Of a DNA stretch of 49,390 nt, positions 1 through 49,390 are shown piece by piece. A program made the translations under genes and the position numbers. The number at the start of each line of letters is the position of its first letter. Position 1 is the first letter of the stretch. The notes beneath the pieces are model-generated. The model made no database searches. It was not told the DNA's origin and worked only from the letters and a program-made list of their open reading frames with translations. This DNA comes from Thermoplasmata archaeon (lineage in GTDB: Archaea; Thermoplasmatota; Thermoplasmata; Lutacidiplasmatales; UBA184): assembly GCA_021816955.1 (NCBI GenBank), contig JAKAWP010000005.1, positions 1 through 49,390 on the forward strand. The letters are read 5' to 3'.

Positions 1-264
1 GGCGTCGGTACTTAACGAACCGTCGGCGGCGATCGCCGGTTCGGGCCGACCCGACGACCGTCGGGCCGGTCGGGTTGTTCCTCCGAAGACCGAGGCGGAG
101 AACGCGGCCGCCGGTGCGATGTTCTTCGACGCACCGCCTCGTACGATCCCCGCGGCGCGGGGTCTCCGGCGAAGGCCGGGGCGAACCGGCGATTCGCCCG
201 AGGCGCGCGGCCGCTCCGGACGGCTCGACACCGTTTTCCGCCGCCGACCCCGTAGGGCCGGCCG

Positions 265-726
265 ATGATGCCGCCGTCCGACCGGTTGAAGGCGCTCGGT
301 TGGGAGCTGCCGCCGCCGCCGACGCCGGCCGGCTCCTACGCGCCGGTCGTCGTCGATCGCGGGACGGCGTACGTGGCGGGCCAGATCGTCGTCGACGCCG
401 GGAAGGCGGTCTCGCCCGGTCGAGTCGACGAGGACGTCTCGGTGGAGCGGGCGAAGGAGCTCGCCCGGACGGCGACGCTCCAGGCCTTGAGCGCGATCGC
501 CGCCACGGTCGGCTCGATCGACCGGATCGATCGAATCGTTCGCGTCGCGGTGTTCGTCGCGAGCTCGCCGACGTTCGTTCGCGCCCACGAGGTGGCGAAC
601 GGAGCGACGGAGCCGCTATTCTCCCTGTTCGGCGAGGCCGGCCGGCCGGCTCGCGTCGCGGTCGGAGTCGCGGCGCTCCCGTTGAACGCCCCCGTCGAAG
701 TCGAACTGTGGGCGGCGATCCGGTAG
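265..726 (+). CDS. RidA/YjgF/TdcF-family enamine/imine deaminase (L-PSP fold)
   Basis: 153-aa ORF. The translation (GSYAPVVVDRGTAYVAGQI ... RVAVGVAALPLNAPVEVEL) follows the conserved YjgF/RidA layout. Third codon positions are GC-rich. ATG at 265 or 268. Confidence 0.85.
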   Translation: MMPPSDRLKALGWELPPPPTPAGSYAPVVVDRGTAYVAGQIVVDAGKAVSPGRVDEDVSVERAKELARTATLQALSAIAATVGSIDRIDRIVRVAVFVASSPTFVRAHEVANGATEPLFSLFGEAGRPARVAVGVAALPLNAPVEVELWAAIR

Positions 727-734
727 GAACGACC

Positions 735-1391
735 GTGGAGCCGACCGACCAAGCCGGCGTCTGGCGCGATGGGCGGACGCTCTACACCCGTAACGCGGTG
801 CCCGGCCGGACGGTCGGGGACGAAGCGGTTCGCCGGTCGGACGGCGTCGAGTACCGCGTCTGGGACCCGTTTCACTCCAAGCTCGCGGCGTACCTCCTGC
901 GCGGCGCTCCGCCGCGGCTCTGGAACGGCGCCCGCTCGATCCTCTACCTCGGTGGCGCCCACGGCACGACCGCGAGCCACCTCGCGGAAGCCGTCCCGGA
1001 CGCCCTCGTATTCGTAGTCGAGAAGAGCCCGGTCGCCTTCGCCCCGTTGCTGGCCTTGAGCCGCGAGCGGCCGAACCTCGTCCCGATGCTCGCCGACGCC
1101 CAGCTTCCCGAACGGTACGCCGCCGATGTCGGGCTGGTCGATTTCCTCTACCAGGATATCGCCCAACGCCAGCAGGCCGCGATCTTTGCCGAGAACGTCC
1201 GCACGCTGCTCGCGGACGGGGGGCGAGCCGTCCTGATGCTGAAGGTCCGTTCGGTGAGCCAGCGCCGGCCGGCGACCGAGGTCGTCCGGGCGGCTCGAGC
1301 GGAGCTCGAGCGCGCCGATCTGCGGATCGTTCACGAGGCGAACCTCCTGCCGTTCTCGCGCGAGCACGCCGCGCTCACGGTGCGCGCCTAG
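735..1391 (+). CDS. flpA: fibrillarin-like rRNA/tRNA 2'-O-methyltransferase (box C/D RNP catalytic subunit)
   Basis: Last 218 codons of ORF 75..1391. GTG at 735 lies 9 nt after the RidA stop. Hallmark motifs YRVWDPFHSKLAAYLL, ILYLGGAHGTTASHLAE (SAM motif I) and FLYQDIAQ are present. The upstream part of the ORF is Arg/Pro-rich, overlaps RidA and is not credible coding sequence. Confidence 0.85.
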   Translation: MEPTDQAGVWRDGRTLYTRNAVPGRTVGDEAVRRSDGVEYRVWDPFHSKLAAYLLRGAPPRLWNGARSILYLGGAHGTTASHLAEAVPDALVFVVEKSPVAFAPLLALSRERPNLVPMLADAQLPERYAADVGLVDFLYQDIAQRQQAAIFAENVRTLLADGGRAVLMLKVRSVSQRRPATEVVRAARAELERADLRIVHEANLLPFSREHAALTVRA

Positions 1392-1460
1392 GCGCCGACC
1401 GACGCGCCGGCCCGCGCCGTCCGAGGGGGCACGTTCCATCGACCGGCTGGTTCGCACCGG

Positions 1461-1468
1461 GAAAATAC
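1461..1468 (+). promoter_or_regulatory. TATA-like box (GAAAATAC) upstream of the 1501 operon
   Basis: The only AT-rich octamer in the 1392-1500 intergenic region. It lies about 35 nt upstream of the GTG at 1501, a spacing compatible with an archaeal TATA and a short 5' UTR. Confidence 0.3.
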
Positions 1469-1500
1469 CGACGACCCGTCGTCCTCGTCGGTGGTATCCC

Positions 1501-3684
1501 GTGAGCGGTTCAACCGACAGTCTTCGGCTCCCGCGGACGACGGCCCGATCGATCGCGCTCGTGCTGGCCCTGGTGAGCGTGGCCGCGGCCGGAGGGTTAG
1601 CGACCGGGATCGATCCCGCGGCGCGGCCCATCCCGAGAACCAGCGGAGCGATCTTTGCGGTCACCGACCCGATGGCCTTGGTCGTCGCGCCGGGCGCGGC
1701 GTCGCTCCGGCCCGGCGACACCATTTCGCTGAACGCGACGTGGACCGGGGTCCCGGTCGACTGCACGCTCGGCTCCGGCTGGTTCTCCTGGAGCTTCACG
1801 GGAGCCCCGGTCGCCCAGATCGTCGGGGCGTTTGACGGCCCGACGGTCACCCTCGTCGGCGACGCCTCGGCGCCGGGGGCCGAGGTCGCGTCGGTCCGAG
1901 CGGCCGTGACGGTGGCGTGCCCGAGCGGGGTCGAGACCCTCGAGCGCGTCGCGAACGCCACGCTAAGCGGAAACCTCCCGCTCGCGCTGCTCTCGCTCTC
2001 GGTCGGACCGAACCCGGTTCCGCCCGGAGCGACCGTCGTCGTTCGGGGAACGGTCGGGGGCGGCCTCCCGCCGTACCGAGTCGAGGTCGACTGGCGAAAC
2101 GGCGACACTTCGAACGCGGTCGTCGGCCCGAACGGCTCGTTTGCGCTCTCGACCACCGACCCGCCCGGCCGCTCCGATCCCACCCTGACCTGCTCGGACG
2201 CGGCGGGCGACGAGCTCCGAGTGACGGTGCCGACACCTGTCGTGTCGAGCGCCGGCCCGGCCGTCGCGATCGACGGCCCCGACCGAGGGGTCGCTGCCGG
2301 GTCGGCGGCCCCGTTCCGTGCGGTCGTCTCCGGCGTCTTCGGGGACGTCTCGTACGCGTGGGCGGTCAACGGGCGTCGAGTGGCCGGGGCGAACACGTCG
2401 GCGTGGACGCTGCCGACCCGCTCGCCCGGCCTCGTGAACGTCTCGGTCGACGTCGAGGCTCCGTTCGGGCTCGTGGCGTCGTACTTCGACCTCGTGGTCG
2501 GCGCCCCGATCACGCTCCGTCCCCTTCCGCTCTCGGAGGTCGTCGGGGCGAGCGCGACGACGACGACCAGCTATCTCGAGCTGCGCGGAGGCGTCCCGCC
2601 GCTGGTCGCGAGCGGGCCTGATTTCTCCGCGACGGTGGACGGACCCGGGCTGCTGGCGTTTCCGTGGCCCCGCTCGCTCCCCGACCCTGGGATGGTCGAC
2701 GTGCGCGTGCGGGATAGCGAGAACGGGAGCGCCGCCGCGGCGTTCGCGCGTCCGGTGCCTTCCCCGTCACCCGATCTCGCGCTCACTGGATTCGCCGAGG
2801 GCACGAACGGGACGTGGCAGTTCGGCGTGGACGTCCGCATCTCGGGCGGCTCCCCACCGTTCGACCTCACGATCCGTTCCGACCCACCGCCGACCGTCTT
2901 CGGTGCCACGGCCGTCGCCCTCGGCTCGGCGCGATCGTGGTTTGGCGCCGGGCGATTCGCCCCCGCGACGGGGGTCACCTTCACCGTCGAAGTGGTCGAC
3001 GGGGTGGGCGCTACGAACGCCAGCTCGATCGTCGCGTACGCGGACCCGCCCCTCCGAACAGCGTTCGACCTCGAGGTGGGAACGGGGAACATTTCCCCGG
3101 TCATCGCATTCGTCGGGACCGTGTACGGAGGCGATCCCCCGTACACGATCTCGATCACGGTCGGGGGCAGCGAGAGCTGGACCGCGAGTGACCCGGCGCC
3201 GGGGCTCGTCGAGTACGACGTGCCGACGAACGGCTCGGGACCCGTCGACGTGGCCTGGGTGGTCCGGGACTCGGCCAACCAGAGCACGGGCGGTTCCGCG
3301 ATCGTGGTCGTTCCGGCGGGCGTGCCGGGAGCGACGGCCGGAGGCAACGAGCTCGTCGTCGATCTATTGCTCGCGGGACTGATTGTCGCAGCGCTCGGTG
3401 GGGCTGTCGCTCTCCGGGTACGCCGGAGAGAATCCTCCGGCCGTCCCCGAAGGGCGGGCGACGTTCCGGCGGTGATTCGAACGCTGGCCGGCGAGCCGGC
3501 CGGCCTCGAGCGGGAGCTCCTCGAGGCGCTCGCCGTCGACCAGGGGCTTCCGTCGGACGCCGTGCGCCGGGAGGTCGACCGGATGATCGAGGACGGTCGG
3601 CTGCAGAAGGTCGAATCGACCGACGGGGTCGATCGGTGGAGGATCGCCCCACCAATCGGCCCGGGATCCGGAGCGCGGCCATGA
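1501..3684 (+). CDS. secreted Ig/PKD-like repeat surface protein with C-terminal TM helix and cytoplasmic winged-helix-like domain
   Basis: 727 aa. N-terminal signal/anchor (RSIALVLALVSVAAAGG). About six ~90-100-aa modules carry recurring GG-x-PP-[YFL] motifs (GGGLPPYRVEVDW, GGVPPLVASG, GGSPPFDLTI, GGDPPYTISI). TM helix LVVDLLLAGLIVAALGGAVAL (3352-3414) is followed by RVRRRE and an ~89-aa tail (3415-3681) with a helix-turn-helix/wing-like pattern (LERELLEALAVDQGLPSDAVRREVDRMIEDGRLQKVESTDGVDRWRI). The stop overlaps the next start (ATGA at 3681). Confidence 0.8.
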   Translation: MSGSTDSLRLPRTTARSIALVLALVSVAAAGGLATGIDPAARPIPRTSGAIFAVTDPMALVVAPGAASLRPGDTISLNATWTGVPVDCTLGSGWFSWSFTGAPVAQIVGAFDGPTVTLVGDASAPGAEVASVRAAVTVACPSGVETLERVANATLSGNLPLALLSLSVGPNPVPPGATVVVRGTVGGGLPPYRVEVDWRNGDTSNAVVGPNGSFALSTTDPPGRSDPTLTCSDAAGDELRVTVPTPVVSSAGPAVAIDGPDRGVAAGSAAPFRAVVSGVFGDVSYAWAVNGRRVAGANTSAWTLPTRSPGLVNVSVDVEAPFGLVASYFDLVVGAPITLRPLPLSEVVGASATTTTSYLELRGGVPPLVASGPDFSATVDGPGLLAFPWPRSLPDPGMVDVRVRDSENGSAAAAFARPVPSPSPDLALTGFAEGTNGTWQFGVDVRISGGSPPFDLTIRSDPPPTVFGATAVALGSARSWFGAGRFAPATGVTFTVEVVDGVGATNASSIVAYADPPLRTAFDLEVGTGNISPVIAFVGTVYGGDPPYTISITVGGSESWTASDPAPGLVEYDVPTNGSGPVDVAWVVRDSANQSTGGSAIVVVPAGVPGATAGGNELVVDLLLAGLIVAALGGAVALRVRRRESSGRPRRAGDVPAVIRTLAGEPAGLERELLEALAVDQGLPSDAVRREVDRMIEDGRLQKVESTDGVDRWRIAPPIGPGSGARP

Positions 3685-4082
3685 CGAGCCGTTCTTGGGC
3701 GTCGATCGGGGGAAGCGCGCTCGCGATCGGACTGGTGCTCCTCGTGACGGCCGGCTCGGCCGTCGCGACCGGGGCTCCGCCGAACGCGGGCGCGCACCCC
3801 GTCGTGACGGCGGCCGCCTCCCGGGGGTCGCACGCGGCGAGCCCCGTCGGCAACTTCTCGGCCGCCATCGACCGGCTCGTCGAGCTCGTGGGGATCGCCG
3901 GCGCCGGCCTGCTCGCGCTCGTCTGGGCACGCGTCGCGCTCAGCTGGTTCTCGCACGACACGATGAAGAAGGTCCAGGCCAAAGAACGGGCCCGGGACGC
4001 GCTCGTCGGGACGCTCCTCTTCGTCGCCGCGGTGAGCGGGCTCGTCTGGGCGCTCGCGCAGTGGGTCTTCACCGGCGCGTAA
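3681..4082 (+). CDS. VirB2/TrbC/CedA1-like conjugative-type pilin candidate (two-helix hairpin protein with long leader)
   Basis: 133 aa. Signal-like N-terminus (ALAIGLVLLVTAGSAVA), a spacer, then hydrophobic helix 1 (residues ~62-90, AIDRLVELVGIAGAGLLALVWARVALSWF). A short basic loop (SHDTMKKVQAKERARD) is followed by hydrophobic helix 2 (LVGTLLFVAAVSGLVWALAQWVF). ATGA overlap with the upstream gene. A GGGGGA RBS-like stretch follows before the next gene. Confidence 0.55.
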   Translation: MTSRSWASIGGSALAIGLVLLVTAGSAVATGAPPNAGAHPVVTAAASRGSHAASPVGNFSAAIDRLVELVGIAGAGLLALVWARVALSWFSHDTMKKVQAKERARDALVGTLLFVAAVSGLVWALAQWVFTGA

Positions 4083-4090
4083 GGGGGACG

Positions 4091-5233
4091 ATGAACTTCT
4101 GGTCGATCGTTCAGCCGATCCTCTTCGCGCTGTTCGCCCTCCTCACGGCCGCGCTGTCGGCGATCATCGCGCCGACGTACGACCACCTGTTCGTTCCGGA
4201 GATGCAGCCCGCGGCGCTCTACCCTCCGCTCACGGGGGCGGCGGCGCACGGCTCGGTCTTCGGGAACGCTGCCGCGTTCAGCGGCTACTTGCTCACGGGC
4301 ATCGTGGACCCGGCGATCGCGCTCGGGGCGATCGGCCTCGGCGTCGCCTATCTCGTCCGCAGTGTCGGCGGCCGCTGGGCGCTCTCGATCGACTCGTTCC
4401 TCGTCCGGCTCATCGTCGCCGTCTTCGGCGCGAACTTTGCGCTCCCGATCGCGGGCGGGGTGCTCAGCGTCGCCGGGGCCGCCTTTCCCGTCTTCTCGGG
4501 ATGGGACGGCGGCGCCTGGCAACACTGGGACAACCTCGCCGGCCCCGGCCTCGTCTCGTTCTCCTGGTCGAACGGGGCGCTCGCGTTCATCCTGGCGTTC
4601 GCCCTGTTCGCCCTCGTCTTCCTCCTCGCGCTGGCGATCGGGGTGCGGGACGGGCTCCTCGCCGTCCTCTTGGTCGTCCTTCCGCTCTTCACCCTCCTCG
4701 CGCCGTTCCCGATCGCTTCCCAGCTCGCCCGTCGGGCGTGGCTCCTCTTCGTCGAGCTGGCGTTCTTGCCGTGCGTCCTCGTCATCCCGCTCGAGCTCGC
4801 CGTCGGAAGTCCGAACATCGTCCTGCTCCTGTCGCTCCTCACCGTAGCGCTCGCCTCGCCGTACCTACTCTCGCTGAGCGGCCAGTCGTTGAGCGGCTTC
4901 GGGTTCCCGAGCGCCGGGACGACGGTGGCGTACGCCACCCAGCGGGGTCTTTCGAGCGCGTCGTACGCCGGGGCGAACTACACCGCTCCGCTCGCGGGCG
5001 GGACGGCCGGCGGTGCCGTGACCTCCGGCGGGCGGTCGGCCGGGCTTGCCCTCCGCTCGGCGGGTTCGGCGGGGCTTCCGGCCGCCGGCCCGGTGCTCGT
5101 CGCCGAGGCCGTCGGCCGGGGGGCTTCGCACCTGATCCACCACCTGCGCCCGGGCGGACCCGACCGGGACGGCGGCGCCCACGGGCGAGTCCGCTTCCGG
5201 GTTTCGCGTGACCGGCCGACGGAACTCCCATGA
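4091..5233 (+). CDS. polytopic membrane protein, VirB6/TrbL/CedA-like candidate
   Basis: 380 aa taken from ATG 4091 of ORF 3695..5233. There are at least six hydrophobic segments and a Gly/Ala/Ser-rich C-terminal tail. It sits between the pilin-like gene and the VirB4-like gene. The stop overlaps the next start (ATGA at 5230). Confidence 0.5.
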   Translation: MNFWSIVQPILFALFALLTAALSAIIAPTYDHLFVPEMQPAALYPPLTGAAAHGSVFGNAAAFSGYLLTGIVDPAIALGAIGLGVAYLVRSVGGRWALSIDSFLVRLIVAVFGANFALPIAGGVLSVAGAAFPVFSGWDGGAWQHWDNLAGPGLVSFSWSNGALAFILAFALFALVFLLALAIGVRDGLLAVLLVVLPLFTLLAPFPIASQLARRAWLLFVELAFLPCVLVIPLELAVGSPNIVLLLSLLTVALASPYLLSLSGQSLSGFGFPSAGTTVAYATQRGLSSASYAGANYTAPLAGGTAGGAVTSGGRSAGLALRSAGSAGLPAAGPVLVAEAVGRGASHLIHHLRPGGPDRDGGAHGRVRFRVSRDRPTELP

Positions 5234-6015
5234 GCGATCCCGTCGACGGCCCGCTGATCGTCACCCTGCCGGACCGGGTCGACCGACGGCTTTCGCTCGG
5301 TCCGTTCCCATCCGCTCGGGAGGCGCTCAAGTTCGCCGGCTACGCGGCGGCGGGCGCTCCGATCGTCCCGTGGGTCGGAGCGCTCGGCTGGCTCCCGTTC
5401 GTCGTCGCTGGCTTCGTGGTCGCCACCGTTCGCCCGGGAGGCCGGGGCCTCGACGCGCGGATGGCCGACTGGCTCGCCTACCGATTCCGTCGGGCGGCCG
5501 GACCGGCCGGGGTTCAGCGCCGGTCGGTTCGTCTCTCCCACGGCTTCGTGCGGGTCAGCCCCGGCCGGTTCGCCGTCGTGATCCGGGCGGAAGGGATCCC
5601 CCTTTCCTTTCTCCCGCCCGAGGAGCACCGGCAGCGGTTCGAACGGTACCGCGAGGTGATCCGGGCGGCCCGCCCGTCGTTCGCGGTGGTGGCGACGTCG
5701 ATCCCGATCGACGAAGCCGCGGTCGCCCCGGCCCGTTCGCCGCTCGTCGACCGCGAGTCGGACGGCGAAGCGGCGGCCCGCCGCGCCTACGAGGAGCTGA
5801 GCCGCCTGCTCGCTCGCCGGCGGCGCCACCGACGGGTCTACTTCGCCCTCTTCGGAGACGGCGCAACGGCCGATACTCTTCGGTCGCTCGAGGGACGGGC
5901 CACTCGGGTTGTCGAGGGGCTGGCCGGCCTCGGCGTCTCGCCGACCCGACTGTACGGTCCGGCCCTCGAACGCGCCGCTCGATCGTTCGGCTGGGCGACC
6001 GGAGGACCGACGTGA
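5230..6015 (+). CDS. membrane protein with PrgI/TcpE/VirB3-like N-terminus and soluble C-terminal domain
   Basis: 261 aa. The N-terminus (LPDRVDRRLSLGPFPSAREALKFAGYAAAG) is followed by two hydrophobic segments (APIVPWVGALGWLPFVVAGFVVATV), the layout of VirB3-type proteins. The following ~170-aa soluble domain (FAVVIRAEGIPLSFLPPEEHRQRFERYREVI...) resembles N-terminal domains of Gram-positive/archaeal VirB4 proteins, by memory only. GTGA overlap at 6012. Confidence 0.45.
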   Translation: MSDPVDGPLIVTLPDRVDRRLSLGPFPSAREALKFAGYAAAGAPIVPWVGALGWLPFVVAGFVVATVRPGGRGLDARMADWLAYRFRRAAGPAGVQRRSVRLSHGFVRVSPGRFAVVIRAEGIPLSFLPPEEHRQRFERYREVIRAARPSFAVVATSIPIDEAAVAPARSPLVDRESDGEAAARRAYEELSRLLARRRRHRRVYFALFGDGATADTLRSLEGRATRVVEGLAGLGVSPTRLYGPALERAARSFGWATGGPT

Positions 6016-6374
6016 CCGCGCCGGCCGCGCGGCTCGACATGGAGCCGTTCCGGTTCGCGGTCGTCCTAGCGAGCGTCGCGGCCGTGCTGAGCGTCGCGGA
6101 CCCGCTGCTGTCCGTCGCCGCGGCGACGCTCGGGGCGCTGGCGATCGGCTCGGCGCTCGTGACGATCGCCCGCGAGCGCCGCGCGGGGCACCCCATCGCG
6201 GCTCCGACCGTCTTCCTGGGAGTGGCGGCCGTCGGCGCAGCCGTCTACCTCATCGGTCCCGTCGGGCTCGGGGCCGTGCGGGCGATCCTGTTTGCCGGCA
6301 CGCTGTGGCCGCTCGCGGGGACGCTCCGCGCACCGTCCGGGCCGCCCCGAGCGGCGGAGGGAGGGCGCCCGTGA
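6012..6374 (+). CDS. small polytopic membrane protein (3-4 TM), unknown function
   Basis: 120 aa from GTG 6012 (alternative ATG 6039), in the frame of ORF 5208..6374. The protein is almost entirely hydrophobic (FAVVLASVAAVLSV..., LGALAIGSALVTIA, VFLGVAAVGAAVYLIGPVGLGAV). Both ends are coupled by GTGA overlaps. Confidence 0.6.
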   Translation: MTAPAARLDMEPFRFAVVLASVAAVLSVADPLLSVAAATLGALAIGSALVTIARERRAGHPIAAPTVFLGVAAVGAAVYLIGPVGLGAVRAILFAGTLWPLAGTLRAPSGPPRAAEGGRP

Positions 6375-8044
6375 AGCGAAGCGACGCGCGGCGCGCCGAG
6401 GGGCCGACCTGGCTCAAGATCGGCCGTCAGTACGCCGCGCCGATCCTGCTCGCCGAGCTTCCCCGCGAACTCGCCTTCGGCGCGGTCGCCCGGATCGCTC
6501 CGCCCCGCGAGACCGTGGAGCTTCACCTCGAAGCCGTCGAGCTCGGGAGCGAGGAAGCCCGGACGCTCGTCCACCGCGCGCGCGCCGTCGCCGAAGCGGA
6601 GCTCGCGCACGGCGCAGGGACGGAAACGGCTCCGCTGGAGGCCGCCCGGGCGAGCGCGGAGGAGCTCGGGGGCCGACTCGCCCGCCGGGAAGAGCTCCTG
6701 TTGAAGGTCGGAATCCGGTTCGTCGCGATGGCGTCGTCCGTGGCGGACACCACGGCGCTCGGCGCGACGGTCGAGTCGCGACTGTCGTCCCTCGGCTTTC
6801 GGATCGCCGAGAGCCGCTACCAGAGCCGGGCCGCGCTCGCCCCGCTCGGCTCGTCGGCGGGGGGCGCCCGGCCCGCCGCGTTCTTCCACACCCTGCCGAC
6901 GGACAGCGTCGCCGCGTTCTACCCGTTCGGCGACGAGGCGGTGATCGAACGGCACGGACTGCTCGTCGGCCTCACGCTCGACGAAGCGGCACCGGTCTTT
7001 CTCGATCGGTGGGGCGCGGCGAGCTACTCGTGGGGGTACTTCGGCGCGACCGGCTCCGGCAAGACGTTCAGCGCCGCGCTCACGGTGCTCCGCAGTCGCT
7101 GGCTCACCCCGGACCTCACTGTGATCGTCCTCGACCCGCTCGGCGAGTTCGGTCCGCTCGCCCGCGCGATCGGCGGGTCGGTGTGGGCGCCGGGTAGCTC
7201 CGACGGCCCGCGGTTGAACCCGCTCGACCCGGTGAGCGCGGGCGGCGACCGACGGGAAAAGGCCGGCCGGGTCGCCGCGCACCTCGCCGCGCTCTTTCCG
7301 AGCCTGCGGGACGAGGAAGCGGCGGCGCTCGACCGGGCCGTCTACCGACTGTACTCGGACGGGCCGGCCGTCCCGACGCTCGGCGATCTCGCGGAACGAG
7401 TCGCCGGCGATCCGGCCGGACCGCCCCGGCTCTCCCAGCTGCTCGAGGTGTTCCGCTCAGGGTCGCTCGCCGGATTGAGCGGTCCGACGACCGTCCCTCC
7501 GCTCGATCGGTTCACCGTGGTCGACCTCTCCCACGCGGCGGAGAACCACCTCCCGTTCCACCTCGCCTACACGCTCGACTGGGCGTACGGGCAGCTGCGG
7601 GACCGGCCGGGGCGAAAGCTCCTCGTCGTCGACGAGGCGCACCTGCTCGCCCGGCACCCGACGACGGCCGACTTCTTCGACCGGATCGTCCGGCACATCC
7701 GCCATTACTCCGCCGGCCTCCTCGTTCTCAGCCAGGCGCCCGACGACTTTCTCGCCACGCCGAGCGGCCGGTCGATCCTGCGGAACTTGCGAGCGACATT
7801 CCTCTACCGCTTGAGCCACGTCTCCGACGAGGTACGGCGGTTCTACGGACTCACCTCGGGCGAGGCCGACTGGCTGCCGCGCGCGCGGCTTCCCCGGGAA
7901 GCCGGCTACGCCGAAGCCCTCTTGCGGACCGGGGACGACCACCTCCCGCTCGCCGTCGTCGCCGCATCGGCGGAGTACGAATTCCTCTCGCACCTCCTCG
8001 ACCGCCCGGCGAGCCGACCGCGACCCGACCGGCCGACGGCGTGA
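6371..8044 (+). CDS. VirB4/TrbE/CedB-family T4SS ATPase
   Basis: 557 aa from GTG 6371 of ORF 5909..8044. N-terminal pattern IGRQYAAPILLAELPRELAFGAVARI. Walker A GATGSGKT (7043-7066). Walker B LLVVDE-AH (7619-7636). Downstream LLVLSQAPDDF motif. The gene context contains VirB2-, VirB6- and VirB3-like genes. Confidence 0.8.
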   Translation: MKRSDARRAEGPTWLKIGRQYAAPILLAELPRELAFGAVARIAPPRETVELHLEAVELGSEEARTLVHRARAVAEAELAHGAGTETAPLEAARASAEELGGRLARREELLLKVGIRFVAMASSVADTTALGATVESRLSSLGFRIAESRYQSRAALAPLGSSAGGARPAAFFHTLPTDSVAAFYPFGDEAVIERHGLLVGLTLDEAAPVFLDRWGAASYSWGYFGATGSGKTFSAALTVLRSRWLTPDLTVIVLDPLGEFGPLARAIGGSVWAPGSSDGPRLNPLDPVSAGGDRREKAGRVAAHLAALFPSLRDEEAAALDRAVYRLYSDGPAVPTLGDLAERVAGDPAGPPRLSQLLEVFRSGSLAGLSGPTTVPPLDRFTVVDLSHAAENHLPFHLAYTLDWAYGQLRDRPGRKLLVVDEAHLLARHPTTADFFDRIVRHIRHYSAGLLVLSQAPDDFLATPSGRSILRNLRATFLYRLSHVSDEVRRFYGLTSGEADWLPRARLPREAGYAEALLRTGDDHLPLAVVAASAEYEFLSHLLDRPASRPRPDRPTA

Positions 8045-8144
8045 CGGCCGAGGTCCGCCGGAGCGTCGGACGGGCGGTGGGTCATGCCGTCGCCCGTTCG
8101 GCTCGAACACGAGGCTTATCTGCCGGCCCCGGCGACGATCAATC

Positions 8145-8852
8145 GTGACGACGCCGGGCGGGACGACGGAGACCGGCCGGCCCCGGCGTCGGTCGAGCTG
8201 GAGCCTGAAGTCGATCGTCGAGGAGGTCGCCGGCCGTCCGATCGACGACTTCCAGGAGCCGGGGCGTACCCCGTCCCCGTACGTCCAGCACCTCTCGGCC
8301 CGGCGCGAACGCCGCGCTGCGCAAGGGCCCCGACCGACCGCCGACGACGACCCGCCCGGGGCCGGGACCGTCGCGCCCGACGGCCCGGAGGCCCGGCCGC
8401 TCGACCCCGTCGAGCGAATCGTGCCGCCGCTCGTCGGTCCGACCGGTCGATTCTACCACGAGGCGGACGAGCTCCATCACCGTCCGACGCTGCGCGCGAT
8501 GAATCCGTCCGGCCGGACCAATCCGATCCTGCGGCCCGAGCGGCTGTACCTCCACTACCTGCTCCTCCACCTCGACCGGCTGCCGACGGCGGGGCTGCGG
8601 TACCTCTCGCACGCGGTCGCGGAGGAGCTCGCCCACCGCGCCGAAGAACGGCGAGCGCCGGCCCGCGCCTCACGGCCGGCGCACGGGGATGCCGAGAGCG
8701 CGGCCGGTGCGCAGCGCGCGCCGGTAGACGACCGGGTCGACCTCCACTCCGACGGCCCGGCGACCGAGACGGGCGGCCGACCAGAGGGTCGTGCCGGTGC
8801 CGCAGAACGGGTCGAGGACCGTGTCGCCCCGGACGCTGAACATCCGGAGTAG
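8145..8852 (+). CDS. hypothetical soluble protein (possible last gene of the T4SS-like operon)
   Basis: 235-aa ORF with GTG start. Third positions are GC-rich and the segments look protein-like (SLKSIVEEVAGRPIDDFQEP; RFYHEADELHHRPTLRAMNPSGRTNPILRPERLYLHYLLLHLDRLPTAGLRYLSHAVAEELAHR). I recognise no family. The last ~60 codons are low-complexity and run antisense into the methyltransferase gene. Confidence 0.45.
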   Translation: MTTPGGTTETGRPRRRSSWSLKSIVEEVAGRPIDDFQEPGRTPSPYVQHLSARRERRAAQGPRPTADDDPPGAGTVAPDGPEARPLDPVERIVPPLVGPTGRFYHEADELHHRPTLRAMNPSGRTNPILRPERLYLHYLLLHLDRLPTAGLRYLSHAVAEELAHRAEERRAPARASRPAHGDAESAAGAQRAPVDDRVDLHSDGPATETGGRPEGRAGAAERVEDRVAPDAEHPE

Positions 8853-9488
8853 CCGATCGGCGAGCTCGCTCGGGAACGCCCCGGTGCGCGATCGCGGACC
8901 GCCCTGTCGCGTCCCGCGGATGTCGTCCCAGACCTGGGTGAACCAGCGGTCGCGCTCCGCGCGGCTGTAGGCGCTCGCCGCGCGCGCCGGGTCGTGGCGG
9001 GCGAACGCGCGAAGCGGCCCTTTGCGGAAGAGGAGGACGTACTCGCAGTCGAGCGTCACGTAGGCGTTCGGCGGGAGGAACCCCGACCCGAGGAAGGCGT
9101 TCGGCTTGTTCGTCGGCTTCTTCCACAATAGGTACGGCAGCGGCGTGAAGCCGATCGCGACGCACCGCTCGAGGATCGTGGCGTGGTTCGGCCAGAGGCG
9201 GAAGACGCCGTCGACCCGGCGGAGCGCGTCGCCGATGTTCACCGCGAGCAGTCCCCCGGGCAGGAGGACCCGATAGATCGATCGCCACGCGTCCGCTAAG
9301 ACGTCGTGCATCCCGGCGTAGTCGCGCGCGCCGAAGGCGCGGAACTGGGCGTCCCATTGCGGGATCATCGGGTACGGCGGGCTCGTCAGCGCGAACGCGA
9401 CGGAGTCGTCCGCGACGCCGTCGAGCCGCCGGGCGTCGCCGAGGAGCAGGCGGACCGGCATCGGACGGGGGGACTCGCCGGGGCGCAT
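8670..9488 (-). CDS. beta-class DNA methyltransferase (SPPY motif; probable N4-cytosine, possibly N6-adenine)
   Basis: 272 aa from ATG 9488 of ORF 8670..10169 (alternative ATG 9461). Catalytic motif IV TSPPYP (9372-9383) lies N-terminal to SAM motif I DPFCGTGTT, which is the beta-class order. The N-terminal 227 codons of the listed ORF are Ala/Ser/Arg-rich, antisense to the HPS gene, and rejected. Confidence 0.8.
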   Translation of the reverse strand: MRPGESPRPMPVRLLLGDARRLDGVADDSVAFALTSPPYPMIPQWDAQFRAFGARDYAGMHDVLADAWRSIYRVLLPGGLLAVNIGDALRRVDGVFRLWPNHATILERCVAIGFTPLPYLLWKKPTNKPNAFLGSGFLPPNAYVTLDCEYVLLFRKGPLRAFARHDPARAASAYSRAERDRWFTQVWDDIRGTRQGGPRSRTGAFPSELADRLLRMFSVRGDTVLDPFCGTGTTLWSAARLGRRAVGVEVDPVVYRRALRTGRALGIPVRRP

Positions 9489-9511
9489 GCGGCGCTCGAG
9501 GGGCCCGAGCG

Positions 9512-9518
9512 TTAATAG
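9512..9518. promoter_or_regulatory. single TATA-like element (TTAATAG) between divergent starts 9488 (-) and 9544 (+)
   Basis: The only AT-rich heptamer in the 55-nt divergent spacer. It lies about 24-30 nt from the minus-strand ATG and about 26-32 nt from the plus-strand ATG. That spacing fits leaderless transcripts in both directions. Confidence 0.4.
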
Positions 9519-9543
9519 CCCCGCGACTCCTCGTCGCGATTCC

Positions 9544-10848
9544 ATGCGGATCGACCGGCCCGTCCTCCAGGTCGCCCTCGATTTCGAGAACCTCTCGCGC
9601 GCGCTCCTCGCCGCCCGAGAGGCGGTCGAGGGAGGCGCCGACTGGGTGGAAGCCGGAACCCCCCTCATCAAGAGCGAGGGGCTCGATGCGGTGCGCGAGC
9701 TCAAGAAGGCGTTCCCGGGCCATCGGATCGTCGCCGACATGAAGGTCATGGACACCGGCGCCTTCGAGGTCGAGATCGCGGCGAAGGCGGGCGCCGACCT
9801 CGTCACCGTCCTCGGCGCGGCCGACGACGATACGATCGCGGAGGCGGTGCGCGGCGGGGAGCTGTACGGCGCCGAGATCGTGGTCGACCTGCTGAACGTG
9901 CCCGACCCGATCGCGCGGTCGAAGCGCGCCGCGGAGCTCGGCGCCGCCGCCGTCTGCTGGCACGTCGGGATCGACATGCAGATGCAGGCGCGCACGCCGT
10001 TCGAGCGGCTCGGCGAGCTCGCGAAGGCATCCCCGGTGCCGGTCGCGGTCGCGGGAGGCCTGACCAGCGAGACCGTCGCCGACGCGACGCGCGCGGGCGC
10101 CGAGATCTTGATCGTCGGGGGCGCCATCACGAAGAGCCCGGATATCGTCGGAGCGACCCGGGCGATCAAGCGGGCGATCGAGCGCCGAACCGCCGAGCCG
10201 TCGGACGGGTTCCGCCGCTACGCCGGCGACGAGATCCGGTCCGCGTTCCTGAAGGTGTCGAGTCCGAACGTCACCGACGCGATGCAGCGCCAGGGGGCGA
10301 TGCACGGCCTCGTGCCGCACCTCGCGTCGCCGACGGTGCGAATCGCCGGGCCGGCCGTCACGGTCGTCAGCCGCGACGGGGATTGGGCCAAACCGGTGGA
10401 GGCGATCGACCGCGCCGGCCCGGGCGACGTCATCGTGATCGACGCGGGCGGTGGCACGACGGCGGTCTGGGGGGAGCTCGCGAGCTGGAGCGCCCACGGC
10501 CGCCGGGTCGCCGCCGTCGTCGTCGACGGGGCGATCCGCGACGTGGACGCGATCCTCGAGCTCGGCTTCCCCGCGTTCAGCCGCCACGTGAGCCCGAACG
10601 CCGGCGAGCCGAAGGGGCACGGAGAGATCGGCGTCGAAGTCGTCGTCGGCGGCCAACGCGTCCGGCCGGGCGACTGGATCGTGGGCGACGCGAGCGGCGT
10701 CGTCGTCGTGCCGCGTGAGCGGGCCCAGGAGATCGCGAACCGCGCGCTCGACGTCCTCGAGCACGAGAACCGGGTCCGGGAAGAGATCCGCCGCGGATCG
10801 ACGCTCGGGAGCGTCCAGAAGCTCGAACGGTGGGAACGCGTCGGCTGA
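9544..10848 (+). CDS. bifunctional 3-hexulose-6-phosphate synthase (OMP-decarboxylase/HUMPS fold) / RraA-like domain protein
   Basis: 434 aa from ATG 9544. The N-terminal half (LQVALDF..., IVADMKVMDTG, VAVAGGL, IVGGAITK) matches the HPS/KGPDC family. The C-terminal half (AVWGELASWSAHGRRVAAVVVDGAIRDVDAI...GDWIVGDASGVVVVP) matches the RraA/DlpA-like fold. This fusion is known in archaea. Confidence 0.8.
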   Translation: MRIDRPVLQVALDFENLSRALLAAREAVEGGADWVEAGTPLIKSEGLDAVRELKKAFPGHRIVADMKVMDTGAFEVEIAAKAGADLVTVLGAADDDTIAEAVRGGELYGAEIVVDLLNVPDPIARSKRAAELGAAAVCWHVGIDMQMQARTPFERLGELAKASPVPVAVAGGLTSETVADATRAGAEILIVGGAITKSPDIVGATRAIKRAIERRTAEPSDGFRRYAGDEIRSAFLKVSSPNVTDAMQRQGAMHGLVPHLASPTVRIAGPAVTVVSRDGDWAKPVEAIDRAGPGDVIVIDAGGGTTAVWGELASWSAHGRRVAAVVVDGAIRDVDAILELGFPAFSRHVSPNAGEPKGHGEIGVEVVVGGQRVRPGDWIVGDASGVVVVPRERAQEIANRALDVLEHENRVREEIRRGSTLGSVQKLERWERVG

Positions 10849-10911
10849 TGGGACCGCCGACCGGGCGAAACGTCTTACGGGCGAGCTACGGTGGGGCGCC
10901 GGGACCCTCGT

Positions 10912-10986
10912 GCTCCCGTAGTCTAGTCCGGTCAAGGATTCGGGGCCTTCGACCCCGTAACGCGGGTTCGAATCCCGCCGGGAGCA
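10912..10986 (+). tRNA. tRNA-Glu (anticodon UUC), no encoded CCA
   Basis: Manual cloverleaf. Acceptor GCTCCCG/CGGGAGC (7 bp). D arm GTCT-AGTCCGGTCAA-GGAT, typical of archaeal tRNA-Glu. Anticodon stem CGGGG/CCCCG with loop CCTTCGA. Variable loop TAAC. T arm GCGGG-TTCGAAT-CCCGC. Discriminator A. Loop position 33 reads C instead of the usual U (see findings). Confidence 0.8.
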
Positions 10987-11286
10987 TCCCCGCCGTCGGG
11001 ACGGCGCGCCGCCGCTCCACGCCGCCCGCCGCTCCGAAGGAAGCACGGCTGGCTCCGCTCGCGGTGGTCCGGCCGATGGGAACGGGGCATTTCCGTTCCG
11101 TTGCAACGAACCAGGGGTGGCCGGGGTGAACGGGGGCCGGGGTCGGTTCGGGCCCGCGAGCTTTTCCTTCGGTGCCCAATGGCGGACTCGTGCCGCCCGC
11201 CACCCTCCCGAGGAGGGGAAGATCCGTCATGGCCCAGGGCGAGGGTCGTTGACCGAGGTGGGCGCGATCGGGAGGATCCGGGACCG

Positions 11287-12903
11287 ATGATCTCCGTCGG
11301 CACCGTCTTCCTGTTCCTCGCCGGCCTAGCCCTCGTCGGGTTCGTCCTCGACGCGCTGTTCGATCGCCTGCGGATGGCGAGCGTGCTGCCGCTCATGCTG
11401 AGCGGGGTCGCGCTCGTCCTCCTCGGAATCGTCCCCCCGGCCGACGTGGCGCTCCTCGAACGGCTCAGCCCGTACATCTCGGGGTTCGCGGTCGCCTTCA
11501 TCCTCTTCTCGGTCGGCCTCGAGATGCGGTACACTCAGCTCGCGCGCGTCATCGGCCGGGCGTCGGGCTTCATGTTCGCGGTGCAACTGATCACGGGCGT
11601 CGGGGTGGCGCTCATCGCCTACGCGGTGATCGGCTGGCCGATCCTCCTCGCGTTCGTCTTCGGCTTCGCGGTCTCGGGACCGAGCAGCGTCATCGTGCCG
11701 AGGATCGTCCGGGCCGCGCGGCTCTCCGAGGGGCTCAAGACGAGCCTGCTCTACGAATCCGTCGTTTCGGACGTCCTCGAGCTGCTCGTGCCGTTGGTCC
11801 TGCTCGGGCTGTACACGTCGGGCACGGTCGCGCCGACGTCGATCGCGGTCGCCGTCGCCATCGCCGTCGTCGGCTCCGGCGCGGTCGGATTAGTCGCGGG
11901 GCTCCTGTGGCTCCTCGCGCTCGACCGGCTGCGGGCAGTGTCGAAGGGGTACGTCTGGACGCTCACGATCACGATGGTGCTGGCGACGTACGGCGGCGCG
12001 AGCGTCGTCGGACTGAACGCCGGCATCACGATCTTCGTCTTCGGCATCATCCTCGGGAATGCGCTCGCCCTCGACGCGCGAAAAGGCCTCGCGGCGACGG
12101 GCGTTCCGCTCTCCGCGGCGGCCCGGCTCTTGGACGGCGTGCGCGACCGCCTGCACCTATCGACCGGCGGGCTCGACCTCGACCATGTCGAGCAGGTCCA
12201 ACGGGAGGTCGCGTTCTTCATCTCGACGTTCTTCTTCGTCTATCTCGGCCTCTTGTTCCACGTCGGGGGCCTCGCCGTCGCCCCGGTGGAACTCGCGATC
12301 GGTGCGACGATCGTGATCCTCGCGGTCCGGGCCGCGCTCGCTCCAATCTTGCGCCCGTACTTCGCCTCCGAGCCGAATCGGCAACGGGCCGAGCGAGCGC
12401 TGACGACGTTCAACATCGGCCGGGGACTCTCCCCGGCCGTCATCGCGACGATCCCGCTCTCCCTCGGCTTGGTCATCCCGGGGTTCCTCGACGCCATCTT
12501 CCTCGTGATCCTCCTCACGATCGTCGTCTCGACCGCCGGCATCGTCGCCTTCTACCGGCCCAAGCCCGAGCCGCCCGCCTCGCCGCCCCCGGCCGCGGAG
12601 GCCGCCCCGGCGGCTCTTCCCATCGCGTCCGCTCCCGCGGCCGACCCGGGCGGCCGACCGGCACCGGGGATCGAGGAGGACGTTCGGGGTCGACCGCCGC
12701 CGCTTCCGCCCGAGCCAGCGCCCGATCCCGCGAGGACCTCCCCGGCGCTAATCGGGGTGGAGCCGCCGATCGCGCCACCGCCAGCGACTCGGGGCGAGAA
12801 ACCCCCGCAAGAGCTTGAGGTAGAAGATCGGGACGTAGGCGGCGCCCGCGACGGTGCCTCGGTTCAATCCGATCATCACGGTGACGAAGAACGCGTTCGC
12901 TAG
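11287..12903 (+). CDS. cation:proton antiporter (Na+/H+ exchanger, CPA family) with Pro-rich C-terminal tail
   Basis: 538 aa from ATG 11287, preceded by GGGAGGA about 10 nt upstream. There are about 11-12 TM segments across ~410 aa, then a ~130-aa Pro/Ala-rich tail. The upstream part of ORF 11101..12903 is Arg/Gly-rich and non-coding. Confidence 0.8.
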   Translation: MISVGTVFLFLAGLALVGFVLDALFDRLRMASVLPLMLSGVALVLLGIVPPADVALLERLSPYISGFAVAFILFSVGLEMRYTQLARVIGRASGFMFAVQLITGVGVALIAYAVIGWPILLAFVFGFAVSGPSSVIVPRIVRAARLSEGLKTSLLYESVVSDVLELLVPLVLLGLYTSGTVAPTSIAVAVAIAVVGSGAVGLVAGLLWLLALDRLRAVSKGYVWTLTITMVLATYGGASVVGLNAGITIFVFGIILGNALALDARKGLAATGVPLSAAARLLDGVRDRLHLSTGGLDLDHVEQVQREVAFFISTFFFVYLGLLFHVGGLAVAPVELAIGATIVILAVRAALAPILRPYFASEPNRQRAERALTTFNIGRGLSPAVIATIPLSLGLVIPGFLDAIFLVILLTIVVSTAGIVAFYRPKPEPPASPPPAAEAAPAALPIASAPAADPGGRPAPGIEEDVRGRPPPLPPEPAPDPARTSPALIGVEPPIAPPPATRGEKPPQELEVEDRDVGGARDGASVQSDHHGDEERVR

Positions 12904-13551
12904 CTCGGACGCGCTCCAGCCAGCGGCCAGACGGAGTTGGGCGCCCTGCCATTCGGGCCAATGGCGGCCCCGGTACGTGCCGAAGTGGACCATTGCGTCC
13001 GGTACGTAGGCGACGCGCAGTCGGGCCCGCCGCAACGCCCGTCGAAGAAAGTACGTCTCGGCGCCTTGGGCGTCGTCCGGTATCGGCACGCCGAGCGCCC
13101 AGGCCCGCGGAACGACCGTCAGGCCGAGCGGAAGTCCGTAGACGAACCGGTGGCCGACCGAGCCGCCGACGACGGCGCCGACGCCCGGACGGGCGAGCCG
13201 CGCCACGGCTTGCGCGTAGAAGTCGGACCGGACGATCTCGACGTCGCTGTCGAGGAAGACGACGAGGTCCGTGGTCGCCTCCATCAGGGCGAGGCGGGTC
13301 GCCCGGCCGATGCCGACGTCCTCCGACCGGACCACGGCGCCGAACCGTCGAGCGATCGCCTCCGTCGCGTCCGTGCTGCACCGGTCGACGACGATCAGTC
13401 GATGAATCGGGATCGTGGCGCGCGCCGACTGTAGGCACCGCTCGAGCGTGGCCGCGGAATTGAACGTGCGCACAAGCAGATCGGCCCGGGACGGCTCGCC
13501 GCTCGGCCCGATCGATGGGGGTGGGGAACGGATGGGTTCGCCGCGCGCCAC
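12748..13551 (-). CDS. family-2 glycosyltransferase
   Basis: 267 aa. GT-A signature: LLVRTFNSAATLERCL, IVVDRCSTDAT, DxD-type LVVFLDSDV. Its 3' end overlaps the antiporter tail in antisense. Confidence 0.8.
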   Translation of the reverse strand: MARGEPIRSPPPSIGPSGEPSRADLLVRTFNSAATLERCLQSARATIPIHRLIVVDRCSTDATEAIARRFGAVVRSEDVGIGRATRLALMEATTDLVVFLDSDVEIVRSDFYAQAVARLARPGVGAVVGGSVGHRFVYGLPLGLTVVPRAWALGVPIPDDAQGAETYFLRRALRRARLRVAYVPDAMVHFGTYRGRHWPEWQGAQLRLAAGWSASELANAFFVTVMIGLNRGTVAGAAYVPIFYLKLLRGFLAPSRWRWRDRRLHPD

Positions 13552-13557
13552 GGCCGC

Positions 13558-15027
13558 CTACCTCGGCCGGCCCGATCGGCCGACCCGACGGGGCGACCCG
13601 ACCCGGGTGGGCGGACGCCGGAGGCGGCCGATCCAAGCGCTGCGACGCTCGGTGAGGGCGGCGCTCGTGCCACCGGAGACGCTCGCGAGAGCGGGGGTCG
13701 ACCCGCGGCCAAGGTCGACCCCGGCCGGCGGACGAGCAACGGAGGCCGCGGCCGAGCTTGAAGTAAGCCCGATCGGCGTCGGCAGCACGATCGGCGGGCG
13801 AGGCGGTTGGGTGAAGTTGAAGAAGCAGCCGAGCGACGGCGCGTCCGCCACGCGAGCGTTCAGGAACGGGAGCCGCCAGTTCACGTCGATGAATCGCAGG
13901 ACCGCGGCGGGGTCGAGCGGCGCCGAACAGACGGTGCCGGGTGGCGTCCACGGAGAGATCACCACGAACGGGACGCGGAACCCATCCGACCCCGTGGAAG
14001 TGAGGGGCGGAGGGATCGGATCCCAGTAGCCGCCGTTCTCATCGTAGAAGAGCAGGATCGCCGACGAATTCGCGACCGGACTCGTTTCGATCGCGTTGAT
14101 GACGGCCGTCGACCACTCCATGCCGACCGTGACGTTCTCCGGCGGGTGCTCGCTGTACCGCTGGCTCGGCGACGGATCGATGAAGACGACCGACGGGGGG
14201 GTGGGGCTCGACAGTTGAGCGGGCAGTGACGAGACCGGCGTGATCCGCGCGAGCGCGCACGGATCCGACGTGATCGCCGGAAACAGGAGGGGGACGAGGC
14301 CGGTCTCGGACCCTTGATAGCTGTACAGCCACGGGATACCGGCATCTTCCAGCTGGCCGAGCACGGTCGGTTGCGCCGTGACGTTCGCCGGCGGAGGGGC
14401 GTCGGCGTCCCAGCTCCCCGCGTAGCCGGTGATGTCGAAGACGCGGTTCGGTTCGGTCGGTCCGAGGACCCCGGTGAAGAATTGGTCCCCGAGGCCGTAC
14501 GCATCGGCGTACTCGAAGTAATCGTAGAGTTGGCGGACCGTGTAGTAGCCGGCCGCGTCCTGAGGGTCCGGGGCTCCCGAGGCGTTCGCCTCGGCGACGA
14601 AGCCGTTGTTCCGCCCGCCGTTCAGGTCGGCCCGATCGGCGCTCTCGGTGTGGGGAAAGTCCGGGGTGCGGTAGCCGGTCAACGGAAACGGGTGGACGAC
14701 CGTCGAGGAGTTGAACGCCACCGGCAGCGATCCGTTGGGCGGGTAGCCGAGGACCCCGGGCTTCGAGCCGAAGTAATTTTCGAACGCGTGATTCTCCTTG
14801 ATGAGGACGAACAAGTGATGGATCGGCGTCACGGTCGACGGGGCGGCCGTGGACGAGGCCGCGCACGACGGCGACGCGGGCCGGGCAGCTGGGGAGCTCG
14901 CGACGACCCCCACCACGGCGGTCACCGCGAGAACGCCCGCCACGACCGCCCACCACCGCCGATCCGAGCGAAACCCGCGAACCCGGGCGGCCGTCTTCAC
15001 GGAGTTCCTCCGACCTTCTTCGCGCAC
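13558..15027 (-). CDS. phosphoesterase-family protein (phospholipase C / AcpA acid phosphatase family), membrane-anchored or secreted
   Basis: 489 aa (GTG at 15027 or 15000). N-terminal TM anchor WWAVVAGVLAVTAVVGVV. Family hallmarks IHHLFVLIKENHAFENYFG and RVPFVVISPW. Ends 6 nt upstream of the GT2 start, so it is co-oriented with it. Confidence 0.8.
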   Translation of the reverse strand: MREEGRRNSVKTAARVRGFRSDRRWWAVVAGVLAVTAVVGVVASSPAARPASPSCAASSTAAPSTVTPIHHLFVLIKENHAFENYFGSKPGVLGYPPNGSLPVAFNSSTVVHPFPLTGYRTPDFPHTESADRADLNGGRNNGFVAEANASGAPDPQDAAGYYTVRQLYDYFEYADAYGLGDQFFTGVLGPTEPNRVFDITGYAGSWDADAPPPANVTAQPTVLGQLEDAGIPWLYSYQGSETGLVPLLFPAITSDPCALARITPVSSLPAQLSSPTPPSVVFIDPSPSQRYSEHPPENVTVGMEWSTAVINAIETSPVANSSAILLFYDENGGYWDPIPPPLTSTGSDGFRVPFVVISPWTPPGTVCSAPLDPAAVLRFIDVNWRLPFLNARVADAPSLGCFFNFTQPPRPPIVLPTPIGLTSSSAAASVARPPAGVDLGRGSTPALASVSGGTSAALTERRSAWIGRLRRPPTRVGSPRRVGRSGRPR

Positions 15028-15104
15028 CGGTCCCGAGGGCCTGCGCGGTTCCCCGCGGCGCCTCGGTCGTTCGGGCTCTCGGTCCGACCGAAGCCAAATC
15101 GAGC

Positions 15105-15113
15105 TTTATATTT
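15105..15113 (+). promoter_or_regulatory. TATA box (TTTATATTT) for the 15148 operon
   Basis: A strong AT-only nonamer in a ~70% GC background, centred about 39 nt upstream of ATG 15148 in the divergent intergenic region. Confidence 0.5.
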
Positions 15114-15147
15114 CGACACCGGCCTAGTGGCGTCGGCGTAGGCCGCA

Positions 15148-16467
15148 ATGAACAGGGTTCCGTCACCGGCGGCGCGTCCTCCGATCGATTGGCGGGCGGT
15201 CTTGGCCGTGGGAATCGTCATCGTTGTGGGCGCCTCGGTGACGTCAATCGCGCTCGCTCGCTCGCCGGCCGGGCCGTCCCGGCCGGTGTCGATGACGAAC
15301 GAGACCGCCCTGCTCGGCTCCGTCTTCCATCCCGGCATCATCCTCTCCGGCGATTCGAACGCGACCACGACCCTGCTCGGAGGGATCGGCGTCTACGCGA
15401 AGCAAACCGATTTCTCCCTCCCCGTGCTCGCGGCGATCGACTGGTCGTCGGGAACGCCGACCCTGACGAATCTCACCCCGGAGATCAGCGACTACTTCTG
15501 GAACGGAGGCATCTACAGCATTGTCTGGAACGGTTCGGCGTGGCTATTGACGGGCCAAGCGGCGTGGGGCGGTGTGAACTCCGGCGCGGTGGTCAGCTGG
15601 CAAGGCGGCCACTGGGTGAACCTGACGGCGCCGTTCCGGGCCGCGACGATCGGGGGCGGGATCTGGGCGGCCGCGTGGAACGGCACGGCGTGGCTTCTCG
15701 GAGGGAACGGCACCGCGGACGGACCGGTCCTCTTCTCGCTCACCGGTCGATCGGTAACGAACCTCTCTCGCGCGGTGACCTGGCACGGCACCCGAAGCTG
15801 GTACCAGTTTCTCGCGTGGGGCGGCCACGATTGGCTGATCGCGGGCGAAGGGATTCTCGGTGTGCTCCGCGGGTCGACGTTCACCGACGTCTTCCCGGCG
15901 TCGCCGTACGCCGGTAGCGGCGTGTACGCGGGGAGCTGGACCGGCAAGGCGTGGCTGGTCGGAGGCGGGGCGGGAAGGAGCGGCTGGATCGAGGGAACGA
16001 CGTTCGTCCCCGGTCCGACGTTGCCGTCCGAGTTCAACCAAGCGATCCTTTGGGTGCACGCCGTCCCCGGCGGGTGGCTCTTCGCAGGGAAGGGCGGGAC
16101 GGCCGCCACTCCGTTCGAACCGGTCGCGGCGTTTTGGACGGGCGCGCCCGGGAACGGATCGATGACCGACCTGACGGGGCTCTTGCCGACGGCTTTTGAA
16201 GGGGGCGAGGTGTACGGCGGGGTGATGCTTCCGCCGAGCGCCGGCCCGCTCCGTTACGCCCTCTACGGCGAAGGCGGATACAATTCGACCACCGGGCACG
16301 GCGTCGGAGCTCTCGCCGGCGTGACGGTCGAATCTTCGGCGGGCGGAACGGTCCGCATTGCCGAGGGGGGGCCGATCGCGGCCCAGCACACCAACGCGCT
16401 CGTGTGGGCGATTTCCGTCGGCTCGCCGTTCGTCCAAGGACTTGGGAGGGAGGAGGGACGCGCATGA
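15148..16467 (+). CDS. N-terminally anchored extracellular repeat protein (beta-propeller-like W-x-G-x-x-W-L-x-x-G blades), probable glycoprotein
   Basis: 439 aa. TM anchor AVLAVGIVIVVGASVTSIAL. Motifs repeat every ~45-50 aa: WNGSAWLLTG, WNGTAWLLGG, WGGHDWLIAG, WTGKAWLVGG, PGGWLFAG. Ten N-x-S/T sequons by manual count. Confidence 0.75.
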   Translation: MNRVPSPAARPPIDWRAVLAVGIVIVVGASVTSIALARSPAGPSRPVSMTNETALLGSVFHPGIILSGDSNATTTLLGGIGVYAKQTDFSLPVLAAIDWSSGTPTLTNLTPEISDYFWNGGIYSIVWNGSAWLLTGQAAWGGVNSGAVVSWQGGHWVNLTAPFRAATIGGGIWAAAWNGTAWLLGGNGTADGPVLFSLTGRSVTNLSRAVTWHGTRSWYQFLAWGGHDWLIAGEGILGVLRGSTFTDVFPASPYAGSGVYAGSWTGKAWLVGGGAGRSGWIEGTTFVPGPTLPSEFNQAILWVHAVPGGWLFAGKGGTAATPFEPVAAFWTGAPGNGSMTDLTGLLPTAFEGGEVYGGVMLPPSAGPLRYALYGEGGYNSTTGHGVGALAGVTVESSAGGTVRIAEGGPIAAQHTNALVWAISVGSPFVQGLGREEGRA

Positions 16468-16697
16468 AGATCTACTCCGAACGATGGCCGATCAAGTACC
16501 TCGTGTCGGACCACGGGATCTGTCTCGGAATCGACACGACGAAGCGCTCGTTCTTGTTCTTGCTGTCGAAGGGCGGCGTGCGGCTGGAGCCCCGACCCGT
16601 CGGCGACAAGGTCGTGGAAAACTTGGACTATGAGATCCCCGCTATCGAGGCCGCGCTGCGGAGCGAATCGCGTGGCGGCGCTTCGAACCGGCGCTAG
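16464..16697 (+). CDS. small hypothetical protein (77 aa)
   Basis: ATG 16464 overlaps the upstream stop (ATGA) and is preceded by GGGAGGGAGGAGGG. The sequence is protein-like and not low-complexity (MKIYSERWPIKYLVSDHGICLGIDTTKRSFLFLLSKGG...). It is visibly less GC-rich than its neighbours. Confidence 0.6.
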   Translation: MKIYSERWPIKYLVSDHGICLGIDTTKRSFLFLLSKGGVRLEPRPVGDKVVENLDYEIPAIEAALRSESRGGASNRR

Positions 16698-16709
16698 GGA
16701 GCCGAGAGA

Positions 16710-17474
16710 ATGACGGCGGAGTCGGTCGGCGCCGAAGCGCTCCGGATCGATCCGCGCGATCGGGGGACGGAGGCTCCGAGGACCGATCCCATGCCCTCCG
16801 CGGCGTCGACCGATCCGATCGAGAACGCCCCCGGGGCCGACCGGCTCCGCGAGCAGATGATCGCCGTCGCCCGGCGGTTCTCCGACCGGATCGCGAGCGA
16901 CGATATTGTCTTCATCGGGGTCTGCGGTTCCGTCTCCTACACCCCGAACCCGGGCGACGATATCGACCTCGTGATCGTCTGTCGCAACGGCACCCTCTGG
17001 CGGAGCCTACTGCGCTGCTTCTTTGCCCAGCGGCGCGCGAAAGTACCGGAGCTCTGCCTCTCGCTCACGATGGATGAGGACGGAGCGTGCCGATTGTTCG
17101 ATGCCTCCCACGATTACCTCACCGCCTCCGACGCGGCCCACGTCATCCCCTTGCGCGGCGGCGACTGGTACGAGCGCCTGCTCCGTCGGAGCCCCTCGGT
17201 CTTCGAGTATTTTCCTGAACGGCGGGTGCCGGGGGTCGAGCCGCTCCCCGATCCCCGGGCGGTCCGAGCGCCCTTGGATGCCGCCCTCTTCTTCCTCACC
17301 GCCGCCTATTTGGAGGCCAAGGCGCTCGTCAAGAACCACCAGTACCGACGCCGAGGATGGCGGGAGCGGGTGTTCCGCACCGTCGTGAGCCCCCACCAAT
17401 TCTGGTTCGACTCCGAGCGGTACCGCCAGCTCCGGATGGCCGGTCGCCCCGCGCCGGCGGCCGTTCCGCGATGA
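16710..17474 (+). CDS. nucleotidyltransferase-fold (Pol-beta superfamily) domain protein
   Basis: 254 aa. Minimal NTase signature GVCGSVSY-x9-GDDIDLVIV (G-S ... D-x-D), followed by a helical C-terminal region. The stop overlaps the next start (ATGA at 17471). Confidence 0.65.
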   Translation: MTAESVGAEALRIDPRDRGTEAPRTDPMPSAASTDPIENAPGADRLREQMIAVARRFSDRIASDDIVFIGVCGSVSYTPNPGDDIDLVIVCRNGTLWRSLLRCFFAQRRAKVPELCLSLTMDEDGACRLFDASHDYLTASDAAHVIPLRGGDWYERLLRRSPSVFEYFPERRVPGVEPLPDPRAVRAPLDAALFFLTAAYLEAKALVKNHQYRRRGWRERVFRTVVSPHQFWFDSERYRQLRMAGRPAPAAVPR

Positions 17475-18688
17475 CCGGTTCCACCCCCGACGCTCGGGAT
17501 CCGGACGGGGGCGGAGCGGCGTACTTGACGCTGCGGACGGAACTCGGCGAGACCCCGCTGGCGTTCGTCGAGGATCCGACGGGCGTCTATCTCATCGAGC
17601 AAGGGTCATCCCGTTGGGCCGCGGCGGTGCTGCGGCGCGGGTCGGCCGTCGTCGTTCGGCGCGCGGCGGCCGAGGTACGTCGCGCGGACCTCGTGGTCGA
17701 GCCCCGCGAGCGGGCGGCGATCTGGGCGGCGTTCGTCGAGAAGTACGGGCCCCCGACGGTCGCGCGGTGGTTTCCGTCGCCCGGACGGTATCTGCGGCTG
17801 CGGCCCGGACCGACGGATCCGCCGGACGGCGACCGGTACTTCGCCTGGCTCGAGACCGAATTCGACTCGATCGCCGACGACTACGACCGGCACATCTACG
17901 GCAACGTGGTGAACCGATTTCTGCGGGCCCGGTCGGTCGAACTCCTCACCCAACGGTTCGCCCGCGCGCCTCGGCTGCTCGAGATCGGCTGCGGCTCGGG
18001 CACGGAGACGCTGGAACTGCTCCGGGAAGGCCACGAGGTGGTCGCGGTCGACATCTCGGCCCGGATGCTCGCGGTCGTTCGGGAGAAGGCCCGGCGCGAC
18101 GGTGTCGGCGAGCGGCTCGAGACGCACCACCTGGCCGCGCGACGGCTCTCCGAACTCGTCCCGACGCTCGGGGTCGGCTCAGTCGACGGCGCGTACTCGA
18201 CCTACGGGGCCCTGAACTGCGAACCCGATCTTCGCCCGGTCGCTTCGGCGCTCTCCGAGCTCTTGCCCGCGGGCGCCCCGCTCGTCGCCGGGGTCTACAA
18301 CCGCTGGTGCCTGTTCGAGATGGTGAGCTACGCCGCCGTCGGCCGCGTCGACCGGGCGTTCGAGCGGCTCGGCTCGCCGGTGCCGGTCGGGCGTTCCCGG
18401 TTCTGCGTCGACACCTTTGCCTACTCTGCGGGCGAGTTCGCTCGGGCGTTCACCCCGTGGTTCTCCCGCGGGAGCGTCGAAGGCGTGGTCGTCGTCCTCC
18501 CCCCGTCGAATCTCGCCGCCTACCTCGCCCCGTTCCGCGAGCGCCTCGACCGATGGGAACGGTGGGATACCTGGATCGGCCGACGCTGGCCGTTCACGCA
18601 TCTCGGCGACCACTTTCTCATGACGATGTACCGGCACCCGGCGGACGGCGAGCCGACCCGGCCTCGACCCGAGGGACCGCCGGCGTGA
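17471..18688 (+). CDS. fusion protein: split-barrel (PNPOx / deazaflavin-dependent nitroreductase-like) N-domain + class I SAM-dependent methyltransferase
   Basis: 405 aa from ATG 17471 of ORF 17357..18688. The N-terminal ~130 aa pattern (SRWAAAVLRRGSAVVVRRAAAEVRRADLVVEPRERAAIWAAFVEKYG) recalls the DDN/DUF385 family. SAM motif I is LLEIGCGSGTETLELL, followed by VVAVDIS. Confidence 0.65.
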   Translation: MTGSTPDARDPDGGGAAYLTLRTELGETPLAFVEDPTGVYLIEQGSSRWAAAVLRRGSAVVVRRAAAEVRRADLVVEPRERAAIWAAFVEKYGPPTVARWFPSPGRYLRLRPGPTDPPDGDRYFAWLETEFDSIADDYDRHIYGNVVNRFLRARSVELLTQRFARAPRLLEIGCGSGTETLELLREGHEVVAVDISARMLAVVREKARRDGVGERLETHHLAARRLSELVPTLGVGSVDGAYSTYGALNCEPDLRPVASALSELLPAGAPLVAGVYNRWCLFEMVSYAAVGRVDRAFERLGSPVPVGRSRFCVDTFAYSAGEFARAFTPWFSRGSVEGVVVVLPPSNLAAYLAPFRERLDRWERWDTWIGRRWPFTHLGDHFLMTMYRHPADGEPTRPRPEGPPA

Positions 18689-20049
18689 AGGCCAAGGGGC
18701 CGCCGACCGGCGGGTCCCGGCCGGCGCCGAAATGGACGATCGGTTCGATCCTGCTCGCCGGCCTCGCGATCCGGGAGGCGTTTTCGTTCTGGACGGGCCA
18801 TCCGTACGACTTCGAAGTCTGGGTCCGCACGGCGTACGTCGTCGCCCACGGAGAGAACCCGTACACGTCGTTCTGGCCGGCCGTTCCCGGCGTCAGCTTC
18901 GCCTACCTCGGCCAGCCGCTGCCCTCCGCGGCGTACCTGCCGCTCTGGCCGGCCCTCCTGGGAGAGCTCTACCGGCTGTGGAGCGCTGTCGGCGGCGGCA
19001 ATCGGTTCGTCCTCTACTTTCTCCTGAAGCAACCGGGGATCCTCGCCGACATCGGGACGGCGTGGCTGCTCTACCGTCTCGGCGAACGGTGGAGCGGCGA
19101 GCGGCGAGTCGGCGTCCTCCTCGCGGCGTCCTGGTCGTTCTTTCCGTACGCGATCCTGATCACGGCGGTCTGGGGCGAGTTCGACAGCCTCGTCGTGATG
19201 ATCGTGCTGGCGATCCTCTGGAGCGCCTCGAGCCGGGATCGGGCGGTCTATAACGGCCTGGGGATCTTGGCGAAGTGGCTCACCGTCATCTTCCTGCCGT
19301 GGGAGTTTTTCCGGGCGCGCGGAGCCCGACGCGCCTACGTCGGGCTCTCGCTCGCGATCGCCGCCGCCGCGTCGGCCGCGCTGTTCGTCGCGGAGGGGTG
19401 GTCGTTCACCGGCATCCAATCGACCGGGCTCTCCGAAAGCCACGGGGGAGGGTACGGCATGAACTACGCGTACCTGTTCAATCTCCCCGTCGCGGCGCCG
19501 CTGGGAGGGGTGCCGATGCTGTTCACGATCATCGGCTACCTCTGGGTGCCGGGCGTCCTGGCCGCCGGCTGGGTCGCCGCGCGCTGGGTGGAGACGGAGC
19601 GACCGGTCGGCGTGCTGCGAGGGCTGCTGCTCGTAGTGACGGCGTTTCTCATCCTGCGCGCGGGTCTCTACGAGCAGTACCTGCTCTACCTGTTCGCCCC
19701 GCTCCTCCTCGACGTGACGATCTACCACCCGGGACGGCGGCCGCTCTTCGCGGGGCTGCTCGGCGTCTCCTGGGCGTACCTGATCCTGAACAACGACCTG
19801 TTGATCCGGTTCGTGAGCCCGCTCAGCCCGTCGGTGACGACGTTCACGACCGCGCTCGATGCCAGCTCGACCTTCGGCGTTTTCCGCCTGTATGCATTGG
19901 CCGTGCTCGCCGTCGTCATGACGATCTCGCTCGCGCAGCTCGCCGTCGTGCTCGTCCGGGATCGACCGGCGCCGACGGTCTGGTGGTGGTCGGTCGGTCG
20001 GGCCGTCCGTCGCTGGGCGGGCTCTACGATCGCCGAACGGAGGCGGTGA
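18685..20049 (+). CDS. GT-C-fold polytopic membrane glycosyltransferase-like protein (DUF2029/PMT-like)
   Basis: 454 aa from GTG 18685 (GTGA overlap). There are at least 10 TM segments. The first extracytoplasmic loop carries acidic/aromatic residues (HPYDFEVW). Overall architecture resembles archaeal and actinobacterial mannosyl/arabinosyl-transferases. Confidence 0.6.
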   Translation: MKAKGPPTGGSRPAPKWTIGSILLAGLAIREAFSFWTGHPYDFEVWVRTAYVVAHGENPYTSFWPAVPGVSFAYLGQPLPSAAYLPLWPALLGELYRLWSAVGGGNRFVLYFLLKQPGILADIGTAWLLYRLGERWSGERRVGVLLAASWSFFPYAILITAVWGEFDSLVVMIVLAILWSASSRDRAVYNGLGILAKWLTVIFLPWEFFRARGARRAYVGLSLAIAAAASAALFVAEGWSFTGIQSTGLSESHGGGYGMNYAYLFNLPVAAPLGGVPMLFTIIGYLWVPGVLAAGWVAARWVETERPVGVLRGLLLVVTAFLILRAGLYEQYLLYLFAPLLLDVTIYHPGRRPLFAGLLGVSWAYLILNNDLLIRFVSPLSPSVTTFTTALDASSTFGVFRLYALAVLAVVMTISLAQLAVVLVRDRPAPTVWWWSVGRAVRRWAGSTIAERRR

Positions 20050-21233
20050 TGGGGGCCGCGGTGTCGTCGGCCCGGTCGCTGCGCGTGCTCGAGCTGACGC
20101 AACGATATCCCCCGGCCGTCGGAGGGGTCGAACGCCACGTCGCAGATCTCGCCCGCGGCCTCGAGCGCCGAGGGGTTTCGGTCGAGGTCGCGACGACCGA
20201 CCTCGTCCGGGACGTCGGCCGTGACCGATTGGCCGACACCCCGTCCGGCACGGGACAGGTCCGCCGCCACCGGGCGTTCGTCGTCACTTCCCGACTCCGG
20301 GGGTTGGGCGTGATCTCGCCAGGACTGCTCACCGACTCATTGCGCGCGCCGGTCGACGTGATCCACGCGCATGCGTTCGGCTACCCCACGACGTGGATCG
20401 GCCGGATCGCCCAGCGGCTCCGCCGCCTGCCGCTCGTGGTCACGCCGCACGCCTACCCGGGCCCGCCGCCGTCCGGCCTCGCAGGCTACGACCGGTGGGT
20501 CGCCCGCGCGACGCTCGGCGGGGCCGACCGAATCGTCGCGCTCACCGAGACCGAGGCCGATTGGCTCGCCCGGCTCGGGGTCGACCGGGGCCGGATCACG
20601 GTTATCCCGAACGGCATCGACCTTTCCGAGTTCGAGTCGATCTCGTCCCGCCGCCGGCCGCACGACCATCCGATCGTGCTGTACGTCGGCCGCCTGCTCG
20701 CCCCCCAGAAAGGCCTCGACACCCTCGTGGAGGCGTTCGCGTTTCTGCCCCCGTCGCTGCGCGCGGAGCTGCGCGTGGTCGGGCCGGATTGGGGCGCGGC
20801 ATCGACCGTCCGGACGATCGCGCAGTCGAGGGGCGTCGGCGACCGGCTCACCCTGACCGGGCCGGTCTCCCGGGAGGCGCTGCTCGCCGAGTATGCCTCC
20901 GCGGACGTCTTCGTGCTGCCGTCCCGGTTCGAGCCGTTCGGAATCGTCCTCCTCGAAGCGATGGCCGCCGGCCTGCCGATCGTCGCGAGCCGAGTCGGCG
21001 GGATACCGGACGTCGTCGGCGATTGGGAGAACGCGCTTCTCGTGCCGGCGGGCCGGCCGCGGCCGCTCGCGGAGGCGATGCGAGTGCTGCTCACCGACGC
21101 GGAACTCCGGCGGCGGTTCTCCGACCGGGGCCGACACCGCGTCGAGCGATTTGCCTGGCCCGCGCTCCTCCCGCGATTCGTCGCGCTGTTCGAGGAGCTG
21201 GTCGGCGCGCGACGGCCCGCCGGCGCTTTGTAG
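20049..21233 (+). CDS. family-4 (GT-B) glycosyltransferase
   Basis: 394 aa from ATG 20049 (TGATG junction). N-terminal GGVERHV motif. C-terminal E-x7-E motif EPFGIVLLEAMAAGLPIV. Confidence 0.85.
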   Translation: MGAAVSSARSLRVLELTQRYPPAVGGVERHVADLARGLERRGVSVEVATTDLVRDVGRDRLADTPSGTGQVRRHRAFVVTSRLRGLGVISPGLLTDSLRAPVDVIHAHAFGYPTTWIGRIAQRLRRLPLVVTPHAYPGPPPSGLAGYDRWVARATLGGADRIVALTETEADWLARLGVDRGRITVIPNGIDLSEFESISSRRRPHDHPIVLYVGRLLAPQKGLDTLVEAFAFLPPSLRAELRVVGPDWGAASTVRTIAQSRGVGDRLTLTGPVSREALLAEYASADVFVLPSRFEPFGIVLLEAMAAGLPIVASRVGGIPDVVGDWENALLVPAGRPRPLAEAMRVLLTDAELRRRFSDRGRHRVERFAWPALLPRFVALFEELVGARRPAGAL

Positions 21234-21260
21234 TGGTGGGCGGTACCGTACGACGCACGC

Positions 21261-21267
21261 AAAATAT
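21261..21267 (+). promoter_or_regulatory. TATA-like box (AAAATAT) about 26 nt upstream of ATG 21290
   Basis: An AT-only heptamer directly after the GT4 stop. Its spacing to the second in-frame ATG (21290) fits a leaderless transcript. Confidence 0.35.
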
Positions 21268-21289
21268 GGCCGGCCGATGGGGGCATCCG

Positions 21290-21766
21290 ATGAACCGGAC
21301 GGACCGAGCGGCGATCGTCCTCGGAGCGCTCTTCGCGCTCGCGTTCGCGCTCTCGGTGGTGATGCTGGTCACCGACCAGAACCTGCGGACCGACTTCGGC
21401 ACGATCTCGAGCGGTTACTATGCGCACTGGTACGTCGTCCTCGTCACCGCGGTCGCGGACGCGGCCGGCGCCGCGCTATTGTGGACGGTGCGGGAACGTC
21501 GGACGCTCGTGGGCGGGACGATCGGGGCCGGCCTGCTCGTCGCGGTCTTTCTCGGCGACATCCTCACCTATAGCCAGGTCGGTTTTTCGTCCGCGAGCCA
21601 GTTCGCGCAGTACCTGTTCGGCATCACCTATTACGGGGGGAATATCCGGTACCTGTACGACGCCGTGCTCGCTGTGTACGTGGTCGCCTTCGCCGTCGGA
21701 CTCGCGAGCGTCCTCCTTTCCCGGCGATCGGGCGTCTCGTCGGAGCCGCCTCCGACGTCGCCGTGA
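21290..21766 (+). CDS. small integral membrane protein (4 TM), unknown function
   Basis: 158 aa from ATG 21290 (alternative ATG 21266), in the frame of ORF 20393..21766. Four clear hydrophobic segments (AAIVLGALFALAFALSVVMLV; WYVVLVTAVADAAGAALLW; IGAGLLVAVFLGDIL; AVLAVYVVAFAVGLASVLL). Confidence 0.65.
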   Translation: MNRTDRAAIVLGALFALAFALSVVMLVTDQNLRTDFGTISSGYYAHWYVVLVTAVADAAGAALLWTVRERRTLVGGTIGAGLLVAVFLGDILTYSQVGFSSASQFAQYLFGITYYGGNIRYLYDAVLAVYVVAFAVGLASVLLSRRSGVSSEPPPTSP

Positions 21767-21904
21767 CGGGCGAACGGGGCCGCGGGGGGTCCCGCCGACC
21801 GATCCCTGAGAGCCGGCGTACCGCGGGCACTCGGTGGTCGAGGGGCCAGGCCCCGGAACTCCGCCGCTTCATCGGAGACCGGGCGATCGGGAAGACGGGG
21901 ACGG

Positions 21905-23008
21905 TCAGGCTTTCGGTTCGGGCTGCGTCGCGCAGTGGATCGCGCCCAATCCCCAGATGAGGTCGCCCGAGTAGATCCCGACGACCTCCCGGTCCGGGCA
22001 GAGGGAGGCGAGCGTCGCCAGCACCGTTCGGTCGGACGGGTCGTTGAACGTCGGGACGAGCAGGCGGCCGTTCGCGAAGTAGAAGTTGAGGGGGCTCGCG
22101 GGGACCGGGCGGCCGGCGTAGCGGCGGGGGGCCGGGAGCGGAAGGGGCACGACCGTGAGCCGGCGGCCATCGGAGAGCCGGGTCGCGCGCAACCGGGCGA
22201 GGTTCTCCTCGAGCGGCGCGAAGTTCGGATCGCTCTCTTCCGGGGCCCGGGCGGCCACGACGGTCGTCGGGCCGACGAACCGCGCGATGTCGTCGACGTG
22301 CCCGTGGGTGTCGTCGCCGACCAGCCCACGGCCGAGCCAGATGACCTGGTCGACCCCGAGGTAGTCGCTCAGGGCCGCCTCGACCTCGTCCCGGCGGGCC
22401 CCCGGGTTGCGCGCCTGCCGGCGGGACAAGAGGCACTCCTCGGTGGTCAACAGCGCCCCCGCGCCGTTCGGGTCGATGCTGCCGCCCTCGAGCACCATCG
22501 GCCGGCCCCGGATCGTCGCGCGGAAGCTGGGGACGCCGCGCGCGCGGGCGATCCGCTCCGCGAGGCGGGCGTCCCGGTGCCAATCGTCGTAGCGCGCCCA
22601 CGCATTGAACACGAACCGGACGGCCGCGAGCCGCTCGGGGCCGTGCCGCCGGACGACGAAGATCGGTCCGGAGTCCCGGACCCACCCCCGATCGGTCGAG
22701 AACCGGTGGAAGCGGACCCGGTCGAGCCGAACGCCCGCGGCGTGCAGGACCTCCCGCGCCGACCGTTCCGTCCGTCCGTCGTTCACGACCAGGTCGACGG
22801 CTTCCCCCCGCACGAGGTGGCGGACGATCTCGGCGTAGACCCACGGGATCGCGGGAAACCGGCCCGGCCAGTCGCTTCGGGCCTGCGGCCAGACGAGCCA
22901 GGTGCTCGCGTGCGGCTCCCACTCGGCGGGCCAACGATACCCGAGCGCCCGGGGAGTCGGGGGAGCCGAAACGGCCGGATCGCCCGACGGCCGGCGAACC
23001 GCGCTCAC
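21905..23008 (-). CDS. aguA: agmatine deiminase
   Basis: 367 aa. Porphyromonas-type peptidylarginine/agmatine deiminase hallmarks: YRWPAEWEPH, WVRDSGPIFV, GGSIDPNGAGALLTTEECLL, DDTHGHVDD, and C-terminal GAIHCATQ with the catalytic Cys. GTGA overlap with aguB. Confidence 0.9.
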   Translation of the reverse strand: MSAVRRPSGDPAVSAPPTPRALGYRWPAEWEPHASTWLVWPQARSDWPGRFPAIPWVYAEIVRHLVRGEAVDLVVNDGRTERSAREVLHAAGVRLDRVRFHRFSTDRGWVRDSGPIFVVRRHGPERLAAVRFVFNAWARYDDWHRDARLAERIARARGVPSFRATIRGRPMVLEGGSIDPNGAGALLTTEECLLSRRQARNPGARRDEVEAALSDYLGVDQVIWLGRGLVGDDTHGHVDDIARFVGPTTVVAARAPEESDPNFAPLEENLARLRATRLSDGRRLTVVPLPLPAPRRYAGRPVPASPLNFYFANGRLLVPTFNDPSDRTVLATLASLCPDREVVGIYSGDLIWGLGAIHCATQPEPKA

Positions 23009-24018
23009 GTCCGGTCGAGGTAGCGCTCGGTGAGAGAGCCGTAGGCGTCGACGCGACGGTCGCGCAGAAACGGCCAGTGCCGCCGGGTCGTCTCGACGAG
23101 CGACGGGTCGATCGTGGCGTACACGATCTCAGGGCGCTCGTGCGAGGCGCGCGCCACCATGCGGCCGAACGGGTCGGCGACGAACGAGCCGCCCCAGAAC
23201 TCGAGGCCCGGCCCGTCGGCGCGGAGCGGGGCGGCGGCCGACCCCCCGACAACGACCTCGGCGTGCTCGAGCCCGACCCGATTCACGGCGGCGACGTAGA
23301 CCCCGTTCGCGATCGCGTGGGCCCGATGCATCGTCACCCACGCGTCGTACTGCGCAGCGCCGTGCTCGGCCTTCTCGTCCGGGTGCCAGCCGATCGCGGA
23401 CGGATAGACGAGGAGCTCGGCGCCGCGCAGCGCGGTGAGGCGGGCGGCTTCGGGATACCACTGGTCCCAGCAGACGAGCGGGCCGAGGGTGAGCGCGGAA
23501 AGACGCACCGCCACAAAGCCGAGGTCGCCGGGGGTGAAGTAGAACTTCTCGTAGTAGCGGGGGTCGTCCGGGATGTGCATCTTGCGGTAGACGCCGGCGA
23601 GCGAGCCGTCGGAGGCGTAGACGACCAGGGTGTTGTGATAGACGCCCGGGGCTCGCCGCTCGAACAGGGACCCGACCACGGCCGCCCGGCTCGCCCGGGC
23701 CGCGGCGGCGAGCGCCCGGCCGGTCGGGCCATCGAGCGGCTCGGCGAGGTCGAAGTACGCCGGGTTCTCTTCCTGGCAGAAGTACTGCGAGGCGAACAGC
23801 TCGGGCAGCACGACGATCCGGGCGCCATGGGACGCCGCGTCGCGGATGCGCGCGACGGCCGTAGCGACGTTCTCGGGCGGGGACGGGCCGACCGCCAGCT
23901 GGACGAGCGCGATCGGAACGGGCGACGCAGCGATCACGACCGGTTCCCCCGACGGACCGCCGTACACGGAGCCGGCTTCTTGAGCGTTCGCGTCGCCGCC
24001 GTCCGGCGCGCCGGCCAA
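23005..24018 (-). CDS. aguB: N-carbamoylputrescine amidase (nitrilase superfamily)
   Basis: 337 aa; the true start may be internal, near VVIAASP. CN-hydrolase triad context: VLPELF (Glu), YRKMHIPD (Lys), LVCWDQWYPE (Cys). Directly coupled to aguA. Confidence 0.85.
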   Translation of the reverse strand: MAGAPDGGDANAQEAGSVYGGPSGEPVVIAASPVPIALVQLAVGPSPPENVATAVARIRDAASHGARIVVLPELFASQYFCQEENPAYFDLAEPLDGPTGRALAAAARASRAAVVGSLFERRAPGVYHNTLVVYASDGSLAGVYRKMHIPDDPRYYEKFYFTPGDLGFVAVRLSALTLGPLVCWDQWYPEAARLTALRGAELLVYPSAIGWHPDEKAEHGAAQYDAWVTMHRAHAIANGVYVAAVNRVGLEHAEVVVGGSAAAPLRADGPGLEFWGGSFVADPFGRMVARASHERPEIVYATIDPSLVETTRRHWPFLRDRRVDAYGSLTERYLDRT

Positions 24019-24025
24019 GCCTTCC

Positions 24026-24592
24026 TCACGGGCGCCGAAGACGATCCGCGTACTGCCGACGGAACTTCGCCACCTTCGGCGCGATGACGAACTGACAGTA
24101 CGCCTGCTCCGGATGCCGCTCGAAGTACTCGCGGTGGTACTCTTCGGCCGGATAGAACGCCGTGAACGGCACGACTTCGGTCACGATCGGCCGCGAGTAC
24201 AGCCGCTCGTTCGTCACCTCGGAGATCACCTCTCGCACCGTCCGCTCCTCGTCGGAGTCCCGGACGAAGATGACCGAACGGTACTGCGGCCCGACGTCGT
24301 TCCCTTGGCGGTTCACCGTCGTCGGGTCGTGCACGGTGAAGAAGATACGGACGAGGTCCCGGTAGCTCACGATCCGAGGGTCGTAGGCGATCTGGACGAC
24401 TTCGGCATGGCCGGTCCGACCCGTGCAGACGGCTTCGTACGTCGGGTGAGGGACCGTCCCACCCGCATAGCCCGGATCGACCCGGCGCACGCCGTTCAGG
24501 AGGCGATAGACTGCCTCCACGCACCAGAAGCAACCGCCTCCGAACGTCGCGAGCCGTTCGGTCGGCGCCTCGGAGGAAGGAGCGTCGGGCAT
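24026..24592 (-). CDS. msrA: peptide-methionine (S)-S-oxide reductase
   Basis: 188 aa. Active-site GGGCFWCVE. HAEVVQIAYDP and GNDVGPQYRS motifs. Confidence 0.9.
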   Translation of the reverse strand: MPDAPSSEAPTERLATFGGGCFWCVEAVYRLLNGVRRVDPGYAGGTVPHPTYEAVCTGRTGHAEVVQIAYDPRIVSYRDLVRIFFTVHDPTTVNRQGNDVGPQYRSVIFVRDSDEERTVREVISEVTNERLYSRPIVTEVVPFTAFYPAEEYHREYFERHPEQAYCQFVIAPKVAKFRRQYADRLRRP

Positions 24593-24594
24593 CG

Positions 24595-25455
24595 TCAGCC
24601 GCCGGGTGGTCCGGGCGCCCCGCGGTCAAGACGTTTGCTCCCGGAAAGCGCGAAGACGAGCGGAACGAGCCGCTGGCGGTTCGTCGCTCCGCGCAGGGCG
24701 TCCTCCCGATAGGCGCTCTGGCGACGGAGAAGCCCGGCCGTCCGGAGCGAAAATCGCACGTCGTGCTCGACCCGCCAGAGGATCAAGCCGTCGGCCGGGG
24801 CGAGCGGGAGGGAGAGCACCCGCTCGCCGCGGGCGGCCGCGCCGATCGCCTCGAGGGAGAGGCGCCCGGCTTCGACGGCCAACATCGCCGCTACGATCTT
24901 CCGGACCATCCCCCAGACAAACGACGGGGCGCTCACCTCGATCCAGACCCCGCCGACGCCCGGCCGAAGGCGGATCGGTTCGATCGGGCGGAAGAGTGGG
25001 TGATCGAGCGGGATTCCGCGGCCGAACGAACGGACGTCGACGCGGTCGCCGAGCGCGCGGGCGACGGGCGCGAGCCGGGCGGCGCGCGCCCGGGGTCCGG
25101 GTAGGAAGTAGCGGTACGTCCGGCGGCGGGCGCGGCGGACCCGGAACGAGTCGGGAACGGCCGCGATCGCGCGGAACAACAGATCCGGAGCGATTCCGTT
25201 CATCGCCCGCAAGACGGCCGCCTCCTCAAGGTGGCTCGAGAGCGCGAGCGCGTTTGCGCGGGCGCTCACCCCGGCATCGGTCCGGCTCGCGACTTCGAGA
25301 CGGGCGTCGTCCGCCGACGGCGCGATCCCGAGCCGACGGACCCCGTCTCGGATCACGCCTTCCACGGTGCGACGGCCGGGCTGGCGCGCCCAGCCGACGA
25401 ACCCCGTTCCGTCGTAGCCGAACTCGAGCAGGTAGCGGGTCGGGATCTCGCGCAC
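24595..25455 (-). CDS. truA: tRNA pseudouridine(38-40) synthase
   Basis: 286 aa. FGYDGTGFVGWARQP N-terminus. Catalytic Asp motif SRTDAGVSA. Ends 2 nt before the msrA start. Confidence 0.85.
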   Translation of the reverse strand: MREIPTRYLLEFGYDGTGFVGWARQPGRRTVEGVIRDGVRRLGIAPSADDARLEVASRTDAGVSARANALALSSHLEEAAVLRAMNGIAPDLLFRAIAAVPDSFRVRRARRRTYRYFLPGPRARAARLAPVARALGDRVDVRSFGRGIPLDHPLFRPIEPIRLRPGVGGVWIEVSAPSFVWGMVRKIVAAMLAVEAGRLSLEAIGAAARGERVLSLPLAPADGLILWRVEHDVRFSLRTAGLLRRQSAYREDALRGATNRQRLVPLVFALSGSKRLDRGAPGPPGG

Positions 25456-25494
25456 GGTCGATCGTTGCCTGGTCTCGTCCGCTCAGGCGCGCGG

Positions 25495-26979
25495 CTACAC
25501 CGACTCTTCGATCTCCCCGACCTCGAGGCGGCCGGCGAGGGCGGGAGCGATCTCGGCCAAGATTTCGAGGTGGCGATCGACGTCCTGTTCCGTATGCTGG
25601 ACCGACAGCGTCCACTGCTCGTCCGGCCCGGTCCCGGACGGAATCAAGCCGCGGTTGAGCGAGAGGTAGTAGTAGCGCATCGACCGCTCGCCGTCGACGG
25701 TGAGGAAATCCCGCCAGTTGCGGACGGGATGGTCGGAGAAGTAGACCGTTCCCGACGGGCCGTCGTGGCAGACGTGGGCCGTCACGTGCGCGTCCCGGAG
25801 CACTTCCGCGTAGCCGCGAGCGAGCCGGTCGTTGAGGCGGGCCGAGCGGGCGAGCGCCTCGTCGGTGAGGATGTGGTCGAGCGAGGCGAGGCAGGCGGTC
25901 AGGGCGAGCGGGTTCGAGTTGTACGTCCCCGCGTGGGCGACCTTCCGGGGGCCGACCTCGTCCAGGATCCGGGGCGCCGCGGCGATCGCCGAGAGCGGAA
26001 TGCCGCAGGCGATCGACTTGCCGAGCGTCATGAGGTCCGGGCGGACGCCGAGCCGGCCCGCACCGCCCTTCGGGTACTTGGCGCCGGTCTTGATCTCGTC
26101 CAAGATGAGGAGCGCCCCGACCTCGTCGCAGAGCTCCCGCAACCCGGGGAAGAACTCCGGGTCCGGAACGATGAACCCCATGTTCATCGGGATCGGCTCG
26201 GCAATGATCGCGGCGAGGTCGTCGGCGTGCTCGCGGACGATTCGCGTCGTCGCCTCGAGGTCGTTGAACGGCGCGACGAGCGTCCGTTCGGTGAGCGCGG
26301 GGACGAGCCCGGGGGAGGCGGGCGCCGAATTCGGGCGGTCGGGAGCGCCCGCGACCTCGGCCCGAGGCTTCACTCCGACCAATAGCGTATCGTGCGAGCC
26401 GTGGTAGCACCCCTCGAACTTGAGCACGTACGTGCGGCGAGTGAACGCGCGGGCGAACCGCACGGCGTGATGCGTCGCTTCAAGCCCGGTCGTGCTGAAC
26501 CGCACGCTCGCCATCCCGAACCGATCGCAGATCCGCTGGGCGACTTCGGGCGTCCGTTCCCATTCGTAGCCGTAGATCGTTCCGTCCCGGATCTGGCGTT
26601 CGAGCGCCGCGACGAGCTTCGGATGGGCGTGGCCGGACTGGAGCGAGCCGAACGCCATGTTGAAGTCGAGGTACCGATTGCCGTCGGCGTCCCAGAGATG
26701 GACCCCTTCGGCCCGGTGGACGTAGAACGGATACGGCTCTAGAAACCGGTAGTTCGAGTGGACCCCGAGGGGGCTCGTACGCCGCGCCGACTCCCAGAGG
26801 CGCTGGGAGGTCGGCGTGCGCCGGCGGTAGGCGTCGTAGGTCGCTTGGGTGGCGGCGTCCAGACTCCCATCTCCCTCGCCCGGCTCGACCGGAGCGATTC
26901 CTGCAGAGGCGGAGAGGTTCAAAACGCCTACCCCGCGTATTCGGCGATCAACGACGGAGGCCCCGGCCGAGAATCTCAA
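25495..26979 (-). CDS. class-III PLP aminotransferase, glutamate-1-semialdehyde aminomutase-like subfamily
   Basis: 494 aa as listed. The start is uncertain (ATG 26979 or TTG 26922). Motifs YLDFNMAFGSLQSGHAHP, KFEGCYHGSHD, LILDEIKTG and the PLP-lysine context GKSIACG. Confidence 0.8.
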   Translation of the reverse strand: MRFSAGASVVDRRIRGVGVLNLSASAGIAPVEPGEGDGSLDAATQATYDAYRRRTPTSQRLWESARRTSPLGVHSNYRFLEPYPFYVHRAEGVHLWDADGNRYLDFNMAFGSLQSGHAHPKLVAALERQIRDGTIYGYEWERTPEVAQRICDRFGMASVRFSTTGLEATHHAVRFARAFTRRTYVLKFEGCYHGSHDTLLVGVKPRAEVAGAPDRPNSAPASPGLVPALTERTLVAPFNDLEATTRIVREHADDLAAIIAEPIPMNMGFIVPDPEFFPGLRELCDEVGALLILDEIKTGAKYPKGGAGRLGVRPDLMTLGKSIACGIPLSAIAAAPRILDEVGPRKVAHAGTYNSNPLALTACLASLDHILTDEALARSARLNDRLARGYAEVLRDAHVTAHVCHDGPSGTVYFSDHPVRNWRDFLTVDGERSMRYYYLSLNRGLIPSGTGPDEQWTLSVQHTEQDVDRHLEILAEIAPALAGRLEVGEIEESV

Positions 26980-27004
26980 AGCTTCCGACGGCCCGGCCGG
27001 CTCG

Positions 27005-28423
27005 ATGAGCGAGCCGGCCCCGCTCGCGAACCTGATCGGCGGCGAGTGGGTCGATCTCCCTGATGCAGTGACCCTCGACGTCCCCGATCCCCGATCGGGC
27101 CGGTCGATCGGCCGGGTTCCGCTCTCCCCGCCGTCCGAGGTCGACCGGGCCGTCCAGGCGGCCCGTCAGGCGTTCGGGAAGTGGCGCGACGTCCCCGTCC
27201 CCGAGCGGGCCCGGCTCATCCTGCGGTGGGCCCGCCTGTTGGAGCGCGACGCCGAGGCGCTCGCCGAACTCGTCGTCCGGGAGAACGGGAAATCGCTCGA
27301 CGAGGCCCGCGCGTCGGTCGCCCGGGGGATCGAAGCGACGGAGTTCGCCGCGCACGCCCCGACGACGCTCCAAGGGTCGTTTCTCGAACAGGTCGGCCGC
27401 GGCGTCGACACGACCGTCGTGCGCCAACCGGTCGGGGTCGTGGTCGGCATCACCCCGTTCAACTTCCCGGTGATGATCCCGTTGTGGATGGCGCCGCTCG
27501 CCCTCGTCTGCGGCAACGCGTTCATCCTCAAGCCGAGCGAACGGGTCCCGCTCTCCGCGGACCGGCTGGCCCGGCTCGCTGTCGAAGCGGGAGTCCCGGC
27601 CGGGGCGTTCAACCTCGTCCACGGCGGACGCGAAACGGTGGAGGCGCTCCTCGCCCACCCGGGGATCGACGCCGTATCGTTCGTCGGATCGGCGCCGACC
27701 GCCGAAACGGTCTATCGGACCGCCGCCGCGCACGGCAAGCGCGTGCAGGCGCTCGCGGGCGCGAAGAACCACCTGATCGTCCTAGCGGACGCGGACCTCG
27801 AGCGCACGGTGCCTGCCGTGATCCAGAGCGCCTTCGGCCAAGCCGGCGAGCGCTGCCTCGCGGCGAGCGTCGTCGTCGCGGTCGAGCCGGTCGGGGACGA
27901 GCTCGTGCGCCGGCTCGCGGAGGCGCTCGAACGGTTCGCGGTCGCGCCGGTGATCCGCGAGGAGCACCGGCGGCGGGTCCTCGACTGGATCGATCGAGGG
28001 GTCGCCGAGGGAGCCCGGATCGTCGCGCGGGGGCCGATCCCGGCGGATGCGGGCGGCTTCTTCGTCGAGCCGACCGTTCTCGACGGGGTCCGGCCGGAGA
28101 TGGCCGTCGCCCAAGAGGAGATCTTCGGCCCGGTCCTCTCGATCGTCCGCGTGCGGTCGCTCGATGAGGCGATTGACGTCGCGAACCGCTCGCGCTACGG
28201 CAACGCCGCGTCGATCTTCACGGCCAGCGGCCGGGCGGCCCGGGAGTTTCGGCGTCGGATCGAGGCCGGCATGCTCGGGATCAACATCTCCGTCCCGGCG
28301 CCCGCGGCGTACTTCCCGTTCGCCGGCTGGAAACGATCGTTCTACGGCGACCTCCACGCCTCCGGACGGGACGCGATCGAGTTCTACACGCACCCGAAGG
28401 TCGTCGTCAGCCGCTGGTTCTGA
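27005..28423 (+). CDS. mmsA: CoA-acylating methylmalonate/malonate-semialdehyde dehydrogenase
   Basis: 472 aa from ATG 27005 of ORF 26849..28423. ALDH fold with the MMSDH-specific GAKNH replacing the ELGGK general-base motif. Catalytic Cys in GQAGERCLAAS. C-terminal FAGWKRSFYGDLH. Confidence 0.8.
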   Translation: MSEPAPLANLIGGEWVDLPDAVTLDVPDPRSGRSIGRVPLSPPSEVDRAVQAARQAFGKWRDVPVPERARLILRWARLLERDAEALAELVVRENGKSLDEARASVARGIEATEFAAHAPTTLQGSFLEQVGRGVDTTVVRQPVGVVVGITPFNFPVMIPLWMAPLALVCGNAFILKPSERVPLSADRLARLAVEAGVPAGAFNLVHGGRETVEALLAHPGIDAVSFVGSAPTAETVYRTAAAHGKRVQALAGAKNHLIVLADADLERTVPAVIQSAFGQAGERCLAASVVVAVEPVGDELVRRLAEALERFAVAPVIREEHRRRVLDWIDRGVAEGARIVARGPIPADAGGFFVEPTVLDGVRPEMAVAQEEIFGPVLSIVRVRSLDEAIDVANRSRYGNAASIFTASGRAAREFRRRIEAGMLGINISVPAPAAYFPFAGWKRSFYGDLHASGRDAIEFYTHPKVVVSRWF

Positions 28424-28449
28424 CCGTCCCCGACGGGCGTCACCGCGGC

Positions 28450-29784
28450 CTACGGCGCCACGGCCGCGTCCGCCACTGCGAGGGCCCGGTCGAGCACGTC
28501 CAACCCCCGGTCGAGCTCGGCCCGCTCGATGATGAGCGGGGGCGCGAGGATCAGGTGCGACACCCAGCTCACGCAGTAGACGCCGTCCTTCAGCATCGCC
28601 TGGGCGACCGCGTCCGCGACGAGCGGTCGTCCGGCGAGTTTGTCGTCCTCGGTGTTGAACGGTGCCTTCGTACGACGGTTCTTCACGAGTTCGACGGCGG
28701 CGAAGAGGCCGAGCCCCCGCACGTCCCCGACCGACGGGTGGCGCGCGGCGATCTCGCGAAGCCGCGCCAGCAGGTACTCGCCCTCCCGGCGCGACCGCGC
28801 GAGCAGGTCGAGCCGACGGTACTCTTCGATCGCGGCGACCGCCGGGGCCAAGGTGAGCGGGTGCGCCTCGTAGGTGTGCCCGTGCGGGAAGTAGCGGTCG
28901 CGGAACGCGTCGTGGATCGCCGCGGTCGTCGCCGTGAGCCCGAGCGGGACGTAGGCGCCGGTGATCCCCTTCGCCGTCGTCAAAAGGTCCGGCACGACCT
29001 GCCAGTGCTGGACGGCGAACCACTCGCCGACGCGGCCCCAGCCGCTCATCACCTCGTCCGCGATCAATAGGACGTCATGGCGCCGGGTGATCGCCCGCAG
29101 GCGCGGGAGGTACTCGGGCACCGGGACGATCACCCCGTTCGTGCCGACGACGGGCTCGACGATCATGGCGGCCACATCGCCGGCCGTGGTGAGGAGGTCG
29201 TCGACGTACTCGGCGCAGGCGACGCCGCAGCTCGGGTACGAGAGTCCGAACGGGCACCGGTAGCAGTAGCAATCCGGGGCAAAGACGGTCCCGGGAACTT
29301 CGTGGAGCCCGGCGCTCGCCCGCCGGCGGAAGTCGCCGGTGACGCTGATCGAGGCCGCCGTGCTGCCGTGGTACGACCGGCGGCGCGCGACGATCTGCCG
29401 GCGGCCGGTCACGACCCGGGCGATCTTGAGGGCGGCCTCGTTCGCCTCGGTCCCCGACGTGCTGAAGAAGAACCGGTCGACCCCGGGGGGCACGACCTCG
29501 CGCAACGCCTCGCTCAAGCGGGCCCGGGCGAACGTGGCGAAGCCAGGGGCCGCGTACGGAAGGGTGCGCGCCTGCTCGGCGATCGCCGCCTGGACCTTTT
29601 CGTTGCCGTGGCCGAGGTTCGTCGCCATGAGCTGGCTCGAGAAGTCGAGGTAGGCGCGGCCCGCCGCGTCGTAGAACGTCGAGCCGTTCGCGCGGACGAC
29701 GACCAGCGGCGACCAGCCCCCTTGGCGCCGCCACGTCACATAGTTCGTCGCCTGGACCGTCGCGCGGGCCGCCGCTTCGTCCAC
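28450..29784 (-). CDS. class-III PLP aminotransferase (omega-amino acid:pyruvate / beta-alanine- or taurine-pyruvate type)
   Basis: About 444 aa from GTG 29784 of the composite ORF 28450..31080. Motifs YLDFSSQLMATNLGHG, FSTSGTEANEAALK, LLIADEVMSGWGRVG and the Lys context TAKGITG. GTG lies 23 nt after the stop of the upstream amidohydrolase gene. Confidence 0.8.
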   Translation of the reverse strand: MDEAAARATVQATNYVTWRRQGGWSPLVVVRANGSTFYDAAGRAYLDFSSQLMATNLGHGNEKVQAAIAEQARTLPYAAPGFATFARARLSEALREVVPPGVDRFFFSTSGTEANEAALKIARVVTGRRQIVARRRSYHGSTAASISVTGDFRRRASAGLHEVPGTVFAPDCYCYRCPFGLSYPSCGVACAEYVDDLLTTAGDVAAMIVEPVVGTNGVIVPVPEYLPRLRAITRRHDVLLIADEVMSGWGRVGEWFAVQHWQVVPDLLTTAKGITGAYVPLGLTATTAAIHDAFRDRYFPHGHTYEAHPLTLAPAVAAIEEYRRLDLLARSRREGEYLLARLREIAARHPSVGDVRGLGLFAAVELVKNRRTKAPFNTEDDKLAGRPLVADAVAQAMLKDGVYCVSWVSHLILAPPLIIERAELDRGLDVLDRALAVADAAVAP

Positions 29785-29807
29785 GGATAGATGGAGGCGC
29801 CGGCCGT

Positions 29808-30677
29808 TTAAGGCGTGTTGCGTTCGCCCGAGCGCGCCGGCCAGCCGAAGAGCCGCCGAGCGTTGGCGCCGAGGATCGCCCGCCGGTCCGCCTCGGAAAG
29901 GTCGAGCGACCGGACGAAATCGACCGCGGCGCGCAGGCTGCCGAGCGGCCAGTCGGAGCCGTAGAGGATCCGGTCGGCGTGGCCGATCGATTCGATCGCC
30001 TCGGTGATCCGCCGTCCGAGGCTCTTCAGGAGCCGGGGGTACAGCGGCGCCGACGGCGGTCCGAACAACCCCGAAGTGTCGGCGTAGACGTTCGCGTTCT
30101 TGTAGACGATCTCGGCCGCCTCCTCGATCCACGGGTTGCCGAAGTGGCAGAGCACGATCGCGACGTCGGGGTGCTCGACGGCGACCTCGTCGACGGCGAG
30201 CGGGCGGGCGAATTTGAGGAGGCCCCGCGGCTCGAGCGTGTCGCCCTGATGGATCAGCACGGGGATCTTCCGCCGCCGCGCGAGCGCGTAGACCGGCGCG
30301 AGCCGCGGGTCGCTCGGGTAGAACGCCTGGTAGCCCGGGAACAGCTTGATCGCCGCGAGGTCGGCGACGGCGTCCCAGGCCGCGACCGCCTCTTCGACGG
30401 CATAGGCGCCCTGCGTCGGGTCGACCGTCGCCACGGCATGGAGGCGGCCGCCGCTCGCCCGCACGAGCTCGGTCTCCTCCTCGATCCCCGCGGCCGCGGA
30501 TGGGACGTGATGGACCGGGATCGCGAGCGCGTCCGAGATTCCGGCGTCGTCCATCTCCGCGAGGAGACCGCGGACGGTGTAGTCGATCGGAGTGCGGTAC
30601 GCGGTCCGTTCCAGGTCGCGCCAGTAGCGCGTGAGGTGGACGTGGACGTCGATCGCGGCGGGATCGGCCGGGGGCAC
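29808..30677 (-). CDS. amidohydrolase-2 family metal-dependent hydrolase (TIM barrel)
   Basis: 289 aa. N-terminal HxH (IDVHVHL), VLCHFGNPW and the Asp context YGSDWP. Confidence 0.75.
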   Translation of the reverse strand: MPPADPAAIDVHVHLTRYWRDLERTAYRTPIDYTVRGLLAEMDDAGISDALAIPVHHVPSAAAGIEEETELVRASGGRLHAVATVDPTQGAYAVEEAVAAWDAVADLAAIKLFPGYQAFYPSDPRLAPVYALARRRKIPVLIHQGDTLEPRGLLKFARPLAVDEVAVEHPDVAIVLCHFGNPWIEEAAEIVYKNANVYADTSGLFGPPSAPLYPRLLKSLGRRITEAIESIGHADRILYGSDWPLGSLRAAVDFVRSLDLSEADRRAILGANARRLFGWPARSGERNTP

Positions 30678-30753
30678 ACCCGACCGACCGGCCCCAAGGC
30701 CATAACGGGTTCCGTCCGAGGATCGAGGGGGACGGCCGGACCCCTACCGTCAT

Positions 30754-32268
30754 ATGGGCCGAGGCCCTCGTCATGGCGGAGGCGGGGTCGTGGCGGCCGA
30801 CGGCTGGCGGAGTTTCCCGGACGCTCCCAAGATCGTCCATCCGCCGCCTGGTCCGCGCTCCCGGGCGCTCCTCGCCCGACAAGCGGAGCTCGAGACCGAC
30901 GCCGTCGCCTACCCCGGGTACTTTCCGATCGCGGTCGCCGAAGGGCGCGGATCGACGATCGAAGATGTCGACGGCAACCGGTTCATCGACTGGGTCGCCG
31001 GGATCAGCGTTCTCAACCTGGGCCACCGCCACCCCCGCCTCGAGGCAGCGCTCCGCGCGCAGTCCGAGCGGGTCTGGCATGCGCTCGAACTTCCGACCGA
31101 GGCGAGGATCCGGTTCCTCGAGGAGCTCATCCCCGTGCTACCGGGCGGCCTCGCCGGCCGCGCGAAGGTCCTCTTCACCGTCACGGGCGCGGACGCGGTC
31201 GAGACGGCGGTGAGCTTGGCCGAGTACGCGACGGGGCGCGCGGGTGTCGTCGCGTTCTCGGGCGCGTACCACGGGGTCCACGGTGGCGCGGTCAACCTGA
31301 CGGCGGGGCGTCGGTACCGGGCGACGAGCGCCTTCGTCGGGGGCCGGGTCGTGCGGGTCCCGTTCCCGGACCCCTACCGATCCGTCCTCGGCGCCGACGA
31401 GGGATCGGCCGGGACGATCCGCTACCTCGAGCATCTCGTCCGCGACCCGGCTTCGGGGGTCGACGACCTCGCGGCCGTCGTCGTCGAGCCGATCCAAGGG
31501 GAAGGAGGCTACGTCGTCCCGCCCGACGACTTTCTTCCCGAGCTGCGGGCGTTCTGCGACCGCCACGGTCTATTGTTGATCGCCGACGAGGTACAGAGCG
31601 GCCTCGGCCGGACCGGCAAGTTCTGGGCGGTCGACCACGCGAAGGTCACCCCCGACATCGTCTGCATTGCGAAGTCGATCGGGGGCGGGATCCCCCTCAG
31701 CCTCGTGGCGTACCGGGCCGACCTCGTGAAGGAGCTTCCCCGCGGCTTTCACCTCGGGACGTACCGGGGGAACCCGCTCGGACTCGCTGTCGGCGTCGAA
31801 GTCCTGCGCGAGCTCAAGACGACCGACCTCATCGCCCGGACCGCTCGGCGCGGCGATCGGTTGATTGACCGATTCCGCTCGTTCCAGGCCGACCATCCGT
31901 CGATCGGGGATGTCCGGGGGCGCGGCTTCATGATCGGGATCGAGTTCGTCGACTCGCCGACCCGGCGGACCCCGTGGGGCGACGGGGCGAAGGCGATGCG
32001 TCGGGCGCTCCTACAGCGGGGCGTCCTGATGCACACGGCCGGGGCGTTCGACCAGGTGCTGCGGTTCATGGCCCCGCTCGTCATCGAAGACGAGCTGCTC
32101 GAGCGCGGCCTCGCCGCGTTCGAAGCGGCGCTCGACGAGATCGACCCCGCGCCCGAACGAACCGTCCCGGCGCCCGCGCCGCCGGCGCCCCGGTCGCTCG
32201 CCCCCCGGACGGCCCCCGTGGGAGCCGGAGGACGACCCTCACCGATCCTCCCGTCCGGGGCTGACTGA
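30754..32268 (+). CDS. class-III PLP aminotransferase, 4-aminobutyrate aminotransferase-like
   Basis: 504 aa. PGPRSRALL N-terminus typical of GabT-like enzymes. Motifs FIDWVAGISVLNLGHRHP, VVEPIQGEGG, LLIADEVQSGLGRTG and the Lys context IAKSIGGG. Confidence 0.8.
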   Translation: MGRGPRHGGGGVVAADGWRSFPDAPKIVHPPPGPRSRALLARQAELETDAVAYPGYFPIAVAEGRGSTIEDVDGNRFIDWVAGISVLNLGHRHPRLEAALRAQSERVWHALELPTEARIRFLEELIPVLPGGLAGRAKVLFTVTGADAVETAVSLAEYATGRAGVVAFSGAYHGVHGGAVNLTAGRRYRATSAFVGGRVVRVPFPDPYRSVLGADEGSAGTIRYLEHLVRDPASGVDDLAAVVVEPIQGEGGYVVPPDDFLPELRAFCDRHGLLLIADEVQSGLGRTGKFWAVDHAKVTPDIVCIAKSIGGGIPLSLVAYRADLVKELPRGFHLGTYRGNPLGLAVGVEVLRELKTTDLIARTARRGDRLIDRFRSFQADHPSIGDVRGRGFMIGIEFVDSPTRRTPWGDGAKAMRRALLQRGVLMHTAGAFDQVLRFMAPLVIEDELLERGLAAFEAALDEIDPAPERTVPAPAPPAPRSLAPRTAPVGAGGRPSPILPSGAD

Positions 32269-32292
32269 CGGCCGGAAACGGCCGCCGACCGC

Positions 32293-33801
32293 TCACGTCG
32301 CGTAGTTGACGCTGATCAGCTTCACTTCGGTCATCTCCTCCATCGCGTAGCGAAGGCCCTCGCGGCCGACGCCGCTCGCCTTGATCCCCCCGAACGGGAG
32401 CGCGTCCCAGCGCAAGGTCGTCGGGTCGTTGATGTGCACGCCCCCCGCCCTCAGCCGCTTCGCGAACCGGAACGCGCGCGAGAGGTCCCGGGTGTACACG
32501 GCCGCTTGGAGTCCGTAGGGCGTCCCGTTCGCGATCGCCGCCGCTTCGTCTTCGTCGCGGAACCGGACGATCGGGGCGATCGGGCCGAACGGCTCCTCCC
32601 GAACGACCGTCGACGCCGGATCGACCCGGTCGAGGACCGTCGGGAGGTAGAAGTGGCCCGTCCGACGGCCCGACGGGCGATCACCGCCGACCAACAGCTC
32701 GGCCGAGCGGGCGCGCGCCTCGCGGACCATCGCGTCGATCCGTTCGACCGCCCGTCCGTCGATGAGCGGCCCCACGTCCGTCGATTCGTCGAGCGCGGGG
32801 CCGACCGTCAGCCGTCCGGCGCGCTCCGCGAGCGCGCGAGCGAATCGATCAGCGATCCCGTCCTGGACGAGGAGGCGCTTCGACGCCGTGCAGACCTGGC
32901 CGGAGTAGCTGAACGCTCCGAGCGCGGCCGCCGCCGCCGTCGGTTCGACGGACGCGTCGTCGAGCACGACGAACGGGTCGAGCCCGCCCATCTCGAGGAT
33001 CACCCGGTGCGCGTGCCGTGCCGCCCGCTCCGCGATGTGGCGGCCGACGTCCGTCGAGCCGGTGAACGTGACGAGGCGCGTCGACGGGTGCTCGACGAGC
33101 GCGTCGCCGACGGCGCCGCCCGGCCCGCTCACCACGTTGACCGTCCCGGCCGGAAACCCCGCCGCGGCGAGGTGGTCGGCGAGCCGGTAGGCGGTGAGCG
33201 GCGCCGCGCTCGTCGGCTTGACGACGACCGGATTCCCCGCCGCGAGCGCGGGGGCCACCTTGTGCGCGAGGAGGTTCAGCGGGAAGTTGAACGGGCCAAT
33301 CGCGACGACGACCCCGATCGGGTCGCGGACCGTGAACAGAAACCGGTGCTCGTTGCCGGCCGGCCGCTCGAACGCATCGGCGGGGAACGATTCCCCCGTG
33401 AGGTGGCGGATCTCCTCCGCGGCGAACCGAAAGACGCCCACCGCGCGGTCGACCTCCCCGCGGGCGTCGCGGATCGGCTTGCCGACTTCCCGGGCGATCG
33501 TGCGGGCGAGGGACGCGCGGTCCTGGGCGAGCCGGTCGGCGACCGTCCGAAGCAAGCGGGCCCGTTCGTGGCCGGGCGTCGACCCCCATCGCTCCTCTAC
33601 GGCCGCCGCCGCTTCGACGGCCGCCCGGGCGTCGTCGGCCGTCGCGACGGCGACCTCGCCGAGCGGCTCGAGCGTCGACGGGTCGGTGATCGGAGCGTAG
33701 GCGCCCCCGCTCGGCGGGCGCTCCCGGCCCGCAATGAAGAGCTCGCGCCGGGACGGCGCGTCGACCCGGTCGGCCATCGCCTCGTTCCCGCCGCCGCTCA
33801 C
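32293..33801 (-). CDS. NAD(P)+-dependent aldehyde dehydrogenase (succinate-semialdehyde / lactaldehyde dehydrogenase-like)
   Basis: 502 aa (GTG 33801; alternative ATG about 24 nt downstream). ALDH motifs FNFPLNL, LEMGGLDP (general-base Glu), catalytic Cys in SGQVCTASKR, EEPFGP. Confidence 0.8.
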   Translation of the reverse strand: MSGGGNEAMADRVDAPSRRELFIAGRERPPSGGAYAPITDPSTLEPLGEVAVATADDARAAVEAAAAVEERWGSTPGHERARLLRTVADRLAQDRASLARTIAREVGKPIRDARGEVDRAVGVFRFAAEEIRHLTGESFPADAFERPAGNEHRFLFTVRDPIGVVVAIGPFNFPLNLLAHKVAPALAAGNPVVVKPTSAAPLTAYRLADHLAAAGFPAGTVNVVSGPGGAVGDALVEHPSTRLVTFTGSTDVGRHIAERAARHAHRVILEMGGLDPFVVLDDASVEPTAAAAALGAFSYSGQVCTASKRLLVQDGIADRFARALAERAGRLTVGPALDESTDVGPLIDGRAVERIDAMVREARARSAELLVGGDRPSGRRTGHFYLPTVLDRVDPASTVVREEPFGPIAPIVRFRDEDEAAAIANGTPYGLQAAVYTRDLSRAFRFAKRLRAGGVHINDPTTLRWDALPFGGIKASGVGREGLRYAMEEMTEVKLISVNYAT

Positions 33802-35297
33802 GCGGGGTCGCCGTAGACGGTGTAGTGCCAGCTCTTGCGCGACTGGCCCGTCAGGTCGACATAGATGTTCTTCGTCACCGTGTAGTCGAGCAGCGAGTCC
33901 GTGCCGAGGTCCTTGCCGAAGCCGGACTGCTTGAACCCACCGTGGGGGGTCTCCGAGCCAAGGGGGAGGTGGTCGTTGATCCAGACGTCCCCGAACCGGA
34001 GCGCGTGCGCCGCCCGGAGAGCCGTGCGGACGTTGGTCGTCCAGACGCTCGCCGCGAGGCCGTAGTCGACACCGTTCGCGATCTCCATCGCCTCGTCGAA
34101 CGTTGCGAACTCGAGGACGTCGACGACCGGCCCGAAGATCTCCTTCTTCGCGATCGTCATGTCGGGAGCGACGCCGTCGAAGACCGTCGGGACGACGAAC
34201 GCCCCTCGGGAGAGCTCCGGCGGAGGGTCGGTTCCCCCGACGGCGATTCGAGCCCCCTCGGAGCGGCCCCGCTCGATGAATTCGACGACCCGGGCCCGAT
34301 GCGACGGGTGCACGAGAGGCCCCAAGTCCGTCGACCGCGCGAGCGGGTCGCCGAGCCGGATCGAGCGGACCTTCTCCACGAGGTGCGCGAGGAACCGCTC
34401 TCGCACGCTCCGATGGACGATGAGCCGGGTGGCGGCGGTGCAGTCTTGTCCGCCGTTCACGAAGCCGCCGACGATCGCTCCCTCGACGGCGGCCGCGAGG
34501 TCGGCGTCGTCAAAGACGATGAACGGCGCTTTGCCGCCGAGCTCGAGCTGCACCCGCTTCACGGTGCCGCTCGCGGCCGCCATCACACGCCGGCCGGTCG
34601 CCGTGTCGCCGGTGAGCGCGACCATGTCGACGCCCGGGTGGCGGCAGAGCTCGTCGCCGACCTCGTCGCCCGGGCCCGTGACGACGTTGAGCGCTCCCTT
34701 CGGAAGACCGGCCGCTTCGAAGGCGCGCGCGAGCTCGAGGGACGTGAGCGGGGTCCAGCTCGCGGGCTTCAGCACGACGGTGTTGCCGACCACGAGCGCC
34801 GGGGCGATCTTCCAGACCGCCATCATGATCGGGTAGTTCCACGGGGTGATCGCGGCGACGACGCCGACCGGCTCGCGACGGAAGATCGTCGTGCCGTCGC
34901 CGGTGAACTCGTTCGGGCTCCGGGCGTCGAGCGTGCGACCCGCGCCCGCGTAGAAGACGAGGTTGTCGATGCTGAACGGGAGGTCGGCGTCGGCGGCCTG
35001 CTTGATCGTCTTGCCTTGGTTGCGACTCTCCAGTTCGGCGAGCGCGGGCAACCGCTGCGTGAGAAGGTTCGCGGCTTTCAGGAAGACTTCGGCCCGCGCC
35101 CGCGGGGGAAGACGGGGCCAGCTGCCCGTATCGAACGCCTCCCGGGCGGCGTCGACCGCCCGCCGCACGTCGTCCCGGCCCCCCCGGGGAACTTGATCGA
35201 CCAACCGACCGTCGAACGGGCTCACGACGTCGATCGTTGCCCCGCTGGCCGCGGCCGTCCACTCGCCGCCGATGAGCATCTTCGCGACCATCGCCAA
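33798..35297 (-). CDS. NAD+-dependent aldehyde dehydrogenase (aminobutyraldehyde / betaine-aldehyde dehydrogenase-like)
   Basis: 499 aa. Motifs MLIGGEW, ITPWNYP, LELGGKAP, catalytic Cys in GGQDCTAATR, KEIFGPV, GFKQSGFG. GTGA overlap with the downstream ALDH. Confidence 0.85.
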   Translation of the reverse strand: MAMVAKMLIGGEWTAAASGATIDVVSPFDGRLVDQVPRGGRDDVRRAVDAAREAFDTGSWPRLPPRARAEVFLKAANLLTQRLPALAELESRNQGKTIKQAADADLPFSIDNLVFYAGAGRTLDARSPNEFTGDGTTIFRREPVGVVAAITPWNYPIMMAVWKIAPALVVGNTVVLKPASWTPLTSLELARAFEAAGLPKGALNVVTGPGDEVGDELCRHPGVDMVALTGDTATGRRVMAAASGTVKRVQLELGGKAPFIVFDDADLAAAVEGAIVGGFVNGGQDCTAATRLIVHRSVRERFLAHLVEKVRSIRLGDPLARSTDLGPLVHPSHRARVVEFIERGRSEGARIAVGGTDPPPELSRGAFVVPTVFDGVAPDMTIAKKEIFGPVVDVLEFATFDEAMEIANGVDYGLAASVWTTNVRTALRAAHALRFGDVWINDHLPLGSETPHGGFKQSGFGKDLGTDSLLDYTVTKNIYVDLTGQSRKSWHYTVYGDPA

Positions 35298-35366
35298 CCT
35301 CGTGGGGGTACGGCTTTGACGGTCAAAGTGTTGTCGGGCCCGACCCGAACGGGGGGGCTCCGCAGG

Positions 35367-35372
35367 TTATAT
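35367..35372 (+). promoter_or_regulatory. TATA-like hexamer (TTATAT) upstream of the SBP gene
   Basis: The only AT-only stretch in the 35298-35415 divergent spacer, about 45 nt upstream of GTG 35416. Confidence 0.3.
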
Positions 35373-35415
35373 CAGGCTCGGAGACTATGGGGTTTCGCTT
35401 CGGTCGGGTGATCCG

Positions 35416-37299
35416 GTGGACCCGAAGATCCGGAACATCATCGCCATCGCCATTGTGGTCGTGATCGTGGCCGCCGGGGTCGGTCTGTACCTCAATCGGG
35501 CGCCGGCGTCGTCCAGCGCGACCTGCACGACCCCGCTCCAGTCGACGAACCCGATGAAAATCGACCAAGCGGAGATACCGGACTCGCTCGACCCGGACAC
35601 GACCTTCTCCACGCCCGGCTGGGCCGCCGTCCAACAGGTCTACCAAGGACTCGTCAACTACAACGGCTCGAGTTCCACCAACTTCTCCGGGGTCCTCGCC
35701 AAGAACTGGACGATCTCGCCCGATGGGTTCCACTGGAACTTCACTCTGCGCAGCGGCGTGAAGTTCTCGAACGGCGACCCGTACAACGCCTACGTCCAGT
35801 GGTTCAGCTTCTACCGCAGCCTGCTCATGAATCAGGGCCCGCAGTTCATCTTGGCGCAGAACTTCTGGTACCCCGGCCTCAACTACTACTCCAACGCAAC
35901 GCAGATCGCGAACGAGGAGACGAACCTGTCGATCTTCTTGAACACGACGAATTTCTTCAATCCGACCCCGGCGGAGATCGCCGTGATGACCGCCCCGAAC
36001 CAATCGTTCCAGGTGATCAACGCCTCGATGATCGAGCTCAACCTCGGCTTCGGCTATCTCGGACCCGTTCCGTACGCCTACCTCCTCCCGTCGATCTCCG
36101 CCCCGAACTCCTACGCGGTCGACCCGGCGTTCGTCCAAGCGAACGGGGGCGTGAGCCCCGGCTTCCAGAACGCCTACCTCAACAGCCACACGCTGGGCAC
36201 CGGCCCGTACACCTTGTCGAACTACAACCCGATCGCCGGCGGCGGCTACACGCTGACGCCATCGCCGAACTACTGGGGGACCGCGGCCGCAAAGCTGCAG
36301 CCGTGGAACAACGATATCGCCCCCGCCAACACGTCGGTCACCATCGTCTTCCAGAACAGCATCCCGATCACCGTGAACGACCTCAAGACCGGTGCCGTGG
36401 TGAGCGCGTCGTTCGCCTACACCGGTCCGAGCACGATCAACCAGCTTCAGGGCAACCCGTGCATCGTCGTCCAGCTCCTTCCCACGATCTACGGTTCGAC
36501 GAGCGGCTCGTGGTGGATCTACATGAACCAGTCCGTCTTCCCGTTCAACAACCTCAGCGTCCGCGAGGCGATCGTCCACGCGATCAACTACCCGCAGATC
36601 ATCCAGGATGCGTTCGGCGGGTACGGGACCCAGTGGGTCGGACCGGTGCCGCCGGCCTACCCGTACTACAACCCGCAGAACCTGCCGCCGTACCAGTACA
36701 ACCTGACGCTGGCGAAGCAGGAGATCCAGAACTCCCCGTGCGCGAACGGCAAATGCTCGAGCCTTGTCTTCAACTACGAGTACCAGAACTCGGGCAACGA
36801 CTGGGCCGACACGGCGAGCATCCTGCAGGCGAACCTTGCGGCGATCGGCATCACGATCAAGCCCGTCGGGCTCTCCCTCGACCAGCTGTACACCGAGCAG
36901 ACGTTCAACAGCGCAGGGGTTTGCAACACGGCGACCTCGCTCAACGGCGGGCCGTTCTACATCGGACAGGAGTTCTACACCTCCGACTACATCAGCCCCG
37001 ACGACTGGACGCAGAACGACGCGATCAGCTACGGCAGCGCCAACCAATGCATGAGCGGCTACGCGAACGCGACAATGGACAACCTCGTCCTGACCGCCGC
37101 CGGCACGTCGAACGCGACGCTGCTCACCCAGTACTACAGCCAGATGACGAGCATGATGTACTACAACTACACGAACGCGTGGCTCGTCGTCCCGACATCG
37201 GTGGCAGTGTACAGCGTCCATCTCCACGGGATCATCCAGAACCCGATGGCGAGCGCCGAGCCGTACGCGTTCTTCTTCAACACGATGTGGGCGAGCTGA
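35416..37299 (+). CDS. ABC transporter substrate-binding protein, family 5 (peptide/opine/nickel type), membrane-anchored glycoprotein
   Basis: 627 aa with GTG start. N-terminal anchor IIAIAIVVVIVAAGVGLYL. Family-5 core (DSLDPD..., GLVNYN..., LAKNWTISPDGFHWNFTLRSGVKFSNGDPYNA). 16 N-x-S/T sequons by manual count. Noticeably Asn/Tyr/Gln-rich relative to its neighbours. Confidence 0.85.
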   Translation: MDPKIRNIIAIAIVVVIVAAGVGLYLNRAPASSSATCTTPLQSTNPMKIDQAEIPDSLDPDTTFSTPGWAAVQQVYQGLVNYNGSSSTNFSGVLAKNWTISPDGFHWNFTLRSGVKFSNGDPYNAYVQWFSFYRSLLMNQGPQFILAQNFWYPGLNYYSNATQIANEETNLSIFLNTTNFFNPTPAEIAVMTAPNQSFQVINASMIELNLGFGYLGPVPYAYLLPSISAPNSYAVDPAFVQANGGVSPGFQNAYLNSHTLGTGPYTLSNYNPIAGGGYTLTPSPNYWGTAAAKLQPWNNDIAPANTSVTIVFQNSIPITVNDLKTGAVVSASFAYTGPSTINQLQGNPCIVVQLLPTIYGSTSGSWWIYMNQSVFPFNNLSVREAIVHAINYPQIIQDAFGGYGTQWVGPVPPAYPYYNPQNLPPYQYNLTLAKQEIQNSPCANGKCSSLVFNYEYQNSGNDWADTASILQANLAAIGITIKPVGLSLDQLYTEQTFNSAGVCNTATSLNGGPFYIGQEFYTSDYISPDDWTQNDAISYGSANQCMSGYANATMDNLVLTAAGTSNATLLTQYYSQMTSMMYYNYTNAWLVVPTSVAVYSVHLHGIIQNPMASAEPYAFFFNTMWAS

Positions 37300-37318
37300 G
37301 CGCCCGGGCGGCCCCGGT

Positions 37319-38530
37319 TCACGGGGCGCTCGCGCGCGCCGGTTCCCGGACCATCTCGAGGAGCTCCGACGGCGCCACGCTCCCGATCTCGGCGGCCCGC
37401 CAGCAGGCGACGCGCCGCTCGTCCGAGCCGCGGACGGCTTCGAGCGGCGGATCGCTCGCGCGGCAGCGCGCCTCCACGAACGGGCAACGCGGGGCGAACC
37501 GGCAGCCGGGCGCCGGGTCGATCAGCGACGGCACATCCCCCCGGATCCGGTAGCGGGTGTGCCGGCGCTTCACATCGGGCACCGGCACGGCGGCGAGGAG
37601 GGCCTTCGTGTACGGATGGATCGGGTGCGCGAGCACCTCGGCCGCCGGCCCGAGCTCGATCAGCTGCCCGAGGTAGAGGACGGCGACCCGGTCGGCGATG
37701 TAGCGCACCACCGCGACGTTGTGGGTGATGAGGAGGTAGGTGAGCCCCCGTTCGCGCTGCAGCTCGACTAAGCGGTTCAGCACCTGCGCCTGCACCGAGA
37801 CGTCGAGCGCGCTCGTCGGCTCGTCCAGGACGACGAGCGACGGGTTGACGATGAGCGCCCGCGCGAGCGAGAGGCGTTGGCGGCCCCCGCCCGAGAACTC
37901 GTGCGGGTACTGGTCGAGGCAATCGGCGGGGAGGCCGACCTCGGGGAGGAGGCGGCGCACCGCCTCCCGGACGGTGGCCGCATGCGCGCCGGGCGGTGCC
38001 GGGGGCCGTTCGCGCATGTACGCGACGGCGGCTCGCCAGAGTTCGCCGAGCGGGCGGAGGACGGACCGCGAACGGACCACGCGACGGACGAACCGGCGCC
38101 CGGCGGGCCCAACCAGCGGGGGCCGCTCGCCGAACTGCGCGCGGAGCGGCTCTCCGACGATCTGCCAGACCTTGAGCCGGGGGTCGAGGGAACCGACCGG
38201 GTCTTGGAAGACGATCTGAACCCGGCGGCGCCAGAGCCGAAGCGACTCGCCCGAGAGGCGCGTGACGTCCTCGCCGTCGAACCGCAACGTCCCGCCGGTC
38301 GGGTCGTGGAGCCGGGCCACCACCCAGCCGAACGTCGTCTTGCCCGAACCACTCTCGCCGATGAGCGCGAGCGTCTCGCCGCGGCGGATCGTGAGGGAGA
38401 CGTCGTCGACCGCGTGGATCGACCGGCGGGGGCGGTGACGAAGCTGCTCGCGCAGCGACCGCGGGAGCGGGAACCACATCCGAAGGTGAACGGTTTCCAC
38501 CAGCGGGACGGACGGCTCGGAGGCGGCCAC
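37319..38530 (-). CDS. ABC transporter ATP-binding protein (OppF/DppF-like) with internal insertion
   Basis: 403 aa. Walker A GESGSGKT, Q-loop VFQDP, signature FSGGGRQR, Walker B LVVLDEPTSALD, H-loop ITHN, and a C-terminal oligopeptide-ABC Cys-rich tail (GCRFAPRCP). There are about 100 aa between the Q-loop and YPHEFSGG, where I expect about 50. Confidence 0.85.
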   Translation of the reverse strand: MAASEPSVPLVETVHLRMWFPLPRSLREQLRHRPRRSIHAVDDVSLTIRRGETLALIGESGSGKTTFGWVVARLHDPTGGTLRFDGEDVTRLSGESLRLWRRRVQIVFQDPVGSLDPRLKVWQIVGEPLRAQFGERPPLVGPAGRRFVRRVVRSRSVLRPLGELWRAAVAYMRERPPAPPGAHAATVREAVRRLLPEVGLPADCLDQYPHEFSGGGRQRLSLARALIVNPSLVVLDEPTSALDVSVQAQVLNRLVELQRERGLTYLLITHNVAVVRYIADRVAVLYLGQLIELGPAAEVLAHPIHPYTKALLAAVPVPDVKRRHTRYRIRGDVPSLIDPAPGCRFAPRCPFVEARCRASDPPLEAVRGSDERRVACWRAAEIGSVAPSELLEMVREPARASAP

Positions 38531-38533
38531 GGG

Positions 38534-39679
38534 TCAGCTCACCTCGTCGGCGTACCAGCAGGCGCTCGCGTGGGCGACCGCCTCCGGGGACGGGGTCGCT
38601 CCCGCCGGCTGGAGCGGGGGGGCGGCGCCTACCGCGCAGCGTTCCCGGGCGAGCGCGCACCGCGGATGGAACGCGCAGCCCGACGGGAGCCGGGCGAGGC
38701 TCGGGACGGCGCCGGGGATCGCCGTGAGCGGCCCGTCCGTCTTCGCGTGGTCGGGGGCCGCGGTCAGGAGCGCCCGGGTGTACGGATGGCGCGGGCGCTC
38801 GAAGACGTCGGCGACGGGCCCGAACTCGACCAGGCGGCCCGCGTACATCACGCCGACGACGTCGGCGATCTCTGCGATCACCCCGAGGTCGTGGCTGATG
38901 AACAGGATCGACGTGCGGATCTCGTCGATCAGCTCCTTCATCAGCGTCAGCACCTGCGCCTGGATCGTCACGTCGAGGGCGCTCGTCGGCTCGTCGGCGA
39001 TGAGGAGCGCCGGCCGCTCGGCGAGCGCCTGCGCGATCATGATCCGCTGGCGCATCCCGCCGGAGAGCTCGTGGGGGTAGAGGTTCAGGATCGTCTCGGG
39101 GTCGTTGATCCGCACGAGCCGCAACGCCTCGAGGACCTCGGCGCGGAGCGGCCGGTCCCCCGTCCCGGCCGGCCGGCGGGCCCCGTCCACGAGGGCGGGG
39201 GGGACGAGCGGCCGCGCGAGGCTCTCCGCGGCCCCGGGCGAGGGGGCGGCGCGGGAGTAGTCGAACGGGCCGGGGTCGGCGCGTCCCGCGGCGGCGCCGC
39301 GCGAGCGGATCCGGCGGATCCGGATCGCCTCCGCGAGCTGGGGGTAGATGCGGAACGACGGGTTGAGCGAATTGAGCGGCTCTTGGAAGATCATGCCGAT
39401 CCCGGTGCCCCGGATCGACGGGAGCTTCCACGCGGGGAGCTTCGTCACGTCGATCCCCTGGTAGGTGATCGTCCCCGAGACGATCCGGGCCGGCGGCCGG
39501 GGCAGGAGGGCGGGGATCGCGTGGGCGAGCGTGCTCTTGCCGCAGCCGGTCTCGCCGACAATCCCGACGACCTGGCCCGGGAGCACGGCGAACGAGACCC
39601 CTTGGAGCGCGTGGAACGTTCCCGCGGCGGCGACGTAGTCGACGCTCAGATCGTCGACCGTCAGGACGGGCTCCGTCAC
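38534..39679 (-). CDS. ABC transporter ATP-binding protein (OppD/DppD-like) with internal insertion
   Basis: 381 aa. Walker A GETGCGKS, Q-loop IFQEP, signature LSGGMRQR, Walker B LLIADEPTSALD, H-loop ISHD, C-terminal GCAFHPRC. There is a ~45-aa low-complexity insertion before the signature motif. Confidence 0.85.
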   Translation of the reverse strand: MTEPVLTVDDLSVDYVAAAGTFHALQGVSFAVLPGQVVGIVGETGCGKSTLAHAIPALLPRPPARIVSGTITYQGIDVTKLPAWKLPSIRGTGIGMIFQEPLNSLNPSFRIYPQLAEAIRIRRIRSRGAAAGRADPGPFDYSRAAPSPGAAESLARPLVPPALVDGARRPAGTGDRPLRAEVLEALRLVRINDPETILNLYPHELSGGMRQRIMIAQALAERPALLIADEPTSALDVTIQAQVLTLMKELIDEIRTSILFISHDLGVIAEIADVVGVMYAGRLVEFGPVADVFERPRHPYTRALLTAAPDHAKTDGPLTAIPGAVPSLARLPSGCAFHPRCALARERCAVGAAPPLQPAGATPSPEAVAHASACWYADEVS

Positions 39680-40725
39680 GGTGGCGCTCCGGTGGCGGGC
39701 GGCGCGACGGGACGGTCGTCGCGGGCGGGCCCGGCGGTCGGCGGTGGGACGCTCGCGCCGGTCTGGGCGATCACGCGGCGGCTGCGGGGGTCAAGGAGGT
39801 CGCGAAGCCCGTCCCCGAGCAGGCTGAAGGAGAGGACGGTGACGAGGATCGCGAGGCCGGGAAAGACGACGGTCCACGGCAGGCTCGCCGCGACGTCGTA
39901 GTACGTCGCGATCATCGAGCCCCACTCGACGGGCGGCGCGGTCGGGTACGGGAGTGCGCCCGTCACGAACGCCACCGTGGAGAACGTCACGATCACGGTC
40001 CCGATGTCGAGGGTGAAGTAGACGACGAGCGGCTCGAGGACGTTGCGCAGGACGTGGCGGAGAACGATCCGCCCTTCCCGGACCCCGGCGGCCCGGGCGG
40101 CGTAGATGTACGGCTGGTTCTTCACGGCGAGCACCTCGCCCCGGACGAGCCGGACGTAGTACGGCCACCAGGTGATCAGCACGGCGACCACGACCTGGAC
40201 GACGCCCCGCCCGAGCGCGACCGTGAACGCGAGGGCGAGGATGAGGCTCGGGAACGATAGGAACAGGTCGGTCAGCCGGAGGATCACCGTCGACGCGACG
40301 GCGCCGGCGGACCGGGGCCGGTTGTAGTAGCCGGCGAGGAGTCCGAGCGACCCGCCGATCAGGAGCGCGGCGCCCGAGATCGTGACGCCGATGGCGAGGT
40401 CGACCGGAAGCGCGGCGAGGACGTTCGAGAAGATGTCGCGGCCGAGCTCATCGGTACCGAACGGATGCCCCCAGGTCGGGGCCGACTTCGGCGGCCCCGT
40501 GAAGATCGCGAGCGCCGGGTACGGAAGCACGCCGGGGTCGACGTAGATGACGACGGCCGCGACGGCGAGCAGGACGACCAAGATGAAGCCGGCGAGCGAA
40601 AGGGGGTTCGTCCGCAGCACCCGATAGACGGTGCGCGCGCCCCGGCCGGCGCGGCGCCACGGCGAGGGTCGGGAGGTCGGGGGAACCACCGGCCGGGGCG
40701 ACTCGGCGGCCGGACGGGTTCCCAC
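39676..40725 (-). CDS. ABC transporter permease (DppC/OppC-like)
   Basis: 349 aa. GTDELGRDIFS motif, six TM segments and an EAA-loop region (YIYAARAAGVREGRIVLRHVLRN). 4-nt overlap with the ATPase start. Confidence 0.85.
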   Translation of the reverse strand: MGTRPAAESPRPVVPPTSRPSPWRRAGRGARTVYRVLRTNPLSLAGFILVVLLAVAAVVIYVDPGVLPYPALAIFTGPPKSAPTWGHPFGTDELGRDIFSNVLAALPVDLAIGVTISGAALLIGGSLGLLAGYYNRPRSAGAVASTVILRLTDLFLSFPSLILALAFTVALGRGVVQVVVAVLITWWPYYVRLVRGEVLAVKNQPYIYAARAAGVREGRIVLRHVLRNVLEPLVVYFTLDIGTVIVTFSTVAFVTGALPYPTAPPVEWGSMIATYYDVAASLPWTVVFPGLAILVTVLSFSLLGDGLRDLLDPRSRRVIAQTGASVPPPTAGPARDDRPVAPPATGAPP

Positions 40726-40731
40726 CGACCG

Positions 40732-41754
40732 TCACCTCCACTCGACCTTCGGGTCGAGGATCCCGTAGACGATGTCGGCGACCAGGTTCGCGACGACCGC
40801 GCCAATGGCGAAGACGCTCGCCACGGCGACGGTCCCCGGGATGTTCGAGCCGGTGATCGCCGCGTAGGCGTAATTCCCGATCCCGGGCCAGGTGAAGATC
40901 TCCTCGACGACGACCGTGCCGCTGAGCAACCCGGCGGTCGTGATCCCGAGGACGGTCGTCGTGGAGATCAGGGCGTTGCGGAGCGCGTGGCGGTACAGGA
41001 CGAACGCCTCGCCGAGCCCTTTCATGCGGGCCGACTTGATGTAGTCGAGCGGCAGGACCTCGAGCATCGAGCTGCGGGTCATCCGGGTGATGATGCCGAA
41101 ATTGAGCACGGCGAGAGTCAGCGCCGGCAGGAACAGGTGGACGAGGGCGTCCCACGCGAACGGCAGGTTGCCGGCCAAGAGCGCGTCGACCACGGAGAGG
41201 TGGGTCGGCTGCGGGAACGGCGGAGGGCTTGAGAACTCCCCGCCCGTGGGCAACCCCAAGAACGGGGCGACGAAGATCGCCGCGAGGATCGCCCCGAGAT
41301 ACGTCGGCATCGCCCAGCCGCCGAGGTAGACGATCCGCACGAGGTGGTCGGCCCACCGGCCGCTCGCCTGGGCGGCGACGACCCCGAGCGGGATGCCGAT
41401 CAGCACGATGAGGACGAGCGACGCGGCGACGAGCTCGATCGTCGCCGGGAGCGCCGTGAGGATCGCCGGCAGCACCGGGATCGATCCTTGCGGCGAGACC
41501 CCCCAGTTGCCGGTCAGGAACTGCTGGAGGTAGAGGAAGTACTGCACGGCGATCGGTTTGTCGAGGCCGAAGACCCGCTCGCAGTTCGCGATCGCGTCGG
41601 GCTTGGCGTGCCCCCCTTCCCAGATGATGCACGGGTTCGGGTAGGCGACGTGGATCAGGATGAAGGCGATCGCCGTGACGCCGACGATCAGCGGGACGAG
41701 GAGGAGGAGGCGCTTCGCGATGAACCAGACCAGGTCGGAACTGCTCCGGCCCAC
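40732..41754 (-). CDS. ABC transporter permease (DppB/OppB-like)
   Basis: 340 aa. N-terminal FIAKRLLLLVPLIVGVT, EAA-loop DYIKSARMKGLGEAFVLYRHALRNAL, C-terminal DIVYGILDPKV. Confidence 0.85.
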   Translation of the reverse strand: MGRSSSDLVWFIAKRLLLLVPLIVGVTAIAFILIHVAYPNPCIIWEGGHAKPDAIANCERVFGLDKPIAVQYFLYLQQFLTGNWGVSPQGSIPVLPAILTALPATIELVAASLVLIVLIGIPLGVVAAQASGRWADHLVRIVYLGGWAMPTYLGAILAAIFVAPFLGLPTGGEFSSPPPFPQPTHLSVVDALLAGNLPFAWDALVHLFLPALTLAVLNFGIITRMTRSSMLEVLPLDYIKSARMKGLGEAFVLYRHALRNALISTTTVLGITTAGLLSGTVVVEEIFTWPGIGNYAYAAITGSNIPGTVAVASVFAIGAVVANLVADIVYGILDPKVEWR

Positions 41755-41840
41755 GCGACGTTCGCCCCCTAGCGGACGCCGGGTCCCTCGACGGGGAGAC
41801 CGCGCATCGCCCCGCGTAGCCTGCGCGGGCTAAAAAGCCA

Positions 41841-43421
41841 TCACGGGAGGTAATCGCGGGGGAGGGTCTTGAGCTCCTTGAACGTCTCGGTCAGGATGCC
41901 GACGAACGTGTCGATGTCGCGCTCGGTGTGGGCCGACGAGAACGTGATCCGCTCGTAGTTGTCGGGGTGGATGTAGACGCCGCGGGCGAGCAGGAGCTGG
42001 TGGTGGCGTAGGAAGAGGTTCCAGTCGATCTGCAGCGACTCGCGGTAGTTCGAGATCTTCTTGCGTCGGGTGAAGAAGAACTGGAGCATCCCGTTGACGC
42101 TCTGGACGAGGACCGACACTTTGGCGTCCCGGGCGGCCGCCTCGATCCCCTCGTGGAGCCGCTTGGTCAGCCGGTGGAACCGGTCGTACAGCGCCTCGCC
42201 GCCGTCGTGGAGCAGCTTCAGGTTCGCGAGCGCGCCCGAGAGCGACAGGTTGTTCGCGAAGTACGTGCCGCCGAAGCTGATCCGCCCGGGGGCGATCAGG
42301 TCCATGTACTCGGCCTTTCCCGAGACGGCGCTGATCGGAACCCCTCCGCCGAGCGCCTTCGCCCAGCAGGAGATGTCGGGCTCGACCCCGTAGAGCTGCT
42401 GGGCGCCGCCCGGCGCCACGCGAAAGCCCGTGAAGACCTCGTCGAAGATCACCAGCAGCTCGTGCTGGTGGGCGATCTCGACGAGCCGCTTCAAGTACTC
42501 CGGCGCGGGCGGGATCACGCCCGCGTTCGCCATCACCGGTTCCAAGATCACGGCGGCGAGCCGGTCCTTGTAGCGCCGGACCATCCGCTCCACCGCCGTG
42601 ATCGAGTTGAACGGGGCGACCATGACGTAGTCGGTGACGCCGGGCGGGATCCCGGCGGAGTTCGGTAGCGGCCGCGGGTACTCGTCCAAGCCCGCCACGA
42701 CCGGTGGCGCCTCCGCGCTGATGAGGGCGTAGTCGTGTTGGCCGTGGTAGTGCCCCTCGAACTTCAGAATCCCGTCCTTCCCCGTGACCGCCCGCGCGAT
42801 CCGGATCGCGTTCATCGTGGCGTCGGAGCCGTTCGAGCAGAACGCGACGCGCTCGGCGCTCGGCACGACCTTGCGGAACAGCTTGGCGAGCTCGATCTCG
42901 AGCGCCGTCGGCGCCGCGAAGTGGAACCCCTTCCCCGCTTGGGCCCGCACCGCTTCGACCATCGCCGGGTGGGCGTGGCCGTTGATCAGGCAGCCGTAGC
43001 CCAGGTTGAAGTCGAGGTACTCGTTCCCGTCCTCGTCCCAGATCCGGGCGCCCTCGCCCCGGGCGATGAACGGCGGGCACGGGTCGTACGAGGCGACCCG
43101 GATGAGCGAGCTCGACGAGTTCGGAACGTACTTCTTCCCCTCCTCGAAGAGCCGCGCGCTCCGCTTCAGCCGCGGGACGAGCCGGGCGATCGGGATCGGA
43201 AGCGGCGGGGGCGCCTCGGCTTCGACCGGGGGCTCGACCGCAGGCGCCTCGCCGCGGGCCTCCTTGGCGGACTCCTTCGGGGCGTCCTTCGGCAGGGGAG
43301 CGGCGGGCGCGGGCGTCGCCTCGGCGGCCGTCAGACGGGGGCCGGCCGGCTCGGGGCCGCGCGGCCCCGGTTCCGTGGACCGGTCGATGACAGGAGCGGG
43401 TCCCAGATCCGCCATAACCAA
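41841..43421 (-). CDS. class-III PLP aminotransferase, GSA-aminomutase-like, with ~85-aa Pro/Ala/Glu-rich N-terminal extension
   Basis: 526 aa. The core starts around RSARLFEEGKKYVPNSSSS. Motifs YLDFNLGYGCLINGHAHP, KFEGHYHGQHD, VIFDEVFTGFR and the Lys context WAKALGGG. I found no alternative in-frame ATG/GTG/TTG between 43421 and the core. An AT-rich promoter region lies directly upstream. Confidence 0.8.
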   Translation of the reverse strand: MVMADLGPAPVIDRSTEPGPRGPEPAGPRLTAAEATPAPAAPLPKDAPKESAKEARGEAPAVEPPVEAEAPPPLPIPIARLVPRLKRSARLFEEGKKYVPNSSSSLIRVASYDPCPPFIARGEGARIWDEDGNEYLDFNLGYGCLINGHAHPAMVEAVRAQAGKGFHFAAPTALEIELAKLFRKVVPSAERVAFCSNGSDATMNAIRIARAVTGKDGILKFEGHYHGQHDYALISAEAPPVVAGLDEYPRPLPNSAGIPPGVTDYVMVAPFNSITAVERMVRRYKDRLAAVILEPVMANAGVIPPAPEYLKRLVEIAHQHELLVIFDEVFTGFRVAPGGAQQLYGVEPDISCWAKALGGGVPISAVSGKAEYMDLIAPGRISFGGTYFANNLSLSGALANLKLLHDGGEALYDRFHRLTKRLHEGIEAAARDAKVSVLVQSVNGMLQFFFTRRKKISNYRESLQIDWNLFLRHHQLLLARGVYIHPDNYERITFSSAHTERDIDTFVGILTETFKELKTLPRDYLP

Positions 43422-43455
43422 TGCATCTCTGACGGCCTTCCAAGCCCGGGGGCGG

Positions 43456-43462
43456 TATATAA
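43456..43462 (-). promoter_or_regulatory. TATA box (TTATATA on the minus strand) for the 43421 gene
   Basis: TATATAA on the plus strand, centred about 38 nt upstream of ATG 43421. It lies inside the most AT-rich intergenic stretch of the window. Confidence 0.5.
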
Positions 43463-43540
43463 CGGGGACGGTGAATCCGAAGTGAACGATACCGCGATGT
43501 TAACCTAAACTTATCGAGGATATTTGGTAGATTTATGCGG

Positions 43541-43580
43541 TCAAAAGACTGTTTGTGCCTTGTTCGCTTCGAAAACAGCC
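43541..43580 (-). terminator. oligo-T termination signals downstream of the saccharopine-dehydrogenase-like gene
   Basis: On the minus strand, downstream of the stop at 43596-43598: palindromic GCCGGCCGGC followed by TGTTTTC, then GTCTTTTG about 30 nt later. Archaeal terminators are typically T-tracts. Confidence 0.35.
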
Positions 43581-43595
43581 GGCCGGCATGTTGTT

Positions 43596-44813
43596 TCAGG
43601 CGGTCGGACCTCCTTTTTCCGGTCGACGGAACGGGGGGAGCGGCGGCTCGTCCGGAACGATCGTCGTTTCGATCCCCCGGCGCTTGAGCTCGGCGCGGAA
43701 CGGCGCCGCCGGCACGCACAATTCGGGCGGCCGAACGCCCGTCCCCTGAATCGTCCCGCGCACGATCAGTTCGGCTCCGATCGCCCCGACGACCCCGACC
43801 GAGTACTCGGTGACCGTGAGACCCCAATCGGGTCGGGGCGGGAACCGGGCGATGGCGTGGCGCGTGACGGGTCGACCGGCCCGCTCGCCGCGGACCTCGA
43901 GGTCCAGGACCTCCCAGTCCTCGATGGCGAGCCCTTCGGGGACCCCCAACAACCCCCGCGCTTTGAGAAGGGCGAGCGTGAACGCCCGGGGTGCCACCCG
44001 CTGGCCGTGGACGTCCACGGGCTGCTCGGACGCCAATCCTAAGAGCGCCATCGTCCGCAGGACGTCGATGCCGGGCCCGCCTTCCTTCCACTCGCAGTGA
44101 GCGAGGCCGAGATGGCGCAGACTTTCCGGCAGCGTGGCCGGCTCGGAATGAAGGGTCCGGTAGACGCGGGTCCGGCCGACGGGAGCCTCGAACTCATACT
44201 CCTCCGCCCCGCTCATCGGGGGAACGGCTTCGTACCGGCCGTTCTCATAGACCTGAGCGGGAAGGACCATCTCGTCGAGGAACGTGCTCGGCGACCAGGT
44301 GAACAGGATCTCGGGTCCGTTCGGTGTCAGGTCCCGCCAGCCGTCCCGGATCACGATCGAATCGACCCGGTCGAGGTCGGCGGTGGCGGCCGCCGCCATC
44401 ACGTTCGACACCCCGGGGACCTGGCCGAGGCCGGGGACGGCGAGGAGCCCGGCCGAACGGAACCGGCCGTCGAGTTCGAGCTGACGTCGGGTCATGTGGA
44501 ACAGCCCCCCGAAATCGAGGTACGGGACCCGAGCGGTGAGGCACGCCTCCATCACCTCCAGATTGAACGTATACTGGACCGCGTTCACGCAGACGGCGGC
44601 GCCCCGGAGCAGTTCGACGACGGCGGCGCGGTCGCGCACGTCGATCGTCACCGCCCGCACCTTCGATCCGCCCGCGCGTCGGGCCGCGCGCGCGGCGAGC
44701 TCCGGGTCGAGGTCCGCGGCAACGACCTCGTCAACCTCCGGAGAGTTCGCGAGGTCTCGTACCGTACCCTGCCCGGTGAGCCCTCCGCCTCCGAGCACCA
44801 CGACGCGCGTCAT
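43596..44813 (-). CDS. saccharopine dehydrogenase family NAD(P)-binding enzyme (also the family of carboxy(nor)spermidine dehydrogenases)
   Basis: 405 aa. Rossmann N-terminus VVVLGGGGLTGQGTV, VNAVQYTFNLEVMEACL, and GLGQVPGVSN typical of Sacchrp_dh proteins. Confidence 0.75.
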   Translation of the reverse strand: MTRVVVLGGGGLTGQGTVRDLANSPEVDEVVAADLDPELAARAARRAGGSKVRAVTIDVRDRAAVVELLRGAAVCVNAVQYTFNLEVMEACLTARVPYLDFGGLFHMTRRQLELDGRFRSAGLLAVPGLGQVPGVSNVMAAAATADLDRVDSIVIRDGWRDLTPNGPEILFTWSPSTFLDEMVLPAQVYENGRYEAVPPMSGAEEYEFEAPVGRTRVYRTLHSEPATLPESLRHLGLAHCEWKEGGPGIDVLRTMALLGLASEQPVDVHGQRVAPRAFTLALLKARGLLGVPEGLAIEDWEVLDLEVRGERAGRPVTRHAIARFPPRPDWGLTVTEYSVGVVGAIGAELIVRGTIQGTGVRPPELCVPAAPFRAELKRRGIETTIVPDEPPLPPFRRPEKGGPTA

Positions 44814-45493
44814 CGGGAGCGGTCCTCGTGGGATCTACCGTTCGCCGGCGGTCCGCGCGGCCGGAGCGGCGGGTGCTCCGGGGTCGGCGGAGTCGTCGGA
44901 CCGGGCGTCGGCGGAGCCGAACCCGCGGACGCTGGCGGGGGGGAAGGCCGGCCGCCGTGGGACCGCTCCCACAAGGTCCGGAACGTGTCGAAATGCGGCA
45001 GGAACGGGTCCGCTCGCCGTCGGTCTTCGAGCTCGCCGAGGGCGATCGTCAGCAGCGCCTTCGTCCGGCGGTCGCGCTCGGACTGGGCGAGATAGACGCA
45101 CAGCACCTGGTAGTGGGGCAGGACGAACGCGTCGGTCCGGGGGGTGCTCATGTCGCCCTTGCGGGGTCGGTAGATCCGATCGACCGGCACGCGTTCGGCG
45201 ACCGCGACGCGGTGGGTGAATCCGAAGTACCGGCCGGGCCCGACCACCCGGGTCACCTCGCGCACGGAGCCGCCGAAGGCGTTGGCGAGGCGGTCGCATT
45301 CGTGCCAGCACCAGAGGCCGAAGCCGTAGTCGCCCGCTTGGTACTCCTCCCACGCCAAGCCGTACAGCCGGCGCTCCCGCTCCTCCTCGGCGACCGTCGG
45401 GTCGAGCGCCGCCTTCCAGTCGGCGATGTGAACATCAACGCGCATCGTCGGAGAGAACGATCGGAACGGCGGTACGGTCGGACCGGTCGCCAT
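44810..45493 (-). CDS. hypothetical protein (about 227 aa) with Pro-rich C-terminal tail
   Basis: From ATG 45493 (alternative ATG 45445) of ORF 44810..46210. Non-repetitive core (ADWKAALDPTVAEEERERRLYGLAWEEYQAGDYGFGLWCWHECDRLANAF...HYQVLCVYLAQSERDRR). I recognise no family. ATGA overlap with the downstream gene. The upstream part of the listed ORF is Arg/Pro-rich and overlaps the amidohydrolase gene. Confidence 0.55.
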   Translation of the reverse strand: MATGPTVPPFRSFSPTMRVDVHIADWKAALDPTVAEEERERRLYGLAWEEYQAGDYGFGLWCWHECDRLANAFGGSVREVTRVVGPGRYFGFTHRVAVAERVPVDRIYRPRKGDMSTPRTDAFVLPHYQVLCVYLAQSERDRRTKALLTIALGELEDRRRADPFLPHFDTFRTLWERSHGGRPSPPPASAGSAPPTPGPTTPPTPEHPPLRPRGPPANGRSHEDRSR

Positions 45494-45516
45494 CACTGGC
45501 GCCGGGGCAACGAAGG

Positions 45517-47055
45517 TTATCTGGCTTGCCGTCCCGTCGGCCGGCGGTGGTGAACGGAGCGGACGCCGCCGATCCACGTCTCCAGCACGGGCGAATCCGG
45601 GCGACGGGCGGCGGCCGACTCCGACGCCGCCCCCAAGACGAGGAGGTCGGCTACACCCCCCGGTTCGAGCGAGCCGAGCGTCGGCTCGCCGAGTGCCGCC
45701 GCCCCGCCGTGGGTGTACATCCGCACGGCGTCCACGAACGAGACGCCCTCCCGGACGGTCAGGCCCGGCGCGATCCGGTCGATCTCGGGACGGCGCATCG
45801 CGAGCCGGATCCCCCGCCACGGATCGACCGGCCCATACGGTGCGTCGGACGAACCGGCGAGCACCACCCCTGCGCGGAGCAGCGAGCGGAACGGATACGC
45901 ACAGCGGATCCGCGATCGGCCGAGCCGGCGGAGGAGCCACTGGTCGGTTTCGAGGAACCCCGGCTGGACCACCCCGACGGCTCGGACCGACCGCCACCGC
46001 CGAACGAGGTCGGTCGGTACGAGCCCGGCGTGCTCGATCCGGGGGGGAGCGACTCCCGCCGGTGGTCCGCCCGCCCGGCGCAACGCGCGCAACGCGCTCG
46101 CGACGCCCCGATCCCCGATCGCGTGCATCGCGACGGCGAGGCCGGCGCCGTGGGCATGGTCGATCGCGGCGGCGAGCGCTCGATCCGACCAGAGGAGCTC
46201 CCCTCGCCAATCGGGGCGATCCGCGTACGGCTCGCGCAGCGCAGCCGTACGCGGACCGAAGGCGCCGTCGACGAAGATCTTCACCCCCACGAGGCGAACT
46301 CGGCCCGGGCTCGCTTCCCCGGCCTTCCGCTCGCGAGCGGCCGTGGCGAGCTCGGAGATCGGGGCGTAGCAGCGAACGCGAGGGAGCGGACGGCCATCCC
46401 GCCCCGGCTCGGATCGACGGAGCGCGGCCCGCTCGCGCGCCGAGGCTTGGACGGAGGCAACGGTCGTGAGGCCCCGGGCGGCGAGCTCCGCGAGGAGCCG
46501 CCGGTACTGTTCCGGTCGGATCGGCATGACCTGCTCGAGCCAGTCGTACACCGTAGCCATCGATCGCTCGCCGAGGATCCCCGAACCGGCCGACCGGACC
46601 CCGAGCGCGGCGAGGGCCGCTCGGTTCGCCATCGCTTGGTGGCCCGACGCGTCGATCAGAACGACCGGTCGGTCTCGCACGGCCCGGTCGAGGTCGAGGC
46701 GCCGCAGTGACCCCCTCCCGAACGCCGGGATCGACCCGCCGACCCCGACGATCACGGGGTCGGGATGCTCAGCGGCCCAAGCGGTCAATCGGCGGGTGAC
46801 CCCGGCCCGGGAGGAGAGGTCGCCGAGCGGCACGCTCTCGCGCGAGCGCGCGAGCGCGGTCAGGTGGAGATGCGCGTCGATCCAGCCCGGCACGACGAGC
46901 CGGCCCGGCCGGCGGATACGTTCCGCGCCGGTCGGGCTCTCCCGGCGGGCCGAGCGGGCCGAGCCGGCGGCGACGACGCGGCCGTCCTCGACGACGATCG
47001 CCTCGACCCGGCGGCGCCCCGTGTAGACCTTTTCCGCCGTCCAGAGTTGGTCCAC
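45517..47055 (-). CDS. amidohydrolase-3 family (YtcJ-like) metal-dependent hydrolase
   Basis: 512 aa. VPGWIDAHLHL (HxH), IFVDGAFG, AMHAIGDRG, IEHAG, and GSSDAP with the terminal Asp. Confidence 0.8.
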   Translation of the reverse strand: MDQLWTAEKVYTGRRRVEAIVVEDGRVVAAGSARSARRESPTGAERIRRPGRLVVPGWIDAHLHLTALARSRESVPLGDLSSRAGVTRRLTAWAAEHPDPVIVGVGGSIPAFGRGSLRRLDLDRAVRDRPVVLIDASGHQAMANRAALAALGVRSAGSGILGERSMATVYDWLEQVMPIRPEQYRRLLAELAARGLTTVASVQASARERAALRRSEPGRDGRPLPRVRCYAPISELATAARERKAGEASPGRVRLVGVKIFVDGAFGPRTAALREPYADRPDWRGELLWSDRALAAAIDHAHGAGLAVAMHAIGDRGVASALRALRRAGGPPAGVAPPRIEHAGLVPTDLVRRWRSVRAVGVVQPGFLETDQWLLRRLGRSRIRCAYPFRSLLRAGVVLAGSSDAPYGPVDPWRGIRLAMRRPEIDRIAPGLTVREGVSFVDAVRMYTHGGAAALGEPTLGSLEPGGVADLLVLGAASESAAARRPDSPVLETWIGGVRSVHHRRPTGRQAR

Positions 47056-47135
47056 TACCGTCCTCCGTCCGCCGGCCGATCGGGCCCCGGCCGGGCCCCG
47101 TCGATCCGGTCCCCGGGGAAGGCGGCCCGTCTCTT

Positions 47136-48629
47136 CTAGACGTCGAGGTACCGGTAGAACTCGTACGGGTGCGGCCGGAGGTTGAGCTGGAGCTGCTCCT
47201 CCCGCTTGAGATCGAGGTACGTCTCCAAGACCGACGTCGAAAAGACCGGCTTCAGGAAGTCGTGGTCAGAGGCGAGGCAGTCGACCGCCTCCCCGAGCGA
47301 GCCGGGGAGCTCGCGGACCCCGAGCTCCTTGCGGCGGCTCGGCGTCAGCTTGTAGATGTCCTGGTCGACGGGCGGGGGCGGCTCGATCTTCCGCCGGATC
47401 CCGTCGACGCCGGCGAGCGCCAAGGCCGCCTCGGTGAGGTAGATGTTCGCCGCCGAATCCGGCGTCCGGTACTCCAGCCGCTTCGCGGCCGGCCGTCCTC
47501 GGTGGTAGAACGGGACCCGGACGTTCGCCGACCGGTTCGCCTTGCTCCAAGCGATGAAGACGGGAGCTTCGTAGCCGGGGACGAGCCGACGGTAGGAGTT
47601 CGTGATCGGGTTCGTGACGGCGCAGAGCGCGCGGGCGTGCTCGAGGAGCCCGCCGATGTAGTAGCGGCACGTCTGGCTGATCTCCGCGTACGGGTCGTGC
47701 GGGTCGTAGAAGACGTTCTCGCCGCCCCGCCAGAGCGATTGGTTCGTGTGCATGCCGCTGCCGTTGTCGCCGTAGATCGGCTTCGGCATGAACGACGCCA
47801 TCTTGCCGTGCCGGTGCGCGACGTTCTTGACGACGTACCGGATGTCTTGCACGTGGTCGGCGGTCGGGACGAGCTCGTCGTAATGGATATTGATCTCGGA
47901 CTGGGCGGCCGTCGCGACCTCGTGGTGATGGGCGTCCATCACGACGTTGAAGTGGTCGGAGAGGACGTTGCCGATCTCGGTGCGGAGCGCGGCGAGGGTA
48001 TCGAACGGGGGGGCCCGGTAGTACCCTTCCTTGAAACGAGCGAGCGACGCCCCCGTGGACGACGCCCAGGGCGCTTCGCTGCTTTCGATCAGGTACCCCG
48101 CGCCGCCCCACGCGTCCCGGACGGCGGCCGGCGACGGCGTGAGGCGCACCGCGTCGAAGACGAAGAACTCGATCTCGGGGCCCCAATAGGAGTGGTCGTA
48201 GCCGAGCGAGGTGAGATAGTCGACGGTCCGACGGGCGATCCCGCGGGGGTCATGAGCGTACGGCTCCTTGGACGCCCCGTTCAAGACGTTGCAGATGAAC
48301 CGGGCCGTGTGGCGTCCGTCGCCCTCCCACGGGATGTAGGCGAGCGTCGACGGGTCGGGCTGGAGCAGCATGTCGGATTCGTAGATCTCCCGAAAGCCCC
48401 GCACCGACGAGCCGTCGAGCTTCGGCACTCCCGACCGGAACGATTCGACGTCCAAGGTGTGGAGCGGGACGTGGACATGATTGAACCCGCCGAGCAGGTC
48501 GGTGAAGAACAGCTCGACCCAGCGGATCTTCCGGTCCGCGAGAGTCTTCAACGCGGCCTCGGCCGCCTCGTCCGTGCGGGTCGCCGACCCGCGCTCCGCC
48601 CCCGAAGGGACGACGTTCGTCGCGCTCAT
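47136..48629 (-). CDS. glnA: glutamine synthetase, type I
   Basis: 497 aa from ATG 48629 of ORF 47136..48908. Motifs FFTDLLGG, KLDGSSVRGF, GPEIEFFVFD, DAHHHEVATAAQSEINI, SFMPKP..GDNGSGMHTNQSLW, NSYRRLVPGYEAP and ANRSANVRVP. Confidence 0.9.
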   Translation of the reverse strand: MSATNVVPSGAERGSATRTDEAAEAALKTLADRKIRWVELFFTDLLGGFNHVHVPLHTLDVESFRSGVPKLDGSSVRGFREIYESDMLLQPDPSTLAYIPWEGDGRHTARFICNVLNGASKEPYAHDPRGIARRTVDYLTSLGYDHSYWGPEIEFFVFDAVRLTPSPAAVRDAWGGAGYLIESSEAPWASSTGASLARFKEGYYRAPPFDTLAALRTEIGNVLSDHFNVVMDAHHHEVATAAQSEINIHYDELVPTADHVQDIRYVVKNVAHRHGKMASFMPKPIYGDNGSGMHTNQSLWRGGENVFYDPHDPYAEISQTCRYYIGGLLEHARALCAVTNPITNSYRRLVPGYEAPVFIAWSKANRSANVRVPFYHRGRPAAKRLEYRTPDSAANIYLTEAALALAGVDGIRRKIEPPPPVDQDIYKLTPSRRKELGVRELPGSLGEAVDCLASDHDFLKPVFSTSVLETYLDLKREEQLQLNLRPHPYEFYRYLDV

Positions 48630-48738
48630 CGCGCGGTCGGATACCCAACCACCTACAAGAACTCTCGGCGAATATTTCTGGTCGTTTGACCTGTTTCTAA
48701 GACAAAGAGCTATGAATGACCAGCCATATGGGTAATTT
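48630..48738. promoter_or_regulatory. divergent glnA / lrp promoter-operator region
   Basis: 109-bp AT-enriched spacer. AATATTT (48671-48677) lies about 45 nt from the glnA ATG. CTATGAAT (about 48710-48717) lies about 25 nt from the lrp GTG. It also holds the palindrome GGTC-GTTT-GACC (48680-48691). Confidence 0.45.
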
Positions 48739-49275
48739 GTGGGACAATCGACCACCATCGACGCGACGGACCGGGCGATCCTCGTCGAGCTGAATAGTGA
48801 TGCGCGGCAGAGCCATCGCGAGATCGCGCGGCGGCTCAAGATCTCCCCGACGACCGTGAGCGCCCGGATCCAACGGCTGGAGGAGGAGGGCGTGATCGGG
48901 GGGTACATCCCGGTCTTGGATGACGAGCGGCTCGGCTACGACCTGTGGGCCACGATCGGGATCCGGATCTCGAAGGGACGGCTGCGGGAGGTCGAGGAAC
49001 GTCTCGCGCGCGACATGCGGGCGTACGCGATCTTCGATGTGACGGGGGAGTACGACGCGCTCGTGCTCGGTCGGTTCCGCGACCGGCGCGACCTCGACCG
49101 GTTTGTCAAGCACACCCTCCAAGACCCGTTCGTGGAGCGGTCGAACACCCAGGTCGTCCTCAACCGGGTGAAGGAGGAGCGTCGGGTGCCGATCCCTCCG
49201 GTCGGCGGAGGCGCCCGCAACGGGCGGCCGACGGAGCCGGGGACGCGGACCCCGGCGGGGGCGGGAAATCGCTAA
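48739..49275 (+). CDS. lrp: Lrp/AsnC-family transcriptional regulator
   Basis: 178 aa with GTG start. N-terminal HTH (DATDRAILVELNSDARQSHREIARRLKISPTTVSARIQRLEEEGVI) and a C-terminal RAM/ACT-like domain (AYAIFDVTGEYDALVLGRF). Divergent from glnA. Confidence 0.85.
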   Translation: MGQSTTIDATDRAILVELNSDARQSHREIARRLKISPTTVSARIQRLEEEGVIGGYIPVLDDERLGYDLWATIGIRISKGRLREVEERLARDMRAYAIFDVTGEYDALVLGRFRDRRDLDRFVKHTLQDPFVERSNTQVVLNRVKEERRVPIPPVGGGARNGRPTEPGTRTPAGAGNR

Positions 49276-49390
49276 GTGCCGCCGCGCTGCTGCCCGACGC
49301 GAGGGGCCGATGGACTGGGGGCTATCGAACCGTTTCCACCGCCTCTTTCACGCGGCGAGCGACACCACGGTGATGCTGGCCGTCGATCAC

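What the first reader, a model, noticed from the sequence alone, without database searches (positions are those of the whole stretch)
1461..8852. Chromosomal, translationally coupled VirB2/VirB6/VirB3/VirB4-like operon: a minimal T4SS (Ced/Ted-like) apparatus in a GC-rich, apparently non-crenarchaeal archaeon
Seen: six same-strand genes (1501-8044) are chained by start/stop overlaps or tiny gaps. These are ATGA at 3681, an 8-nt GGGGGACG spacer at 4083-4090, ATGA at 5230, GTGA at 6012 and GTGA at 6371. The products are an Ig-repeat surface protein, a two-helix hairpin protein with a long leader (VirB2/TrbC topology) and a polytopic membrane protein (VirB6/TrbL/CedA-like). They continue with a PrgI/VirB3-like membrane protein, a small 3-4 TM protein and a Walker A/B ATPase with VirB4-type N-terminal and C-terminal motifs. 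The window contains no relaxase, VirD4/TraG coupling ATPase, integrase or replication gene. The flanks are housekeeping genes (fibrillarin; HPS-RraA; tRNA-Glu) and composition looks the same as the flanks. Established: VirB4 is the signature ATPase of conjugative T4SS. The crenarchaeal Ced system (CedA/A1/A2/B) and the Thermoproteales Ted system use VirB6-like, VirB2-like and VirB4-like parts for DNA import rather than plasmid export. Inference: this looks like a host-encoded DNA-exchange/uptake or conjugative-type pilus machine with a different gene set and order. Distinctive features are the adhesin-wHTH first gene, a possible split VirB3/VirB4 module, and an adjacent methyltransferase. As far as I know, this architecture has not been characterised.
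Basis: partly seen in the sequence, partly recalled or inferred. Interest (0 to 1): 0.88.

Follow-up and report, generated by a model that had tools for sequence, protein, structure and literature searches.

The report
Chromosomal conjugation-like pilus machine, Thermoplasmata
A soil archaeon of the class Thermoplasmata carries a stripped-down relative of the bacterial conjugation machine (adhesin, pilin, membrane channel, split motor ATPase), fixed in its chromosome between housekeeping genes and lacking every plasmid-mobilising gene, so it looks like an undescribed 'domesticated' cell-to-cell transfer apparatus comparable to the crenarchaeal Ced and Ted DNA-exchange systems.

Summary
Seven same-strand genes (1501-8852) are real, and six of them are chained by 4-nt overlaps or an 8-nt spacer. 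Their coding composition matches the flanks.

- g6 is a VirB4-family ATPase, not HerA.
- g4 is the detached N-terminal part of that VirB4, carrying a VirB3-like membrane hairpin, so VirB4 is split. A small membrane protein (g5) is encoded between the two halves.
- g2 belongs to the T4SS_pilin/TrbC (VirB2) family. This is shown through its relatives.
- g3 is homologous to proteins annotated TrbL_3 (VirB6-like).
- g1 is a surface Ig/PKD-type protein with a membrane anchor and a conserved cytoplasmic winged-helix tail.

The whole block sits in the same place (RidA-fibrillarin / MTase-HPS-RraA) in 13 distinct related loci (six public-assembly contigs, 206 kb to 1.8 Mb, plus 10 species genomes of which three repeat them). 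The core module recurs in other chromosomal contexts in deeper Thermoplasmata lineages. No coupling ATPase, relaxase or integrase is in the 49-kb window or within about 10 kb of those relatives, whereas more distant relatives in coupling-ATPase-linked clusters do carry them.

It is therefore a domesticated minimal type IV secretion system, analogous to but not orthologous with Ced/Ted. DNA exchange is the most likely function but remains inferred. I found no published characterisation.

The parts
1461..1495 (+). Putative promoter and ribosome-binding region. An A-rich box GAAAATAC (1461-1468) lies 40 nt upstream of the g1 start. GGTGGT (1490-1495) is Shine-Dalgarno-like.
   Evidence: Equivalent A-rich boxes and GGTGG motifs lie at the same distance in the close homologous loci. 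Function is inferred, not shown.
1501..3684 (+). g1, 727 aa. Signal peptide or N-terminal TM (aa 18-36), then an extracellular Ig/PKD-like region of about 580 aa with 11 N-x-S/T sequons. A TM anchor follows (aa 618-640; 3352-3420), then a cytoplasmic winged-helix domain (aa 655-716; 3463-3648).
   Evidence: Deep homologs carry PKD/Big domains. The TM + wHTH tail is conserved in all 14 homologs, including the most distant loci (alignment A2). A homolog's tail hits Rrf2 (6e-5), GntR, MarR and TrmB, all sub-threshold. PDB profile hits are MarR/FadR/Fur/Lrp-type wHTH proteins at E 0.04-0.3. This is the fastest-evolving component (about 26% identity) and is absent in L018.
3681..4082 (+). g2, 133 aa. 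VirB2/TrbC-type pilin precursor: signal peptide (aa 1-29), a variable linker, a conserved N-F-S sequon (aa 58-60; 3852-3860), then a two-helix hydrophobic hairpin with a basic loop (aa 55-133; 3843-4079).
   Evidence: Pfam T4SS_pilin PF18895 scores: window 0.4; homologs L020 1.5e-3, L023 2.3e-4, L022 2.1e-7 (31.3 bits, above the 26.6-bit cut-off). The g2 profile hits the L024 pilin, which itself hits PF18895 (1.9e-7) and TrbC PF04956 (1.3e-6). The AF2 model has helices 7-29, 55-89 and 94-131, pLDDT 75. The sequon is conserved in the close-clade homologs and the nearer deep relatives (L020, L021).
4091..5233 (+). g3, 380 aa. Polytopic membrane protein (6-8 predicted TM segments) with a Gly/Ala/Ser-rich tail. 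VirB6/TrbL-like channel component.
   Evidence: The g3 family HMM scores 60.9 and 41.8 bits over nearly full length on proteins with precomputed PF19590 TrbL_3 hits that sit directly upstream of full-length VirB4. 24 of the 119 listed g3 homologs carry precomputed PF19590. Direct Pfam/NCBIfam/PDB searches found nothing. The AF2 model is all-helical but poor (pLDDT 61).
5230..6015 (+). g4, 261 aa. VirB3-like TM hairpin (aa about 31-75; 5320-5454) fused to the first part of the VirB4 N-terminal domain (aa 76-261). This is the N-terminal half of a split VirB4.
   Evidence: The g4 HMM hits residues 1-290 of full-length VirB4 representatives (E 1.8e-24 to 1e-11). The L023 homolog hits VirB4_plasma model positions 35-276 at 1.3e-12. 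3 of 17 members hit VirB4_plasma and 3 of 17 hit SCO6880_fam. P0416, a cluster-mate of a matched full-length protein (P0258), carries a weak PrgI hit.
6012..6374 (+). g5, 120 aa. Small membrane protein (at least 2 TM segments by hydropathy, perhaps 3-4), poorly conserved in sequence. Its position between the two VirB4 halves is conserved, with 4-nt overlaps on both sides.
   Evidence: An uncalled equivalent ORF exists in L027. No family match in any library.
6371..8044 (+). g6, 557 aa. C-terminal part of VirB4: the rest of the N-domain plus the ATPase domain. Walker A GATGSGKT (aa 225-232; 7043-7066). Walker B LLVVDE (aa 417-422; 7619-7636).
   Evidence: NCBIfam: conju_CD1110 3.9e-36 (model positions 204-690 of 752), VirB4_plasma 7e-24, TraC 6e-13, VirB4_CagE 1e-10, HerA 5e-3. 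PDB 4AG5 VirB4 C-terminal domain 2.1e-14. Motifs.
8145..8852 (+). g7, 235 aa. Cytoplasmic protein with an N-terminal motif RRxSWSLKxIVEEVAGRP, a Pro-rich and probably disordered linker, and a C-terminal helix ERLYLHYLLLHxDRL..LRYL..AV.EE. The last ~65 aa are unique to the window (8657-8852 is my estimate, not a tool result); the ORF's last 183 nt (8670-8852) overlap the convergent MTase.
   Evidence: Conserved after the ATPase in the close clade, and as the second downstream gene in L020/L021. No Pfam, NCBIfam, PDB, PADLOC or PHROG match.
8670..9440 (-). Neighbour, not part of the module. Orphan N4/N6 DNA methyltransferase, convergent with g7.
   Evidence: PF01555 3.4e-29 and PADLOC MTase_II 1e-85. 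It is syntenic in the close clade but separated from g7 by a MNT/HepT pair in L006/L007. It is absent from L020/L021.

Best explanation
The locus is a host-owned ('domesticated') minimal type IV secretion system of the monoderm/archaeal (MPF-FATA-like) lineage. It is fixed in the chromosome of a high-GC soil Thermoplasmata lineage and inherited vertically.

**Shown**
- One translationally coupled operon encodes the following:
  - a VirB2/TrbC-type pilin (g2);
  - a VirB6/TrbL-type polytopic channel protein (g3);
  - a VirB4 motor ATPase made as two polypeptides, g4 (VirB3-like membrane hairpin plus the start of the VirB4 N-domain) and g6 (the rest plus the ATPase);
  - a small membrane protein (g5) encoded between the two halves;
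  - a fast-evolving surface Ig/PKD-type protein (g1) whose cytoplasmic tail is a conserved winged-helix domain;
  - a conserved cytoplasmic protein of unknown fold (g7).
- There is no coupling ATPase, relaxase or integrase.

**Inferred mechanism**
- The pilin is exported by Sec, cleaved by signal peptidase I and probably N-glycosylated at the conserved sequon.
- It is held in the membrane, then extracted and polymerised by the membrane-tethered g4/g6 ATPase on the g3 platform. This gives a conjugative-type pilus or short conduit.
- g1 mediates contact with a partner cell of the same kind. Its high divergence fits a specificity determinant.
- The apparatus then moves DNA between cells, as Ced and Ted do.
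- The wHTH tail of g1, and/or g7, would take the substrate-docking role that the coupling protein and relaxosome play in plasmid systems.

**Confidence by step**

| Step | Confidence |
|---|---|
| It is a T4SS-derived apparatus | about 0.9 |
| It is domesticated and vertically inherited | about 0.9 |
| It builds a pilus | about 0.6 |
| The cargo is DNA | about 0.4-0.5 |
| Direction of transfer | unknown |
For: **VirB4 identity and the split**
- Curated models rank VirB4 families far above HerA.
- The only PDB hit is the VirB4 C-terminal domain 4AG5.
- Walker A and B motifs are intact.
- g4 and g6 align to consecutive parts of full-length VirB4 proteins.

**Pilin**
- Family members reach the PF18895 and PF04956 thresholds.
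- The hairpin with a basic loop and the conserved sequon are present.

**VirB6-like channel**
- HMM hits of 61 and 42 bits to TrbL_3-annotated neighbours of VirB4.
- A 92-bit hit to the L027 equivalent.

**Domestication**
- The order DUF885-RidA-fibrillarin-g1..g7-MTase-HPS/RraA is identical in 13 distinct related loci (six public-assembly contigs plus 10 species-representative genomes, three of which repeat them). The host contigs reach 1.8 Mb.
- Component identities (26-60%) are close to but below those of the flanks (62-84%).
- GC and GC3 match the flanks.
- All ORFs are intact and the overlaps are kept.
- The same module occurs in other housekeeping contexts in deeper lineages with GC from 30% to 71%.
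- No mobility genes are in the window or within 10 kb in those loci.
- More distant relatives do carry them. L022 has an integrase and TraG. L024 and L025 have a T4CP-like ATPase directly after VirB4. This gives a plausible mobile ancestor.

**DNA as cargo (weak evidence)**
- A wHTH domain is conserved on g1 in every relative.
- The precedent is Ced/Ted, which use the same three core parts to move chromosomal DNA without a relaxase or T4CP (PMC9905601).
- The L027 copy lies next to endonuclease V/MGMT and Ogg.
Against: - No experiment or expression data bear on the function.
- The window's own g2 and g3 do not reach any curated family threshold. Both assignments are transitive through relatives.
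- The TrbL_3 label rests on precomputed annotations that I could not reproduce live. PF19590 gave no hit at all in the Pfam copy on hand.
- Structure prediction did not help. The g3 model is poor, and the g2 hairpin gives only non-specific Foldseek hits.
- No HerA/NurA/Rad50/ParA genes lie nearby as they do in Ted loci.
- A coupling ATPase or relaxase could be encoded elsewhere in the genome. In Cuniculiplasma a TraG/VirD4 gene is distal (PMC5155288).
- wHTH domains also mediate protein-protein contacts.
- Patescibacteria show that a chromosomal, relaxase-less T4SS of this lineage can serve a non-conjugative lifestyle function (PMC12102498).
Confidence: 0.6

Rival explanations
1. The apparatus is the same T4SS-derived pilus and channel, but it serves a function other than DNA exchange. 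Candidates are adhesion or biofilm formation, contact with symbionts or hosts (Thermoplasmata host DPANN archaea), or transfer or uptake of proteins, lipids or metabolites. The chromosomal T4SS of Patescibacteria is proposed to work in this way.
For: - There is no coupling ATPase, relaxase or recombination gene nearby.
- The first gene is a large, rapidly diverging Ig/PKD adhesin.
- Pilin arrays with fused extracellular domains occur in relative L022, reminiscent of Patescibacteria pilin arrays (PMC12102498).
- The same Pfam pilin family (PF18895) is one of the profiles used to find the Patescibacteria pilins.
Against: - A cytoplasmic wHTH domain is conserved on the adhesin in every relative.
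- Ced and Ted are the only experimentally or structurally studied archaeal systems of this composition. Ced imports DNA, and Ted is proposed to do so (PMC9905601).
- No effector-like or immunity-like genes lie in the operon.
Confidence: 0.32
2. The locus is an ordinary or decaying integrated conjugative element, or a plasmid remnant, whose relaxase, coupling protein and integrase lie outside the sequenced window.
For: - The VirB4 is of the conjugative MPF-FATA type.
- Distant relatives sit in clusters with mobility genes: integrase and TraG near L022, and a T4CP-like ATPase directly after VirB4 in L024/L025.
- Relaxases of archaeal elements are generally unrecognisable (PMC4027160, PMC12857230).
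Against: - The insertion context between fibrillarin and HPS-RraA is identical in all 13 distinct related loci.
- Divergence is proportional to that of the flanks.
- Composition matches the host.
- All genes are intact, with conserved translational coupling.
- No integrase, T4CP or repeats were seen in 49 kb of window plus 5 kb further upstream.
Confidence: 0.04
3. The locus is not a T4SS at all. It would be a HerA/FtsK-type ATPase with unrelated membrane proteins, for example a defence system such as MADS working together with the adjacent methyltransferase.
For: - Pfam sees only DUF87 (HerA central domain) in g6.
- PADLOC gives mad8 at 1.3e-10 and HerA at 3.9e-8 for g6, and mad2 at 7.5e-13 for the MTase.
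Against: - VirB4 models score 26 orders of magnitude better than mad8 or HerA, and over about 470 residues rather than a Walker-B patch.
- The MTase matches generic Type II MTases at 1e-85. It is separable from the operon.
- g1-g5 and g7 have no PADLOC hit.
- g2, g3 and g4 link independently to pilin, TrbL and VirB4 N-domain families.
Confidence: 0.02

Closest known systems
Ced system (CedA/CedA1/CedA2/CedB) of Sulfolobales, Desulfurococcales and Aeropyrum
   Same: It is chromosomal and host-owned. It is built from a VirB2-like pilin, a VirB6-like membrane protein and a VirB4-like ATPase. It has no relaxase or coupling protein and is vertically conserved (PMC9905601).
   Different: - No detectable sequence relationship. 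The only Ced-named hit is a local Walker-B match to CedD at 7.8e-9.
- The phylum differs (Thermoplasmata).
- The pilin here has a cleavable signal peptide. CedA1 is reported as unprocessed.
- VirB4 is split here.
- Extra conserved parts are present: adhesin-wHTH, g5 and g7.
- UV induction and import function are unknown here.
Ted system (TedA/TedB/TedC) of Thermoproteales
   Same: It is a domesticated pilin + VirB6-like + VirB4-like set. Its pilin has a signal peptide cleaved by signal peptidase I (PMC9905601).
   Different: - Ted loci are associated with HerA, Rad50 and ParA/VirC1-like genes. None is in this window.
- The Ted genes are often dispersed, whereas here they form one tightly coupled operon.
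- No sequence comparison with TedA/B/C was possible, because no reference sequences were on hand.
Chromosomal T4SS of Patescibacteria (CPR)
   Same: It is derived from MPF-FATA and is chromosomal. It lacks a relaxase in most genomes. It has VirB2-like pilins detected with PF18895 or PF04956, together with VirB3, VirB4 and VirB6 (PMC12102498).
   Different: - It is bacterial.
- It is often associated with TrsD and pilin arrays.
- No VirB3-VirB4 fusions or splits were reported there.
- It is essential for epibiotic growth, and no such lifestyle is known for this archaeon.
Conjugative-type clusters in other Thermoplasmata and uncultured organisms (loci L022, L024, L025), and archaeal conjugative plasmids (pNOB8 family, pT33-3)
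   Same: They carry homologous pilin, TrbL_3-like, VirB4 N-part and VirB4 proteins in the same order. L022 even has the adhesin-wHTH first gene and the small membrane protein.
   Different: - They carry a T4CP-like ATPase next to or near VirB4. L022 also has an integrase and a DNA methylase, so it is probably mobile.
- VirB4 is full-length (a VirB3-VirB4 fusion) in L024 and L025.
Cuniculiplasma (Thermoplasmatales) cluster CSP5_1185-1189 / CPM_1190-93
   Same: It was described as a membrane protein (arCOG05340), VirB4 (arCOG04034), a multipass protein (arCOG05369) and a Thermoplasmatales-only membrane protein in cultured Thermoplasmata chromosomes (PMC5155288).
   Different: It was only listed in a genome paper, with no analysis of pilin, VirB6 or the split, and no function. 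I could not fetch that locus to test orthology. Those genomes also have a distal TraG/VirD4 gene.
Actinobacterial SCO6880-family protein plus short VirB4
   Same: VirB4 is likewise short (for example Phytomonospora, 569 aa). g4 and two relatives weakly match the SCO6880 family model in the membrane-hairpin region.
   Different: The match is weak (E 2.6e-4, 20 bits against a 60-bit cut-off). The actinobacterial protein is larger (model length 477). Whether the two splits share an origin was not tested.

Membership tests
Type IV secretion system (VirB4-based, MPF-FATA-like) | A VirB4-family ATPase with intact Walker A and B motifs | tested here: met
   - conju_CD1110 at 3.9e-36 over model positions 204-690, VirB4_plasma 7e-24, TraC 6e-13, VirB4_CagE 1e-10, against HerA 5e-3.
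- PDB 4AG5 at 2.1e-14.
- Motifs.
- Scores are below the equivalog cut-offs, so this is a divergent family member and not a member of any named subfamily.
Type IV secretion system (VirB4-based, MPF-FATA-like) | VirB4 N-terminal domain and a VirB3-like membrane anchor | tested here: met
   These are supplied by a separate gene, g4.
- The g4 HMM matches residues 1-290 of full-length relatives at up to 1.8e-24.
- A homolog matches VirB4_plasma positions 35-276 at 1.3e-12.
- A predicted TM hairpin is present.
- The PrgI label is only a weak precomputed hit on P0416, a cluster-mate of a matched full-length protein.
Type IV secretion system (VirB4-based, MPF-FATA-like) | A VirB6/TrbL-like polytopic membrane protein | tested here: met
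   The link is transitive only.
- The g3 HMM scores 60.9 and 41.8 bits on TrbL_3-annotated proteins adjacent to VirB4.
- 24 of 119 homologs carry a precomputed PF19590 annotation.
- Direct scans of g3 found nothing.
- PF19590 could not be reproduced in the live Pfam copy.
Type IV secretion system (VirB4-based, MPF-FATA-like) | A VirB2/TrbC-type pilin | tested here: met
   - Family members exceed the Pfam gathering scores: L022 31.3 bits and L024 31.5 bits for PF18895; L024 29.0 bits for PF04956 TrbC. The L026 pilin carries a precomputed TrbC hit.
- The window protein itself is sub-threshold (E 0.4).
- It is 35-64% identical to 14 of the 15 homologs (28% to L023) and 12% to the Pfam-positive L024 pilin.
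Conjugative T4SS / integrative conjugative element | A coupling ATPase (VirD4/TraG/TcpA) | tested here: not met
   No such domain was found in 30 further predicted window genes. None is in the flanks of L001, L004-L021, L026 or L027. The rest of the genome could not be searched.
Conjugative T4SS / integrative conjugative element | A relaxase, an integrase, att repeats, and composition foreign to the host | tested here: not met
   No relaxase or integrase domains were found. Composition equals the flanks. The chromosomal position is conserved across species. Archaeal relaxases may be unrecognisable (PMC4027160). att repeats were not searched for explicitly.
Ced system | Orthology to CedA, CedA1 and CedB | tested here: inconclusive
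   No Ced-named model matched except a local hit to CedD at 7.8e-9, restricted to residues 414-458. I do not know whether CedA, CedA1 or CedB models are in the libraries, and no reference sequences were on hand. Ced and Ted components themselves show no mutual sequence similarity (PMC9905601).
Ced system | DNA-damage-induced expression and DNA import | not testable with these tools
   This needs transcriptomics and genetics.
Ted system | Co-localisation with HerA, Rad50 and ParA/VirC1-like genes | tested here: not met
   None was found in the window or in the flanks of related loci. One distant copy (L027) neighbours endonuclease V/MGMT and Ogg.
Domesticated (host-owned) T4SS, as a functional class | Chromosomal, vertically inherited, conserved synteny with housekeeping genes, no mobility genes | tested here: met
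   See (13 distinct related loci; contigs up to 1.8 Mb). The module also occurs in deeper lineages.
HerA/FtsK-type or MADS defence ATPase module | Best match to HerA or mad8, together with partner defence genes | tested here: not met
   HerA scores 5e-3 in NCBIfam and 3.9e-8 in PADLOC, and mad8 scores 1.3e-10. VirB4 scores 3.9e-36. No other operon protein has a PADLOC hit.

The most novel reading that the evidence does not exclude
Thermoplasmata (Euryarchaeota in the broad sense) possess an ancient, class-wide, host-owned conjugation-type machine that mediates contact-dependent exchange of chromosomal DNA without a relaxase or a coupling ATPase. In this reading, substrate DNA is recruited by a winged-helix domain on the cytoplasmic tail of the contact adhesin, and/or by g7. 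The VirB4 motor works as an obligate two-chain enzyme assembled around a small membrane protein. That would be a third and mechanistically distinct lineage of archaeal DNA-exchange apparatus. It would be the first outside the crenarchaeal thermophiles, and it would operate in abundant mesophilic soil and peat archaea.
Probability: 0.3. Interest if true: 0.85.

Novelty: new variant of a known kind. Interest (0 to 1): 0.68.

Why it matters
Apart from archaeal conjugative plasmids, Ced and Ted are the only archaeal T4SS-derived DNA-exchange systems described in the reviews I read, up to the end of 2025 (PMC9905601, PMC12857230). Both belong to hyperthermophilic Crenarchaeota.

This locus shows the same kind of domestication in a different phylum. 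It is descended from a different branch of T4SS, the branch shared with monoderm bacteria and Patescibacteria. It is widespread: the searches returned about 450-750 distinct homologs per component (g2, g3, g6), all those with a source name from Thermoplasmata MAGs. Sample names of several related MAGs point to soil and peat.

If the system moves DNA, it would be a route of chromosomal gene flow in abundant, uncultured mesophilic archaea.

It also offers natural variants that could inform T4SS mechanism:
- a VirB4 split exactly between the N-domain sub-parts;
- a pilus-type system with no coupling protein;
- an adhesin that reaches into the cytoplasm with a DNA-binding-type fold.

The related cluster with an integrase and TraG nearby (L022) and those with a coupling ATPase directly after VirB4 (L024, L025) give a ready comparison for how domestication strips a conjugative element.

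Tried and rejected
- **AF2 model of g3.** Built with a 36-sequence alignment, it gave pLDDT 61 and pTM 0.29. Foldseek against the PDB gave only E>1 ABC-transporter noise. This was uninformative. The alignment was shallow because only close homologs were eligible.
- **AF2 model of g2.** It gave pLDDT 75 and a clean helical hairpin. Foldseek hits were all E>2 generic helical hairpins, with no pilin among them. This approach cannot discriminate for a 75-residue hairpin.
- **Profile searches of the PDB.**
  - The g2, g3, g4 and g7 families found nothing meaningful.
  - The g1 tail found only sub-threshold wHTH regulators.
- **Pfam on 36 g3 homologs.** There were no hits at E<=0.01. Even proteins with strong precomputed PF19590 gave nothing live. 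I therefore treat PF19590 as absent from the Pfam copy on hand and rely on the precomputed labels plus my own HMM hits.
- **PADLOC and PHROGs.** These gave only generic ATPase and MTase hits. I rejected the MADS-like reading.
- **HerA reading.** Pfam labels g6 only as DUF87, but the curated VirB4 models and PDB 4AG5 reject a HerA assignment.
- **Methyltransferase as part of the system.** I rejected this. The gene is convergent, separable by a toxin-antitoxin insertion, and absent in deeper relatives.
- **NJ tree of about 130 VirB4 C-regions.** The window clade groups with the L020/L021 types and the Sysuiplasma/Methanomassiliicoccales types, all of them short forms. The tree has no support values, so I draw no conclusion about how many times the split arose.
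- **Genome-collection scan with g6.** It returned only 10 loci because single-protein patterns find close relatives only. Wider taxonomic breadth came from the representative search instead.

Full report
**1. The observation**

The window is about 72% GC throughout. Seven plus-strand ORFs between 1501 and 8852 have the coding signature expected at this GC: third-position GC is 0.84-0.93 and GC1 exceeds GC2.

- ATGA at 3681.
- TAA, then GGGGGACG, then ATG at 4080-4093.
- ATGA at 5230.
- GTGA at 6012.
- GTGA at 6371.

An independent public assembly of the same organism carries identical genes and adds 5 kb upstream. That stretch encodes FixC-type oxidoreductase, ferredoxin, DUF72, MOSC, DUF885, RidA and fibrillarin. 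Downstream lie:
- a convergent N4/N6 DNA methyltransferase (PF01555, 3.4e-29);
- an HPS(OMPdecase)-RraA fusion;
- tRNA-Glu.

A Pfam scan of 30 further predicted genes covered the remaining about 38 kb. It found only housekeeping and metabolic families: a Na/H exchanger, a phosphoesterase, glycosyl- and methyltransferases, agmatine deiminase, MsrA, TruA, aminotransferases, aldehyde dehydrogenases, an Opp-type ABC transporter and glutamine synthetase. It found no relaxase, coupling ATPase, integrase or replication domain. Six predicted proteins have no Pfam hit.

**2. What the proteins are**

*g6 (557 aa).*
- Curated NCBIfam models rank as follows: CD1110-family VirB4 3.9e-36 (query 15-478 on model 204-690 of 752), Mycoplasma ICE VirB4 7e-24, TraC 6e-13, VirB4/CagE 1e-10. 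HerA reaches only 5e-3.
- The single PDB sequence hit is the VirB4 C-terminal domain of Thermoanaerobacter, 4AG5, at 2.1e-14.
- Walker A (GATGSGKT) and Walker B (LLVVDE) are intact.
- So g6 is VirB4 family, but it lacks the first 200 or so model positions.

*g4 (261 aa) supplies them.*
- An exhaustive search of 1.8 billion representatives shows that, beyond the window's own clade, g6 aligns either to proteins of about 540-590 aa from their start, or to residues about 250-330 onward of proteins of 770-950 aa.
- An HMM of the g4 family hits exactly the preceding N-terminal stretch of those long proteins. For example, g4 covers P0260 residues 57-290 (E 1.8e-24) and g6 covers 322-852. In P0254 the ranges are 1-283 and 316-837.
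- Independently, the g4 homolog of locus L023 matches positions 35-276 of the curated VirB4_plasma model at 1.3e-12. Its partner ATPase matches positions 294-869.
- g4 begins with a predicted membrane hairpin. This aligns to the N-terminal region of full-length proteins, and a cluster-mate of one of them (P0416) carries a weak PrgI (VirB3) hit.
- VirB4 is therefore split. g4 is the VirB3-like anchor plus the first N-domain part, and g6 is the remainder.

*g5 (120 aa).* This is a hydrophobic protein with no family match. It lies between the halves with 4-nt overlaps on both sides. That arrangement is kept in nearly all relatives.

*g2 (133 aa).*
- It has a signal peptide and a variable Pro/Ala/Ser linker.
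- A highly conserved core of about 78 residues follows: NF[ST]..I.RLV.L..LAG.G.LALVWARVALSWFS.D..KK.QAK.RARDA..G.L.F.AA..GL.W.LA.WV.TG. This amounts to two hydrophobic helices joined by a basic loop.
- The window protein only grazes Pfam T4SS_pilin (E 0.4). Its homologs score 1.5e-3, 2.3e-4 and 2.1e-7, the last one above the gathering score.
- The g2 HMM finds the pilin of locus L024, which hits both T4SS_pilin (1.9e-7) and TrbC/VirB2 (1.3e-6).
- The equivalent gene in a Sysuiplasma/Methanomassiliicoccales locus is annotated TrbC.
- An N-x-S/T sequon sits immediately before helix 1 in the close-clade homologs and the nearer deep relatives (L020, L021). In an archaeon this suggests an N-glycosylated, outward-facing N-terminus. 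That is an inference.

*g3 (380 aa).*
- It is polytopic and has no direct hit in any library.
- Its family HMM scores 60.9 and 41.8 bits, nearly end to end, on two proteins. Both sit directly upstream of full-length VirB4 genes and carry strong precomputed TrbL_3 (PF19590) annotations.
- About a fifth of the listed g3 homologs carry the same precomputed label.
- PF19590 gave no hit at all in the live Pfam copy, even on the strongly annotated proteins. This link therefore rests on precomputed annotation plus my HMM.

*g1 (727 aa).*
- It has an N-terminal signal or anchor, then about 580 extracellular residues with 11 sequons. These are PKD/Big domains in deeper homologs.
- A TM helix and a basic stop-transfer sequence follow, then a cytoplasmic domain of about 70 residues.
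- That tail is conserved in all 14 homologs examined, down to loci whose ATPase is only 27-30% identical.
- One homolog's tail hits Rrf2 (6e-5), GntR, MarR, TrmB and IclR HTH families, all below threshold.
- The family profile finds MarR, FadR, Fur, Lrp, IscR, BlaI and CodY structures at E 0.04-0.3.
- This is consistent with a winged helix at the fold-class level, but it is not proven.

*g7.* It has two conserved motifs separated by a Pro-rich linker and no match anywhere.

**3. It is chromosomal and vertically inherited**

g6 has more than 470 homologs at 53-61% identity. All those carrying a source name are from Thermoplasmata MAGs, some on contigs of 0.6-1.8 Mb. g3 has 449 homologs and g2 has 745.

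I examined six contigs from public assemblies and ten species-representative genomes, which together give 13 distinct loci because three are the same contigs. In all of them the order DUF885-RidA-fibrillarin-g1-g2-g3-g4-g5-g6-g7-MTase(-)-HPS/RraA is the same.

Identities to the window:

| Gene | Identity to window |
|---|---|
| HPS-RraA | about 84% |
| MTase | 67% |
| RidA | 65% |
| fibrillarin | 62% |
| g2 | about 60% |
| g6 | 56% |
| g3 | 53% |
| g7 | 47% |
| g4 | 41% |
| g1 | 26% |

The operon has therefore diverged together with its flanks, somewhat faster, with the surface protein fastest. One genome lacks g1 (L018). Two have a MNT/HepT toxin-antitoxin pair inserted between g7 and the MTase.

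Deeper relatives keep the module in other housekeeping contexts:
- **L020 and L021** (ATPase 38-40% identical). A 1,790-aa PKD protein is followed by proteins of 139, 382, 225 and 145 aa, the ATPase, one extra gene, and then a g7 homolog. The block lies between an aminoacyl-tRNA synthetase and glycosyltransferases, with no MTase.
- **L027** (GC 30%). It has the pilin, a g3-like gene (92 bits), a g4-like gene (68 bits), an uncalled small TM ORF and the ATPase. These lie between TFIIB/UbiD/GcvT and endonuclease V/MGMT and Ogg.
- **L026** (Ca. Sysuiplasma / Methanomassiliicoccales-type). It has a TrbC pilin, g3-like and g4-like genes and the ATPase, among enolase, tRNA synthetases and topoisomerase I.

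None of these has a coupling ATPase or integrase within 10 kb.

Three more distant relatives do:
- **L022** has the same adhesin-wHTH. It then has four pilin-domain genes, a g3-like gene, a g4-like gene, a small TM gene and the ATPase. An integrase, a DNA methylase and TraG lie nearby.
- **L024 and L025** have a pilin, TrbL_3, full-length VirB3-VirB4 and a T4CP-like ATPase.

The simplest reading is that a conjugative element of this archaeal/monoderm type was captured by the host and lost its coupling and mobilisation functions. How many times this happened, and when, is not resolved. A rough NJ tree groups the window clade with the L020/L021 and Sysuiplasma types but has no support values.

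**4. How it most likely works**

*Shown.* The operon contains a pilin, a VirB6-like platform, a two-chain VirB4 with its own membrane anchor, an adhesin, and two accessory proteins.

*From established T4SS biology* (my own knowledge and PMC12102498, PMC9905601):
- VirB4 is the ATPase for pilus biogenesis and machine assembly.
- VirB3 tethers it to the membrane.
- VirB6 forms the inner-membrane channel or platform.
- VirB2 polymerises with lipid into a hollow pilus.

*Inferred sequence of events.*
- Sec export and signal-peptidase cleavage of g2, with glycosylation at the conserved sequon.
- Polymerisation on g3, driven by g4/g6.
- Partner recognition by g1.
- Passage of a macromolecule.

*Cargo.* I favour DNA, for three reasons:
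- The only archaeal machines of this composition that have been studied are Ced, which imports chromosomal DNA, and Ted, which is proposed to, both without a relaxase or T4CP (PMC9905601).
- A DNA-binding-type fold is conserved on the cytoplasmic side of g1 in every relative, including the probably mobile one.
- There are no effector-like genes in the operon.

These are weak arguments. The Patescibacteria precedent is a chromosomal, relaxase-less T4SS of the same broad lineage, with PF18895-type pilins, that is needed for an epibiotic lifestyle (PMC12102498). It makes a non-DNA role a serious rival, which I put at about 0.3. The direction of transfer cannot be inferred.

**5. Comparison with what is known**

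- **Ced and Ted.** Functionally and architecturally the locus resembles both. It is not a member of either. There is no detectable sequence relationship, only a local Walker-B hit to CedD. The phylum differs. There are no HerA, Rad50 or ParA neighbours.
- **By descent.** It belongs with MPF-FATA-type T4SS.
- **The split VirB4.** Short VirB4 forms occur in other Thermoplasmata and in Actinomycetota. g4 weakly matches the actinobacterial SCO6880 family. The split is therefore not unique to this system.
- **Literature.** Full-text searches found no paper describing a Thermoplasmata T4SS-derived system.
  - Beltran et al. [quoted passage not shown]
  - A T4SS review from the end of 2025 lists only crenarchaeal and Thermococcus plasmids among archaeal systems. 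Ced and Ted are covered in the Patescibacteria paper.
  - The Lutacidiplasmatales genome paper does not mention secretion, pili or VirB.
  - The one prior mention is a sentence in the Cuniculiplasma genome paper. It lists VirB4 (arCOG04034) with three membrane proteins.
  - NCBI's pipeline already names some homologs 'VirB4 family type IV secretion system protein'.

**6. Organism**

Every named homolog is labelled 'Thermoplasmata archaeon', and sample names point to peat and soil. High GC (about 69%), a genome of about 2 Mb and an acid-soil habitat are described for Lutacidiplasmatales. That fits the window, but I did not test it.

**7. Verdict**

It is a new variant of a known kind: a third lineage of host-owned archaeal T4SS-derived apparatus.

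Its distinctive features are:
- a split VirB4 with an intervening membrane protein;
- an adhesin with a cytoplasmic wHTH tail;
- a conserved g7;
- a PF18895-type pilin.

The identity of the parts and the domestication are well supported. The cargo and the mechanism are inferred.

Noticed in passing
window 151-245 (+): ARAGORN calls a tRNA-Ala(GGC) of 95 nt just upstream of the RidA gene. That is too long for a plain tRNA, so it probably carries an intron, or the call is imprecise.
   Followed up: no
L006 and L007, 12364-13172: A MNT/HepT (NTP_transf_2 + HepT-like) toxin-antitoxin pair is inserted between the g7 homolog and the methyltransferase in two related genomes. This shows that the MTase is a separable neighbour.
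   Followed up: partly
L018, 7149-7358: One species-representative genome lacks the adhesin gene g1 altogether. Fibrillarin is followed directly by the pilin gene, after an intergenic region of about 200 nt that still carries an A-rich box.
   Followed up: partly
L022, 2374-6126: A relative with an integrase, a DNA methylase and a TraG coupling ATPase nearby has four consecutive pilin-domain genes. Three of them carry N-terminal extracellular domains of 150-330 aa and Gly/Trp-rich linkers fused to the C-terminal pilin hairpin. This resembles the pilin arrays reported in Patescibacteria.
   Followed up: partly
L027, 11668-14247: In a 30%-GC Thermoplasmata contig, the five-gene core is immediately followed by an endonuclease V/MGMT-type fusion, with an Ogg-type glycosylase close by. 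This may be a link to DNA repair, or it may be coincidence.
   Followed up: no
window 8657-8852 (+) against 8670-9440 (-): The window's g7 has a C-terminal tail of about 65 aa that no homolog has. The g7 ORF's last 183 nt overlap the 3' end of the convergent methyltransferase. In other genomes g7 ends at 165-180 aa, and the corresponding DNA matches only in another frame. The cause may be a frameshift or a read-through extension in this organism.
   Followed up: partly
L024:1033-2307 and L025:6674-7741 (tool behaviour): Proteins with strong precomputed PF19590 (TrbL_3) annotations give no Pfam hit at all in the live hmmscan. The family is probably missing from the Pfam copy on hand. Live negative results for VirB6/TrbL_3 are therefore not informative.
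   Followed up: partly
window 21905-24018 (-) and 25495-35297: Agmatine deiminase and a CN-hydrolase (N-carbamoylputrescine amidase-like) lie side by side. Next to them is an unusually dense cluster of class-III aminotransferases and aldehyde dehydrogenases (three of each within 25495-35297), with a fourth aminotransferase at 41841-43421. An Opp-type ABC transporter follows. This looks like a polyamine/amino-compound catabolic island.
   Followed up: no
window 15148-16467, 16710-17474, 18685-20049, 21290-21766, 44810-45496: Five predicted proteins of 158-454 aa have no Pfam match at E<=0.001. Three of them lie next to methyltransferase and glycosyltransferase genes, so they may belong to cell-envelope biosynthesis.
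   Followed up: no
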